Assembly: GCA_043228905.1 (NCBI GenBank)
Contig: JBHGNT010000018.1
Coordinates: 8,308,001-8,372,000 of the forward strand
Reading direction: 5' to 3'
Origin: Azolla caroliniana
Taxonomy: Eukaryota; Plantae; Polypodiophyta
DNA length: 64,000 nt
A program made the translations under genes and the position numbers. Under the pieces are notes generated by a model that was given only the letters and a program-made list of their open reading frames with translations, was not told where the DNA came from and did no database searches. Below, one piece after another: positions 1-64,000 of the stretch. Position 1 is the stretch's first letter; each line of letters starts with the position of its first letter.

Positions 1-241
1 TATAACAATGAGTACAGAATGGTAATCATTACTGAAAGATTAAGGCAATCAGTTCTATTAATTATCCGCTGTCAATTACATTATAACCGGGCCTTTATAT
101 AGGTCTCCGGTACGAAGTACAAAACGGTGCCAACTGGCACCTTTTCGGGATCGGTCCGGATCCGGATCGGCATACTGATTCCGGTCCGTCTGTCCACATC
201 TTCTCCTATATTAATATATATTAAGACTACTAATTACAACA
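1..241 (-). repeat. Distal end of an LTR (element continues beyond the window)
   Basis: Ends ...ttacaaca; has cctttatatagg and a ggatccggatcgg motif also seen in the LTR at 49378-49763. Confidence 0.5.
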
Positions 242-461
242 GTTCCTGAATAAACTATTCCTTTCACACTCTGGTTTGGACCTCCTTAAGCCTTCTTGCC
301 AGCTGGATAACAATCCACGATGGATCGAAGCCATGAATGAAGAAATGTAGGGTTTAAGCAAAAACGAGACATGGGATCTCATCCCCCATACTTCAAGCAA
401 GAAAGCAATCAGTTGTAGATGCATTTTCAAAGTAAAATATAATGTTGACAGCTCGGTAAAT
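242..461 (+). pseudogene. Copia reverse transcriptase N-terminal fragment
   Basis: Reads WIEAMNEEM*GLSKNETWDL...CIFKVKYNVDSSVN; interrupted by LTRs on both sides. Confidence 0.8.
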
Positions 462-1726
462 TGTTGTCTCCTTCCTCAATGAGAACACCTTCTATTAGTT
501 CTAGTGTAATCGGCTCAAGGAATCATGGTTACGTAGGAATGGAAACACAGGGGTGTCAGAAGCTGATCAAGTACAAAAATTGTTGGTCACAATTCGGCCT
601 TACGACTTGCACTTAACACAGGGACAAAAATCCAATAGTACAGATGAATAGTTGATGACATAAATAGATTAGAACCACAACAAGTATATTATAAGATTAG
701 GATAAAATTATTACACGGCTCACGGCCGAGATTTCTATTCACTCTCTCTAATAGAAAACAAGACATACAATTCGTTCTCTCTAATAGGGGATCTCCTTTC
801 CTCTCTCTCTTATCCCGCATCATTTCCTACTGCTTCGGCTCATCTTTTATAGCTCTCGTCTCCTTGGGCGCGCTCCTATTACTTCTCTCGGTTACGACCT
901 CCAAACTCGGTTGTGTATATTTCGTTTACCTTCTCCATTCTTGGTCAGTTCATTCCCTCCTACCTTACCTACTTGTTAGATTCGTTTCATACTTATTGCC
1001 TCTTTATCCCACAGATAACACTTGGCATGCCCGTGGGACACCCAAAACTCACAAAAAATCGAAAGCGAAACATGTTATGTTATAGTCATTCTTCTTCCAA
1101 AATGGCGAGGATGTCCTTGAGATGTGGCTATGTCAGTGTTGGAGGTGGCTCTTCTTCTGTGAGCTCATTGGTGCGTAACTCGACTAATATATCCAGTTGC
1201 TTGTCTTGAGTCTCCTTCGTGGATTCTGGAACCATTGCTTCTGGATGTGGTTTCATGATCGGTGCATCCACTTGCTCGGTTACTACTCTCAACCGTGGTT
1301 CTTTTTCTTCTTTCGGTGCCTGTGCGGCTTCATTGATTTCATTGGCTATTGATGCTTGTGCGGTGGCTTCTGCTTCCTTTTTAGCGAGGAGTCGCTCTTG
1401 TTCATAGGTTTCCGCATCCAATCTCTACAGCATTTCATTGTCATTGAATTCCTCAACGAGGTGTCCGATCGTAGTCATGTGTGTTTGCACCAAGGCGTGG
1501 AATTCCTCGGCGACATCTTCGCGTAGGATTTGGATGTTGTTTTCATCCATTTTGTAAAAACCACAACCTTCTTTTCTCCGATTTTCAGCATCTGATCGAA
1601 AGACCTTTAATTCGGCTGCCCTAGTCGACCATTCAGTCCAGTCACGAGCGAGTGTCTCCTCAACTTTTTGATTAAGCTGTATTCAGCATTTGGCCACTGT
1701 GGCTTTGATTCGTTCTTCCCCCACTT
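462..1726 (-). mobile_element. 3' remnant of a non-chromovirus Gypsy: LTR 462-1020 plus end of the extra 3' ORF
   Basis: LTR tgttgtc...gataaca; adjacent tggcatgcccgtgggac (1023-1039); minus frame FYKMDENNIQILREDVAEEF matches FYKMDEESIVAIREELSEDF in ORF 49814-51214. Confidence 0.8.
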
Positions 1727-4700
1727 TGACAAGAACTACGCGCTCTCTAAACACAACGCTCGGCCACAACCGAGTCTAGGATCAAACACAGAAAACGGGT
1801 AATGTACGCACGACACAGTGAAGAGAAGAGTACACAGGATGTTAACGTGGAAAACCCAAACTAGGGAAAAACCACGGCAGCCCACAGACTGCAAACTATC
1901 ACTATATCACAATGTACAATAGTGAAGCACCGAGGCAACGACCTCGAGCTTGCTATCTTCGCCATATGCGGCGGTTACAACAGAGGTAACGACCCCTTCC
2001 TCTCTCTCTCTCTCTCTGTACACAGTTACGCACTCAAATCTTGCACCAACAAGAAATGACAACTACAATAACCACTAAGTTTGCCCTAAGTCATATTTAT
2101 ACTAATATGACTTTTCATCTATTTACAAATATAGCCCCGATGCACTCTCAGAAAACATATTTACGAATATGTCCCTTCATCTGGTGAGCAGTTCTCACCG
2201 GGCCTTCACCATCCGGCTCTTGCCGGGTACTCGTCATCCGGTTCTCACCGAGCCTTCCTTGTCGGGTACTCGTCATCCGGTTCTCACCGGGCCTTCCTTG
2301 CTGGGTGCTCATCATCCGGTTCTCACCGGGCCTTCCTTTCCGGGTACTCGTCATCCGGTTCTCACTGGGCCTTCCTTGCCAGGTACTCGTCATCCGGTTC
2401 TCACCAGGCCTTCCTTGTCGGGTACTCGTCATCTGGATCTCACCGGGTCTTCCATTGCCGGGTACTCCAATCCCATCCGGAGGGATGTGTTTCCTAACAA
2501 AGTCCCCCTTCACTCCGGCATGGGATGTCTTACTAGTCCGATCCGCTTCCGACATGCATCCAGCCTGTCAGGTATCAGTACTTTGGTCAGCATATTTGAC
2601 CCGTTCTCGGCCGTGTGGATCTTCATCAACGCGAACTCTCGATCTTCTACTCGCTCCCGGATCCAGTGATACCTACGCTGGATGTGCTTTGTCCTGGAGT
2701 GGTACGTTGCGTTCTGAGCAAGGTGGATGGCACTTTGACTGTCACAATAGAGCCGGTATTCATCTTGCCAGATACCAAGCTCTCCGATGAAGTCCTTCAT
2801 CCATAGTATTTCCTTTCCGTCTTCCACAGCCACCATGTACTCCGCTTCCGTGGTTGACAACGCAACCGTCTTCTGCAGGCTCGACTGCTACGAAACAGCT
2901 CCCCCTGCATATGTCATTACATACCCGGATGTAGACCGGCTGGTATCCACTTCAGCCGACAAGTCTGAATCGGTAAAACCGTCAAGTTGAGGTCTACCGG
3001 AGCCGAATCGGAGACACATGTTCGAAGGGGTCTTCAAGTACCGGAGTATCCATTTGACCGCGTTCCAGTGCTCCTTACTGGGATTGCTCATAAACCGGCT
3101 CACCACTCTGACTGCGTATCCTATATCTAGTCAGGTACACACCATTGCGTACATTAAGCTCCCGATGGTAGAGGCATATGGAACCTTCATCATATCAGCC
3201 TTCTCTGCTTTTGTCTTCGGGCTTTGTTTACTGGATAATCTGCAGTTTACCAGGAGTGTCGATCTGACCGGTTTCGCTTCTAGCATGTTGAAGCGCTGAA
3301 GCACTTTTGTCACGTATTTCTCCTGTGACATCCACAATTGCTTCGTTGGCCGGTTCCTAATGATATGCATCCCTAACATCTGTCTTGCCGGACCCAAGTC
3401 TTTCATTGCGAAAGTTCGGTTGAGAGCCTTCTTCAGCATCCGTACTCTGGCTTGGTCCCATCCAACGATCAACATGTCGTCCACGTACAGAAGGAGTATC
3501 AGGAAGTCGCCTCCTTCGAACTTCTTCCCAAACACGCAGTGATCAGCCTACGTCTTGTGGTACCCTTGATTGGTCATGAAGGAATCGAACTTTTGGTACC
3601 ATTGTCGGGGAGCCTGCTTCAGTCCGTATAGGCTCTTCTTCAACCGGCAAACCAGGCACTCCTTCCCTTTCTCCACGAATCCTTCCGGTTGTTGCATGTA
3701 GATCTCCTCTTCTAGGTCACCGTGAAGGAATGTTGTCTTCACGTCTAGCTGCTCTACCTCGAGGTCCATGCTTGTCGTTATACTCAGCACCGTCCGGATG
3801 GAGGTCCTGCATGGCACTTAACCATTTTCGGCTGTGGGTGTCACTTTTAGCTTCCTTGAAGGTTTCTTGCTCCCCCTCATCGTTCAGCAGCACATGCTCT
3901 GCATCCGGAAATCTTCGGGGGGTCCTTCTCTCTCTGAGAGGATATCTCCGTCTTTGACCTTCGGCAACCGACTCCACTATTTGTTCTTCATCCGAATCCG
4001 ATTCGGGGTCTTGGCCGGTTCCGGTTTCACCTATTCCTTCTTCTTCGGTCTGTCTTGTCTCCTTACCGTCACCGGATGATTCATCGAGTGCTAACCGGTC
4101 TCTTGTCGGTTAGGTCTACTCATCATAGAATCGATCCTTACCGGTCGACTTGGAGTTCATTATCTTCTTCTCCGACTCCCAATCGGCGAGCGTCTTGTCC
4201 TCCATGAAGATAATATCTCCACTCCGGAATACCTTCTTGTCAGCTAGGTCCCACACTCGGTAGCCGAACTCATTGTCGTCGTAACCGAGGAATATACATG
4301 ACCGGGTATTTGGATCCAACTTTCCTCTTCGGTCCTTAGCAACATGCACGTACGCGAGACACCCGAATACCTTCAGATGCCGGTAGGACACTTCCTTACC
4401 GGTCCACACCTTCTACGGTGTGTCTCCATCCAAGGGCACTGAGGGTGATCTGTTTATCACATACGTTGTTGTCGACAGCGCCTCAGCCCAAAACTTCTTA
4501 GGTAATTTTGCATGCGCCAGCATACTCCGGACCCTCTCCATTATGGTCCGGTTCATCCTCTCGGCCAGCCCGTTTAGTTTCGGTGTCTTCGGCACGGTAA
4601 ATTCAAGCCAGATTCCCTTCGAACAACAGTACTCCTCGAACTGCCCCTAGTATTCACCTCCGTTATCTGCTCGAACCGCCTTCAGCTTCCGACTGGTTTC

Positions 4701-6855
4701 TCTTTCCACTCTCGCGTGGAGCTCTTTGAAGACGGATAGCACCTGATCCTTCGTCTTCAGCGGTGTGGCCCACAACTTCCGGGTGTGGTCATCTATGAAC
4801 GTCACGAAATACTGCGATCCTGCATGTGACTTCGTGTCCACTTGACACACATCAGTATGCACCAACTCCAGTGGTGCATTACATCTCATCGGTGGCCTCG
4901 ATCGGAAGGAGGTCCGGTTTTGTTTACCGGCCAGGCAATCAATGCACTTCTCGAAGTGCACGTTCTTCACTGGAATGAGGTTGTCGTCTGCAAGCCTCTT
5001 CATCCCCTTCTCACTCATGTGATACAACCTCTTGTGCCACAGCTCACCGGCAGTGTCGGCTGCCACGTACACTTCCTCCGGATATAACCGGGCATTCATC
5101 AGGTACAACGTGTTGACCTTCCAGGCCCGAGCCACAATCAAGCTCCCTTTGCTGAACTTCATAACACCGTTCCGGATGCTACCCGTGTAGCCTTCATCAT
5201 CTAGCCGACCGGCTGATATCAGGTTCAGAAGAACCTCCGGAACGTGTCAGACATCCTTCAGCAGCAGCTTGCATCCGGTTGGTGTTGTCAACCACATGTC
5301 TCCTATGCTGACAATTCAGCATGTACCTTCAATCCCCATCCGGACACAACCGTGATCACCGGTTGAGTAGGATGAGAAGCATTTCTAGTCCGGGGTAAGG
5401 TGGAACGACGCTCCGGAGTCGACCACCCAGGTCATCTTGTCGCCGGCAAGGTTTAGCTCACTCTCCCCGGTGATGAGCATCAACTCTTCTTCACTTGCCG
5501 TGATTGTTGTCGTTCCCTTCCAGTTCATTTCCCTCCGTTCTTTACCGCTCCGGTCCTGTGTCCGCTTCAAATCGATGCCGTCGGTTTCCTTGTCTTTACG
5601 GAAGTGCCGATAGTTTTTTTGGAAGTGTCCCGGCTTGCCGCAATAGAAGCAGGTAGGCCTCCCCTTGACTTTGACTGTGTCCCCGACTTCTCCCGGATCT
5701 AGGGACTACGGTTCCTTTGTCTTCCACGTTCCGATTCGTTAAGGAGCGCTTTGGAGTCGGAGCTCGTATCCTTATCTTTCCGACGCACCTCCACATCTAG
5801 CAAGCTTGACTTCACTCTTCTTAGGGATAACCGTTTTCCTTTCGGCCTGGCGTTGCCCAAGGTGACAACCAAAGTCTCCCAGCTATCTGGGAGGGAACCG
5901 AGCAGGAGTAGTGCTAGTACCTCATCGGCGAGAGGTACTTCCAATGATGTTGCTTGGTGGATCAGCCCCTCGAAGGCATTCATGTGCTCCGCCATGCTGG
6001 AGCCATCTTGGTACCGAAGTTTTACTAGCTTCCGAAATAACGAAACCTGATTAACAACATTTTTGTTCTGAAACATAATGTCGATCTTCTCCTAGAGCTC
6101 ATGAGCCTTACTCTCTTCATTAAAGTTGTTGGATAGACTCATGTCGATGAAGCACCGTATGTAAGCCGTTGTCTTCATGTGCATCACCTCCCATATCGTG
6201 CCGTCAATTTTGTCCGGTCTCTTGTCCCCGAACTGAACCGGCAACCAAAGATCTTTAACCACGAGCATGTCCCTCATCTTCGACTTCCACACCGAATAGT
6301 TGGAGCCAGTGAGCTTGAACATGCCTCCCAATGAATCGTCCATTTTTTTGTGTCGTTTCGCTCTGATACCAGTTTGACAAGAACTACGCACTCTCTAAAC
6401 ACAACGCTCGGCCACAACTGAGTCTAGGATCAAACACAGAAAACGGGTAATGTACGCACGACACAGTGAAGAGAAGAGTACACAGGATGTTAACGTGGAA
6501 AACCCAAACTAGGGAAAAACCACGACAGCCCACAGACTGCAAACTATCACTATATCACAATGTATAATAGTGAAGCACCGAGGCAACGACCTCGAGCTTG
6601 CTATCTTCGCCACAGGCGGCAGTTACAACAGAGGCAACGACCTCTTCCTCTCTCTCTCTCTCTCTGTGTACACAGTTACGCACTCAAATCTTGCACCAAC
6701 AAGAAATGACAACTACAATAACCACTAAGTTTGCCCTAAGTCATATTTATACTAATATGACTTTTCGGCTATTTACAAATATAGCCCCGATGCATTCTCA
6801 GAAAACATATTTACGAATATGTCCCTTCATCCGGTGAGCAGTTCTCACCGGGCCC
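1727..6855 (-). mobile_element. Degenerate Copia (Tnt1/Tork-like) LTR retrotransposon
   Basis: 3' LTR 1727-2499; 5' LTR 6375-6855 (truncated); iMet PBS ~6360-6371; PPT 2500-2510; broken gag, protease (VDSGASFH), integrase, RT (YVDD) and RNase H frames closely similar to 31757-35833. Confidence 0.95.
2190..2470. repeat. 39-bp tandem repeat (about 6-7 units) inside the Copia LTR
   Basis: Unit catccggttctcaccgggccttccttgccgggtactcgt; produces 13-aa periodic spurious ORFs. Confidence 0.9.
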
Positions 6856-7465
6856 ATAAGGAGAGTGAAAATCAGAAATGACAAAAAAATGAGAGGGGAA
6901 AAAGATATATTCATTACATGCCCATAAGGAGTTTATATAATATATCCAATGTAACGGTTACATGACAATTATAAATAAGACCATTACACATTCTTGTACA
7001 CATGCACATAATTGTGCATGTGTCCATACACATACTCATCCTTACACACTCATTCATATAATACATTACACACCTTAAACTTTACACACCATACACATTA
7101 AACCCTAAACACGTTCGCGTTCACAAGTGGAAGGATCGCGCATAAATGGAAGGATAAGGGAAATTTTAGGGGTTTTTCAATGATTTTACAAAACACATTG
7201 ATACCAGTATCATACATGTTCAACCATACTATGAAAAAGGTTTAAAATCCACTATTTTCGTGATTTAGAAGTAACTAAAAAAAGACGAATTTCAAAAAGA
7301 TACATTCTCAATTTATATCACAAACTTTACAACCAATGTTATTTTATAAGAAACGATTTTTTAGAAATCATAAGAATTCAAAACACATGATTTTATATTA
7401 CTCGATTTGTTACAAGCGGAATGTAGTTACACTTAATAGCCAAATATACATTCATGATCACTCCT

Positions 7466-9403
7466 TTACGGAGAATCACTACTATAACTAATATACAATG
7501 ACGATTCCTCCTCATCATCCTCGGATGTACCAATCAATGCATTATCTTCGTCATAAACCAAATGGTTTGACTCTAGATTATATGTAGCAGATCTCGTTTG
7601 CCTTTGACTCGAGCCACCTTGTAGACCTGGTAATTTTTCTTTTATTATATCTATTGTTGACTTCCTTAATCGTCCGGATTTTGTAAGTGTGAAGTCGTAC
7701 ACGATGATATCCACATCAGAGATATCAAGGGTCGAGGTGTTACGAATGTTTCGCTTCCTCTTCCTACCTCCCCTTCTTGTTTGGCATTCAATCATCTCCA
7801 ATGTATACTTACCTGTAAAAGCATTTGCACTTCTAGTGTTGTACCAATGAACATTTATAGACTTGATTGTGTTTTCTATTTCATGCATTAGCACTTCTAG
7901 AATTTTACCAACCCAAAATTGGTGGCCATGTGAGTTCTCATCAGCCAGCGTTGCAATCAACATCCCCGCGGTGAGCTCTTGCAAATTTCCTTGCCATCTA
8001 GCTTCGGCTGCTTTGGTCATCCTTGGTCCCACATAAATGTCTCTTTGTTGTGGATGGACCAAGCTGTCATTAATCGCATTTACTAGTTGCTCCGGACTTC
8101 TATTTACGCGATCATGTTGCAGCGACCATGTGAATGGCGTTTCCAAATTCCAATTATCAACAGATACACAATTGTCTATAATTTCTTTCTGATCACTATA
8201 AAATACATCCCACCATGACGTGTCTTGTTGTGCGGCATATTTCTTGGCGGCCTCAATATGCTTTCTTTTTTCTTCTAAGGCTTGGAGCCATGACCGTTTT
8301 TGTTCTGATACCAAGTCGCTCTGCAACTGTCCTTTCTTCTCAATTGGCATTTGCTTAGCTCCATGGACAATTGTACTCGGCATACAAAGTAATAACTGGC
8401 AAGCACCTTCAGGTTCCCATGTTGTAGAAGATGAATATTGTTTAGCATACAAAAGTGTAGAACCACTTATTCCATCTTTCTTTATCAAAAAAATGTGATT
8501 GAAACTTATATTGTTTAACTGAGCAAGCACTTTAACATTCCCACCACCCCCATCTAATATATATCTCTTAAAGTCATATACCTCCTTCAAGTGTAACACT
8601 TTTGGCCGTGGTGTATAAGCATCACAAATGACATCAAATAGTTTAGGTAAAGTGAAAGCATCATGCCGAGACAACTGTCTGGAGAATGTGCTAAACATCT
8701 GATCTATATGGTCATGTGTGTGGCCAACCAAAAGGAAATTGACTTTCACTTTCCTAAACAATTCTAGGTTGACCAACATACTTAGATAGCCAAATACAGT
8801 TGAATTTTTGTTCTCTCTAGCAGTATTGTCCAATTGAATGTATAGAACAGGGGGGAAAGGTTGTCCCCAAGACATCAAAACTCGGTGAATCACTGTAACT
8901 GTTAGGTTAGGGTCATTGTGAACATTGGGGTAAGTAATGAAGACGTGAGGTCGAACAGACCTATTATAAGCCAAGCATCCCACCAAGTGCATTTGAACAA
9001 GGCATTTGGGGAGCCTCCGCATATGCGGCAAGCATGTCTTCTTCTGGTCCATGCCATCTATCATTAAGCACATGTATTGTTCAGGCCTCTTCAAACACTT
9101 CTCTCTATGATGCATCGCCTTCCTTCTTTCTAAGGATTGTGCCTCACAATGCTCTTGTAGTAACTTCTTACTCGTATCCTTTTCCATTGATGTCTTTGCA
9201 CCTTTAGCCAAACTTTTAAGATTTGCACAAATGGAGCAATACCCCATACGTACTTTACGAGGAATAATAACATTTGAAAACCGAGCTCTCCATAATCTTG
9301 TGAATTGGCTATAGGTGATAGACTTATTACGTGAGCCCAGCATATCAGATCGATAGACATCATAAACTTCCCGATAGAATATGGTGAGTCGGTCGACAGA
9401 CAA
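7466..9403 (-). CDS. Transposase, Sola-like/DUF7869-type RNase H fold (645-aa open frame; N-terminus probably damaged)
   Basis: CxxC (YCSIC), IDGMDQ, LYIQLDNTARENKN, FLLVGHTHDHIDQMFS motifs; lies inside the TIRs. A likely start at 9516 (MSEDSPF...) is in another frame. Superfamily label is from recalled motifs. Confidence 0.8.
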   Translation of the reverse strand: MSVDRLTIFYREVYDVYRSDMLGSRNKSITYSQFTRLWRARFSNVIIPRKVRMGYCSICANLKSLAKGAKTSMEKDTSKKLLQEHCEAQSLERRKAMHHREKCLKRPEQYMCLMIDGMDQKKTCLPHMRRLPKCLVQMHLVGCLAYNRSVRPHVFITYPNVHNDPNLTVTVIHRVLMSWGQPFPPVLYIQLDNTARENKNSTVFGYLSMLVNLELFRKVKVNFLLVGHTHDHIDQMFSTFSRQLSRHDAFTLPKLFDVICDAYTPRPKVLHLKEVYDFKRYILDGGGGNVKVLAQLNNISFNHIFLIKKDGISGSTLLYAKQYSSSTTWEPEGACQLLLCMPSTIVHGAKQMPIEKKGQLQSDLVSEQKRSWLQALEEKRKHIEAAKKYAAQQDTSWWDVFYSDQKEIIDNCVSVDNWNLETPFTWSLQHDRVNRSPEQLVNAINDSLVHPQQRDIYVGPRMTKAAEARWQGNLQELTAGMLIATLADENSHGHQFWVGKILEVLMHEIENTIKSINVHWYNTRSANAFTGKYTLEMIECQTRRGGRKRKRNIRNTSTLDISDVDIIVYDFTLTKSGRLRKSTIDIIKEKLPGLQGGSSQRQTRSATYNLESNHLVYDEDNALIGTSEDDEEESSLYISYSSDSP

Positions 9404-9510
9404 TATTCTTCAATCGAATATGGTGACTCTGTTGACAAACAATACTCTTCAGTAGAAAACGATGGGTCTGATGACAAACAATATTCTTCAATCGAGAACG
9501 GTGAATCTTC
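9372..9510 (-). repeat. 39-bp tandem repeat (about 3.5 units) encoding SPYSIEEYCLSTD-like peptides at the transposase 5' end
   Basis: ORF 9130-9516 begins SPFSIEEYCLSSD PSFSTEEYCLSTE SPYSIEEYCLSTD SPYSI. Confidence 0.85.
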
Positions 9511-10215
9511 ACTCATGGCTTAAGGTCTACATAGGGCTCTCTAAGTTATGGGCTTAGGGTAAGGAAAAAAACTAATAAGCTCGTCTCTAAACATATACTC
9601 CTCTCTAAACATAAACTTCTCTCTAAACAAAAGCCAAATCAATAGAATGTCTATATTATGTAATATTCTATTAATACAATACATCAAAAAATTATTTGTA
9701 ATAAAGTAATTGTACTTAAAATATCAATTATTATATAAACTAGATCTATATGAAGTTAAATCAAGTAAAATATAAAACTAATCATTAACAAGCCATGAAT
9801 ATGTTGGATTAATGTTAAAATCATTGGCTAATTAATGGCACCCATTTTGATATAGAACGTCTCACTCATTGGTTCTTTAATGCTCACCATTTTAAATATT
9901 AGACTTATCAATCATTGGTTAATTCATGCCCACATCTTTAATACACAACATTTGAGAGTCATAAAAATTGTTGCTTTTAGTAATCAATCATTGGTACATT
10001 CATGAACCTCTATCATTGTCTCCTTCATAACCTTTGAAGTCATTGTAGGTTGTTATGACTATAAAAGATTGATCAATATGTTAGTTTGACTTTGTAATCA
10101 TTAATACAATCATAAGTTACTCTAGTTAATGTGACTATGGTTACCAACTAACTATCCTCAAAGTTACCAACCTTGGTTAAGGTGACTATGGTTACTTTAA
10201 CCAATGTGTTCAATC

Positions 10216-10226
10216 CCTATAAATAG
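10216..10226 (+). promoter_or_regulatory. Putative TATA box of the methyltransferase gene
   Basis: ccctataaata about 140 bp upstream of ATG 10360, followed by a leader with 9-bp agagcgtac/agagcacac repeats. Confidence 0.55.
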
Positions 10227-10359
10227 GAAGACCTCGTCATATTTCACTCACCAGAGCGTACAGAGCGTACAGAGCACACAGAACGTAGAGAGCACACAAA
10301 GCACACAGAGCACAAAGCACGAAAGCGCGATCTTCGCCTCCACTTCCACACGATCAACC

Positions 10360-12487
10360 ATGTCTTCAAAGAGAATCGAGCGTGAGGACTCCAGGTAGGC
10401 CTCTGACACTGTGGACATTTTTGTAAATATGTTTCGTTTCTCAAGAGCTCGATACGTCGTATCGAGTTCATGTATACAATACAAATATTTATACATGAAC
10501 TCGATACGCCGTATCGAGTTCCTGTTTAAAGTTTGAATTTTAAACAGGAACTCGATACGCCGTATCGAGTTCCTGTTTATAGTGTAGGTTTTAAACACGA
10601 ACTCGATACGGCGTATCGAGTTCGTGTTTAAAGTGTAGGTTTCAAACACGAACTCGATACGCCGTATCGATATCGAGTTCCTGTTTAAAGTGTTGGTTTT
10701 AAACACGAACTCGATACAGCGTATCGAGTTCCTGGAACTCGATACGCCGTATCGAGTCCCTATATATAAGAAGGCGTTGAGAGAGAAAAATCGTGTTTTG
10801 GGGGTAACAAATAATTATGGGGTGGAAAAGATATCAAATTATCTGGCAAAATCAGTCTTTTTTATGTTGACTTTCCTTACTTTTAAAGAAAAACATGCTC
10901 TAAGTCTTTCAAATACTGAAATTGTAGTCTATCTGGTGCAATTCAAAGTTCTAGTCTTGATTTTTAATTTTACAGTCATAAGGTGTACATGAAGATCCAA
11001 GAAGTTATAATGAAACAACTTGGATGTATAACTTGGGAACAAGTGACCGAGGATTATCCTCTAACGTCTTCGTATAAGGCGTTATCAGAGTATTTTATTG
11101 CATTCAAGGATTGGGTTAGTATTCATGTTTTTTCACTACCCTTTCATCATATGTAGAGCTTGTAGAATAATACTTGATGTCCCATTGCTTCTATTAGAAA
11201 CCGTGTCGAGGCAAGAAACAAGGAGAAGTTAAGGATATACACGATTTCCCTACATCCTTCCTTGCACATCTCGAGCGAGCCAGAAAAGAAAAGGATCGTC
11301 GATTAGTCAAGGCGTACGAAATGGAGGAAGATGGCTCCTTTAAAAAATTTAGCCACAAAAAAGATATTACAAGAGATCTTTACTACAATGTGGTTTGCGG
11401 TGATGTCATCGACTTGATCCAGAAGGTGCCAAAGAAGGAATATACGCTAATGATTGCGGATATTCCTTACGGATTTTGAATGGCTGGGTCATCATACGAC
11501 GATGAACCGTTTAGGTTTAAACAATTGGAGAAGATGGTCAAGGATTTCGCTGAGCTAACGACCGCATCCTTGTGGCGAATAGTTGTCTTTCATAGTATGG
11601 ACCAAGGGTACTCGGTAGCTCAAGCTTTGAGATCTCGTTGCCATGGCATCGAGAACCTTGCATGGTAAGGATTATTTATAGGTGTCTTTCACTATATTGC
11701 ATTTCTTAAGGTTGTTGAATCTATTCTTAACTCGATGAATTATTTTTTATAGGATCAAGACCAATGTAAATAGAGGGACAACTTTTCGGTTCGTTAATGC
11801 CATTGAATACATAACGGTTGGCTACTTCGATGAAATTAAGAAACAGAGAATCAAAGAGCATTCTAATGAAGTGGGAGGTTCAAATCTGTTGGTATATCCA
11901 GCAGTGACTCAGAAATTGCGACATGTCACCACGACAGAACGGGGACTTGTCAACCCATACCAAAAACCTCAACGACTTATGATGCACTTGATCGAGATGT
12001 TTTCTGTCGAAGGAGACTGGATATTAGATCTCTTTTCTGGCACAGGTATTCCTCGAACTAGGGTAACGATCTTGAGATAACCAATCACTTTTTTGTCGTT
12101 TGACAACTAAATCTTCTTGTTACTTACATCACAGGAACTATGTCAGCATGTGCATTGAAGCTGTTTAGAAATACAGTTGCATTGGAGAAGGACGAGGACC
12201 AAGTTATATTTATTAATATGCGGATTAAGGCTTTGTGGGAGTGCCCAGACCAGGATGAGGAGGTCGGTGCAAAGAACCTCGCCAATACAGAAAGGTTTCA
12301 ACCTGCTTCGCGAGAGCCTATTCCTCCGTTAGCCGGCGAACCGGGGGAGCTAATAGAGCTTGATGATGAACTTATAGAAGATATTTCGTTGGCTCGGCTA
12401 ACAGGGGAAACCAATGCACGTATAGCCGAAGACAGTTCTACACAAGATGATGAAGAAAATGACGTTGATGAATTGATTGCTATGTAA
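10360..12487 (+). pseudogene. Spliced beta-class N6-adenine/N4-cytosine DNA methyltransferase (N6_N4_Mtase-like), 428 codons, one in-frame stop
   Basis: Exons 10360-10394, 10976-11114, 11198-11664, 11753-12045, 12135-12487; all introns GT-AG and phase-compatible (1287 nt total). Motifs VVCGDVIDLI, LMIADIPYG (DIPY at 11459-11470), WIKTN...EYI, NPYQKPQRLMMHLI, WILDLFSGTGTMSACALKLFRNTVALEKD. TGA at 11477-11479. Exon 1 is the least certain. Confidence 0.88.
10446..10757. repeat. Array of seven 23-bp palindromes with hairpin spacers (period about 51 bp)
   Basis: aactcgatacg-N-cgtatcgagtt at about 10446, 10498, 10549, 10600, 10651, 10708, 10736; spacers such as cctgtttaaa-gtttgaat-tttaaacagg. Confidence 0.95.
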
Positions 12488-12907
12488 TAGACTCTATAAA
12501 GAATATGACACTAACGATTTGTTAAGATTTCACATTATTAATACAAATTTTGGGTTTTACCTAGTGGATTCTATTCTTTATAATCTTCTATATGTTTCAA
12601 TTTTATTTTTATATACTTGATTAGTAGATTTATGACATTGGTTTCACCGCGTGCATAGCTGACTACCAAACTTATGGAGAAACATGAACTAGTTTAAATG
12701 GAGGCTGATTTTGGTCCAAGCTAACCTTAACAGAACATGGCCCTATAATTGTTGCCATGACTGTCCATGTTGTTATTATGGATCTTTGTCTTCTATTGTT
12801 AAAACTATTATTTTTCTATTCCATTGCTGCTTAGATTGTGTAGTGTGTTGATAATGGTTCCAGTTGCGTTATTGTTCGGAGTTTGATCTTGTGTGAATCA
12901 CCTAAGC

Positions 12908-13152
12908 AATAGAGTAGATCAATTTTAAATACAGGTATGAAAGCCTAATAGGTTTGTTATTTCCACGACATTATCCTAAAGTTCACTGCCTTACATTGTG
13001 CACAATTATATACACATATGGTTTGATCCCATATGAACAAACTGAGGAATAGATTAGATCAACTTTAAATACAAGTATTGAATACTTTAATAAGTTAGTT
13101 ATTCCAATCACTTATCCTAATGTGCACTATCCTACATTTTCCACAATTACAT
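12908..13152. repeat. Diverged direct repeat (about 140-bp spacing) in the transposon right arm
   Basis: aatagagtagatcaattttaaatacaggtat... at 12908 versus aatagattagatcaactttaaatacaagtat... at 13048. Confidence 0.7.
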
Positions 13153-14741
13153 ACATGCACGTATGGGTCAAAGTATAAATTATATCTCATTTTATTAGTA
13201 TGGATACAAGTACACCTTATATTTTTGTAAAACCTACCTAATTAATATAAGTCTTTAAGTTAGTGTTTCCCTTGTCGCACAATAGTGCCATATTGAGCCA
13301 TAGTTGAACTTTATTATGCCTACATTAACTTATCAACATGTCTAAACTTGCATGATTTCTAATGATCTCCACTCGTAGATTTATCATGTATTTTTATATT
13401 TGCAAATTCTCATCAAGTTGAGGAACATGTGATACTAGTGCATACAATTTTTGTAGAGAGGGTGTATTTGCTTCGTTTTAAGAAGATTCTACAAGTGGAA
13501 TGCGCAATCCTTCCACTTGTGAACGCGAACGTGATCCTAGCCCTCCTGTACACCTATACGGCTAGCACTAGGCATGTTGTGGGACAGTATATTGCATGTT
13601 GAACCTGCAAGCCCATTGCCACTCTTGTTAACCGGAACTCCATCGGTCCTCCCTTCTCTCATAGTCAGAAATCCCTCGACCGGATTACTGCTCTAAGATC
13701 GATAGCTTTGATTGGAGTTGGGTTGACACGAACCTTCTCATTCGGTCAGCATGATTGTGGGTAGATCGCACAGGAATAAGCTTATCTACTGTGGTAAAGT
13801 CATTTATGTTTAACAATGATTGTGTGTGTGTGTGTGTGTGTGTATAGATATGTATAGATATAGATATGTTTTTCGTCCTTAGTATGAGTAGTGATGAGTT
13901 ATTGTACCCTTGCGTTTCCGAAATTGTATGTTGTACTCCTCAGGTTTTAAAAATTTTATAAAAAATTTCTCTTCTACCCTCTGGTTTTTGGAATTTTGGG
14001 TCATGCCCTCAAGTTTTTTTTAATTTCTCCCCATGCCCTCTCTCTTTATTTTTTCACTTTTCTTGTTATTTATTCCTGTCGTCCGGTTTTTCTTTCTCCA
14101 TATTCTTCTAATTTTGCATCTGACTCTAAAGCTCAACTTTCATATCAATCGATCTATTGCTCCTCTCCTAACAATACCTATCTGTCTGTTTTCTTGTCTT
14201 CCGTCTTCTCCATCCTTGTTGCCTATGTGCTTTCCATCTTCTCTTTGTTTGCACTGCACTATCATTTCCTCTTCTTCTCTCATCGGCTCTTCAATTTGTA
14301 TTCCAGCCTTCTCAATTTCCAACTGGGCTTGATATTTAGTTTCTTCCCCTTGTCTGATTAGCATATCAAACCATTGTTCTACAAGACGCGCAAATGATTC
14401 CTGAAAGTGGTTTTTTTCGCTATAGGCATGACAAGTTCATGGTATGAAGAGCCTTTCGATTCTAGTGGCAATGATGATGGTAGCCAATGTGATGGTGGTG
14501 GCCCACGGGGGTTGTGACCAAGTGGCCCCAATGCAAATACTGTCCATTGTTCCTGGCTCTCGATCCATGAGGACTGCCCTTGATGGTAATTGTGTCCTGC
14601 TTTCTCGATGATACCGAGTTTCGGAGATGAAGATCACTGGAACATATTGATGGAGTGCTTGAGAGAGTAGAAGGTGGTGTTATTTTAAAGGGAGTGCTGA
14701 GGCTGGAACGAGAATGATAACTGTTGCGAGTGGTGATGATG

Positions 14742-17700
14742 TGTGAAATGTTACGTGCGGTAGCTATATGAAACACAAAATACCAATAAGAAAAAATAGG
14801 TTTAATGGAGACCTTCAGACACGATGTACGCGGGAGAGACTAAGAGGGAAATAACACACAGAAAAAACTAAATTCAAATAATGTGTAAACTCTGTACATA
14901 GGATGTGCTCAGAGAGCACTTTTATACAAGTCAATACGGACTAACAAAAGTACTGACACGTACAATGCTCATAACTCAGGTCCTACACTAACTCCCAAAT
15001 ATATTCCCTCGCGGAATATCTATTCAATGGGCTCTCGGTTTCCGCACCGATCTGGCCTCTTGTTGCGCACCGGTTTGAGCACCGATCCGGCAAATGTTGA
15101 GCTTGTATCTCAACACTCCCCCTCAAGGTCAACTTGAGGCTCTTCTGGTCCTTCACTCCGGTTTCTCTTGACTTCACACCTCGCTCACACTCCTTGACCC
15201 GTTCGATTCCGCGTGCCTCAACTCTTACGGTCGGTTTGTCTGCTTGTGCTACCTTTTCTAGCTCCCTTGCTGTCATGGTGTTGGCACCTCTTTTGCTACC
15301 CTTTCTTCCGCTTGGCCTTCAGTTGATTCGGCGTCTCCAAATCAAACATCCGAGCCGAATCGGCTGGCTCCAATTCTTCTTCGCTTTTGTCTGAATTGTT
15401 TGTCTCCAATTCGTCCTCAATCTTGGCCTTCTCGACCTTGTTGGCTTCAACTCCCCGATGCTTGGCTGGGTCTGGCTCTTTCTTTCGGTTGCTGCCCTCT
15501 CATCCGCTTCCGAACTCTTCCACGGATCCACCTTTGGCTCCTTAAGCCGACACTAAATCGAATTCATGATCCGATTTGGTGCCGTGGTCACTTCCACTCC
15601 TTTCCTGCTCCTTTCCATGGTCATGCGGGACTTTTCTCCCCCTCAAGTAATCATCCGATTTGGTGTCGTGGTCACTTCCACTCCTTTCCTGCTCCTTTCC
15701 ATGGTCATGTAAGACTTTTCTCCCCTTCAAGTTCGGTACATCGAGGTGCCGCAACCCAAGCGCACCCGAGAATTGTTGCAACTTGTCTAGACCAAGGGGT
15801 TTGGTGAAGATGTCGGTGTTCTATCGATGCGTCGGAACATACTGAAGTTCGAATTCACCAGAGAGGACTCGCTCGCGAACAAAGTGGTAGTGCACCTCAA
15901 TGTGCTTAGTCCGGGCGTGGAAGACAGGGTTCTTCGCAAGTTGGATGTTGCTGAGGTTGTTGCAGTAGATCGTCATTGGACCAGACACCTCCACCTACAA
16001 ATCCTTAATTAGCCACTTCAGCCATATGGCTTCGCATGTAGTGACATCCGCTCCTCGATACTTGGCCTCTGTGCTCGACAATGCAACTGTCGGTTGCTTC
16101 TTGCTACTCCACGGGATCGCGGCGCTCCCAAGGGAGAACGCGAATCCAGATGTGGATCAGCGATCGCCGGCATTTCCGGCCCAGTCGGCATCCGAATAGC
16201 CGACTAGTTGCGCGGCAGTACCGGTCTGATATAGTAGCCCCCGGTCCTTAGTGCCACTGACGTACCAGAGTATGTGTTGCGCGCACTGAAGGTGCTCCTT
16301 GGTTGGCCGCACCATGTACTAACTAATCAAGCCAATCGGGTAACTGAGGTCCGGTCGGGTGATAGTCAAGTATATGAGGCTTCCGACAATCTGTCAAAGC
16401 CTTTTCGTGTTGCAGACCTTTCCGGAGTCGGGGTGAAGCTTCATGGTTCTGTCCAGAGGAGTTGAGTTGGACTTACAGTTTACCATCCTGAATTTGAAGA
16501 GCATACTCAGCACATAATGTCGTTGGCTGACCAGTATGCCTTCGGGGGTTCTAATCACTTCGATCCCGAGAAAGCAATGAAGGTCCCCCAGGTCCTTCAT
16601 ATCAAATGATGCCGCAAGCTAGAGCTTTACGCGATCAATTTCACCTAAGTCAACGCCGGCGATGATCAAGTCATCAACATAAAGTAAAATACTAACCGGC
16701 CCAAGTCAACCTTGTCGGACGAACAATGAAGAGTCCGATTTGGATGTCGCAAATCCCATCCGACATAATCGATGCGTCATCTTCGCGTACCAGGCACGCG
16801 GGGCTTGCTTTAGTCCATAAAGGGAATTCTTCAATCGGCATACCGTTGAAGTGTTCGTTCCAGAGTGAAATCTGGCGGGTTTTACCATGTACAGTTGTTC
16901 CTCAAGCTCGCCTTGCAAGAACGCATTCTTTACATCCATCTAATGTAAGTGCCACCCCTTCGCCGCAGCTACCGCAAGCAAAACACGGGTTGTCATCATC
17001 TTGGCGACCGGCACAAACGTCTCATTGTAATCGATGCCTTTCGCTACTAACCAGGCCTTGTATCGGTTGACCGAGCCATCGGTGTTGTACTTGACCTTGT
17101 ACACCCACATGCATCCAATCGGCATTACAACCTTTGGGGCATCAACTAGGTCCCAGGTATCATTCTCTACAAGTGCGTTCATCTCTTCGTCCATGGCGGC
17201 ACGTGAATTTACGTCCTCTGTTGCTTCTGCGTAGCTCTCTGGCTCACGCACTTCCGCTACATGTGTCATGTACGGATAGTGATGTGCCATGTACTCGTTG
17301 TATCGGAACTGCATAATAGGGTTCTTCTGGTGGGTAGATCGGCGTAATTGCTCATTAGCCGATGTTGAGGCCGTTCTGGCCGACGCGGGCTTCACTCTTG
17401 AAGACCCGTCATCGCTCTTCTCGTAGTCGGATTTGTGGTGATCCTACTCTTCCCTATCTATGCCGTACTCCGACATCTTCTTCATTTCCTTTTCTTTGCG
17501 TGTAAGACATCTCTTCATCATTCGGTCTTCTTAGCTGAAATGAGATCAGACTCTCTTCAAGAGTGTCAACTTCGCACTCATGAGGGAGCATCTCAGCCTC
17601 GCTGACCTCATCTTCAGAACTCGGATTGGAGTTGAGCTCCGGAGTCGGAGGCAAATTCCAAGACGCGGACTCATCGAACACAACATCGCAACTTATGTGA

Positions 17701-20269
17701 GCTTGTTTGGTTTGAGCGTTATAACACTTATAACCCTTCTATTCGTCTGAGTAGCCGACCAAGATACAGTTCTCGGATTTCGTGTACAGCTTCCTCCGCT
17801 TCTCCTTCGGCACATGCACATACGTGATGCTACCGAAAACCCTCAAGTGTCGTAGATTCGGCTCCCTTCCGAAATACAGCTCATGTGCCGACACTTTTCC
17901 TCCGATCCAATTCTAGATGTAGACCATAGTTCAGACCGCTTCAGCCCAATAGAACTTGGGCATGCTCTTTTCTTCTAGCATTGCCCATGCCGCTTCCACA
18001 ACCGACCGATTCTTCCTTTCGGCTACGTCATTTTGCTCCGGTGTATACGTGCAACTGAATTCGCTCTGAATTCCCATTTGTTGCAGATAACTGTTGAATT
18101 GGCCGGAAAAGTACTCTTTTCCGCCATCCGACCGAAGACACTTGATCTTCCTCCCCGTTTCCTTTTCGACAATATTTTTGAGGTTCTGGAAACATTTGAA
18201 CACTTCACTCTTCTTTTCGATGAGCTAGATCCATGTGTGCCGGGTGTAGTCATCGACGAAGGAGATGAAATATCGACTCCCGCCAAAACTCGTGGTCTGT
18301 GCCGATCCCCATACATCTGAAAGTATCAAGTTGAGCTTATTTCGGCTCCGATTACGCTCATTGGGGAAAGGACGTCAGTGTTCCTTCCCTAGCTGGCAGG
18401 CTTCACAAATTTGGGCCTTTGGAGCACTGAATTTCGGCAATCCGAACACAAGTTGTTTCAATTGCAAGTCCTGAAGCCTTTGGTAGTTGACGTGGCCTAT
18501 CCACTTATGCCACAAGTCAATATCTGACTCGACCTTTTGACCTTTCGCGAACATGGTGGTGCCTACGTCATTGGTTTCGAGGATGAACATCCTCCCATCT
18601 TTGCACCCTTGCACAATAACTTGGCCGTCTTCCTCGATGAAGCACCCGAGATGCGTGAACCGGACTTGCATCCCCTAGTCGACGATCTGTTCGATCGACA
18701 CCAGATTCTTCGTAATTGTCGGGACATGTAAGACGTTCATTAGCTTCCTTTTTTGCCCAACGTGGTTGAGCGGAACTTCACCGACATGTATGATCAGATG
18801 CGGAGTGTCGTCTCCTGTTGCAACTACTCCAGGTTGTTCCGGTTTTTCCAGATATGATAAGCGCTCTTTATGGCTCGTCATATGGTTTGACGCTCTTGAG
18901 TCAACGTACCACGCTCCGTACGATATCGGGGTGATCTTCTTCATCGAGTTCGTTTTGTGTCTTTGAACGAAGGTTGCACCCTTTGCGACTTTTTCGGATC
19001 CTTCGACGTAGTGCGACCACTACTGATTTGCTTGTTCAATCCATCCAAATTTGGATCCGGTTTTCTCCGAATCGGCGTGCTTCTTCCAACACTCACTCTC
19101 CTTGTGACCTTTCTTGCCACAATACCAACATTCCGCGGTGTGTGTCCCTTGTCGGTTCTCGTCGCCTCCTTGACTCCCCCTACTTCTGGAGGGTCCGGAA
19201 TTGCTGTCGGCATCACCACGATGCCTTCTTCCTTGCTCTCGTCGGCCGCCTCCATTACGCGCTGACTCACCTCGTCTGCCATGACTATGGGGCCTATCTC
19301 CCTCCGTGTACAACATCTTGTTGTTAGTGTGCATACTCGTCGACGCACCCGTGTGATTCTCCTCTATAAGGAGCATTGACTGCAAGTCAAAAAACGACGG
19401 CGTATTCTCCCTTGTACAAATAGTAGTGCGGAATGCCCCGAACTTCAACGCAAGTCCTCCGAGGCAGATCTGCACCATTTCGCCCTCCTCAACATTCACA
19501 TCGATAGAGGCGAGGGAGTTGCAGATTTCCTTTATCTTGGAGGTGTAGTCAGCCACTATCACGTCGCGTTGACGCAGATTGCTCAACTCCTGTTGGAGTT
19601 AGAGCTTCCTGGCTATGGTGCTTGCGGCGAAAATATTTTTCAGATTTCCCCAAGCATCCTTCGGCGTTCGGGTTTCGCATCATTCGCTCCATCAACATAG
19701 CTCACTATCCATGTCCGAGCAGGTAATGGTGCATCTTGTATGACCAAGATGTGTAGTTACTTCAGTTGAGTTTCTCAGTTCGAAGCGAACTAGCCATACC
19801 TCTATCCATTTTTTCCTTTCTGTGCATCACCAAGATTAGGTTTATTTGTTTTGTTTTGAGCTAAAGTCGGCTATACAGGTTCTCAACCCTCACGCTCTGA
19901 TACCATGTGAAATGTTATGTGCGGAAGCTATATGAAACACAGAATACCAACAGGAAAAAACAAGTTTAATGGAGAGCTTCAAACATGATTACGCGGGAGA
20001 GACAGAGATGGAATTAATACACAGAAAAAACTAAATTCAAATAATGTGTAAACTCTGTACATAGGATCTGCTCAGAGAGCACTTTCATACAAGTCAATAC
20101 GGACTGACATGTACTTCAATGCTCATAACTCAGCTCCTACACTAACTCCCAAATATATTCCCTCACGAAATATCTATTCAATGGCCTCCCGGTTTCCACA
20201 CTAATCCGGCCTCTTGTTGCGCACCGGTTTGTGCACCGATCCGGCGAATGTTGAGCTTATATCTCAACA
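14742..20269 (-). mobile_element. Degenerate full-length Copia LTR retrotransposon
   Basis: LTRs 14742-15115 and 19906-20269; TSD tgatg on both sides; iMet PBS 19894-19905; PPT 15116-15127; gag with CWYCGKKGHKESEC knuckle, integrase, RT and RNase H fragments with many stops. Confidence 0.96.
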
Positions 20270-23200
20270 TGATGGAAGAACCCATAGCCATCTCTGTACC
20301 TTGACTTAACTTCTTCCATGCGAGCACTATGTTCTAGAATCATCTTATGTTTATCTACATAACCATCTCTTCAATCTTCTCTCGGGCCTTAGAAACCTCG
20401 TTTTTCACAACATGAAGAGATCAATCGAGTTCTCTGTCTTTGATCATACATTCAATCAAAGAATTCTTCTTTCTGAGAAGTGCGGTGTAGAGGCCGCGAT
20501 AGCGGCGGTGGCGGTGGCGGTGGCGTTGATCACCTCATCCAAAAGGGAGGGAGGTTGCCAGTAACAACAATATAGGATCACAATAAACCTTTGATTTTGC
20601 CATATTTGAATTCCTTCCCTTCCAATTTATACCACTACCACGTGCAGGCACTTTTGCCTAGAATGCTGTCTTCAGTAGATGTGTTGAGAAGTGAGAGAAG
20701 GAAGAAGGTAACGAGCATGCAAAGGTATGTGATAACATTCTTCTTCACCATAGTTGCTACAGAAGCAGGTTAGCTTCCCACGAAACCCTAAACCGAAAGA
20801 TAGAGTGTATGTATGAAGAAGGGAGAAGGGGGAAACAATATATTGCGGTAGGAACCGACGAATCTCCTCTACAGTAATGCCCACCATTCCTGTGCCTGCA
20901 CCAACAGACACACACACACAAACATACACACAAGGATGGAGAGAGAGAGAGATGGATATGACATAAAGCTCCTTTCTTCAGGAAGGTAGATAAACACATG
21001 GAGATTAGTGATGGAGAGGGAGAGTGGGAGAAGAGAGGGGTTGAAAGGCCATGTCCATCATGCCTTCGATACATATAAAAATAGAAACAAGAGAAATTGT
21101 AGAGTGGCTCACACAAAGAGTCCATGCACACACCATTCTCTAACATGAAGAATGACAAAGAGTGGGAGAGAGAGATTAGTGATGGTGAGGGAGAGTGAGG
21201 GACAGACATCCTCTCAAGGGAGGTCGGTCGTTCAGGCGTGCCAATGTTATGGGTAGGGGGTGAAGCCTAGAATGGCTTCACCCCCCTCCGAATGGGGTTA
21301 CAGTAGAGAGAGAGAAAAGGAGAGTGAAAATCAGAAATGACACAAAAATGAGAGGGGAAAAGGATATATTCATTACATGCCCATAAGGGGTTTATATAAT
21401 ACATCCAATGTAACAGTTACATGACCGTAACAAATAAGACTGTTACGCATTCTTGTACAAATGCACATAATTGTGCATGTGTTCATACACATACTCATCC
21501 TTACACACTCATTCATATTACACATTACACACCATACACATTACACCTTAACCCTCTCGTACACCTATACGGGTAACACTTGGTTTCGTCTATTTTCTGA
21601 AGGAATGGACTTCATCAAACCTTGAGTTCCGAAAGTTCACTTTTTAAGGAGTCAATTTTTGCAGAGTGTTGGCAAGATGCTCGTTGATCCTCTTCCTCCA
21701 CTTATGTTAACTTTGTGGCTGCATGGTCCTGCACGACCTTGAGAGTTGCGGCGATATTTTTGTTTGTTATCTAGAGCTGGCTGTTCGGGTCTCAAGCAAT
21801 TGTTGGAGGTTAGCTTCACGTTTTGCTGCTTGTTTCTTCAGGTGATCAGCTTCAAGTTTAGGTGTTTCATAACACTTCTTGGCCTTGTCAACGATCACCG
21901 TTTGGACCGTGAGCTCCTCTTTGTAGTTGCGTTTGGGCTTTCTACCGTAACGGAGTCAGTGGGTCCATTGGTTTGTGTGGACACATTCACAGGCTTGGGG
22001 GGTTTGGTCTTATCCGTTCGGATAGACACGTCGACGAGGTTGGACACTGGGGGTGGTAAGGTGAGGAGTTTGGGTTCGCCTATTTCGTGGAGCCGTTGTT
22101 GAAGCTCCATCAGGCGCCTTTCCGAGGCCTGCCATAACTCCGTGGCTGTTTTTGCTTGTTTGCGTGTATGTTTGCTACTAGTAGCCATGTCTTTCGTGGT
22201 GCGGGTTCCTTTCTCCAATTCACGGTGTCGTGAAGATCCCCGGTCATGGTGAGAAACCGGGGAATATCGGAAGAATCGGCGGAGTGCATCATGTGCACTT
22301 ACCATTGTACAAAACATGTGAATAATAGGGGTGCCTTTATGGTGCCGAGTAGGAGTCAAGTCGGGATGGAGAATCCCATGAAAATCGGGATTTATCCCAC
22401 ATTGTAACGTATCCCTCTCCTTGTTCTATAAAAGGAAGGGAGCGCCCTTTGTAAAAGGGTTGCCCATTTTGAGTTAGGAAGGGTATACCATGTAGGTTTA
22501 GGGTTCGGTGGTTTTCCTGGACTTCATCTTATTCCTATTCTTAGGGTTTCTACTTTCGTCTTTTCACCCTATTTCGTTTAGGGGTTTCATTTGGTAGCGT
22601 CTTCTTCTTCTTACTTTTTGTTTCGGTTAGTGTTCTTCGACTTCTTCTTCTCCTTCGTGTCTGTTAAGGGTTTAGTCTAGTGAAGAGCTTATATGTTCAA
22701 TGGGGTTTGCTTCTGCTCGGTTTCCTGTGCAAGACCCCGCTCGACGCAACGAGCTCGAGAGCTCCCTGATCGGCGGCTTGGCAACAGATGGTTGTTGTAA
22801 CCTAACCTACCTTGGTCTGGCTCGAAGCCGGAGTTGTATTTGGCTCTTGTAACTATATATGTAAAGGGGTGTGCATATTTGTGTTTCTATTGGTAACAAG
22901 TGCGTTTCTCCCCCCTTTGTTTTTAGTACATAAAGGCGTGAGTTAGGCCGGTGCTGCGTGCGTGCATGCTCTCTCTCTCTGTCCATCTCGCCCTCTTTTC
23001 TTTTCGGTAGCCTCCTGTACCCAAACCGGTAAGGATCTGGTTTTGTGCTACTCTAGTGCGGCCGGTCACGGAGGGTGTCAGTCTTCCGGTACCCTCTACT
23101 CCCTAGTCCAAGACCCCCACGGTCCCACCTTGGATCCTACACGTACTCGTGGAATATCGCGACATCTTTGGTGAACCCGACGTGAAAGGAGGCAAGGGGG

Positions 23201-26200
23201 GGGAGTTGGAAGACAATGACTTCGCGGAGATGATGGCTGATGTGGTGTTGGAGTTCAAACGAGTGGTGGTGAGGCGAGAAGCAACTCAACAAGCTATTTA
23301 TCGAGTGGTTGAAACAGTCGGCCATTTCAACGGGGACAAAATTCTATTCTACTTGGAAGCCTACAACGCTGAAATGGAGGAGCGAGATGTAGACAAGGTG
23401 TTGAGGCTGGAGTTCTTCTGTCGGGTTGTCTTTGTCCGTATGCATGTGGAAGTGAAGGAGCTCCGAGAAGCTCGCAGTTCGTGGGAGGCCTTCGAAGATG
23501 CGCTCCTGCATGCATATGAAGGACGGCGGAAGAGCCGGGGACGGCGCGACTTCGACTAGTGGGTTGCATCAGCGAAGACCCATCGGGGTGCAACGAAGGT
23601 GTTCCAACAGTTCAAGGGGCGGCTTGCTCGGCTCCCGGAGCGGGAGCAAAGTCTGGTGGGGGCAGACAAAGACCTGTTGTTCGTTAGGTCGATAGACCAA
23701 GCGGAACAGGAGGCCATCGGGATTGAGTTCGAAGACGATGATGGAGTGAATGGCCTTACCGAAGACTAGTTGGAAGTCGAACAAGTATGCCGACAGTTGG
23801 ATGAGGAGCGGTCCGCGAAGGGAAAAAGGAAGATAACGCATGACGGCGTGTCCTCATGGCAGGAAGTAGGCACGCAACAAGAAGGATAGGCGAAGCTCGA
23901 TGTTGAAGCCTTGGTCCGGGAAGCGTTCGAGGCTTTGAAGGCGATGGTCGACGAAGAATAGAGATCCGACACGCAGGTGGTTTCTGAAGACACAGAGCAA
24001 GTCGGCCTTCCGGACAAGGCGGACGTGGCCCAGGCGGAGGCTGAGGAATGGTACAATGGTACCACAGGAGAGCATGTGGACCGAGACACCCTCTCGAGTA
24101 GCTGAGAAAGATTGGCCAAGGAGGAGGTCGGTAATGGAGAAGAGCCCTCCATGCGGATTCCGGAGACTCCGACAGTCGAGCCCCTGTGCTGACATAAGAC
24201 TAGAGAGATGGAAAGCGCCATCGAGGAGTCCTAGCACGATGCCAGTGAAGATGGATGGGAAACGAGTTGCGAGGAGCAGAAGAAAGGGGAAATGAGAGTC
24301 GGCACTAAAGGGAGCGGAATTGGAAGTCGACTCGACCGGGGATCAAATTTCTCGATGTTCGGATTCGGGTGGAGCACGATCCGGACATGGATCGTTCGAT
24401 AGGGGCAAGGTTTAGTATGAAGGTGCTGATACGGGAGAGAGTGCGGGACGAGCCGACCTCTTTTACATGGGGAGAAAGACCGACCAAGAGAAGGTCGAGA
24501 ATCGGGAAGAAGATGATCGAGAGTTCAGAACGAGTCCGGTGGGATCGGCATCGGAGCCGAAACTCCGGACATTAGAGAATCAAGCCTAGCTGGGGCTTGA
24601 TCGATCATAGAGCGGATGCTTTCCACCGACACCACTAGCAGGGTTGGTGGCCTGGGACAAGTTGTCAGGAGTCGTCACGAAATCGGTGTCCCCACATCTT
24701 GACCGGAGACTTCGGCAGTTCGGCCGGTGTGGCAACGTGAGACCGAAAGAGAAGGGAGATAGTGGGGAAGCGCAAAGAAGAGGATCTACAGTGGCGGGGA
24801 GAAACGAAAGAGGTGGTTGACTGAAGTATGGGTCCTCCACACTCGTTCCCGAGACTTAGGCGGTAGCGTCCGAGAACCAACGGAAGACTTAAGAGACAGA
24901 AAGTGGCGGCGAGGACGCGGAGGTCACGGCCAATACAATCAATCTGAAAGCAAAGAATGGAAGACCGGTCCTATGGGTCACCTCACACCGGGCTAGAGAC
25001 TTCGGCGGTCGGTGTCCGATCCGACGTAAGACCAAGATACTGATGGTGGCGGCAGGAGAACGGGACCCGGCAATGCAGAGAGAGATCGGAGGAGCCCAGA
25101 CGAGAACCGGGCAGGGCAGACTTCCAGATAACCGATCCGGAAGGGTGGAGGAATCAGGCCTACAGAGAGGCCGGGAACATGGTACCACGGTACCACGGGA
25201 GAGGGTGTGGAGCCAGGCACCCTCTCCACATGCTAAGAAGGAAGACTCGGGATAGGGTCGGAAAGACGGGAGGCCCAAGGACGATCCTTCACACCGGATC
25301 TAGAGACTTCGGCAGTCGGTAGCGGAACCGACGTAAGACCAAGATACTGACGATGGCGGCGAGGGGACGAGGGCAAAGGCAGCGGATGGGCGATCCTACG
25401 GCGATCCTCACACCGATCCGGAGACTCCGGCGGTCGGTCCGAGAGCCGGTATGAGACCTAGAGAGATGGACGATGGTGGTAGGTGAACAGGATCCCGAGA
25501 TACGACGTAGAAGTGCGAAAGACGGTCCTATGGGATTCTCACACTGATCCGAAGATACCGACAGTTCAAGTCGACATGGCAACGTGAGACCGAGTCAGAA
25601 GGATGGTGGTGGCAGGAAACGGGAACCAACGATGCGGGAAGTGCGGATGGGCGATCTTACGGTGATCCTCACACCAATCCGGATACTCTGGTGGTTGGCT
25701 CGAGACCTAGAGAGATGGACGGTGGCGGCAGGTGAACGGGATCCCAAGATACGACATAGAAGTGCGAAAGACGGTCCTATGGGATCCTCACACCGATCCG
25801 GAGACACCAGCAATTCAAGCCGACATGGCAACGTGAGACCGAGTGAGAAGGATGGTGGCGGCAGGAAATGGGAACCGGAGATGCAGCAAGTGCGGATGGG
25901 CGATCCTACGGCGATCCTCACACCAATCCGGAGACTTCGGCGGTCGGCATCGGATCCGACGTAAGACCAAGATACTGACAGTGCCGGAAGGTGAACGGGA
26001 TCAAGCAGAAGGGCTGAGAAAGAGGTATCAGGTGGGCGAAGCGGCCACAAACCAGATACAGACCCTACCAGTAGAGTCGGCAGGACAAAGATCGGACGCG
26101 CTCGGTACATAAGTCGGTGACCCAACAAATCGGAGCCGAAGAAGGATCCTATTCACTTGCTCAAAGACCCCGGTAGTTTGGCCGACGTGGCAACGTGAGA

Positions 26201-29200
26201 CCTAGGGTAATGGAAGGTGGCGGCAAGGGAATGAAGGAGGCAATAGCAGAAGCACCGAATAACCAAGGTGTCACGCGAACGAAGGAGGCCATGCGGGCCG
26301 GAACGCATCAAGGGTGATCTTCCGGTAAGCTGTCGGGGACACCCGATCAAGGGACGGTGCGTCAAACCGGAAAGGGCACACCCAAAAGCGGATTAGAAGA
26401 AGTGCGAGTGGCCATCAAGGGCCAAAGTGAAGCACGAGTACGGGGCAGTGTTCAGCACAGACGGTGCCGAACAAGGAAGGCGGAAGACAGCACACGGAGG
26501 TGCCGGGAACAAGAGCACGGGCACGTAACAAACTACGCAAATTGGAGACCAGAAACAGGATCAAGGGCCGGAGAATGATCCTCCACACCCGCTTCGGAGA
26601 TCTCAGCGTCCCAATCGGAGTGGCAACGACTGGCGTGGCAAGCCGAACCTGAGGTAACAAGCTGGTGGGGGCGAGGGGACGACGCCAAGCGGAAGGCTCC
26701 AAATTGGTGGCAATAGTGCAAGACGAAAGTGGCCAAGCGGGCTACTACGGGGTGTTCCTCGGACGCGGAGGGCACCAGTATGTGGAGAAGCGGCGATGCA
26801 TCATCTGGTCGGGAAAGGGCCAACGACGCATCCATGGGAAGTAACCGGAGTTCGGCATGGACGAAGCGGAACACAAGAAGGGGATGTGCGGCACACGGAG
26901 GTGCTAGAGCGGGAATACAGACGCAAAGATGGGTTGCCGGTTCAGGTGATCTCGCGCAGAAGGCCGGAGAGGGAACCTCCACACTAGTTCCGGAGACCTT
27001 GGCAATTCAGCCGCCATGGCAACGTAAGACCAAGGAGAAGGTTGGTGGCGGCGAGGGGATGAAGGCGGTGGAGATCAGCGTGGAACGAGAATCGGGACGA
27101 CACGAAGGTCGACGAAGGCCAAGCGGGCCATTACGGGTGCTTCTCCGACGCAGGACACCGCGTAACCAAAGGGATGAGAAGTGTGCATGCAGTGGGAAAT
27201 AAGGGCCAACGGGGAAGCACGCACACTACGGGATTGCGACGAATGAGCTATCGACGGGTCGAACAAGCCTACGGTGAGGCAAACGCGGAGAAGGAACCGG
27301 AGCCGACGGTTAGGACCGGCGAGGCCAACACGCAGCCGGAATGCGGATTACGGAAGATCGGTTCCTCACCGGCTGGAATCTCTCACCCTTCTCCGAACAT
27401 GGCACGTACTAGTGGACGTGCGGTTTGGTGGGGGCGGATGTTGTGAAGATTATGGACCATGGTGAGAAACCGGGAAATATCGGAAGAATCGGCGGAGTGC
27501 ATCATGTGCACTTACCCTTGTAAAAAATGAGTGAATAATAGGGGTGCCTTTATGCCACTGACTAGGAGTCAAGTTAGGATGGAGAATCCCATGAAAATCA
27601 GGATTTATCCCACATTATAACGCATCCCTCTCCTTATTCTATAAAAGGAAGGGAGCGCCCTTTATAAAAGGGTTGCCCATTTTAAGTTAGGAAGGGTATA
27701 CCGCGTAGGTCTAGGTTTCGGTAGTTTTCTTGGTCTTCATCTTATTCCTATTTTTAGGGTTTGTACTTTGGTCTTTTCACCCTATTTCGTTTAGGCTTTT
27801 CATTTGATGGCTTCTTCTTCTTCTTAAGTTCTGTTCTGGATAGGGCTCTTCGACTTCTTCTTCTCCTTCGTGTCTGTTTAGGGTTTAGTCTGGTGAAGAG
27901 CTTGTATATTCAGTGGGGTTTGCTTCTGCTCGATATCCTGTGCAAGACACCGTTCGGCGTGACGAGCCCGAGAGCTCCTTGATTAGCGGCTTGGCAACAT
28001 ACAGCTGTTGTAAACTAACCTACCTTGTTCGGGCTCGAAGCCAGAGTTGTATTTGGCCCTTGTAACTATATATGTAAAGGGTTGTGCATATTTGTGTTTT
28101 TGTTGGTGTCAGGTGCGTTTCTTCCCCCTTTGTTTTTAGTACATAACGACGTGAGTTAGGTCGGTGCTGCATGCATGGGTGCTCTCTCTCTCTCTGTCCA
28201 TCTATTCAGTAGGCTCCTGTACCCAAACCGATAACGATCCGGTTTTGTGCTACTCTAGTGCGGCCGGTCACAAAGGGTGTCAGTCGTCTGGTGTCGTGTA
28301 GTTACGCTCTTCGTGTGCGGAAAGACCCGGAACCGTGGGGGCCTTGAACCAACGAGCGTGTGAAGGAAGAGAGAGAGAGCAGCTTGCAGAAACAAAGAGG
28401 GAGAAAGAGAGAGAGAACGAAGTCTTAATTACAAAATCAATAACGATTACAACCGGCAAGCCGACAACGGACCCAACTCAGGCGAACGCACACACACACG
28501 ATGCTCACGCACGCACACAGCCCCGACTGCACTGTGGAGCCTCGCCGGAAGCACACGAGCGGGCTGTCCACGAAGCAGAGGCAACTCAGTCCAAAATCCT
28601 GCAGAGAATGATGAATGATGGAGGAGAGAGCTCGGTCCCAGTTCGATAGCACTTCGTCCTCGCTCCTAAAAAAAAACGATTCCTTTTCCGCCTTCTTCCT
28701 TTCCTTTTATAGGCCGTCCAAGCAGGCCTTTGCACCCTCGTTTTCTTCAATTTATTCTCTATCCTTTCGGGCAGAGATACTCTTTGGTTCCCTTGGCATT
28801 CAATGCGTCACATCTAGCCTATTTACACCCACCGTCCTACTCCTAGTTATGTACGAGGTATTAATGGGTGTGGAAAAGTGTAGAACCGGTTGAGGCGCCC
28901 TGCTTTGCTGATTCTGCTCTTGGCTAGTTTTCTTCATGACATCCACCCCCACCAAACCGCGCATCCATCGGTATGCGCCGGAGAGGGACAAATACCGGAG
29001 AAAACCGGCTCGCGTTCACTCGTTGTACTCCGAGCTATCGGCGTTCCCGAACCGATCGTCGTCGTCATCGCTCGCGCGCTTCGGCTCATCTTCGTACCAC
29101 TTCTTGAAAGCTTTAATCCGCTTCCCGGCTATCGGCACCGCCAATCGTTTCCTATCGAGCCCCGCAAGATGGTACGTGTCGTTGTCGTTTGTGCTCGTCA

Positions 29201-31139
29201 CCGTGTACGGCCCGAACCATCTCCTCGTGAATTTGCGGGTTGCCTTGTGCTGGTTGTCGAGGCTGCTGTCGTAAACCAGCACCCAGTCACCTTCCTCGAT
29301 CATCTTTGGTCGTACCCAATGCGTCCGGTCACACCGGGCTTTGTTTCGTGCCCTTGCCGCGCGCAGCTTCTCCTTCGCCCGTTCCACGTCCTTCGGCCTC
29401 CGGTCAAGTTACCGGATCCGCGCCGCCAACAACTCTTCCTGGCTCATTTCGTCATGAGATACACCATCCACTTGAAGTGGATGGTCGGAGGGTAGGTCGG
29501 GTGAAGCTCGTCTCGATGTCGAACTATGGAGTGCATCTGACAGCTTTCGCAAGTCGTTACGAACCGATGCACGTCCCGCTATAGTCCCGGCCACCAGTAC
29601 TTCCCCATTAGCTTCTTGAATGTGGTCCATGTCCCGCGGTGTCCGGCCTAAGGACTGTCGTGGTACGCCATAAGCGGCGCTTTCTGCTTGTCCTCCCTCC
29701 CCACTACGCGGAGTGGGGTGCCGCTTTGCTTCTTTGGGAGCTTCCATATGCGCCCTTCTTGTAGGAAGAACCGTTATGCCTTCTTTCGCACCTGGCAGGC
29801 CTCTTCTCTCGTCCACGCCGCCTCCGACGTCATCGTCCATAGGAACCTCCCGATTCGGAGCCACTCTCCGCCGTATCCGCTCTCGTCGAACTCATTAAGC
29901 GCCGGAGTGCTCCCCGTCCCAGTTGTCACGCCAGCTGATCCGAATAAGTCCTCGCCGACATCTTCGTCTTCCGAAACCATGTTGTCCTCGTCGCTGAACC
30001 GCGCCCTCGAAAGCATGTTGGCCATGGCGTTCTCCTTTCCGGAAATGTGTCGTATGTCCGGATTCAGGGACTTGACGTACACTATCCACCGGAGCATTGG
30101 CAGGTCCAGCGTCGCGCATTCGGAAACCATACCGAGAATTGGTAGGGAATCCGTCTCAATGATTACTTCCGTCCCGATCAGATAATCTTTGTCGGCCTTA
30201 ACTGCCGAATCGATACCCCATAGCTCGCGTTTGACTTGGGCATATCCTCGCTGCCGCTCGCTCAATACCTTCGCCCCGAACTAGATCGTGATTCATACGC
30301 TGTCCTTGTCCTCCTGACTGATCACTTACCTGATCCCGGTCAGGCTCGTGTCCACCGTCACGTAGATGGGGACTTCCTTGCCATAAACCGCTTTCCGGAG
30401 AGCCGGTGCCGTAGCAAGCGCCTCCTTCAGTCTCCGGACCGACTCCGTGTGCTTTGTCCTCCACTCGAACCTACGCCCTTTCTTCAATAGCTAGTAGAGC
30501 GGTTCCACGACATGTGCGTAGTGCGGAATCTAGATGTGGTAGAACACCCACGCACCCAAGAATCTGCGGACCTCCATAACAGACCCGCAATAATCCTTCA
30601 TCATGGAGATGGCTTCTACCTTTGCTGGGGACGGTTTCCGGCCATAGGGTCCGCATAGGTGTCCAACTACCAGGAACTCTGTCTGGCCGAACGCTGATTT
30701 CTCTCCGGAGAAGGTGAGCCGCGCGCTCTCGAGCCTCTACAACATCTTATCGCAGTCGTTGATGTGGTTCACGACGAACCTCCAGCATCCGTCCGGCCCG
30801 ACCGTTTTGTCTGCATCCTCTACCGGACACCCTTTTATCGGTATGTCGTCTAGGAATGGCATAGTGATGTCCAGGATGCAGTTCCTCAGCACCTTGTTCA
30901 TTGCGTTTACCATGTGCGCCACCGAATTCGTTCCTCCTTGCGGTAGGGTACACATCCGCACCATGCCGAGAGGAGTCCGCATTGTCGTGATGTCCCTGCT
31001 CTCTACGGCTAGTTGGAACTACCTGTACCCGAGTATAAGTCATCGACCGAATAGATCGACCTTTCAGCGAAGACCTTCGCAAACTCATCTATGGTCGGCC
31101 CGATTCCTGCATTACGGATGGTAACCTTGTTGACCGGTT

Positions 31140-34100
31140 TGTTGGGAATCAACGCTTGGATTCACCTTCACCACTCGGCCACAACCGATTAATCGCGGAT
31201 CAATGTAGCAGAAAATAGGAAATACAGAGAAAGACGCGATACACAGGGATTAACGTGGAAAACCCTATACGGGAAAAACCACGGGAGTGCGAGACTCCGA
31301 ACCAAACTATGCACAGAGAAATATACAATGGCGAGCTGCAAGGCAACGACCTTGAGCTCGCTGTCCTCGCCACAGGCGGCGGAAATACACAGAGGCGTCT
31401 ACCTCTTCCTCTCTCGCGCTCTATCTCTCTCTCTCTCTCACGGCTGCTCCCTCTTCACTCCTCTTGAGTGGAAAAACAGAAAAATAATGAGCAACAGAAA
31501 AACTGTTTGCCCTAAGTCATATTTATACTTATATGACTTTGGGCTATTTACAACTATAGCCTCAGGGGGCTCGTAGCGAACATATTCACGGATATGTCCC
31601 TGCATCCGGATCGCTCTTCGGGTACATTCGTCATCCGGCACCGAAGCCGGGGTCTTCGTCATCCGGATCCGAAACCGAAACCGGGCTTGTCGGCATTCAT
31701 CTCCGATATCCGACCATCCCATCCGAAAGGGACCGTAATCCCAACAAACTCCCCCTTCACTTCGGCATGGGATGTCTCTCCAATCCGACCCTCTTCCGGC
31801 ATGCTTCCAGCTTGTCGGGTGTGAGGACCTTGGTCAGCATATCCGACCCGTTCTCGTCCGTGTGGATCTTCGTCAGCACGAACTCCTTGTCCTCTATCCT
31901 TTCCCGGATCCAATGGTATCTACGCTGGATGTGTTTCGTCCGGGAATGGTAGGCCGCGTTCTTCGCAAGGTGGATGGCACTCTGACTATCGCAGTAGAGT
32001 CGGTACTCCTCTTGCCGGATACCGAGCTCTCTAATGAAGTCCTTCATCCATATTATTTCCTTGCCGGCTTCAACAGCCGCCATGTACTCCGCCTCCGTGG
32101 TTGACAACGCAACCGTCTTCTGCAGCCTCGACTGCCACGAAACAGCTCCCCCTGCATACGTCATCACATACCCTGATGTGGACCGGCTGGTATCTGCATC
32201 AGCCGACATATCAGAATCAGTAAAGCCTTCGAGTTCGGGCTTACCGGAGCCGAATCGGAGGCACACGTTTGCCGTGCCCTTCAGGTATCGGAGTATCCAC
32301 TTGGCCGCGTTCCAATGCTCTTTGCCGGGATTGCTCATGTACCGGCTCACCACTCCGACTGCATATCCGATGTCCGGTCTCGTACACACCATGGCGTACA
32401 TCAAGCTCCCGACAGCTGAGGCATACGGCACTTTCATCATATCCTCCTTTTCAGCCTTTGTCTTGGGACTTTGCTTGCTGGACAACTTGCAGTTTGCCGG
32501 TAGGGTTGATCCGACCGGTCTTGCTTCCGACATGTTGAACCGTTGAAGCACCTTTGTCACGTACTTCTCTTGTGACAGCCACAACTGCTTCTTGCTCCGG
32601 TCCCGGATGATGTGCATCCCTAGTATTTGCCTCGCCGGACCCAGGTCCTTCATTGAGAAGGTTCGGTGAAGAGCCTTCTTCAGCATCCGTATCTTGACCT
32701 GGTCCCGTCCGACGATCAACATGTCGTCCACGTACAGGAGGAGTATTAGGGAGTCTCCTCCTTCGAACTTCTTCACAAACACGCAGTGGTCGGACTGCGT
32801 TTTGAGGTACCCTTCGTCGGTCATGAAGGAGTCGAACTTCCGGTACCATTGCCGGGGAGCCTGCTTCAGTCCGTAAAGGCTCTTCTTCAACCGGCATACC
32901 AGGTGCTCCTTCCCTTTCTTCTCGAATCCTTCCGGTTGCTGCATGTAGATCTCTTCTTCGAGGTCACCGTGAAGGAATGCCGTCTTCACGTCCATCTGTT
33001 CTACCTCGAGGTCCATGCTTGCCGCTATGCTCAGCACCGTCCGGATGGAGGTCATCTTCACTACCGGGGCAAATATCTCGTCGAAGTCGACGCCCTTCTT
33101 CTGCTGAAACCCCTTCACCACGATCCTGGCTTTGTATCTCGGGGGGTTTCCGGCATCTCCCAGTTTCAGCTTGAACACCCACTTGTTTCGCAGTGCCCGC
33201 TTTCCTTTCGGCAACTCCACAAGTTCATATGTGTGGTTCTCATGCAGGGAATCCATCTCGTCCTGCATGGCACTCAACCACCTGCGGCTCTGGGTGTCAT
33301 GCTTTGCTTCTTCAAAGCTCTCCGGCTCCCCCTCGTCGGTTAGCAACACGTGCTCTGGTTCCGGAAATCTCCGGGGGGCCCTTCTCTCTCTTAGAGGGTA
33401 TCTCCGTTCCGGAGCTTCGGTAACCGGTTCTTCCGATTCTTCTTCTTCATCCGAATCCATTTCGGGATCGGGGCCGGTTCCGGTATCATTTTCATCTTCT
33501 TCGGCCGGTTCTGTTTCTTCACCGTCTTCGGCCGGATCCTCGAGTGCTAACCGGTCCCTTGCCGGTCGGGACTGCTCCTCGTAGAGTTGATCCTCACCGA
33601 TCGACTTGGAGCTCTTCATCTTCTTCTCCGACTCCCAGTCGGCGAGCGTCTTGTTCTCCATGAAGATGATATCACGACTCCTGAATATCTTCTTGTCGAC
33701 CGGGTCCCATACTCGGTAGCCAAACTCGTCGTCACCGTAACCGAGGAATATGCATGGCCGGGTCTTAGGATCTAGCTTTCCTCTCCGGTCCTTTGCCACA
33801 TGCACGTATGCTAGACACCCGAACACCTTCAGATGCCGGTAGGACACTTCCTTACCGGTCCACACTCTCTGCGGCGTGTCTCCGTCCAAAGGAACTGAGG
33901 GTGATCTGTTTATCACATATGTCGCCGTCGACATTGCCTCAGCCCAAAACCCCTTGGGTAATTTCGCATGCGCCAGCATACTCCGGACCCGCTCCATTAT
34001 GGTCCGGTTCATCCTCTCGGCCAGCCCGTTCAGTTCCGGCGTCTTCGGCACAGTAAACTCGAGTCGGATTCCCTTCGAGCGACAGTACTCCTGGAACTGC

Positions 34101-36468
34101 CCTCGGTATTCCCCTCCGTTATCCGCTCGTATCGCTTTCAGCTTCTTGCCGGATTCTCTTTCCACTCTCGCGTGGAGTTCTTTGAAGACGGACAACACTT
34201 GGTCCTTTGTCTTCAACGGTGCCGTCCACAGTCTTCGGCTGTGATCATCTATGAATGTTACGAAGTACTGGGCTCCGCCATGTGACTTCGTTTCTACCTG
34301 ACACACATCAGTGTGCACCAACTCCAATGGTGCGCTACGTCTCGTCGGTGGCCTTGAGTGGAAGGAGGTTCGGTTCTGCTTACCGGCCAGGCAATCGGTG
34401 CACTTCTCCAGGTGCACGTGCTTCACTGGGATGAGGTTGTCTTCTGCAAGCCTCTTCATCCCCTTCTCACTCATGTGGCACAGTCTTTTGTGCCACAGCT
34501 CACCGGCAGTGTCGGCTGCCACATTCAGCTCTTCCGGACATAACCGGGCATTCATCAGGTACAGAGTGTTGACCTTCCGGGCCCGAGCCACTATCAGGCT
34601 CCCCTTGCTGAACTTCATGACACCGTCCCGGATGCTACCCGTGTAGCCTTCATCATCTAGCCTCCCGGCCGAGATCAGGTTCAATCGGACCTCCGGAACG
34701 TGTCGGACATTCTTCAGCAGCATTTTGCATCCGGTCGGGGTTGTCAACCACACGTCTCCTATGCCGGCAATCCGGCACGTACCTTCATTTCCCATCCGAA
34801 CACAGCCATGCTCACCGGCTGTGTAGGATGAGAAGTATCTTCTCTCCGGGGTCAGGTGGAACGATGCTCCGGAATCGACCACCCAGGTCGTCTCATCGCC
34901 GGCAACGTTTAGCTCACCTTCTTCGGTGATGAGCATGATTTCTTCCTCACTTGCCGCGAGTGCCGTTGTTCCTTTCCGGTCCTGCCCTCGCCGATCCGAA
35001 CCTCTCCGGTCCGTGGCTCCCCGGTATGCACCGTTTCTCTCCGGTGACTTCTTCGAGTCGGTGTCGTCGGCTCCGTTGTCTTTTCGGTAATGCCGACAGT
35101 TCTTCCGGAAGTGCCCCGGCTTCCCACAGTGGAAGCATGTTGGCCTTCCTCTTGACTGCGACCGGGTCCCCGACTTCTCCCGTCTTTGCGGACTCCGGTT
35201 CCATTGTCTTCCCCGATCCGATTCGGTAAACAGCATCTTCGGGTCGGAGGCCGGTTCCTTATCTCTCCGACGCGCTTCTTCATTCAGAATACTTGTCTTT
35301 ACCGTTTGTAAGGACAAGTTATCTTCGGTGCACGAGGTGCTGAGAGTCACCACCAAGTTCTCCCAGCTTTCCGGCAATGTACACATCAGGATGATGGCTT
35401 GCATTGCATCCTCCAACGGGAACTTGATCGCCGCAAGCTGATTCACGAATCCCATGAACGTGCTTACGTGTTCCACCATACTCTCGCCGTCCCGGTACTT
35501 GAGATTCACTATCTTCCTCATCAGGGAGGTCCGGTTCAACGCATTCTTCCTCTCATAGAGGCCCGACAGCTTCTTCCACATCTCGTATGCGTTGGTGTCG
35601 TTCGCCACATGTTGTAGGACGCTTACATCGACGTATTGTCGGATCGTCGCTACGGCTTTCCGGTTCAGGAGCTTCCACTCCGACTCAAGTACCCCTTTCG
35701 GTATTTCCGACCTGTCAATCGGTTCGTACAGGTCCCGAACAATCAGAAGATCCTCCATCTTGATCTTCCAGTCGGCGTAATTCTGTGCATTCAGCACCAT
35801 CATCGTCGGCTGCCCGCTGCCGCCGCCTTCCATTTTCTGCAACCTCGCTCTGATACCAGTTTGTTGGGAATCAACGCTTGGATTCACCTTCACCACTCGG
35901 CCACAACCGATTAATCGCGGATCAATGTAGCAGAAAATAGGAAATACAGAGAAAGACGCGATACACAGGGATTAACGTGGAAAACCCTATACGGGAAAAA
36001 CCACGGGAGTGCGAGACTCCGAACCAAACTATGCACAGAGAAATATACAATGGCGAGCTGCAAGGCAACGACCTTGAGCTCGCTGTCCTCGCCACAGGCG
36101 GCGGAAATACACAGAGGCGTCTACCTCTTCCTCTCTCGCGCTCTATCTCTCTCTCTCTCTCACGGCTGCTCCCTCTTCACTCCTCTTGAGTGGAAAAACA
36201 GAAAAATAATGAGCAACAGAAAAACTGTTTGCCCTAAGTCATATTTATACTTATATGACTTTGGGCTATTTACAACTATAGCCTCAGGGGGCTCGTAGCG
36301 AACATATTCACGGATATGTCCCTGCATCCGGATCGCTCTTCGGGTACATTCGTCATCCGGCACCGAACCCGGGGTCTTCGTCATCCGGATCCGAAACCGA
36401 AACCGGGCTTGTCGGCATTCATCTCCGATATCCGACCATCCCATCCGAAAGGGACCGTAATCCCAACA
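31140..36468 (-). mobile_element. Intact, very recent Copia (Tnt1/Tork-like) LTR retrotransposon
   Basis: 607-bp LTRs 31140-31746 and 35862-36468 (one difference spotted); TSD cggtt; iMet PBS 35847-35858; PPT 31747-31757. Confidence 0.98.
31757..35833 (-). CDS. Copia gag-pol polyprotein (Gag, zinc knuckle, protease, integrase, RT, RNase H)
   Basis: Uninterrupted ORF with CFHCGKPGHFRKNC, VDSGASFH, WHKRLCH...CTDC, LYGLKQAPRQW, YVDD; the first ATG after the PBS is at 35833. Confidence 0.97.
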   Translation of the reverse strand: MEGGGSGQPTMMVLNAQNYADWKIKMEDLLIVRDLYEPIDRSEIPKGVLESEWKLLNRKAVATIRQYVDVSVLQHVANDTNAYEMWKKLSGLYERKNALNRTSLMRKIVNLKYRDGESMVEHVSTFMGFVNQLAAIKFPLEDAMQAIILMCTLPESWENLVVTLSTSCTEDNLSLQTVKTSILNEEARRRDKEPASDPKMLFTESDRGRQWNRSPQRREKSGTRSQSRGRPTCFHCGKPGHFRKNCRHYRKDNGADDTDSKKSPERNGAYRGATDRRGSDRRGQDRKGTTALAASEEEIMLITEEGELNVAGDETTWVVDSGASFHLTPERRYFSSYTAGEHGCVRMGNEGTCRIAGIGDVWLTTPTGCKMLLKNVRHVPEVRLNLISAGRLDDEGYTGSIRDGVMKFSKGSLIVARARKVNTLYLMNARLCPEELNVAADTAGELWHKRLCHMSEKGMKRLAEDNLIPVKHVHLEKCTDCLAGKQNRTSFHSRPPTRRSAPLELVHTDVCQVETKSHGGAQYFVTFIDDHSRRLWTAPLKTKDQVLSVFKELHARVERESGKKLKAIRADNGGEYRGQFQEYCRSKGIRLEFTVPKTPELNGLAERMNRTIMERVRSMLAHAKLPKGFWAEAMSTATYVINRSPSVPLDGDTPQRVWTGKEVSYRHLKVFGCLAYVHVAKDRRGKLDPKTRPCIFLGYGDDEFGYRVWDPVDKKIFRSRDIIFMENKTLADWESEKKMKSSKSIGEDQLYEEQSRPARDRLALEDPAEDGEETEPAEEDENDTGTGPDPEMDSDEEEESEEPVTEAPERRYPLRERRAPRRFPEPEHVLLTDEGEPESFEEAKHDTQSRRWLSAMQDEMDSLHENHTYELVELPKGKRALRNKWVFKLKLGDAGNPPRYKARIVVKGFQQKKGVDFDEIFAPVVKMTSIRTVLSIAASMDLEVEQMDVKTAFLHGDLEEEIYMQQPEGFEKKGKEHLVCRLKKSLYGLKQAPRQWYRKFDSFMTDEGYLKTQSDHCVFVKKFEGGDSLILLLYVDDMLIVGRDQVKIRMLKKALHRTFSMKDLGPARQILGMHIIRDRSKKQLWLSQEKYVTKVLQRFNMSEARPVGSTLPANCKLSSKQSPKTKAEKEDMMKVPYASAVGSLMYAMVCTRPDIGYAVGVVSRYMSNPGKEHWNAAKWILRYLKGTANVCLRFGSGKPELEGFTDSDMSADADTSRSTSGYVMTYAGGAVSWQSRLQKTVALSTTEAEYMAAVEAGKEIIWMKDFIRELGIRQEEYRLYCDSQSAIHLAKNAAYHSRTKHIQRRYHWIRERIEDKEFVLTKIHTDENGSDMLTKVLTPDKLEACRKRVGLERHPMPK

Positions 36469-39400
36469 CGGTTGTAGGTCCTGTATGAAGCGGAACGTGC
36501 CGTTCTTTGGCACCGTGAACCACCGATTCAAGTATGGAGCACTCGACAGTTCGAGGATGCCCATATTGACCTTCTGCTTTAGTAGCTCCATCAACATCAG
36601 GATGTGAGCTCTGGGCACCAGAATCGGTTTGAGATTCCATGGCATATGTGGTACCGTGAAGATCACCATTGGCTCGATGATTGTCGGGTCTACGCACCCG
36701 ATCTCCTCCGACGAGAATGCGAAGGCCTTCCTGTGCCTTCCGAGCATCCACCAAAACCGGTCCTCCTCCTCCAGTAGTAGAAAGCCACCCATACCAACCT
36801 TGAGCTCCCGTAGCGTCATGTCGGTGAACCGGTGCCCTATGCTGGCTGGATTCCGTAAACTTGGGTCCAATGCGACCCCCTTTATCCGCTCTCCACTGCC
36901 CTTCGGCAAGGGTGCCGCAACTGGCCACACCTTCCAGTCCACAGTCTTATACTTTGTATCCACGCGGGCCGTTCGATCCGACCCAATACTCCCCCCGAAG
37001 TCTGTGATGACTTCGTACATTCCCATCGAGGTAACCAGAACTGTCTGGTCTTCGCTAAGGACTTCACCGACCACCTTTCGTAATTCGCCCAAGGTGTCGG
37101 CAAAAGAGACTGCCTCCACGGCGCCACTAATTTCTTCGTTGGGGGAGAGGACCCCAGACCTCCTTAGCCATCTCTCTGCCCACCTCCTCTCCTAGCCACT
37201 GATGCTGGTTAACGTACAACCTCCGTTTTCGGAGAGCCAAAATTTCCTACCAATAATACATGTCCGGGGTGTCCGGACTATCGCGACCCCACACCTTGAT
37301 AGCCCTCTCTAAAAATCCCCTCAACTGTCACCGCCGAGGGTCTCACGGTTTCGCTCGTGGTTGGGTCACATTGTCATGAATTGGACGGAATGCCGACCGT
37401 CTTGACTCTTGACACACGCATATGCCAAACCGTTGTCTAGTACTTTCGTCTCCATGTGTGCTACCGTAATGTACGGTTTGCCGAGAAATACCGAGTGCGA
37501 GGAAGTCTCCTGCACGAAGAAATGTTGATCTAATTCGACGTCGCCGATCTTCACGTGTACATTAGGGCATGCACCATGCAGTTCCTCTGTAGCGCATGTC
37601 GCCGCGCGTATCTTCCATCCGTGCTTGGTGTTGATCGGCCACTTCCCCTTTTTATAGAAGTCCATGGACATCAGGTTGATCTCCGAACCGTGGTCTACCA
37701 ATGCCACTATCGGCTCCTGGACGTCGCCGATCCGAATAGGGGTTTCCGTAGTGGCCCTAGCCCAATGCGACTTCGCGTAGTGGCTTTCCGCGAACTCATC
37801 CTCTAGGGCCGTCTCTTCTAAGTGCGTCGTCCGCACTTCCACCGGCTTCTCCGGTTCCAACTCCGTCGAGAGCCTCTTCCGCTTCACCAAGTCCACGATG
37901 GAGTCGTGGAACTCCTTCTTGGCGATTCCTAGCACCTCCCGTCACGATAGCTCGACCTTGTTGTCGAGAAATCTCTCTTCCAGGATATTCCGTAGGTCCG
38001 TTGTTCTTTCGATTTCGCTGCTCAGCCGGAAATCGGCTTGTTCTTCTTCTCCGGTGCGCCGGCGTTGGCGGCCTCATTTGGCTCCGGTCTGAACCGGGTC
38101 TCATACCGCTACGAGGGGCCGCCCCCTCCAGCCTTTCCAGCGTGCTTGTTTTCTACCAGAACCTCGTAGTTTTGGCATGCGGCTGCCACCAAACCAGTCT
38201 TTTCTTCCACCGGGTCGTCCCATCTGGTGACCTCCCGGATCCGCTGTTCCGCATGGTCTGCCTCTTCCTTCTTCAGCCGTACTCCGGAGAGACCCTCTAG
38301 CCCCAACGGCCACAATATGGAGTCCTTCTCTTTCCGGGCCTCATCACCCCCGACCCGGATTACCGCCGAAACTGAGTAGTTAACGGCCTCTGCATGTCGT
38401 GTCACGGCCTCTTCCATCAACAGCTTCATTCCACTGCGCCCCGTATTCAACTCTAGGGCTTTCCGGGTCTCGCTCGCACGCACCCGCCTGTTCCAGAGGT
38501 ACACCACGTTGGTCCCAGGTGCCTTGGCGAAATCCGTGCATTCTTTTCGGATGTGGCCGACCACGTCACACCACATGCACCGCTGCCCCGCCGGCGGCCT
38601 TCGGTCATAAGACTGTTCGCCGTTGTCCCTCCAGTCCTGTGCGATTTGGAGATCTCGCACCATCTACGACAGCTCTTCTAGAGCCGCCCCTCCGGAGGGA
38701 CTTTTGACCACTTCGCTCAGGGCTGAGCCCGTCTCAAGCCAACTCTGAGTTTCTTCCTTCCTAGCCAGTACCGATACCAACTCCTCGAGCTGCCTCGCCG
38801 GGACCGGCCTTGCCGCCGACGAGCCCTCGTCGCTCCACTCGCGCCGCTTGTCAAAACGATCGCAGACCCTCCTTACCATGCCCCAGTCTGCCGTGAGCCC
38901 TTCATCCATTTCCAACAGGAGACCCACCTTCTCCCGGTCCGTGGCGTCCACCGACTTGACGAACAGTAGTACCCGGCTCGTGTCAAGCACGGTCCAGTCC
39001 AGCGTTGACAGCCGTGCGAACCGTTTCTCAAACTCCTAGAGGATCACCGACGCGTTCCTCCCCTTCCCAGGGGGCTCAACCCACACCATGAAGTCTCGCT
39101 TCGATAGCTGAAGCGAGTCATTGAACCCATACATCTCGAGGAGCCGCATCTCGAACTCCTCCCAAGTTTGGCATCCGGCCAGCACCTCGAGCACCTCTGC
39201 GTGGATGCTCGGCGTCACCACCCGACGGAATCCAGACAGCCGGCTGCCCGCCGAGATATCCCTCATGATCATTTCGGCCCGGTATGCCTCCAAGTAGCTC
39301 GTGGCATTCTTCCCACCGAATCGACCTATGGTGCCGACGATCAACTCAATGGCCCTATCGAGGGCACTCGTTCCCTCGCAAGCGCTCACTAGCCGGTCGA

Positions 39401-40259
39401 CGGCTACGGCCATAGCTTCAACAAGCTCGGATCCCCTCATCCTTCACTCCTTTGCCACCTGTTTCACGTCGGGTTCACCAAATCTATCGTGTAATTACGC
39501 TCTTCGCATGCGGAAAGAGGCGGAACTGCGGGGGCCTTGAACTAAGGAGTGTGAGAAAGAAGAGAGAGAGAGAGAGCAGCTTGCAGAAACAAAGAGGGAG
39601 AAAGAGAGAGAGAACAAATTCTTAATTACAAAATCAATAACAATTACAACCGGCAAGCCGGCAACAAACCCAACTCAGGCGAACGCACACACACACGATG
39701 CTCACGCACGCACACAGCCCTGACTGCACTGTGGAGCCTTTGCCGGAAGCACACTGGTTGTCCACGAAGCAGAGGCAACTCAGTCCAAAATCCTGCAGAG
39801 AATGACCAATGATAGAGGAGAGAGCTCGGTCCCAGTCCGATAGCACTTCGTCGTCGCTCCTCAAAAAAACGATTCCTTTTCCGCCTTCTTCCTTTCCTTT
39901 TATAAGCCGTCCAAGCAGGTCGTTGCACCCTCATTTTCTTCAATTTATTCTCTATCCTTTTGGGCAGTGATACTCTTTGGTTCCCTAGGCATTCAATGCA
40001 TCACATCTAGCCTATTTACACCCACCGTCCTACTCCTAATTATGTACGAGGTATTAATGGGTGTGGAAAAGTGTAGAGCCAGTTCACGCGCCCTACTTCG
40101 CCTATTCCGCTCCTAGCCGGTTTTCTTCACGACACCGGTACCCTCTACTCCCTAGTCCAACACTCCTGCGGTCCCGCCTTGGATCCTACACGTACTCGCG
40201 GAATATTGCGAGAACGGTAAACCTCGACCAAAGCCGTGTTGCGAGAAACAGAGATCCAG

Positions 40260-40787
40260 TATACAAGAGAGGCTAACAACTATTCTGTTTTACACACATC
40301 TCTACGTTTGCCCTAAGTGTATTTATACTTATACATTGTTTGGGCTATTTACAAATGGAGCCACTACTACTGTCATTTCTTTTCTAACAATAATGGTTGA
40401 TTAGCTGACTAGTCGACTAGTCGATTCTACTAGCTGACTCATGTGTTGATTGTCTAGTCGGTGCGACTGGTAGGCCCAACCAGACGATCGTGTCTTCGAC
40501 TTGGATAACTTAGTATTTTTTCGAATCTCCAGGTCTTCGAATGTCCGCACTCGGCTTGACCAGGCAGTTGCTCCCATAGGAGGGACATATTCCTAACAAA
40601 CTCCTCCTTCACTCCTATGGGTGAAGTCAATTAGTCCTGCCCTCTGACGATAGACTCTAAGTCTGTCCATCGGTAAGTTCTTTGTCAACATATCGGATCC
40701 ATTTTCGTTAGTATGTATCTTCACAAGGGTAAACACTTATTCTTCCACTTTCTCCCGCAACCAGTGATACCTTCTTTGTATGTGCGT
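40260..40787 (-). mobile_element. Copia (Tork-like) 3' remnant: partial LTR, PPT and RNase H end
   Basis: LTR ends ...ttcctaaca at ~40598, then aactcctcctt; minus frame HIQRRYHWLREKV...KIHTNENGSDMLTK. Left boundary approximate. Confidence 0.8.
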
Positions 40788-43700
40788 TGTCGGGGTAATT
40801 GTGGTTCGTGTGGCGAAGTCGTAGGGACTAAGGTTAAAAAGAGTTGGCTATATATTTTATAAGGCTTGTGCGATAATGTTAGAAAGATTAAGGATAGGAA
40901 GAACAGGAGTTAGAAGTAATGTGCAAGAGACAGATATAGATAAAAGATAGAGTCAATGTATGATTTAAGAACCAGGACTATATGATATGAACATGATTTA
41001 TATTAAGAAAACAAGATTTTACAAACTTTACAATGCTTGATAGCAAGATAAAACCCTTCTCTACCGACTCTTGATTTGAACCCTCGACTTCAACTCCAAG
41101 AGACAAGACACTTCCCCAAATGCGCTAACTTCTTTGCTTGATTATATTATAATTTGATTTCTTACTTTCTCTTCTTGATTACCCTATTTTCCCTTCATTC
41201 ATCCCTCAATTCCTTGCCTCTCTTTATAGGTTCTCTCATGCATATGATGATATCGGGATGCATGTCATGCATGTGATGCATGATCGCCATTTGGCACACA
41301 TGTTTTACATGTGATGCATGATAGCCATCATGCTCATCTAAGCTCTAATGTATGAAGATACACATGTCATAGGTATGAAGATAAAAATGTAACTATAGAA
41401 AATAACTTATCCTGATGGTATATGCTTCGTCCTTGGTGTGTGAGGTTATGGGTTCAAGTTTCTCAAATGTTACTTAATACAATATTGAAGTTTATTTTTA
41501 TATCGTGAAGCAAACCCTTCACGACACCCACCCCCTCTGAACTTGCACATTGGATGTGCAGAGATCATCCAAAATCTTGAAAAAACTCTTCATTCCCTTT
41601 CCAAACTGGATGTTCCCTGAAGCACTCTTTGTTTCTTTCATGGTTAGGCCTCACAGTTAAGAATTGTACTGTCTTTCTTCCATCCTGACTCTCGATCCTC
41701 GTGAAAGCCAAAATATCATCAATCATGTTTGTTTCCATCTTTACTACATTGATGTATGGTTGACCAAGGATGACCGAGTAGGTTGATCTATCATACACAA
41801 AGAAATTTTTATCCACCGACACATCTCCCATTGTTACTTTCACACTGGGACATGGTACGAACAGATCCTCAGCAGTCTCTGTGGCAACTCTTATTTTCCA
41901 CCCATGATTCTTGTCGATTGGCCACCATCCTTCAACATAAAATTCCGATGAAATCATGTTAATCTCTGATCCATGGTCAATCAAAGCAATACATGGAATT
42001 TGTTGCTCCCTAATTTTTGCAGGTGCCTCTGTTGTTACTTGAGCCCAATGGTCCCTTGTATAATGACTCTTATCCCCTTCATGAATCCCAACATCATTTA
42101 TCTTCTTTAAACTTGCACCATTAATTGTGCCACGATCGAAATGTTGGAGTGTTGCTGCACACCCTCCTGTAACTTCTTCCATCAAATGTTTTATATTTGT
42201 CACAACTTCTGTGTCCGAAGCAAGCTTGAAAGTTGGGTCTGTCTTTCCTTTTACTTTATTAGCTTCTTTCGACTCAGGAGCATCCTTTTCCATCTCTCTT
42301 CTCTCTTGTTCTTGTGTTTCATGCATTTTAGCTAGATTAGCCTCCTCAACCCTCTTTCACTTCTCTTCCACTAGTACATCTTGTGTATTCACTTGGGCAA
42401 TTGCTGATAGTGTGTCTACGGGATCATTCCATCCAGTGAAGTTTCATATTTCATCTCCCGCTCTTTTTAATTCATCCACTCGAACCTTCCCTTTTCTTGC
42501 ATACTCCATCACACCTTGCTAAAAGTGAGATCCACCATATGAGTTTTCTACACGCAACCCTAAGGTTGCCACAGATTGTATTGCTTGAGTCGTTTCTCTC
42601 TCGGCATCTTCCATTAGCTTTTTCATTCCACCTCGCCCAAAGTTGAGTTGAAGTGGTTGTCGAGTCTTTATCGAGTGAATCTTGCCATCTTGATAGTAGA
42701 TTTTATTATGATTAACAACATCCCTATGTTCTTGACAGTCTTTCTTCTGGTGGTCGACATTGTCGCACCACATACACCTCCGGACAATGCCACCTCCTTG
42801 CCTTGATGAAGTTGAGCTTTGTTCCGATTCCAGCTTCGTCACTTTGATCGACAAGTCTTTCATGCCTTTCACCAATTCGTGCAAGAGTGACTCTTCTACT
42901 TTCTTCTCTCCCAAGTCGTTCCACGTTTCATATCCCTTCATCTATGGCCGCTCCATAAACCATAACTTTCTTTTACAGAAATGAGCGCACACTCTTTTCA
43001 ACTCCTCCTAGTCTTTGGTAAGTCCACTTGAACTATTCTGATCTTCTAGAAGCATTCCCAAGTCCTTCCTGTCTTTAATATTAGTATCTTGTAGAAACAA
43101 TATTATTTTATTTGGCATTATTATGTTTCTATCCCTAACATTTAATTGCTCAAATCTTTCTGAAAACACTTTTAACACTTCCAAAACGCATAAATGTTTA
43201 TCAGAATCTATACCCAAACCATGAAAGTTGGCCTTGTCATCCTTGACATATCGTTGAGGTTGTATTCATTCAATAATGCTCTTTTGAAAGTCCCACATGT
43301 CTGATGATCCCTCTATAGCTCATGGATCCTCTATTGTAGCCCAATCACAGCGACTCAACTAAAGCTATTAATTCTTGCAGCTTCGTGGACACCATGTTTA
43401 AGCATTTCTTCATTGTAAATCTTCAAAAATCTTGTTAAATTCATACCTTCGAAGATCCTTACTCGTGTGAGAATATTGTCGAGGGCTTTGTTGATGCTCG
43501 CCATCATCCCTTGCCCCCGGATCATTCGTTCCATCATCATACACATAAGCCTCATTTGCTCCTCCATTTTTCCTTGTCGCCGCCTTCACATCTAGTTCCC
43601 CAAATGTGTCGGGGTAGTTGTGGTTTGTGCGGTGAAGTCATAGGGACTAAGGCTAAAAGGAGTTGGCTATATATTTTATACGGCTTGTGCAACAATGTTA

Positions 43701-44300
43701 GAAAGATTAAGGATAGGAAGAACAGGAGTTAGAATCAATGTGCGAGACAGATATAGATAAAAGATAGAGTCAATGTATGATTTAAGAACCAAGACTATAT
43801 GATATGAACATGATTTATATTAAAAAAACAAGATTTTACCAACTTTACAATGCTTGATAGCAAGACGAACCCCTCCTCTACTAACTCTTGATTTGACCCC
43901 TCAACTTCAACTCCGAGAGACAAGACACTTCCCCAAGTGCGTTATCTTCTTTGCTTGATTATATTATTTGAATTCTTACTTTCTCTTCTTGATTACCTTG
44001 TTTTCCCTTCATTCATCCCTTAATTCCTTGGCTCTCTTTATAGGTTCTCTCATGCATATGATGATGTGGGGGTGCATGGCATGCATGATCACCATTTGGC
44101 GCACATGCTTTACATGTGATGCATAGCCATCATGCTCATCTAAGCTCTAATGTATGAAGATACACAGGTCATAAGTATGATGATAAAAATATAGCTATAG
44201 AAAATAACTTATCCTAATGGTATATGCTTTGTCCTTGGTGTGTGAGGTTATGGGTTCAAGTCTCTCAAATGTTACTTAATATAATATTGAAGTTTATTTT
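40788..44300 (-). mobile_element. Non-autonomous Gypsy (gag plus protease only), Trp-primed lineage
   Basis: LTRs 40788-41526 and 43607-44300 (interrupted); PPT 41527-41537; degenerate Trp PBS ~43586-43602; CMWCDNVDHQKKDC and LIDHGSEINMIS; no RT or integrase in the 2.1-kb interior. Confidence 0.88.
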
Positions 44301-47300
44301 TGTTGAGTGAGAAGCTCAACATTGGATGCGTAAAATAGTACACATAACGTGGCCGTATCAGTGCGTAAACCGAAAGGTTATTAGTATGGTATTCCTCGTG
44401 AGGAATAATTTTGGGAGTTAGTGTAGTAGGCTCATTTATGAGCAGTCAAGTACTGTCAGTACTTATGTCAGCCCGATAGTCAGGGCTTGTATAAAAGGTG
44501 CTCACTGAGCACGAAATATGTAGAGATTGTCATTATTTTGAAATAGAATTGAGTTGTCTGCTCTCTCTCTCTCTGTCTCTACCTCTCCCTCTCCATCTCT
44601 GCATTTTCTGTGTTTTACCAAACTGTCGTTCTCTGAACTGTGTACTTTGTGTTTTGCATACGCTTCTGCACATATATTCTTTTACATGGTATCAGAGTGC
44701 AAGGGTTGAAGTCCTCTGCAACCGATAGAAAAGCTTGCGACAGAGACATAGTTGAGTTGTTATTCTTGGCTTTTGGAAAAGATAAGATAGCAACATGGTA
44801 AGAGGAATGGGAAGCTCACTACCAACTGAGAAGCTCGACAAGAGCAACTATGCATCTTGGTCGTACAAGATGGATCAGTACCTGCTTCGTCCTGGCTATT
44901 GGAGTTATGTCGAAGGAGATAATGATACATCACCTGAATTGACACACAGAAAATCACGCGGGTGCGTCAACGAGTACGCACGCCGACAACAAGATGTTGT
45001 ACACGGAGGGAGATAGGCCCCGTGCTCGTGGCGAATGAGGTGTATCGGCGCATAACGGAGGCAGCCGAAAAGAGTAGAATGGACGGCATAATCGAAATGC
45101 CGAAAGAAATTCCGAACCCTCCGGTAGCAGGGGGAGTCATACTGGCGCCAGAACCCGGAATGATAAGGCCGCAATAGAATGTTGGTATTGTGGAAAGAAA
45201 GGCCACAAGGAGAGCGAGTGCTGGAAGAAACAAGCCGATTCGAACAAATCCGGACCAAGCGGGAGAGATGCAGGAAGGCGTCAAAAGTTGCACTACGCTG
45301 AGGACTCCGAACGAGCCGGAAATGGATCGGGCCATGCCTTCGTAATGAAGCACAAGGCCAATTCAATGGCCGTGAACACCTTGATATTGTGCGAGGTGTC
45401 GTATGTTGATTCTGTAGCGTCAAATCATATGACGAGTCACGAGGAATGGTTCTCGTACTTGGAGATGCCGGAAAAGCAAGGGGTAGTCGAAACGGGAGAT
45501 GACAGCCCGTATACCATCGAACATGTCGGTGAAGTCCCCCTCACCAATGTTGGGCAGAAAAGGAAACTCTTGAACGTGTTACACGTCCTGACAATAACGA
45601 AGAACCTGGTGTCAGTCGTTCAGATCGTCGACCAAGGGATGCAAGTTCAATTCACGCATCTAGGGTGCTTCATAGAAGAGGAGGGCAAAGTAATCGTGCA
45701 TGGGCGCCATGAAGGGAGGATGCTTATCCTCGAAACCAAAATTGTGGGCACCGCTATGCTTGCAAAAGGGCAACAGGTCGAGTCGGACATCGACCTGTGG
45801 CATAAGCGGTTCGGCCATATTAACTTCCCGCGGCTTTGTGAAATGCAGACGAAGAACATTGTGTTCGGCTTGCCGAAATTTCGAGGCCGGAATGGCCAAG
45901 TCCGCGAAGCCTGCCAGATGGGAAAACAACACCAACTTCCATTCCCCAACGAGCGTAATCGTATTCGAAATAGGCTCGATTTGATCCATTCGGATGTGTT
46001 GGGTCCAGCATAGAACGTGAGTCTCGGTGGAAGCCGTTACTTTGTAACCTTCATCAACGACTTCACTCGGCACACATGGGTATGCACGATCGCGAAGAAC
46101 AACGAAGTCTTCGCATGTTTCCTGAAGGTGATGAGCCTTGCTGAAAGGGAAACAGGGCGTAAGATCAAATGCTTACGGTCCTATGGCGGGAAGGAGTACT
46201 TCTCCAACCAGTTCACAAGTTTTCTACAGGAGGGAATTCGACGCGAATTCTCGTGTAGATATACGCAACAACATAATGGCGTGGCCGAGCGGAAGAATCA
46301 GAGAATCAAAGAAGCGGCCAAGGCAATGTTTGAAGAGAAGCATATGCCGAAATTCTATTGGGCTGAAGTCGTGAGGACGGCTGTCTACATGCAGAATCAG
46401 ACTTTTGCTAATGGAGGAGTGTCGCCATATGAAATGTATTTTGGGAAGAAGCCGTACTTGGCACACTTGAGGATTTTCGATAGCATTGCATATGTGCATG
46501 TGCCGAAGGAAAAGAGGGGGAAGCTGGACGCCAAAGCCGAAAAGTGCATCTTAGTCGGTTATCCAGATGAGCAGAAGGGGTCTAAGTGTTATCATCCCCA
46601 AACAAAGGAAGTGTGCGTAAGTCGAGATGTGGTGTTCGACGAGTCCGCTTCGTGGTACTTGCCTTCCCCTCTAGTACCTCATGACTCCATTCCGAATTCT
46701 GAAGAAGAAGTCAGCGAGGCTGAGATGCCTCTACATGATGAGGACATCGAAGCTCTGAGAGAGAGTCCGATCTCATTTCGGCTGAGTGGGCCGAATGAGG
46801 AGTTGGACCGAAGTGGCCAACCAAATGAAGAGAGGGCGAGTAATGAAGACTCAACCGTGATGTCCCCACGTAAAGAACTGAGGAGACGGTTTACGCGCAA
46901 GGAGAAAGGGAAGGAAAAGATGTCAAAATACGATTTCGACAATGCTGAATCAGATCAGAGTGAGTCTGACTACGGGCAAACTGAAAAGGAACCTCCACAG
47001 AAGAGGTCCACATTAGCTAGCAAGGTCGTGAAATTAGGTAATCACGAATTATGCCGATACCCGCCTGAAGAACCCCGTAAAGAGATATGGGTATAATGAG
47101 TACATGGCGCAGCATTATGCGTGGGCATGACATGAGTGGCGGAAGTGCGTGAGCCCGAGAGCCCGAGAGCTACGCAGAAGCGGCGGAAGATGCAAACTCG
47201 CATGCCGCGATGGAGGAAGAGATGCACGCTTTGATTGATAATTAGACTTGGGACCTGGTTGACGCACCGAAGGGTATAAAGCTGATTGGATGTAGGTGGG

Positions 47301-49377
47301 TGTATAAAGTGAAATACAATACTGACGGCTCATTCAATCAATACAAGGCCCGTTTAGTTGTGATAGGCTACGCGCAGAAGCATGGCGTAGATTACGACGA
47401 GGCCTTCACGCCGGTTGAGAAGATGACTACTGTGCGTGTTCTGCTAGCCGTAGCTGCGGCAAAGGTGTGGCACTTACATTAGATGGATGTAAAGAACACG
47501 TTCCTACAAGATGATCTTGAGGAACAGGTGTACATGGTACAGCCTCCCAGATTTCTATCCGAACGAAACACTTCGGCAGTTTGCGGATTGAAGAAGTCAC
47601 TGTAAGGACTTCAGCAAGCCCCGTGAGCTTGGAACACAAAGATTATGCAACGGTTGCGTAGAATGGGGTTTACGACGTCCAAGTCTGACTCTTCATTATT
47701 CGTTCGACAAGGTCGACATGGACCGGTCAGTCTCTTACTCTATGTTGATGATTTAGTCATCGTTGGTGCCAACCTGAAAGAAATCCGCCGCGGAAAGTCT
47801 CAACTTGTGGCATCATTCGAAATGAAGGATCTTGGAGACCTTCATTACTTCCTCAGGATCGAAGTGATCCGCAACCCTGAAGGCATATTGATTAGCCAAT
47901 GTCATTACGTGTTGAATATGCTCTTCAAGTTCGGGATGGAAAATTGTAAGCCCATCTTGACCCCTCTGGCTAGAAACGCAAAGCTTCGCTGAGATTCGGG
48001 AAAGGCATGCGGCCCGACATGGTTTCGACAGATTGTGAAAAGCCTAATATATTTGACAATCACCATGCTAGACCTCAACTACCCGGTCAGACTGATCAAT
48101 CATTTTATGTCGCAGCCTATGGCCAAACACTTTTAGTGTGTGCAAAGGATATTGTGATATGTCAGCAACACGACAGACATGGTATTGCTGTATCGGGCAA
48201 GCGTAGCCGAGCAGTTGGCTACACGAATGTCGATTGGGCCGGAAACGCCAGTGATCATAGATCCACATCCGGATACGCCTTCTCATTAGGAAGTGCGGTG
48301 ATCGCATAGAGCAGTACGAAGCAACTGACAGTAGCATTGTCGAGCACGGAGGCCGAATATCGAGGGGTGACTATCGCTATGTGCGAAGTCATTTGGTTGA
48401 AACGAATGTTACGGGATCTACATGTGGAGGTGTCTGATCCAACGATGATCTATTGCGAGAACCTTAGCAGTATCCACCTTGCGAAAAACCTTGTATTCGA
48501 CGCTCGAACCAAGCATATTGAGGTGCATTACCATTTTGTTCGCAAGTGGGTCTTTTCGGGTGAAGTCGAACTAGCGTATATTCAGACAAATCGACAAGTT
48601 GCCGACATTTTCACTAAGCCTCTTGGTCTTGACAAGTTGCGGCATTTCTCGGGTGAGCTTGGGTTGTATCACCTCGACACGCCGAACTTGAGGGGGAGCC
48701 AAGAACAAGAGAGTGAAAGGAGTGGAGGTGATCATCGCGGCGGAAGTGACTGTGATGCGGAGTCGGATGAGGAATTCGATTTCGGGCCGGTTGAAGAAAC
48801 CGATGAAGAGAGCAAGGGCCATAATTGTAGGAAAGAGCCAAGGACAGCCAAATCAGAGGGAGGTAAGTCCAAGACCAAGACGTGATCTGACATTGTTAAA
48901 GGCCTAACGAGTAAAGACGAATTGGAGACAACCAATTCGGATGTAAGTGGAATTGAATCGGAAGAGACCGATTCAATAGAAATGTTCGATTCGGATATTA
49001 CGAATCGACTGAGGGCCAAGCGGAGGAAAGGGTAGCGGAAGAGCAAAGATCCGGAAGAGTAGGTGGAACCTCAAGTTGAGCTTGAGGGGGAGTGTTGAGT
49101 GACAACCTCAACATTGGGTGCGTAACATGGTGCGTAGACTGGGTGCGTAAAACAGAATGCATAACGTGGTCGTATCGGTGCGTAAATCGAAAGGCCGTTA
49201 GTATGGTATTCCTCATAAGGGATAATTTTGGGAGTCAGTGTAGTAGGCGCATTTATGAGAAGTCAAGTACTATCAGTACTTGTGTCAGCCCAATAGTCAG
49301 AGCTTGCATAAAAGGTGCTCATTGAGCACGAAATATGTAGAGAGTGTCATTATTTTGAAATAGAACTGAGTTGTCTA
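44301..49377 (+). mobile_element. Degenerate Copia, related to 14742-20269
   Basis: 5' LTR 44301-44686; iMet PBS 44687-44697; gag with internal deletion, integrase, RT (YVDD), RNase H; PPT 49082-49092; 3' LTR from 49093, cut at 49377. Confidence 0.94.
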
Positions 49378-49813
49378 TGTTGTCTGTCTGGCCGGACTAG
49401 CCTCAACACAGGTGTCTACCCGACACTTCTCCAAAGGGGTGGTAAGGATTGGATGCTAGGTTACACGCATAAGATGATTACAATTAAGCACGGACGGCAA
49501 ACAATACGAGATACAGATAAATACACGACAATTACTATTGTATTACTTCCGTCAAAACACTTTACAAATCATCGGATCCTTTTATAGGCATCCGGCAAGG
49601 TTACAATCGGTGCGCTTAGGCAACCGACATCCGAATCGGTTCGGATCCGGATCGGTACAACTGTACCGAATCCGTCCCTCCGAATAATAATTCTACTATT
49701 ACTTCCTATTATCCGATCCGATTCCGCCTTCCCACTTGTCCTTGCTCTTCTAATCGGCCAACACATGGCATGCCCGTGGGAAAGTGCCTTGCACTTCGAA
49801 TCCACTCCCGGCC

Positions 49814-52800
49814 TCAGTCTTCCTCCAAAATATCGAGCACACTTTGCTCGATAGTGTCAAGTGGTGCTTCTTCCTCCTGTTCCTGTTCCTTGCCTGCCTG
49901 GTCTCCGACCTCCAGTTGGGTAGGCTGTTCCGTAAAAATTTTCTGCTCCGGCTCTGCTTGATTCCGTGGTGCCGGTGCTTCCTCACCGCTTCGTCTGGGT
50001 TCTTCCTGTTCTCCCTCCGTTCCTGGCTCTGTTCTGTTACCGGTGTCGCTTTCTCCGGTCTCGACTGGTCGACTTGATATGCCTCCTTCCTCTGCTCTGG
50101 TGTCTTCCGGTCTCAGCTCTTCTTCTTCTCCGGCATCGGTCCGCTCCTGCTCTTCTTCAAGTTCGTCTTCAGGTATTCCTCGTCGGGGTTGTTCGGTGTC
50201 GGTTGGTTCATCTTCAGCCGGTCGCGTTCCCTCACCAATAGTGGTTGGCGTCGTTCTTACCTTAGCTTCCTGTCGTAACCAGTCCTGCTCGTATTTCTCC
50301 AACTCCAACTGAGTTGCGAGCTGCCTGTCATCCAACCTCTCTACCAACCCTCGGATTTCTTTGAGGTGTTCTTCTGCTAAAGTGTAGAAATCCTCAGACA
50401 ATTCCTCCCGAATGGCGACGATACTTTCTTCATCCATCTTGTAGAACCTGTCGCCGGTCTTCTTCCGATTCTCGGCATCTGCTCGGAGTGTCTGCAGCTC
50501 GGCTGCCTGTTGTGACCACTCCTTCCATAGCTTTTCCGTACTTTTGTTGATACTTGCCAGAGCTCGGGTACTCCATCCTGACATGATGAGCTTGATCCGG
50601 TCAACTCCTGCCTTAGCATGCGCATAAGCTTCCTGCTTTTCCTTCCTTGCCCGTTTTATAATGTCGACCATTATCTGAGCCTGGGCCTCATAATCTGCTT
50701 TCTGCTTTTCATAGGTACTCTCGAGTTTGCTGATCGTGAAGGTCGATTTTTCCTTTTCTCCATTCCTGATCTTGGTCAGGTCCAGCTTTTCCCGCCTTAG
50801 CGCCTCTAATTCCTTCCTTCTCTCCGTTGCTTGGGCTATTTCCGCCGACAATGCTTCCTTGTTGGCACTGACCTCATCCATCACCTTAGCCAGGTCTAAT
50901 CGGGTCTCTTTGAGCTGCTCTTTCAGCTTCTCTATTTGCCGGTCGTAGTCTGCTGCTCGTTTTTTGTTGTCCGACTCGGCTTGCTTGTGATCTCGGTAGA
51001 GACGGTCGAAGTCCTCCGTCTTCTGCTTCAGGCGTCGGGTTGCCTGAGCTCTTAACCGATCGTCCCGGTCCTTCTGTTGTCGGAGTTCTTCCTGCAGTCG
51101 TTCTATCTCTTGTTCGGCATGTCGACGTAGTCGGTCCTTCTCCTTCTGCAGCTTCTCTTTTTCTTCTTGCAGTCGGTCATTAGCGGCTCGACCTTTCCGG
51201 AGGCCTTCTTCCATTTTTCATCTGTCATCCTCCACCGCTTTCCGCTACTCCCTTTCTCTTTCCCTTAATGCCTCCTGAGCTTGTAACTCCTCTCGTAAGG
51301 TTTCTATTATTTTTTCGGTCTCAGGGCCGGTTTGCAAGGCTACCGGTTCCGGTTCCGGTTCTGGTTGCTTCCTTGTTGTCCCGACCGGCTCGGTGACAGC
51401 TTGTGCTTGTTGAATTCCTTCCCTTGCCTGCAACAACTCCCCTTGCATTTCCTCGATCTGTGTTCGGAGCGCGACCAACTCCTGCGTTGTTGTATGCGTC
51501 AGCTGTTGCCGACACGTTTCTTCTTTCTCTAACTGGTCCGCTACTCCCGATAACTGCTCCGAAAGCCATCTCAGCCATTGTGGCTTTGTTCTTCCGATTT
51601 CGGGGTGGCCTTGCTCACTGAAGCCAGGCTGATTTTCCGGCCTCTTCTCTGGCTCTGGCTCCGGCGCTCGTTCCTTCTTCTTCTCTGGGATGACCGGTTT
51701 TCTGAAGTCCGGCCCAACCGGTGTCGGTGCTGCTTCCCTGGGTACGGGTTCCGGTGCTGTTTCCGCCTCGGCTACAGGAGATGGTCCTTGCGCCCTCTGC
51801 TGAGTTCTGTCCACTGGTGGAGCCGGTCCTTTCGCCCGTTTCTCCTGACCTTGTCTTGCTGGGAGTCTTACCAGTGGTTCGGATGAGTCTTCTGTTTCAG
51901 TTTCCTCCTCCGGTGCGGTTACCAGACGGACCTTTTGTCTAGAGACCTCTGGTTCCGGTTCCGGCCGTCGCAGTGTTATATGGATTGGTTTGCGCGCTAC
52001 CGGTTCGTCCTCGGCCGCTTTCCCTTTGCCTTTACCTGCCGGTTTTGCCTTTGTTGCCGGTTCCTGTTGCTGTCGGGATGGTCCTTCCCCCTGCTGTTCT
52101 GCTTCTTGCGGGGTCCATCCGGGGGTGTGTTTCTCCAAGATCTGTCGGCGCTTTGTGACCTTTTTCGGCGTCGTCTCCTGCCGACCTCTTTTCTTTTGTG
52201 TGATGGGAAGCACCGGTGGGACTAACACCGTTAGCCATTGTGCTATCCCGGCCCATGGCCTTTTTCCTTCCACCAGATTTTTGATGGCCTCCTTCAATCC
52301 TTCGGTTATGAAATGGAGCCAGTCTATTTGTAAGCCCTCGTACGCTGCTATCAAGAATGCTGCCCGATACTTGGCTATGGCTGGGGGACGGGGATTCACG
52401 AATCTGTATTCCATCATAGCGCGGGCCACTTCTCCGAACAGCAGGTTCTCTCCGCCCTGCGTTCGGTACGCCTTGCTGCTGATAGAGTATTCCCCGAAAT
52501 ATTCGAACAGGATTTCACTGGAAGGGTTTTCGATTGTTTGCAGTCCTCCTGCTTTGATCCCCGTGAGTGCCTGCACCACTCCTTCCGTGACTTCTGATAT
52601 ATCAATCGATGCTGCCGCCTGCTCTGGTTTTGCGTGTGGTGGAGCGTCGGCGAACCGCAGCAAGCCTTTTAACCCGTTCTCCCTCATCCATTGGCGTGCC
52701 TCTTCCGACAGTACCATTGCTTCGAATTCTTCGTCTGCTGCCTGGTGTTCGGGATCGCGCTGTGTGTGCTCTGTGCGTCGGGTCACTCTTCTGTGCTTCT

Positions 52801-52981
52801 GCACCTGTATGTAGGAAAATTCGTAAAACGTGAGCCCTTCGCAGGCCTGTGTCTTATATAGTGGGTTGTGCCTCGAGCCGTCCTTTTTCGTTTCCCGCGC
52901 ATGTTCCTTTCCCGCCATAATTAGTATGTCCTTTCTTGTTTGCCGCGTGTGAGTGCCCACGTTCCCTGCTTTAAATAGCAA
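49814..52981 (-). pseudogene. Extra 3' ORF of unknown function: globular N-part, low-complexity linker, long coiled coil, acidic tail
   Basis: ORFs 51245-52981 and 49814-51214 are in the same frame, separated by TAG and TGA that could derive from CAG and CGA; homologue at 1128-1720. Confidence 0.75.
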
Positions 52982-53093
52982 GTCCGCCCACGTCCTTCTT
53001 TAATGCATGGCGCCTCTTCGTTGCATGGTGGCGCTCCCACCTCTTGTGATCTCCCCATCATTACGATGATTCGCGTCGATTCTGCCCACGTCA

Positions 53094-53150
53094 TTTTTAT
53101 TTTTATTTTTATTTTATTTATTTTTTATTTTATTTTTATTTTATTTTATA

Positions 53151-53184
<34 letters not shown>

Positions 53185-53186
53185 TT
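53094..53186. repeat. AT-rich (TTTTA)n/(TTA)n microsatellite between pol and the extra ORF
   Basis: Directly visible. Confidence 0.9.
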
Positions 53187-53198
53187 ACTTGGACCACG

Positions 53199-56100
53199 TC
53201 ATTTGCTAGTCCCCCCCGCTTTGTTCGGGTCGGTTTGTGTGGATACCGGATCCTTCTGTCGGTTTTCCGGGATGGTCCTCGTCAGTATTGGTGTCGGTTC
53301 TTCCTTGGTCCGAATGTCTTCAGCAGCGTCTGTCGGTGTCGGTTCCTCATCTTGCCGGATTTCCGGGTTTCGCTTGAACGGGTTGGCTGGCATATTTCCC
53401 TTATACGGCTTTAGCCGAAATCCATTTGCCCACTTGCCGATGACATCTCCAGACAACGTGCCGAGCTGATACGACCCATTGTACTCCTTGGTGATCCAGA
53501 ACGGTCCGGTCCATCGAAACCGCAACTTTCCCGGCATGTTCCCCATCCTTGTCTGAAATAGTAGCACCGGTTTCCCGACTTCGAACTCCTTTTCATTGCC
53601 ACGCCGGTGTCGGTCCACGAAGGCTTTTCTCCTCCTTTGCTCCAGTTCGAGTTGTAGTAAGCTAGCTATTCGATTTTCCTCTAATTCCAACAGCGTTGCC
53701 AGTCGGGTTCGTTCGGACTCGTTCTCACTTAAGCGCTCCTTTACCTGAATCCGTAAGCTGGGGATCTGGAACTCTACCGGCATGACCGCTTCTAACCCGA
53801 ATGCTAGTCGGAACGGGGTTGTCCAGATGCTGGTTTTGTACGTTGTTCGGTACGCCGGTAGCGCGCTTTGCAATTTCGTATCCCAGTCGGTCCGGTTCTC
53901 GTTGACGATTTTTCGTAGGATGTTCTGCAGAGTTTTGTTCGTTGATTCCGCTAGTCCATTGGCTTGAGGGTAGTAGGGTGTACTCTTTTTATGTACCACC
54001 GCGTAAAATGACGTCAGGCTTTCTACTACCTGCCCGAGAAAATGTCCTCCTTGGTCACTTATAAGCTCGATCGGGCATCCATACCGGCACCATATGCATT
54101 CGTACAGAAACTTTGCCGTGGAAGCGGCCGTGTTGTCCCGTAAGGCCTTTGCTTCTACCCATTTGGTGCAATAGTCGGTCGCCACTATGACATACCGATT
54201 TCCGGTTCGCATTGCCGGTGGTTTGAAGGGACCGACAAAGTCCAACCCCCACTTTTGAAACGGTTCTAAGGGCAAGACCGGGTGGTGTGGCATCCGGGCC
54301 TGCTCTGTGGGTTGGCCCAGTCGTTGACACAAATCGCATTCTCTGCTATACTTCACGGCATCTTTTAGGGTGGTCGGCCACCACAGTCTGCTCTGTCATA
54401 TTTTCCGGGCGGTTGCGTCGCCGGCATAATGCCCGCCGGCAATTCCACAGTGGGCTTCCCTGAGGATTAGATCCTTCTCATCGCTCCGTACTGCTCGTCT
54501 CCAGATGCCATCTGCCCCCTTGTGATAGAGGGTGTCTCCAACCAAGCAGAAATGTCTACTTCTTACTGCTACCCTTTTCCTTTCATCGCGGTCCATGTTG
54601 TCCGGGGGTACTCCGGTGCTCAGGAATTGGTGCATCTCAGTTAGCCATGTGTCTTCGTCGGCTACCGTTGTATCCGTTGCCGGTTTCGTCGTGATCCGGA
54701 ACAATTCGGCGTCGGGAAACTCATCCTGGACGCCGTCCCCTGCTTCTCCGGATTCAAGTCGGCTTAGATAGTCCGCTACCGCATGCTGCGCCCCGGGTCG
54801 GTGGAAAATGTCGAATTCAAATTCCTGTAGTAGCAGTGTCCACCGTGCAATTTTTCCCGTCAGGGATGCCTTCGAGACCAGGTAGAGTAGTGCCGAATGG
54901 TCGACATGGAAGGAAAACTTCCTTCCGAGCAGATAGTGCCTGTACTTTGTGACACTATACACCATTCCCAATGCCTCGCGTTCCATCGTAGAGTAATTCC
55001 GTTCCGCTTTCGAGAGTTTCCGTCTTGCGTAGTACACCGGTCGGTACCATTTTGGCTCTGTGAGTTGCATCAGAACGCTGCCGATTGCTACGTCCGACGC
55101 GTCGACGAAGATGTGAAAGCTTTTACTCCAATCCGGCGGTTGCACCACCGGAGCTTGCGACAGCATGACCTTCAACGCTTTGTAGGCTTCCTCCTCCGTC
55201 TCTGCCCATAGGAAGGGTACCCTATGTACGGCGGTATGTAACGGTGTAGCGAAGTCCGCGAGGTGCCGTATCATCCGGCTATGCCACCTACCTTTGCGTT
55301 ACTTGGTGCTGGTGCATCGAGAATCGCCTTGACTTTATCCGGATCTACCGCGATTCCTTCCTTACTCACCACGTGCCCTAGCAAGTTGCCGCTTGCCACT
55401 CCAAAGACGCACTTGGCCGGATTCAGGCTCAATCGGTACTCGCGGCACTTCTCCAAGCACAGCCGGAGGTGATCGAGATGCTCTCCGTGCCGGCTGTAGA
55501 CCGCGAAATCGTCAAGGAAGACCTGCATAAAACCGGGGATATATTCCCCGAAAATTTCCATTATTATCCTTTGAAAGGTCGCTGGAGCCGTCTTTAGTCC
55601 GAACATCATCACGACCGCGACGAACACTCCCCATTCCGTCACGAACGTTGTCTTCTCTTGGTCGGCCGGGTTCATTCGTATTTGGTTGTAGCCGCTAAAT
55701 CCATCCAGGAAGCTGTAAACTTCGTGCCCGGCTACCGCATCTAACACCCCGTCCGTAAATGGTAGTGGAAACGCATCGGTTACTGTCGCGGCATTTAGTT
55801 TTCGGTAGTCCACGCATACCCGGATTTTTCCGTTCTTTTTCGGGACCACCACTATCGGACTCAGCCAGGTTGCCTGCTTGACCGGTCGGATAAATCCGAC
55901 CCGGAGGAGCTTATCAATTTCCTCCTTCACCTTTGCCGCATAATTCGGATTCATCCGGTACCTGCGTTGAGCAATCGGTTTGGCGTCCGTACTTAGGTGA
56001 ATTTGGTGCTGATAGAGCTGGGGGTCCAGCCCTCGCATGTCTTCGTACGACCACGCGAACACATCCTTGAAGTCTGTTAACAATGCTACCATTGCCTTCT

Positions 56101-59100
56101 TTTCTTCCTTCGGCAATTCCTTTGCAACATTTACTGGTCGGGGCTTGTCTGTTGTGCCGAGGTCCACCTCCTCGAGTTGGGATGCTTTTACCCTCTGGGA
56201 TATCGTCATTTCCCTCTCTAGGGATTCCTGCGCTTGTCGTAGTTCCCAGATCGCCGCTTGGTCCGGTTCATCCGGCGTCGTAATGTACGGTTCTACTGCC
56301 GCCGTGATATCCACCTCAAATAGTGGGACGATTCGTGGGTGTTCCTCGAGGTACCGCTCGACTTCCTCGTCCGGTAATCCCTCCAACATGTTAATGCTTT
56401 CCGCATACAATGGAGTTGCTTCCTTACTGGTGATCACCCGTGGTTGCGTCGTTACTCGTACCTTTGTTTTCCCTCGCCGGAATGTGATCATGTTCTTTTG
56501 CCAGTTCTGCTTGATATGCGCCGTTCGCAGCCATGGTCGTCCTAGCAGTAGGGGGTACGCGCCTTGTACATTCAGCTGCAGCACCACGGCCGATATCCGG
56601 AATACGTGGCCTCCGATCGTGATTTCCAAATCCCGGATAAGCCCGGTCGGTCGGACTGAGCTAGTATCCGCCATGCGTAACCAGAAGGGGCATGGTTCCC
56701 ATTCCCGGATGCCCAGGTCGTTGCATGTCTGTTGGCTGATGACATTTACCCCGGAGCCTCCGTCAATAATCGTTCCAGCAATTTCCTTTCCTTTCACGAT
56801 TGTCGTGATTGCCGGGCTACTTGTATCGACCACCGCTGGTCCTTCCTCCGGGTTGGAGAAGAATGTCGGTGCTGGCGTCGGCTTCGGTTTGCTGACGGAT
56901 GCATGTAGGTCTGCCGTAAATCGTGGCACTAACTGTAGTAGTCGTGCTAATGGCAGCACGATTTGACAGTCCTGTAGCGCTTGCCACGTCGGGTTCTCGC
57001 CTGGCTGTATGATTTCTTCGTCTTTTGGCATATTTTGGTCTCTTACTTCTGCCGCATTCTGTTCCTTGATCCATTGTGTCGCTTGTTTTCTGATTGCCTC
57101 CTGGGCCTCCCACTCGGCGGTCTTTCCCTTTGACCGGGTTGTGACCTGCTGTACTTCTGTTATTTCGGCTGTAACCATGTTGACTTCCGGCTGCTTGTCA
57201 TAGCTTTTGCTTGGGCATTGGTTACTATAGTGGCCTTCCTTGCGGCAGTAATAACAGTACACCTTGTGACTGTTGCTCGTTTCTCCTTTGTCCCCGGTTT
57301 GGAGGGTGGGTATGCTCCGGCGGTCGTCTTCGGTTTTTCGGTTATCCGGTACGGATACCGGGTTGTCATTCCTTGCTGCCTCCCGATGTTCCTCTCTTCG
57401 GAAAAATCCACACTTCTGATTCCGTCGGAAATTTCGGTTCCCTTGTCGCCTCTCTTCTCCGCGTCGGTCGTATTCCGGGGCTCCGTCTCGGTCGTACCGG
57501 TCCCGGGGGTAGCTTTCTTTGCGTCTCTCCTCTCGGTCATAGTTGTCACGTCTTCTATCAGCGTATCCTTGTCGCCTCTCTTCTCCACGTCTGTCGTCTT
57601 CCGGGGATTCGTCTCTGTCATACCGGTCCCGGGGGTAGCTATCTCTGCGTCTCTCCTCTCGGTCATAGTTGTCGCGTCTTCTATCAGCGTATCTGTTACC
57701 GCGTTCGCGTTGGTAGCGGTCGTCTCTCCGGAATCGATCCTCGTCCGGGTTTTGATTGCGCGGTTCTATGTGTCGAACCGGTGCTGCCTGCCGATTTAAC
57801 AGGTTGTATTCGCATCGGTCCGTTGTATGGACTCGAGAGTTGCAGATCACACATTGTGTCCGCAGGGTGCAGTCTACTGTTGAGTGCCCCGAATTTAGGC
57901 ATGTTGTACATTGTAAGGCCTGTCGGAACCTCAGGTCTTCCTCTTTTGGGAGTGCCCAGTGTAACATCCCCATTGACAAGAAGGGGCTAGTCTTGTCCAT
58001 TTCTAAAACCCGATCAATAACTTGGTCCATTGTGCTGGTTTGGAAATCAAGGACTCCGCACATTGTTCGAAGTGGCTCTTTCAGTGCAGCCAGAAAGACT
58101 GCTTTGGCTTCGTCTTCGGGTGGTGCTCTTGTCAGTTGGCTGTGCAGGGTCTGGAACCGAATGATGAATTGTGGCATCGTCTCGTTCTGTTCCTGCCGGG
58201 TGGTGTAGAACTGCCCGACCAATTCCCTTTGCTCAAATTGTCTGTGAAAAAACCTGAGGAATCTGGCCTTCAAGGCATCGAATGTGGCAAAGGTGCCTGG
58301 TAAGTGCTTTGCGTGCCATTGGGCCGCCGGTCCTTCTAAGGTTATGCCGAATTCGGCGATTTTGGATCGTTCGGCTTCGGTCTCCGTCAGTCTTTGGGAG
58401 ATATGGTTGGCTTCCCATGTTTGGAGGAATGCGTACACGTGTGCCTCCGCGTCGGCCTCATCCCGGTACTTTGGGTATGGGTACGGCATCGTGTCGTCCA
58501 ACTGACTCTCCTGTTCCCTCCGTTCTCTGTCCGTTGTTGGCGTTGGTGTGAGAACCTTTGGTTCCTCCGCGGGTGTTGCCGGTGTCCGGTCCGTTGGTTC
58601 CTCCGCGGGTGTTGTCGGTATCCGCTCCTTCGGTTCCCTCGCGGTTGTTGTTGGTATCCGGTCAGCCTTCCTCGGCGGTTGCCGGTCACCAAATTCCAGG
58701 GTTATTTCTTCCTCCGGCGCTGGTGTTACTGAGTCTTCCGACCCCTCGTCCTCCCGGTCGTTTGGTGTGTCGTGGCTGCTTTTATACCGGGATGCAACGC
58801 TTCCGTCGCTTTCCGACTCCGCCTCAAGTGTTGCGAATGCTTCCGAGTCCCCGTCGCCCGTGGCGAGCGTCTGCAGTATCGTTTCTGCCTCTTGCAGGCT
58901 TGTTATGCTACTGCCTTCGTCGGGGATTTGCAGAACCCAGAACTGCAGTGCTTCTTCTGCGACTCTCCGAAGAGTTTGGGAGAATGACCGATCCCGCCGG
59001 ATCTCGTCGACGGCTTGCTGCAGGGCTTCCCGTCGTTGCTCGCGTTCGGTGTATCGTCTCCCTCGTTCGGTGATGTGGTCGTCGTTTGGTCTAGACAAGG

Positions 59101-59104
59101 TCAT
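53199..59104 (-). pseudogene. Gypsy gag-pol in three pieces (55271-59104, 54396-55274, 53199-54356)
   Basis: CYYCRKEGHYSNQC, IIDGGSGVN, FGLKTAPATFQR, FLDD, VDASD, WGLDFVGP, WTGPF; frameshift near 55275 and stop at ~54396; a ~126-bp tandem duplication in gag at ~57440-57695. Confidence 0.93.
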
Positions 59105-61690
59105 GGGCTCAAATCCTTTTAAAGTTATACTATGCTATATCATCACACTACCCCCCCTCCCCCTTAAGACGATGAATATTACGAGTCTTCTGAGATTGAG
59201 GACCTGGTTTGTCAAGGTATAGTCAATCGAAGTCCTCAATAAGAGCTCGAGCATTTGCTACATTCTCGACAGGTCCCAAGTACGCTTGCTTGGACTATAG
59301 CCTAGCCAATCGACCAAATAGTAGAGCTTGTTGTGAACAATCTTGGAATCTAGGATGGCAGCAACTTCGTACTCCGGTCCTGCTTCAAGCTTGATCAGGG
59401 GTGGAGGTGGTGTAATATTATTCCGAATAGTGTTGTCTTGATAAGATTCAAGAAGAGAACTATGAAAAAACAGATGTATCCGTAGTTGTGGACGTAGATC
59501 GAGACGAAAAGTGACATCATTAATTTTTCTGATAATACGGGAAGGACCTAATCATCGATAATCCAATTTATTGCATGGGCGATTAGTCTTAATGTGATGT
59601 CATAATAGCCATACTTGATCTGGATGGAAGCCGATGGCGATCCGCATAATCCTTTTGTGTTTGTTGAGCTTGATGTAAATGAGTAGATAGGTCTGCATGT
59701 ATCTTGCATAACCACTCCAAATGATCCTCTGCATGAGGGTTTGTGGGTAACTCCAGAGTTTTGAATACACACCACCGAGGATGATAGCCTATATAAGCAT
59801 AAAATGGTGTAACCCTAGTCGATGAGTGGATAGAGTTATTATACACAAATTCGGTAAAGTGGAGAATATCCGCCCAATCGTCTTGTTGATAGCTTAGAAA
59901 ACACCAAAGATTTTGTTCCAGCATTTGATTTGTTCATTCTGCTTGTTCATCTATTTGAGGGTGATAACCAGAGGAGAGGTTACATGTGACCTTGAGCATT
60001 TTGAAGAGATGCTTCCAGAATTTCGAGACGAATTGGGGTCCACGGTCGCTGATGATACTATCTGGGAGGCCATGATGTCAAAATACCTCACGCATGACAG
60101 TTTCAGCGGTTTCTTCGCCAGTGATTTCCTTAGTACAAGCAAGAAATGTGCGATCTTAGTATATCAATCTATTATTGTTAAGATCACGTCGAATCCCTTT
60201 GAAATTGGAAGATTTGTGATAAAATCTAGAGAAATGGATTGCCACGGCTTGCTTGGAATTGGTAATAGTTCCAATAAACCATATGGATGATGTCATTGCA
60301 TCTTTTCTTGCAACATGTGTCACATGTCTGAAAATAGTCTTCTACAAATCGTCACATATGAGGCCACCAGAATGATCGTTGTACTAAATCCAACGTTTTA
60401 GTACTACGAAAATGCCGAGTTGTATATGTGTCATGACAATTTTTCACTACTTGAAGGCAACAAGAACCATTAGGAACATACAAGTGTTTCTTAAAAAATA
60501 GTAATCCATCATGTCATTCAAATTATCGATAGTATGTACCTGGTTGTTGCGATTGTGAACAAGATGCTCGAAGGGATCAATTTGAGCTAGAATGGCTTGA
60601 GCGAAAACGTCTGTCTTCAAGTCTTCAGGTATGGTATCGATAATGTGGAAATGCAATGGCGTGTCAAAAACCCATCTTGCTTGCAGTCGTGCTGGACCCA
60701 AGATTACTTGCTTTTGATTATCAATTGCTAGATCACCGGGAAAAGGTACTAGATACGAGCACCGCGATAACCCATCTGCCTTCCCTTGCTGCTTCCCAGG
60801 ACGATATGTAATCTTGAAGTTGAAACGAGTGAGGAATTGGGCCCACCGAGCTTGACGTCGATTTAATACATGAGCATTCTGGAAGTAGGCAAGATTTTTG
60901 TTATCCCTGAATACGGTGACTTGATGAGAAGATACCTCTAAAAATGCCTCCATTGTGTAAAAGAGTGGACCACTATTGCTAATAGCTCCTTGTCATGTAT
61001 TTCATAGTTGATTTCGGCAACGTCAAACTAGTGTGAGTGGAAAGCCACATGATGTAGCTTTTTATCATCGCCTTGTTGGGACAGAATGCTACCAAGGGTG
61101 AAATCCGATGCGTTTGCCTCCATGATGAACAATTTTTTCGGATCAACATGAGCTAGAATAGGAGTTGATGTAAATGCTTTCTTAAGACTCACAAAAGCTT
61201 GTCCGCTACCTTAAACCAAACAAATGGTTGCCCCTTCTTGGTAAGTTGTGTGAGAGGCAAAAGAAGCTTTGAGTAATCCTGTATAAACTTGCGGTAGAAA
61301 TTTGCGAAGCCTAAAAAATATTGCACATCTCGCAACAAACGTGGACCATGTTCTCGAAGTAGTTTTAGTACTAATAGTACATGAGAATCATGCTCTTCTT
61401 GAGTATTCGAATAAACTAGTAGATCATCCAAATAGATCATCAAACAGATATCCAAGAGATCTTGGAGTATATCATTTTCCATATGTTGGAAGACTATTGG
61501 GGCATTGGTGAGACCAAATGTCATAACCGTATATACTCGAAGTGCCCATATTGGATGCGAAATGCGTTCTTCCATTCATCTCCCGGTTGGATCCGTACGA
61601 GGTTATATGCTCCTTGTAAATCGATATTTGTGAAGAACTTTGCATCATTAATCCATTCTCTTGTTCTCCAATCTATGTCTCCAATTTTCT
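59101..61690 (-). mobile_element. Degenerate chromovirus (Tcn1-like) Gypsy fragment with chromodomain
   Basis: LTR stub ending catcaca at 59147; PPT 59148-59165; chromodomain EYEVAAILDSKIVHNKLYYLVDWLGYSPSKRTW (~59270-59375); integrase, RNase H and RT (YLDD) remnants. Confidence 0.88.
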
Positions 61691-61845
61691 TGTAATTTGA
61701 ACCATGGTAACCCCAAGAAAATTGGATGCTCTGGACTACTAATTATATTAAATAATACTACACACACCAAATTATCTAGGACAACCTGAATCAGCTCTGA
61801 ATCCTCTATGATATTTCCGGAAGCAATGGAACAACCATCAATGAT

Positions 61846-64000
61846 TGTTGAGAAACAAGCTCAACAAATGTATGTGATGCATATTGGTAAGTGAGATCTT
61901 CTATAGTAGCTATTGGGAAATTAGCTACTATTAGGCATGTGGGTAAAACAACTATTTAGCTACTCGCAGTTATTTAGTTTTTCACAACTAATTAGCTACT
62001 CACAGCTAATTAGCTGCATAAATAAGTCACTTATAACTTAGGTAAAAAAAGTAGGAGTAGAGAGTAGTAAGTTGTAGTTGTAAGAGGAGAAGGAAATATA
62101 CGAGAGAGGTTCTCTCTTTATAATGAAATAGAAGCTTTTGGTTTTGCTACAGAGGTAAGTCTCCTTCCCCCTTCCTTTTCTGTCTTCAGCACATTAAAAG
62201 ATCTAGCACATCATGATCCGTTGTGCACAAAGACGAGCCGAAGCACCTTCGTAATATGGTATCAGAGCAGAGTTGCTCGTAAAGAAGATTAAAGCAGTAC
62301 AGATCTCAGAAGTTTGGTTTTGGTTGCTGATCTGAATCAGAGAGTTGTCTGTGAAGTTAATCGTAGCAAAAGCCTAATTGAAAAAGAGAATGGTTGTTGA
62401 GAATGGAAGCCAAATCGTCATAGAAAAGTTGGATAAAAACAATTTCCCATTGTGGAAATTTAGAATCACAAATTTCCTAATGGGAAAAGGATATTGGGAC
62501 TACATTGAAGGAGACCTAGAAGAGGCTCCAGAGATCCCTGAAGAAAATGCAATTACTGCACAGATTAAAACATTTAAGGAATGGAATGAAGGGGCAAGGA
62601 AAGTATTGCATTGGCTCTCACTTTGCATCTCGGATTCGATGCTTGGACACATACAGGATGCCATGATTCCAAAAGAATCTTGGGATAGTTTAGTAACACT
62701 ATTTGCAATGAACACAAAGGCTAGAAAACTTCAGTTGAAGACTGAGCTAAATACCTTGGATAAAGGTAAGATGTCAATGAATGAGTATGCTCTGAAAATA
62801 AAGAGCATATGTGAACCACTTGTTTCTATTAATGTGAACGTAGAAGATGATGATAAGGTGGAAATATGCTTAAGACGCTTAGGACTTCAATATAAAAGCT
62901 TCAAAACATCTATTCTCACAAGGGATAGCATCCCATGTTTTCAGATCTGGTTTCAATGCTTGTAGTGGAAGAAAGAAATTAGATGGATGATGTAAACAAA
63001 GGAAACTTTGAGACTGAGGGGCAAGCCCTCTACAATAGTGATGGAAGAGGTCGAGGAAGAGGCCATGGAAGATTTGGTTCAGCTAGAACCAACAACAATT
63101 ATCAAGGAAGAGGACAGCAGGCAATAAGTGGAAGAAATAACATCAAAGGCAAGGTCAGCAATCGAGGTAGAGGTAAGAAAACTTATTTGAATGATGATGG
63201 TTGTTGGTATTGTGGAAAACCATGACATACATAGGTTGAATGCTTTCAAAAGCAAAATGATGAAAAAAGAAGGAAGAGACTACAAAATAATTATGCTTCA
63301 ACTAGTGAAGACTATAATGAAGATGGTGCATTTGTGATGCAACATGAAACAACAGCAATGGCTGAATGTTCACAAAGATGTAATGAAGAGTTTTATGTGG
63401 TATGTAGATTTTGGGGCATCTAATCATATGACAGGACATGCAAATTGGTTTGAAAGTTTAAGAGAACCAGATATTCCTAGTTATATACAAACAGGTGATA
63501 ACACCACTCATACAATCGAGCATGTTGGAGATATCCCATTGTGGGAAGAAAAAGGGAAAACAAAGTATATGTTGAATGTGATGCATGTTCCAAACCTTGC
63601 AAAAATTTGATTTCCGTTGGACAATTAGTAGAGCAAGGAATGCAAGTTAAGTTTAAGCAAAGTGGATGCTTTATAAAGAAACAGGGAAAGCTTATTGCAA
63701 AAGGAAAATGACAAGGAAGGATGTTTGTGTTAGATGTGGATATGCCTAAAATGATTACAACCATGTTTGTAGAAGGAATGAGTGTAATCTCATATGTGGA
63801 AATGTGGCATAAAAGAATCGGTCACATAAGTATGCAAACCTTGAAAAATATGTCGAGGAAAAATACAGGGGTTGGACTGCTTAAGTTGAAAGACTGTGAG
63901 ATGAGCAAAATATGTAAAGCATACCAATATGGAAAGTAAAACAGGTTACCTTTCCCTCATGAAAGACATGTAAGCAAAAAAAAATTGGATTCGGTACATA
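61846..64000 (+). mobile_element. 5' part of a degenerate Copia (runs off the window)
   Basis: LTR 61846-62256; PBS tggtatcagagc 62257-62268; gag (IEKLDKNNF...), CWYCGKP, protease WYVDFGASNHMT, WHKRIGH. Confidence 0.92.

Follow-up and report, generated by a model that had tools for sequence, protein, structure and literature searches.

The 64,000-nucleotide stretch of DNA analysed here (the window) contains a decayed transposon of 6.4 kb, which is bounded by 36-bp terminal inverted repeats (TIRs) and a 4-bp target-site duplication (TSD) and carries two internal deletions. The transposase gene and an accessory gene lie on opposite strands, and an array of palindromes is located within the accessory gene. 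The features are as follows.

7108..13535, no strand: whole TIR DNA transposon, Sola1-like as judged from its ends
7108..7143, + strand: left TIR (AACACG...), read from the sequence
7466..9516, − strand: DUF7869 DDE-type transposase gene (PF25273, E 1.8e-51), with about 235 codons deleted near 9373
10218..10224, + strand: putative TATA-like box of the accessory gene
10360..10394, + strand: exon 1 of the ParB-like/methyltransferase (accessory) gene, 35 nt, phase 2; shared, donor included, by 11 related loci, with fitting phases
10395..10903, + strand: intron 1 up to the deletion junction, as placed by comparison with related loci
10446..10758, no strand: seven 23-bp palindromes (AACTCGATAC-NNN-GTATCGAGTT), period mostly 51 bp
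10901..10903, + strand: deletion junction with TAA on both sides, where a ParB-like exon of about 540 codons was removed; the alignment of locus L013 starts at 10901
10976..11114, + strand: exon that follows the ParB-like exon (HKVYMKIQ...), 71% identical to the Ceratopteris protein P0190
11198..11664, + strand: methyltransferase exon carrying DIPY, with a premature stop at 11477–11479 that is private to this copy
11753..12045, + strand: methyltransferase exon with the SAM-binding DLFSGTG motif (PF01555, E 9.6e-08)
12135..12487, + strand: final methyltransferase exon, located by tblastn with Ginkgo proteins
13500..13535, − strand: right TIR, with one substitution near the tip

The TSD is CCTA, found at 7104–7107 and 13536–13539 of this single insertion, the other loci being collapsed contigs. 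The terminus is AACACG, with AA standing before CACG at 17 of the 18 ends examined across loci. A CACTA-like assignment, in which the ends are read as CAC, was rejected because the AA is constant and the TSD is 4 bp long. From its ends alone, i.e. the AAC-type termini and the 4-bp TSD, the element appears to be Sola1-like; the transposase is recognized by PF25273 (DUF7869) only, so that this class label does not derive from named Sola transposases, and the name 'DUF7869' was not found in the literature searched. The transposase is 90% identical to intact relatives of 929–932 aa, and ferns and a liverwort supply its closest named relatives, which suggests a non-flowering land plant as the host. 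At its deletion, a contig of depth 380 runs on at 9374 into the part that is absent here. This copy is dead, having lost part of its transposase and an exon and gained a stop in the methyltransferase. At locus L008, an element of about 8.6 kb was found that is nearly complete, with one TIR tip at the contig edge; its order is transposase, short exon 1, array, exon of about 545 codons and methyltransferase exons.

In the element at L008, the N6/N4 methyltransferase domain belongs to the same gene as the ParB-like domain, opposite the transposase and within the TIRs, with splicing predicted from sequence. Position 11477 is C in 96–99.5% of the depth in other copies, which thus have no stop at this position. 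At the junction 10901–10903, the contigs of other copies diverge on both sides, into a splice acceptor on one and, on the other, into codons that correspond to the end of the lost exon. A TATA-like box 3′ of the array was rejected as the true promoter of the gene, since exon 1 is conserved upstream. The methyltransferase exons follow the beta-class order, the motif IV exon (DIPY) preceding the motif I exon (DLFSGTG). The canonical catalytic motif of amino-methyltransferases is (D/N/S)PP(Y/F/W), for example DPPY. DIPY is present in five of five copies, under purifying selection, and DLFSGTG is also intact in the intact copies examined; with DIPY instead of the canonical DPPY, the predicted methyltransferase activity is uncertain. 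No longer relatives of the DIPY exon were found among 355 candidates, and the FSGTG exon had no sequence match in the PDB. Two Schistosoma repeat proteins among the protein matches were spurious.

The large ParB-like exon (approximately 540–545 codons) is 60% identical to a Ceratopteris protein (KP509_1Z236600) and has relatives in Ginkgo as well, and none of 117 candidate stretches in prokaryote genomes or 29 candidates in viral contigs was a relative. As the domain gave no Pfam match, its assignment was made at the level of the fold. The first model of the exon was of low confidence (pLDDT 50.7, from 9 sequences), and all ten of its Foldseek matches with E up to 0.001 were ParB, Noc and KorB. 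Its alignment with VIA PadC gave Z 8.8 (94 aligned, rmsd 2.8) and that with KorB Z 7.6 (138 aligned, rmsd 9.9), and the Atlas model of P0190 matched ParB/Spo0J clusters with a TM of 0.47–0.54 by query. A second model, covering the ParB-like region alone (pLDDT 61.0), ranked the same families first with weaker scores, and gave no Foldseek match at E 0.001 (best, Noc at 5.7e-3). The helical region was aligned inside the ParB, Noc and KorB matches; in the second model, taken alone, it gave a weak match to the ParB DNA-binding domain (Z 3.6), so that a helix-turn-helix there would be no more than putative. The intact gene is thus predicted to encode a ParB/Srx-fold domain, then a helical region, and then a beta-class N6/N4 methyltransferase.

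A homodimer of the ParB-like protein was predicted with a score of 0.54, compared with 0.21 for the best control, with contacts within the ParB/Srx domain, agreement between runs in at least 66% of contacts and a pLDDT of at least 71. Among eukaryotic solved pairs, 17 of 29 attained the mark used for this score, and among single chains none of 30 did, but only one of seven pairs without an older solved relative attained it, so that prior exposure of the model to solved ParB dimers may explain the pass. The ParB core is nearly invariant among the loci compared. Its putative nucleotide-site motif is GGSHS or GGCHS, in which the GxRR arginines are absent. As described in PMC10770331, these arginines are required by VirB and ParB for CTP, and the CTP sliding clamp may therefore not apply to the protein considered here.

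The seven palindromes of the array start at 10446, 10498, 10549, 10600, 10651, 10708 and 10736. Units 2–4 are exact copies of AACTCGATACG-N-CGTATCGAGTT, units 1, 6 and 7 each carry one substitution, and in unit 5, 6 bp of the right arm are duplicated. The periods are 52, 51, 51, 51, 57 and 28 bp, leaving five spacers of 28–29 bp and a last one of 5 bp. The earlier note had described seven 23-bp palindromes with a single central N, alternating with spacers of about 28 bp: the number and length of the units hold, but the last spacer is an exception, and the conserved site is 10-3-10 with a central triplet that varies among copies. The enrichment of CpG and TCGA that it had noticed was borne out, with 32 CpG and 15 TCGA in the 312 bp of the array, a CpG observed/expected ratio of 2.48 (0.66–0.78 in the remaining element) and a GC content of 0.41 (0.37). 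The placement within the first intron was likewise confirmed. Exon 1 and its GT donor lie 46–139 nt upstream of the array in this copy and in 11 loci, indicating that the intronic position is, on present sequences, a trait of the family. The array lies at most 250 bp from where the accessory gene is predicted to start, and approximately 900 bp from the start of the transposase. The array folded much more stably than any of 100 shuffled versions (z −19.6 for RNA, −19.3 for DNA), as would any chain of palindromes.

A palindrome scan of metagenome contigs yielded 58 loci, consisting of 18 single high-GC matches and 40 low-GC loci. The high-GC matches, in prokaryote-like DNA, are probably due to chance and were set aside. 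Among the low-GC loci, 38 of the 40 were tied to the transposon family by protein match, TIR, exon 1 or flank, the exceptions being L019 (a multi-unit array) and L055 (a single site). The array is thus present in related loci, and in a family context instead of that of the independent MITE or satellite considered in the earlier note. The palindrome had no match in viral contigs, and ARAGORN detected no tRNA in 10 loci. Of the 40 low-GC loci, 39 are contigs whose assembly names have close numbers, and these may stem from one sequencing project, in which case one host lineage was sampled. The arms are 94–95.5% identical to the consensus over 151 distinct units (111 in a second analysis), a value biased upward by the selection of loci and units, the loci having been chosen for the presence of the site, so that copies without it could not appear. 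The set of 151 units, like the CpG-transition counts given below, was taken without L045, L050 and L051 and with L012.

The site AACTCGATAC-NNN-GTATCGAGTT is approximately 95% identical between subfamilies, and the spacers are unrelated and wholly replaced. Between the 51-bp and the 32/40-bp subfamilies, the accessory gene has a dN of 0.06–0.11 with a dS of 2–4 or saturated, indicating strong purifying selection by this codon comparison, and the dS of the transposase is about 2. Synonymous divergence of this order indicates that neutral sequence has been overwritten between these subfamilies; the site has not. The site was also found in a 3.5-kb non-autonomous family of five contigs, which has both TIRs, a transposase remnant and perfect sites in new AT-rich surroundings; no methyltransferase match and no exon 1 were detected in these five contigs.

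The number of units ranges from 1 to 15, with one or two sites only in L032, L033, L035, L043 and L053, and both orientations occur (central GCC in 40, GGC in 34). Such variation in number and orientation, together with the two loci for which no family link was found, would be expected of a neutral minisatellite or a nested MITE remnant homogenized by slippage and gene conversion. However, 20 bases of the site are fixed despite the replacement of the spacers and the saturation of synonymous sites, and no array copy with its own TIRs or TSDs was present among the 58 loci. Neutral homogenization would also not favour whole helical turns, which are described next, and we consider this explanation highly improbable.

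Among adjacent periods of up to 80 bp, 136 of 158 were 31/32, 40/41 or 51 bp (87 of 105 when distinct spacers were counted), lengths that correspond to three, four and five helical turns. The best-fit helical repeat, for which L045, L051, L012 and L050 were retained, was 10.0–10.25 bp (R 0.79), with a phase of about 0 at 10.25. Periods of 41 and 51 bp coexist within one array, as do those of 31/32 and 40/41 bp. Off-phase periods (28, 33–38, 47, 57 and 64 bp) are also present, and the non-autonomous copies have periods of 49–50 bp and long gaps. Three random length classes fitted equally well in 0.3–2.6% of draws, a rough estimate because the tolerance was set post hoc. Operator arrays, on which dimers of a protein bind cooperatively along one face of the DNA, have this geometry of a 10-3-10 palindrome recurring at whole helical turns.

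In the arms, CpG transitions were about four times as frequent as other transitions in low-coverage contigs (0.083 vs 0.021 per site), and the corresponding values in high-coverage contigs were 0.054 and 0.015 per site. This excess indicates, as far as substitution patterns tell, that host 5mC reaches the array and that the array is not permanently shielded. Methylation of the array is one of the observations that would agree with a role as RNA, in which hairpins of the intron would be diced to small RNAs or would regulate the splicing of the methyltransferase transcript. Others are the strong folding (z of about −19), the constant placement of the array towards the 5′ end of intron 1 in autonomous copies, and the symmetry of the spacer arms, which differ from locus to locus (0.78 within loci vs 0.49 between loci).

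Tests of pairing, G-U content and within-array period and symmetry, from which L045 and L051 (inverted flanks, possibly a fold-back assembly) and the duplicates L012 and L050 were excluded, argue against this role. The ratio of sense-strand G-U to A-C, obtained without loci of unknown orientation, showed no G-U excess in the arms (24:28), and was 15:15, 16:12 and 9:5 in spacers. Covariation specific to the spacer was absent, since within loci a spacer arm was matched by its own partner no better than by that of a neighbour (permutation p 0.84 and 0.58); the pairing of spacers that the earlier note had reported is real for single spacers at 10446..10758, but is not a rule within loci. Symmetry across the palindrome (0.80) at least equalled that within the spacer (0.74; 29 units). 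Taken together, these three observations suggest that the hairpin-like spacers probably arose as a by-product when palindromic units were copied in both orientations. Moreover, the arms conserve sequence beyond mere pairing, the lengths track the DNA helix, the sites are kept where the intron is gone, and all 31 of 31 Rfam matches of the array were generic hairpins under the gathering score. The structured intronic RNA or small-RNA source, offered earlier as an alternative, gained no support from these tests, and we regard it as quite improbable.

The evidence so far argues that the array is, with good probability, a platform of double-stranded DNA for a protein. Conservation, phasing and retention in non-autonomous elements name no binder by themselves, and the protein might be the transposase, for which the array would enhance transposition or transcription from within the element, or else a host factor. 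Transposases can be sequence-specific activators, as stated in bioRxiv 10.64898/2026.08.24.746577, and the TIR tip AACACGTTCG equals the half-site at 6 of 10 positions, with AACACGATAC variants also occurring. This likeness is weak, however: 264 of approximately 12,160 element positions match at 6 of 10 or better, outside the array a match of 8 of 10 occurs at one position only, and the motif that is repeated at the element ends is another one, GGAAGGAT, unlike the site of the array. In addition, the element itself encodes a predicted dimer with the fold of proteins that bind palindrome clusters, and the array lies within that very gene. The transposase or a host factor is thus an unlikely binder, though less so than an RNA role is.

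We favour, with some reserve, the ParB-like protein of the element itself as the candidate binder, the array being a parS-like docking array for a dimeric ParB-like methyltransferase. The earlier note had proposed a multimeric platform for the methyltransferase or transposase of the element; the platform gains support from conservation, phasing and retention in non-autonomous elements, and we infer that the ParB-like/methyltransferase protein is the one bound. The proposal becomes more specific because intact relatives encode the ParB-like domain that was lost from the copy at 7108..13535. One dimer would bind each 10-3-10 palindrome, and the phasing would set adjacent dimers on the same face of the helix, allowing cooperative binding. 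Given the short distances from the array to both gene starts, binding would bring the methyltransferase to the divergent promoter that the accessory gene shares with the transposase and concentrate it there. In weaker steps of the proposal, the enzyme would mark the element, with adenine N6 somewhat likelier than cytosine N4 as its target, and would help to maintain its expression in the face of host silencing, including that of non-autonomous copies acted on in trans. As the main alternative, the same binding could instead lead to feedback repression of the gene by its own product; self-marking is preferred as the purpose since non-autonomous copies keep the site without having such a gene to autoregulate. 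A complete bacterial-style parS/ParB module in a land-plant transposon, with cooperative loading, spreading to the shared promoter and a private N6-methyladenine or N4-methylcytosine that counters 5mC silencing and is exploited in trans by site-only copies, is a more doubtful proposition, which we consider rather unlikely.

Several known systems resemble parts of this arrangement. As described in PMC12477816, Sola1-1_Ec32 of Ectocarpus likewise has AAC-type ends (AACCG), a 4-bp TSD and an accessory gene opposite the transposase, and its ParB-like domain, fused to an N4C/N6A methyltransferase, was proposed to bind and modify its own element; the proteins were compared here by description. It differs in belonging to a brown alga and in having a length of 21.5 kb and a 282-bp TIR (PMC12477816), whereas the present element is from a land plant, is approximately 8.6 kb long when nearly complete, and has a 36-bp TIR and an intronic array. 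The main text of PMC12477816 describes no palindrome array, and the sole mention in its supplement concerns another family. In Plavaka PAG3 of the red alga Bostrychia, a ParB-like protein is encoded beside tandem inverted repeats that were proposed to be its own sites (bioRxiv 10.1101/2025.02.11.637652). That element is of the EnSpm/Plavaka type, its ParB is fused to a 2OG oxygenase, the adenine methylase is a separate gene and the arrays are adjacent, and the section on PAG3 in the same preprint reports neither the sequence nor the phasing of the sites and no test of their conservation.

Bacterial ParB/parS, Noc, KorB and VirB share with the present system the ParB/Srx fold followed by a helical region, dimers (here predicted) and clustered palindromes, to which ParB dimers bind (PMC10770331). 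VirB, a relative of ParB, is an anti-silencer, and KorB represses at a distance, according to PMC10770331 and PMC11790492. Compared with bacterial ParB/parS as presented there, the protein described here lacks the GxRR arginines and a ParA partner, its site is 23 bp long (16 bp in parS), and it is fused to a methyltransferase in a eukaryotic transposon.

The analogy with VANC drawn in the earlier note fits in its logic, but the protein family (ParB-like plus methyltransferase) and the geometry of the site (a 23-bp palindrome) differ. VANDAL transposons are Mutator-like elements. VANC arrays, which also occur in the intron of the VANC gene itself, are a functional precedent, and their motifs are short, non-palindromic (YAGTATTAY) and fast-changing between families (PMC5735166). 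VANC causes loss of 5mC and has neither a ParB nor a methyltransferase domain, as described in PMC5735166. According to bioRxiv 10.1101/2025.02.11.637652, binding and modification of its own element has been shown for no transposon other than VANDAL. Captured methyltransferases are found in the DNMT retrotransposons of eukaryotes, but these are C5 enzymes in retroelements (PMC5890265). Marchantia DN4MT1 is also prokaryote-like or captured and of the beta class, but has TSPPY and is a host gene; a ParB domain or an array is not mentioned in the available text of bioRxiv 10.1101/2021.02.12.428880.

ParB-methyltransferase Sola1 elements in a brown alga and ParB-adjacent inverted-repeat arrays in a red alga are therefore already in print. 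What is new is the occurrence in a land plant, the placement in an intron, the phasing and the exact site: a land-plant ParB-methyltransferase transposon, the site of the array and helical phasing of such arrays were not found in the literature searched, which covered few subscription journals and no Repbase reports.

Two algal genome papers have proposed that ParB-like proteins of transposons bind and modify their own element, and this proposal is now directly testable. The present analysis supplies the base-level definition of a candidate site, evidence from evolution that it is selected as double-stranded DNA, spacing rules and relatives with intact coding sequence. If only the binding is true, the array would still be a eukaryotic parS-like operator array. 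If both binding and methylation are true, an adenine or N4-cytosine mark that is encoded by a transposon and targeted by sequence would exist in non-flowering land plants, and the compact pair of site and writer could serve as a targeting tool.

The Sola1-like element lies within another repeat, since in one contig that lacks it the flanks at window positions 7088 and 13548 are joined through 14 other letters. The remainder of the window consists mostly of LTR retrotransposons (2100-6400, 15000-20000, 31757-35971, 45078-47096 and 53199-59134), including the following two.

Window 31757-35971, copia polyprotein of 1404 aa, uninterrupted
Window 53199-59134, gypsy-like retrotransposon

Within the element, repeats and promoter-like motifs were found at the following positions.

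Window 9377-9495, 39-bp coding repeats (EEYCLS units), transposase N-terminus
Window 9816-10004, four copies of the CCAAT-box-like repeat ATCATTGG, divergent promoter shared by the transposase and accessory genes
Window 10252-10314, 9-bp repeats, 5' leader of the accessory gene
Window 10761-10769, TATA-like TATATATAA, immediately after the last palindrome of the array

The four ATCATTGG repeats are spaced by 45, 46 and 76 bp, and the EEYCLS units are also present in relatives. The TATA-like motif at the array edge is skipped in many copies, in which position 10638 is joined to 10777. Many transposase contigs, about 4 kb long, terminate at the array. In two palindrome-bearing metagenome loci, L045 and L051, the flanks are inverted copies on either side of the array, which probably reflects fold-back misassembly.

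In the non-autonomous family of 3.5-kb elements, A/B-box units of the tRNA-like RNA polymerase III type adjoin the palindromes at five loci (L006, L009, L027, L030 and L044), and converge on the palindromes in the first three. The units of L009, where T4 runs sit between the A/B box and the palindrome, are as follows.

L009 1550-1604 (+), A/B-box unit beside the palindromes
L009 1858-1804 (-), A/B-box unit beside the palindromes

No tRNA was called at the A/B-box units of this family by ARAGORN or Rfam.

The accessory protein of the related copy L013 has a further predicted domain, for which a Pfam search gave no match.

L013 3932-5590 (-), residues 83-148, predicted six-stranded beta-rich domain, N-terminal to the ParB-like domain

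The ParB-like/methyltransferase family spans ferns, lycophytes and gymnosperms, as indicated by gene models annotated as hypothetical proteins in Ceratopteris, Diphasiastrum and Ginkgo (P0139, P0187, P0188, P0189, P0127 and P0190); the Diphasiastrum model is fused with a P450 model. Residues 170-495 of P0190, from Ceratopteris, resembled fungal DUF3723 clusters on language-model features (score 0.96). DUF3723 is a cargo of fungal Starship elements, and on this likeness ParB-like cargo would recur across eukaryotic mobile DNA.
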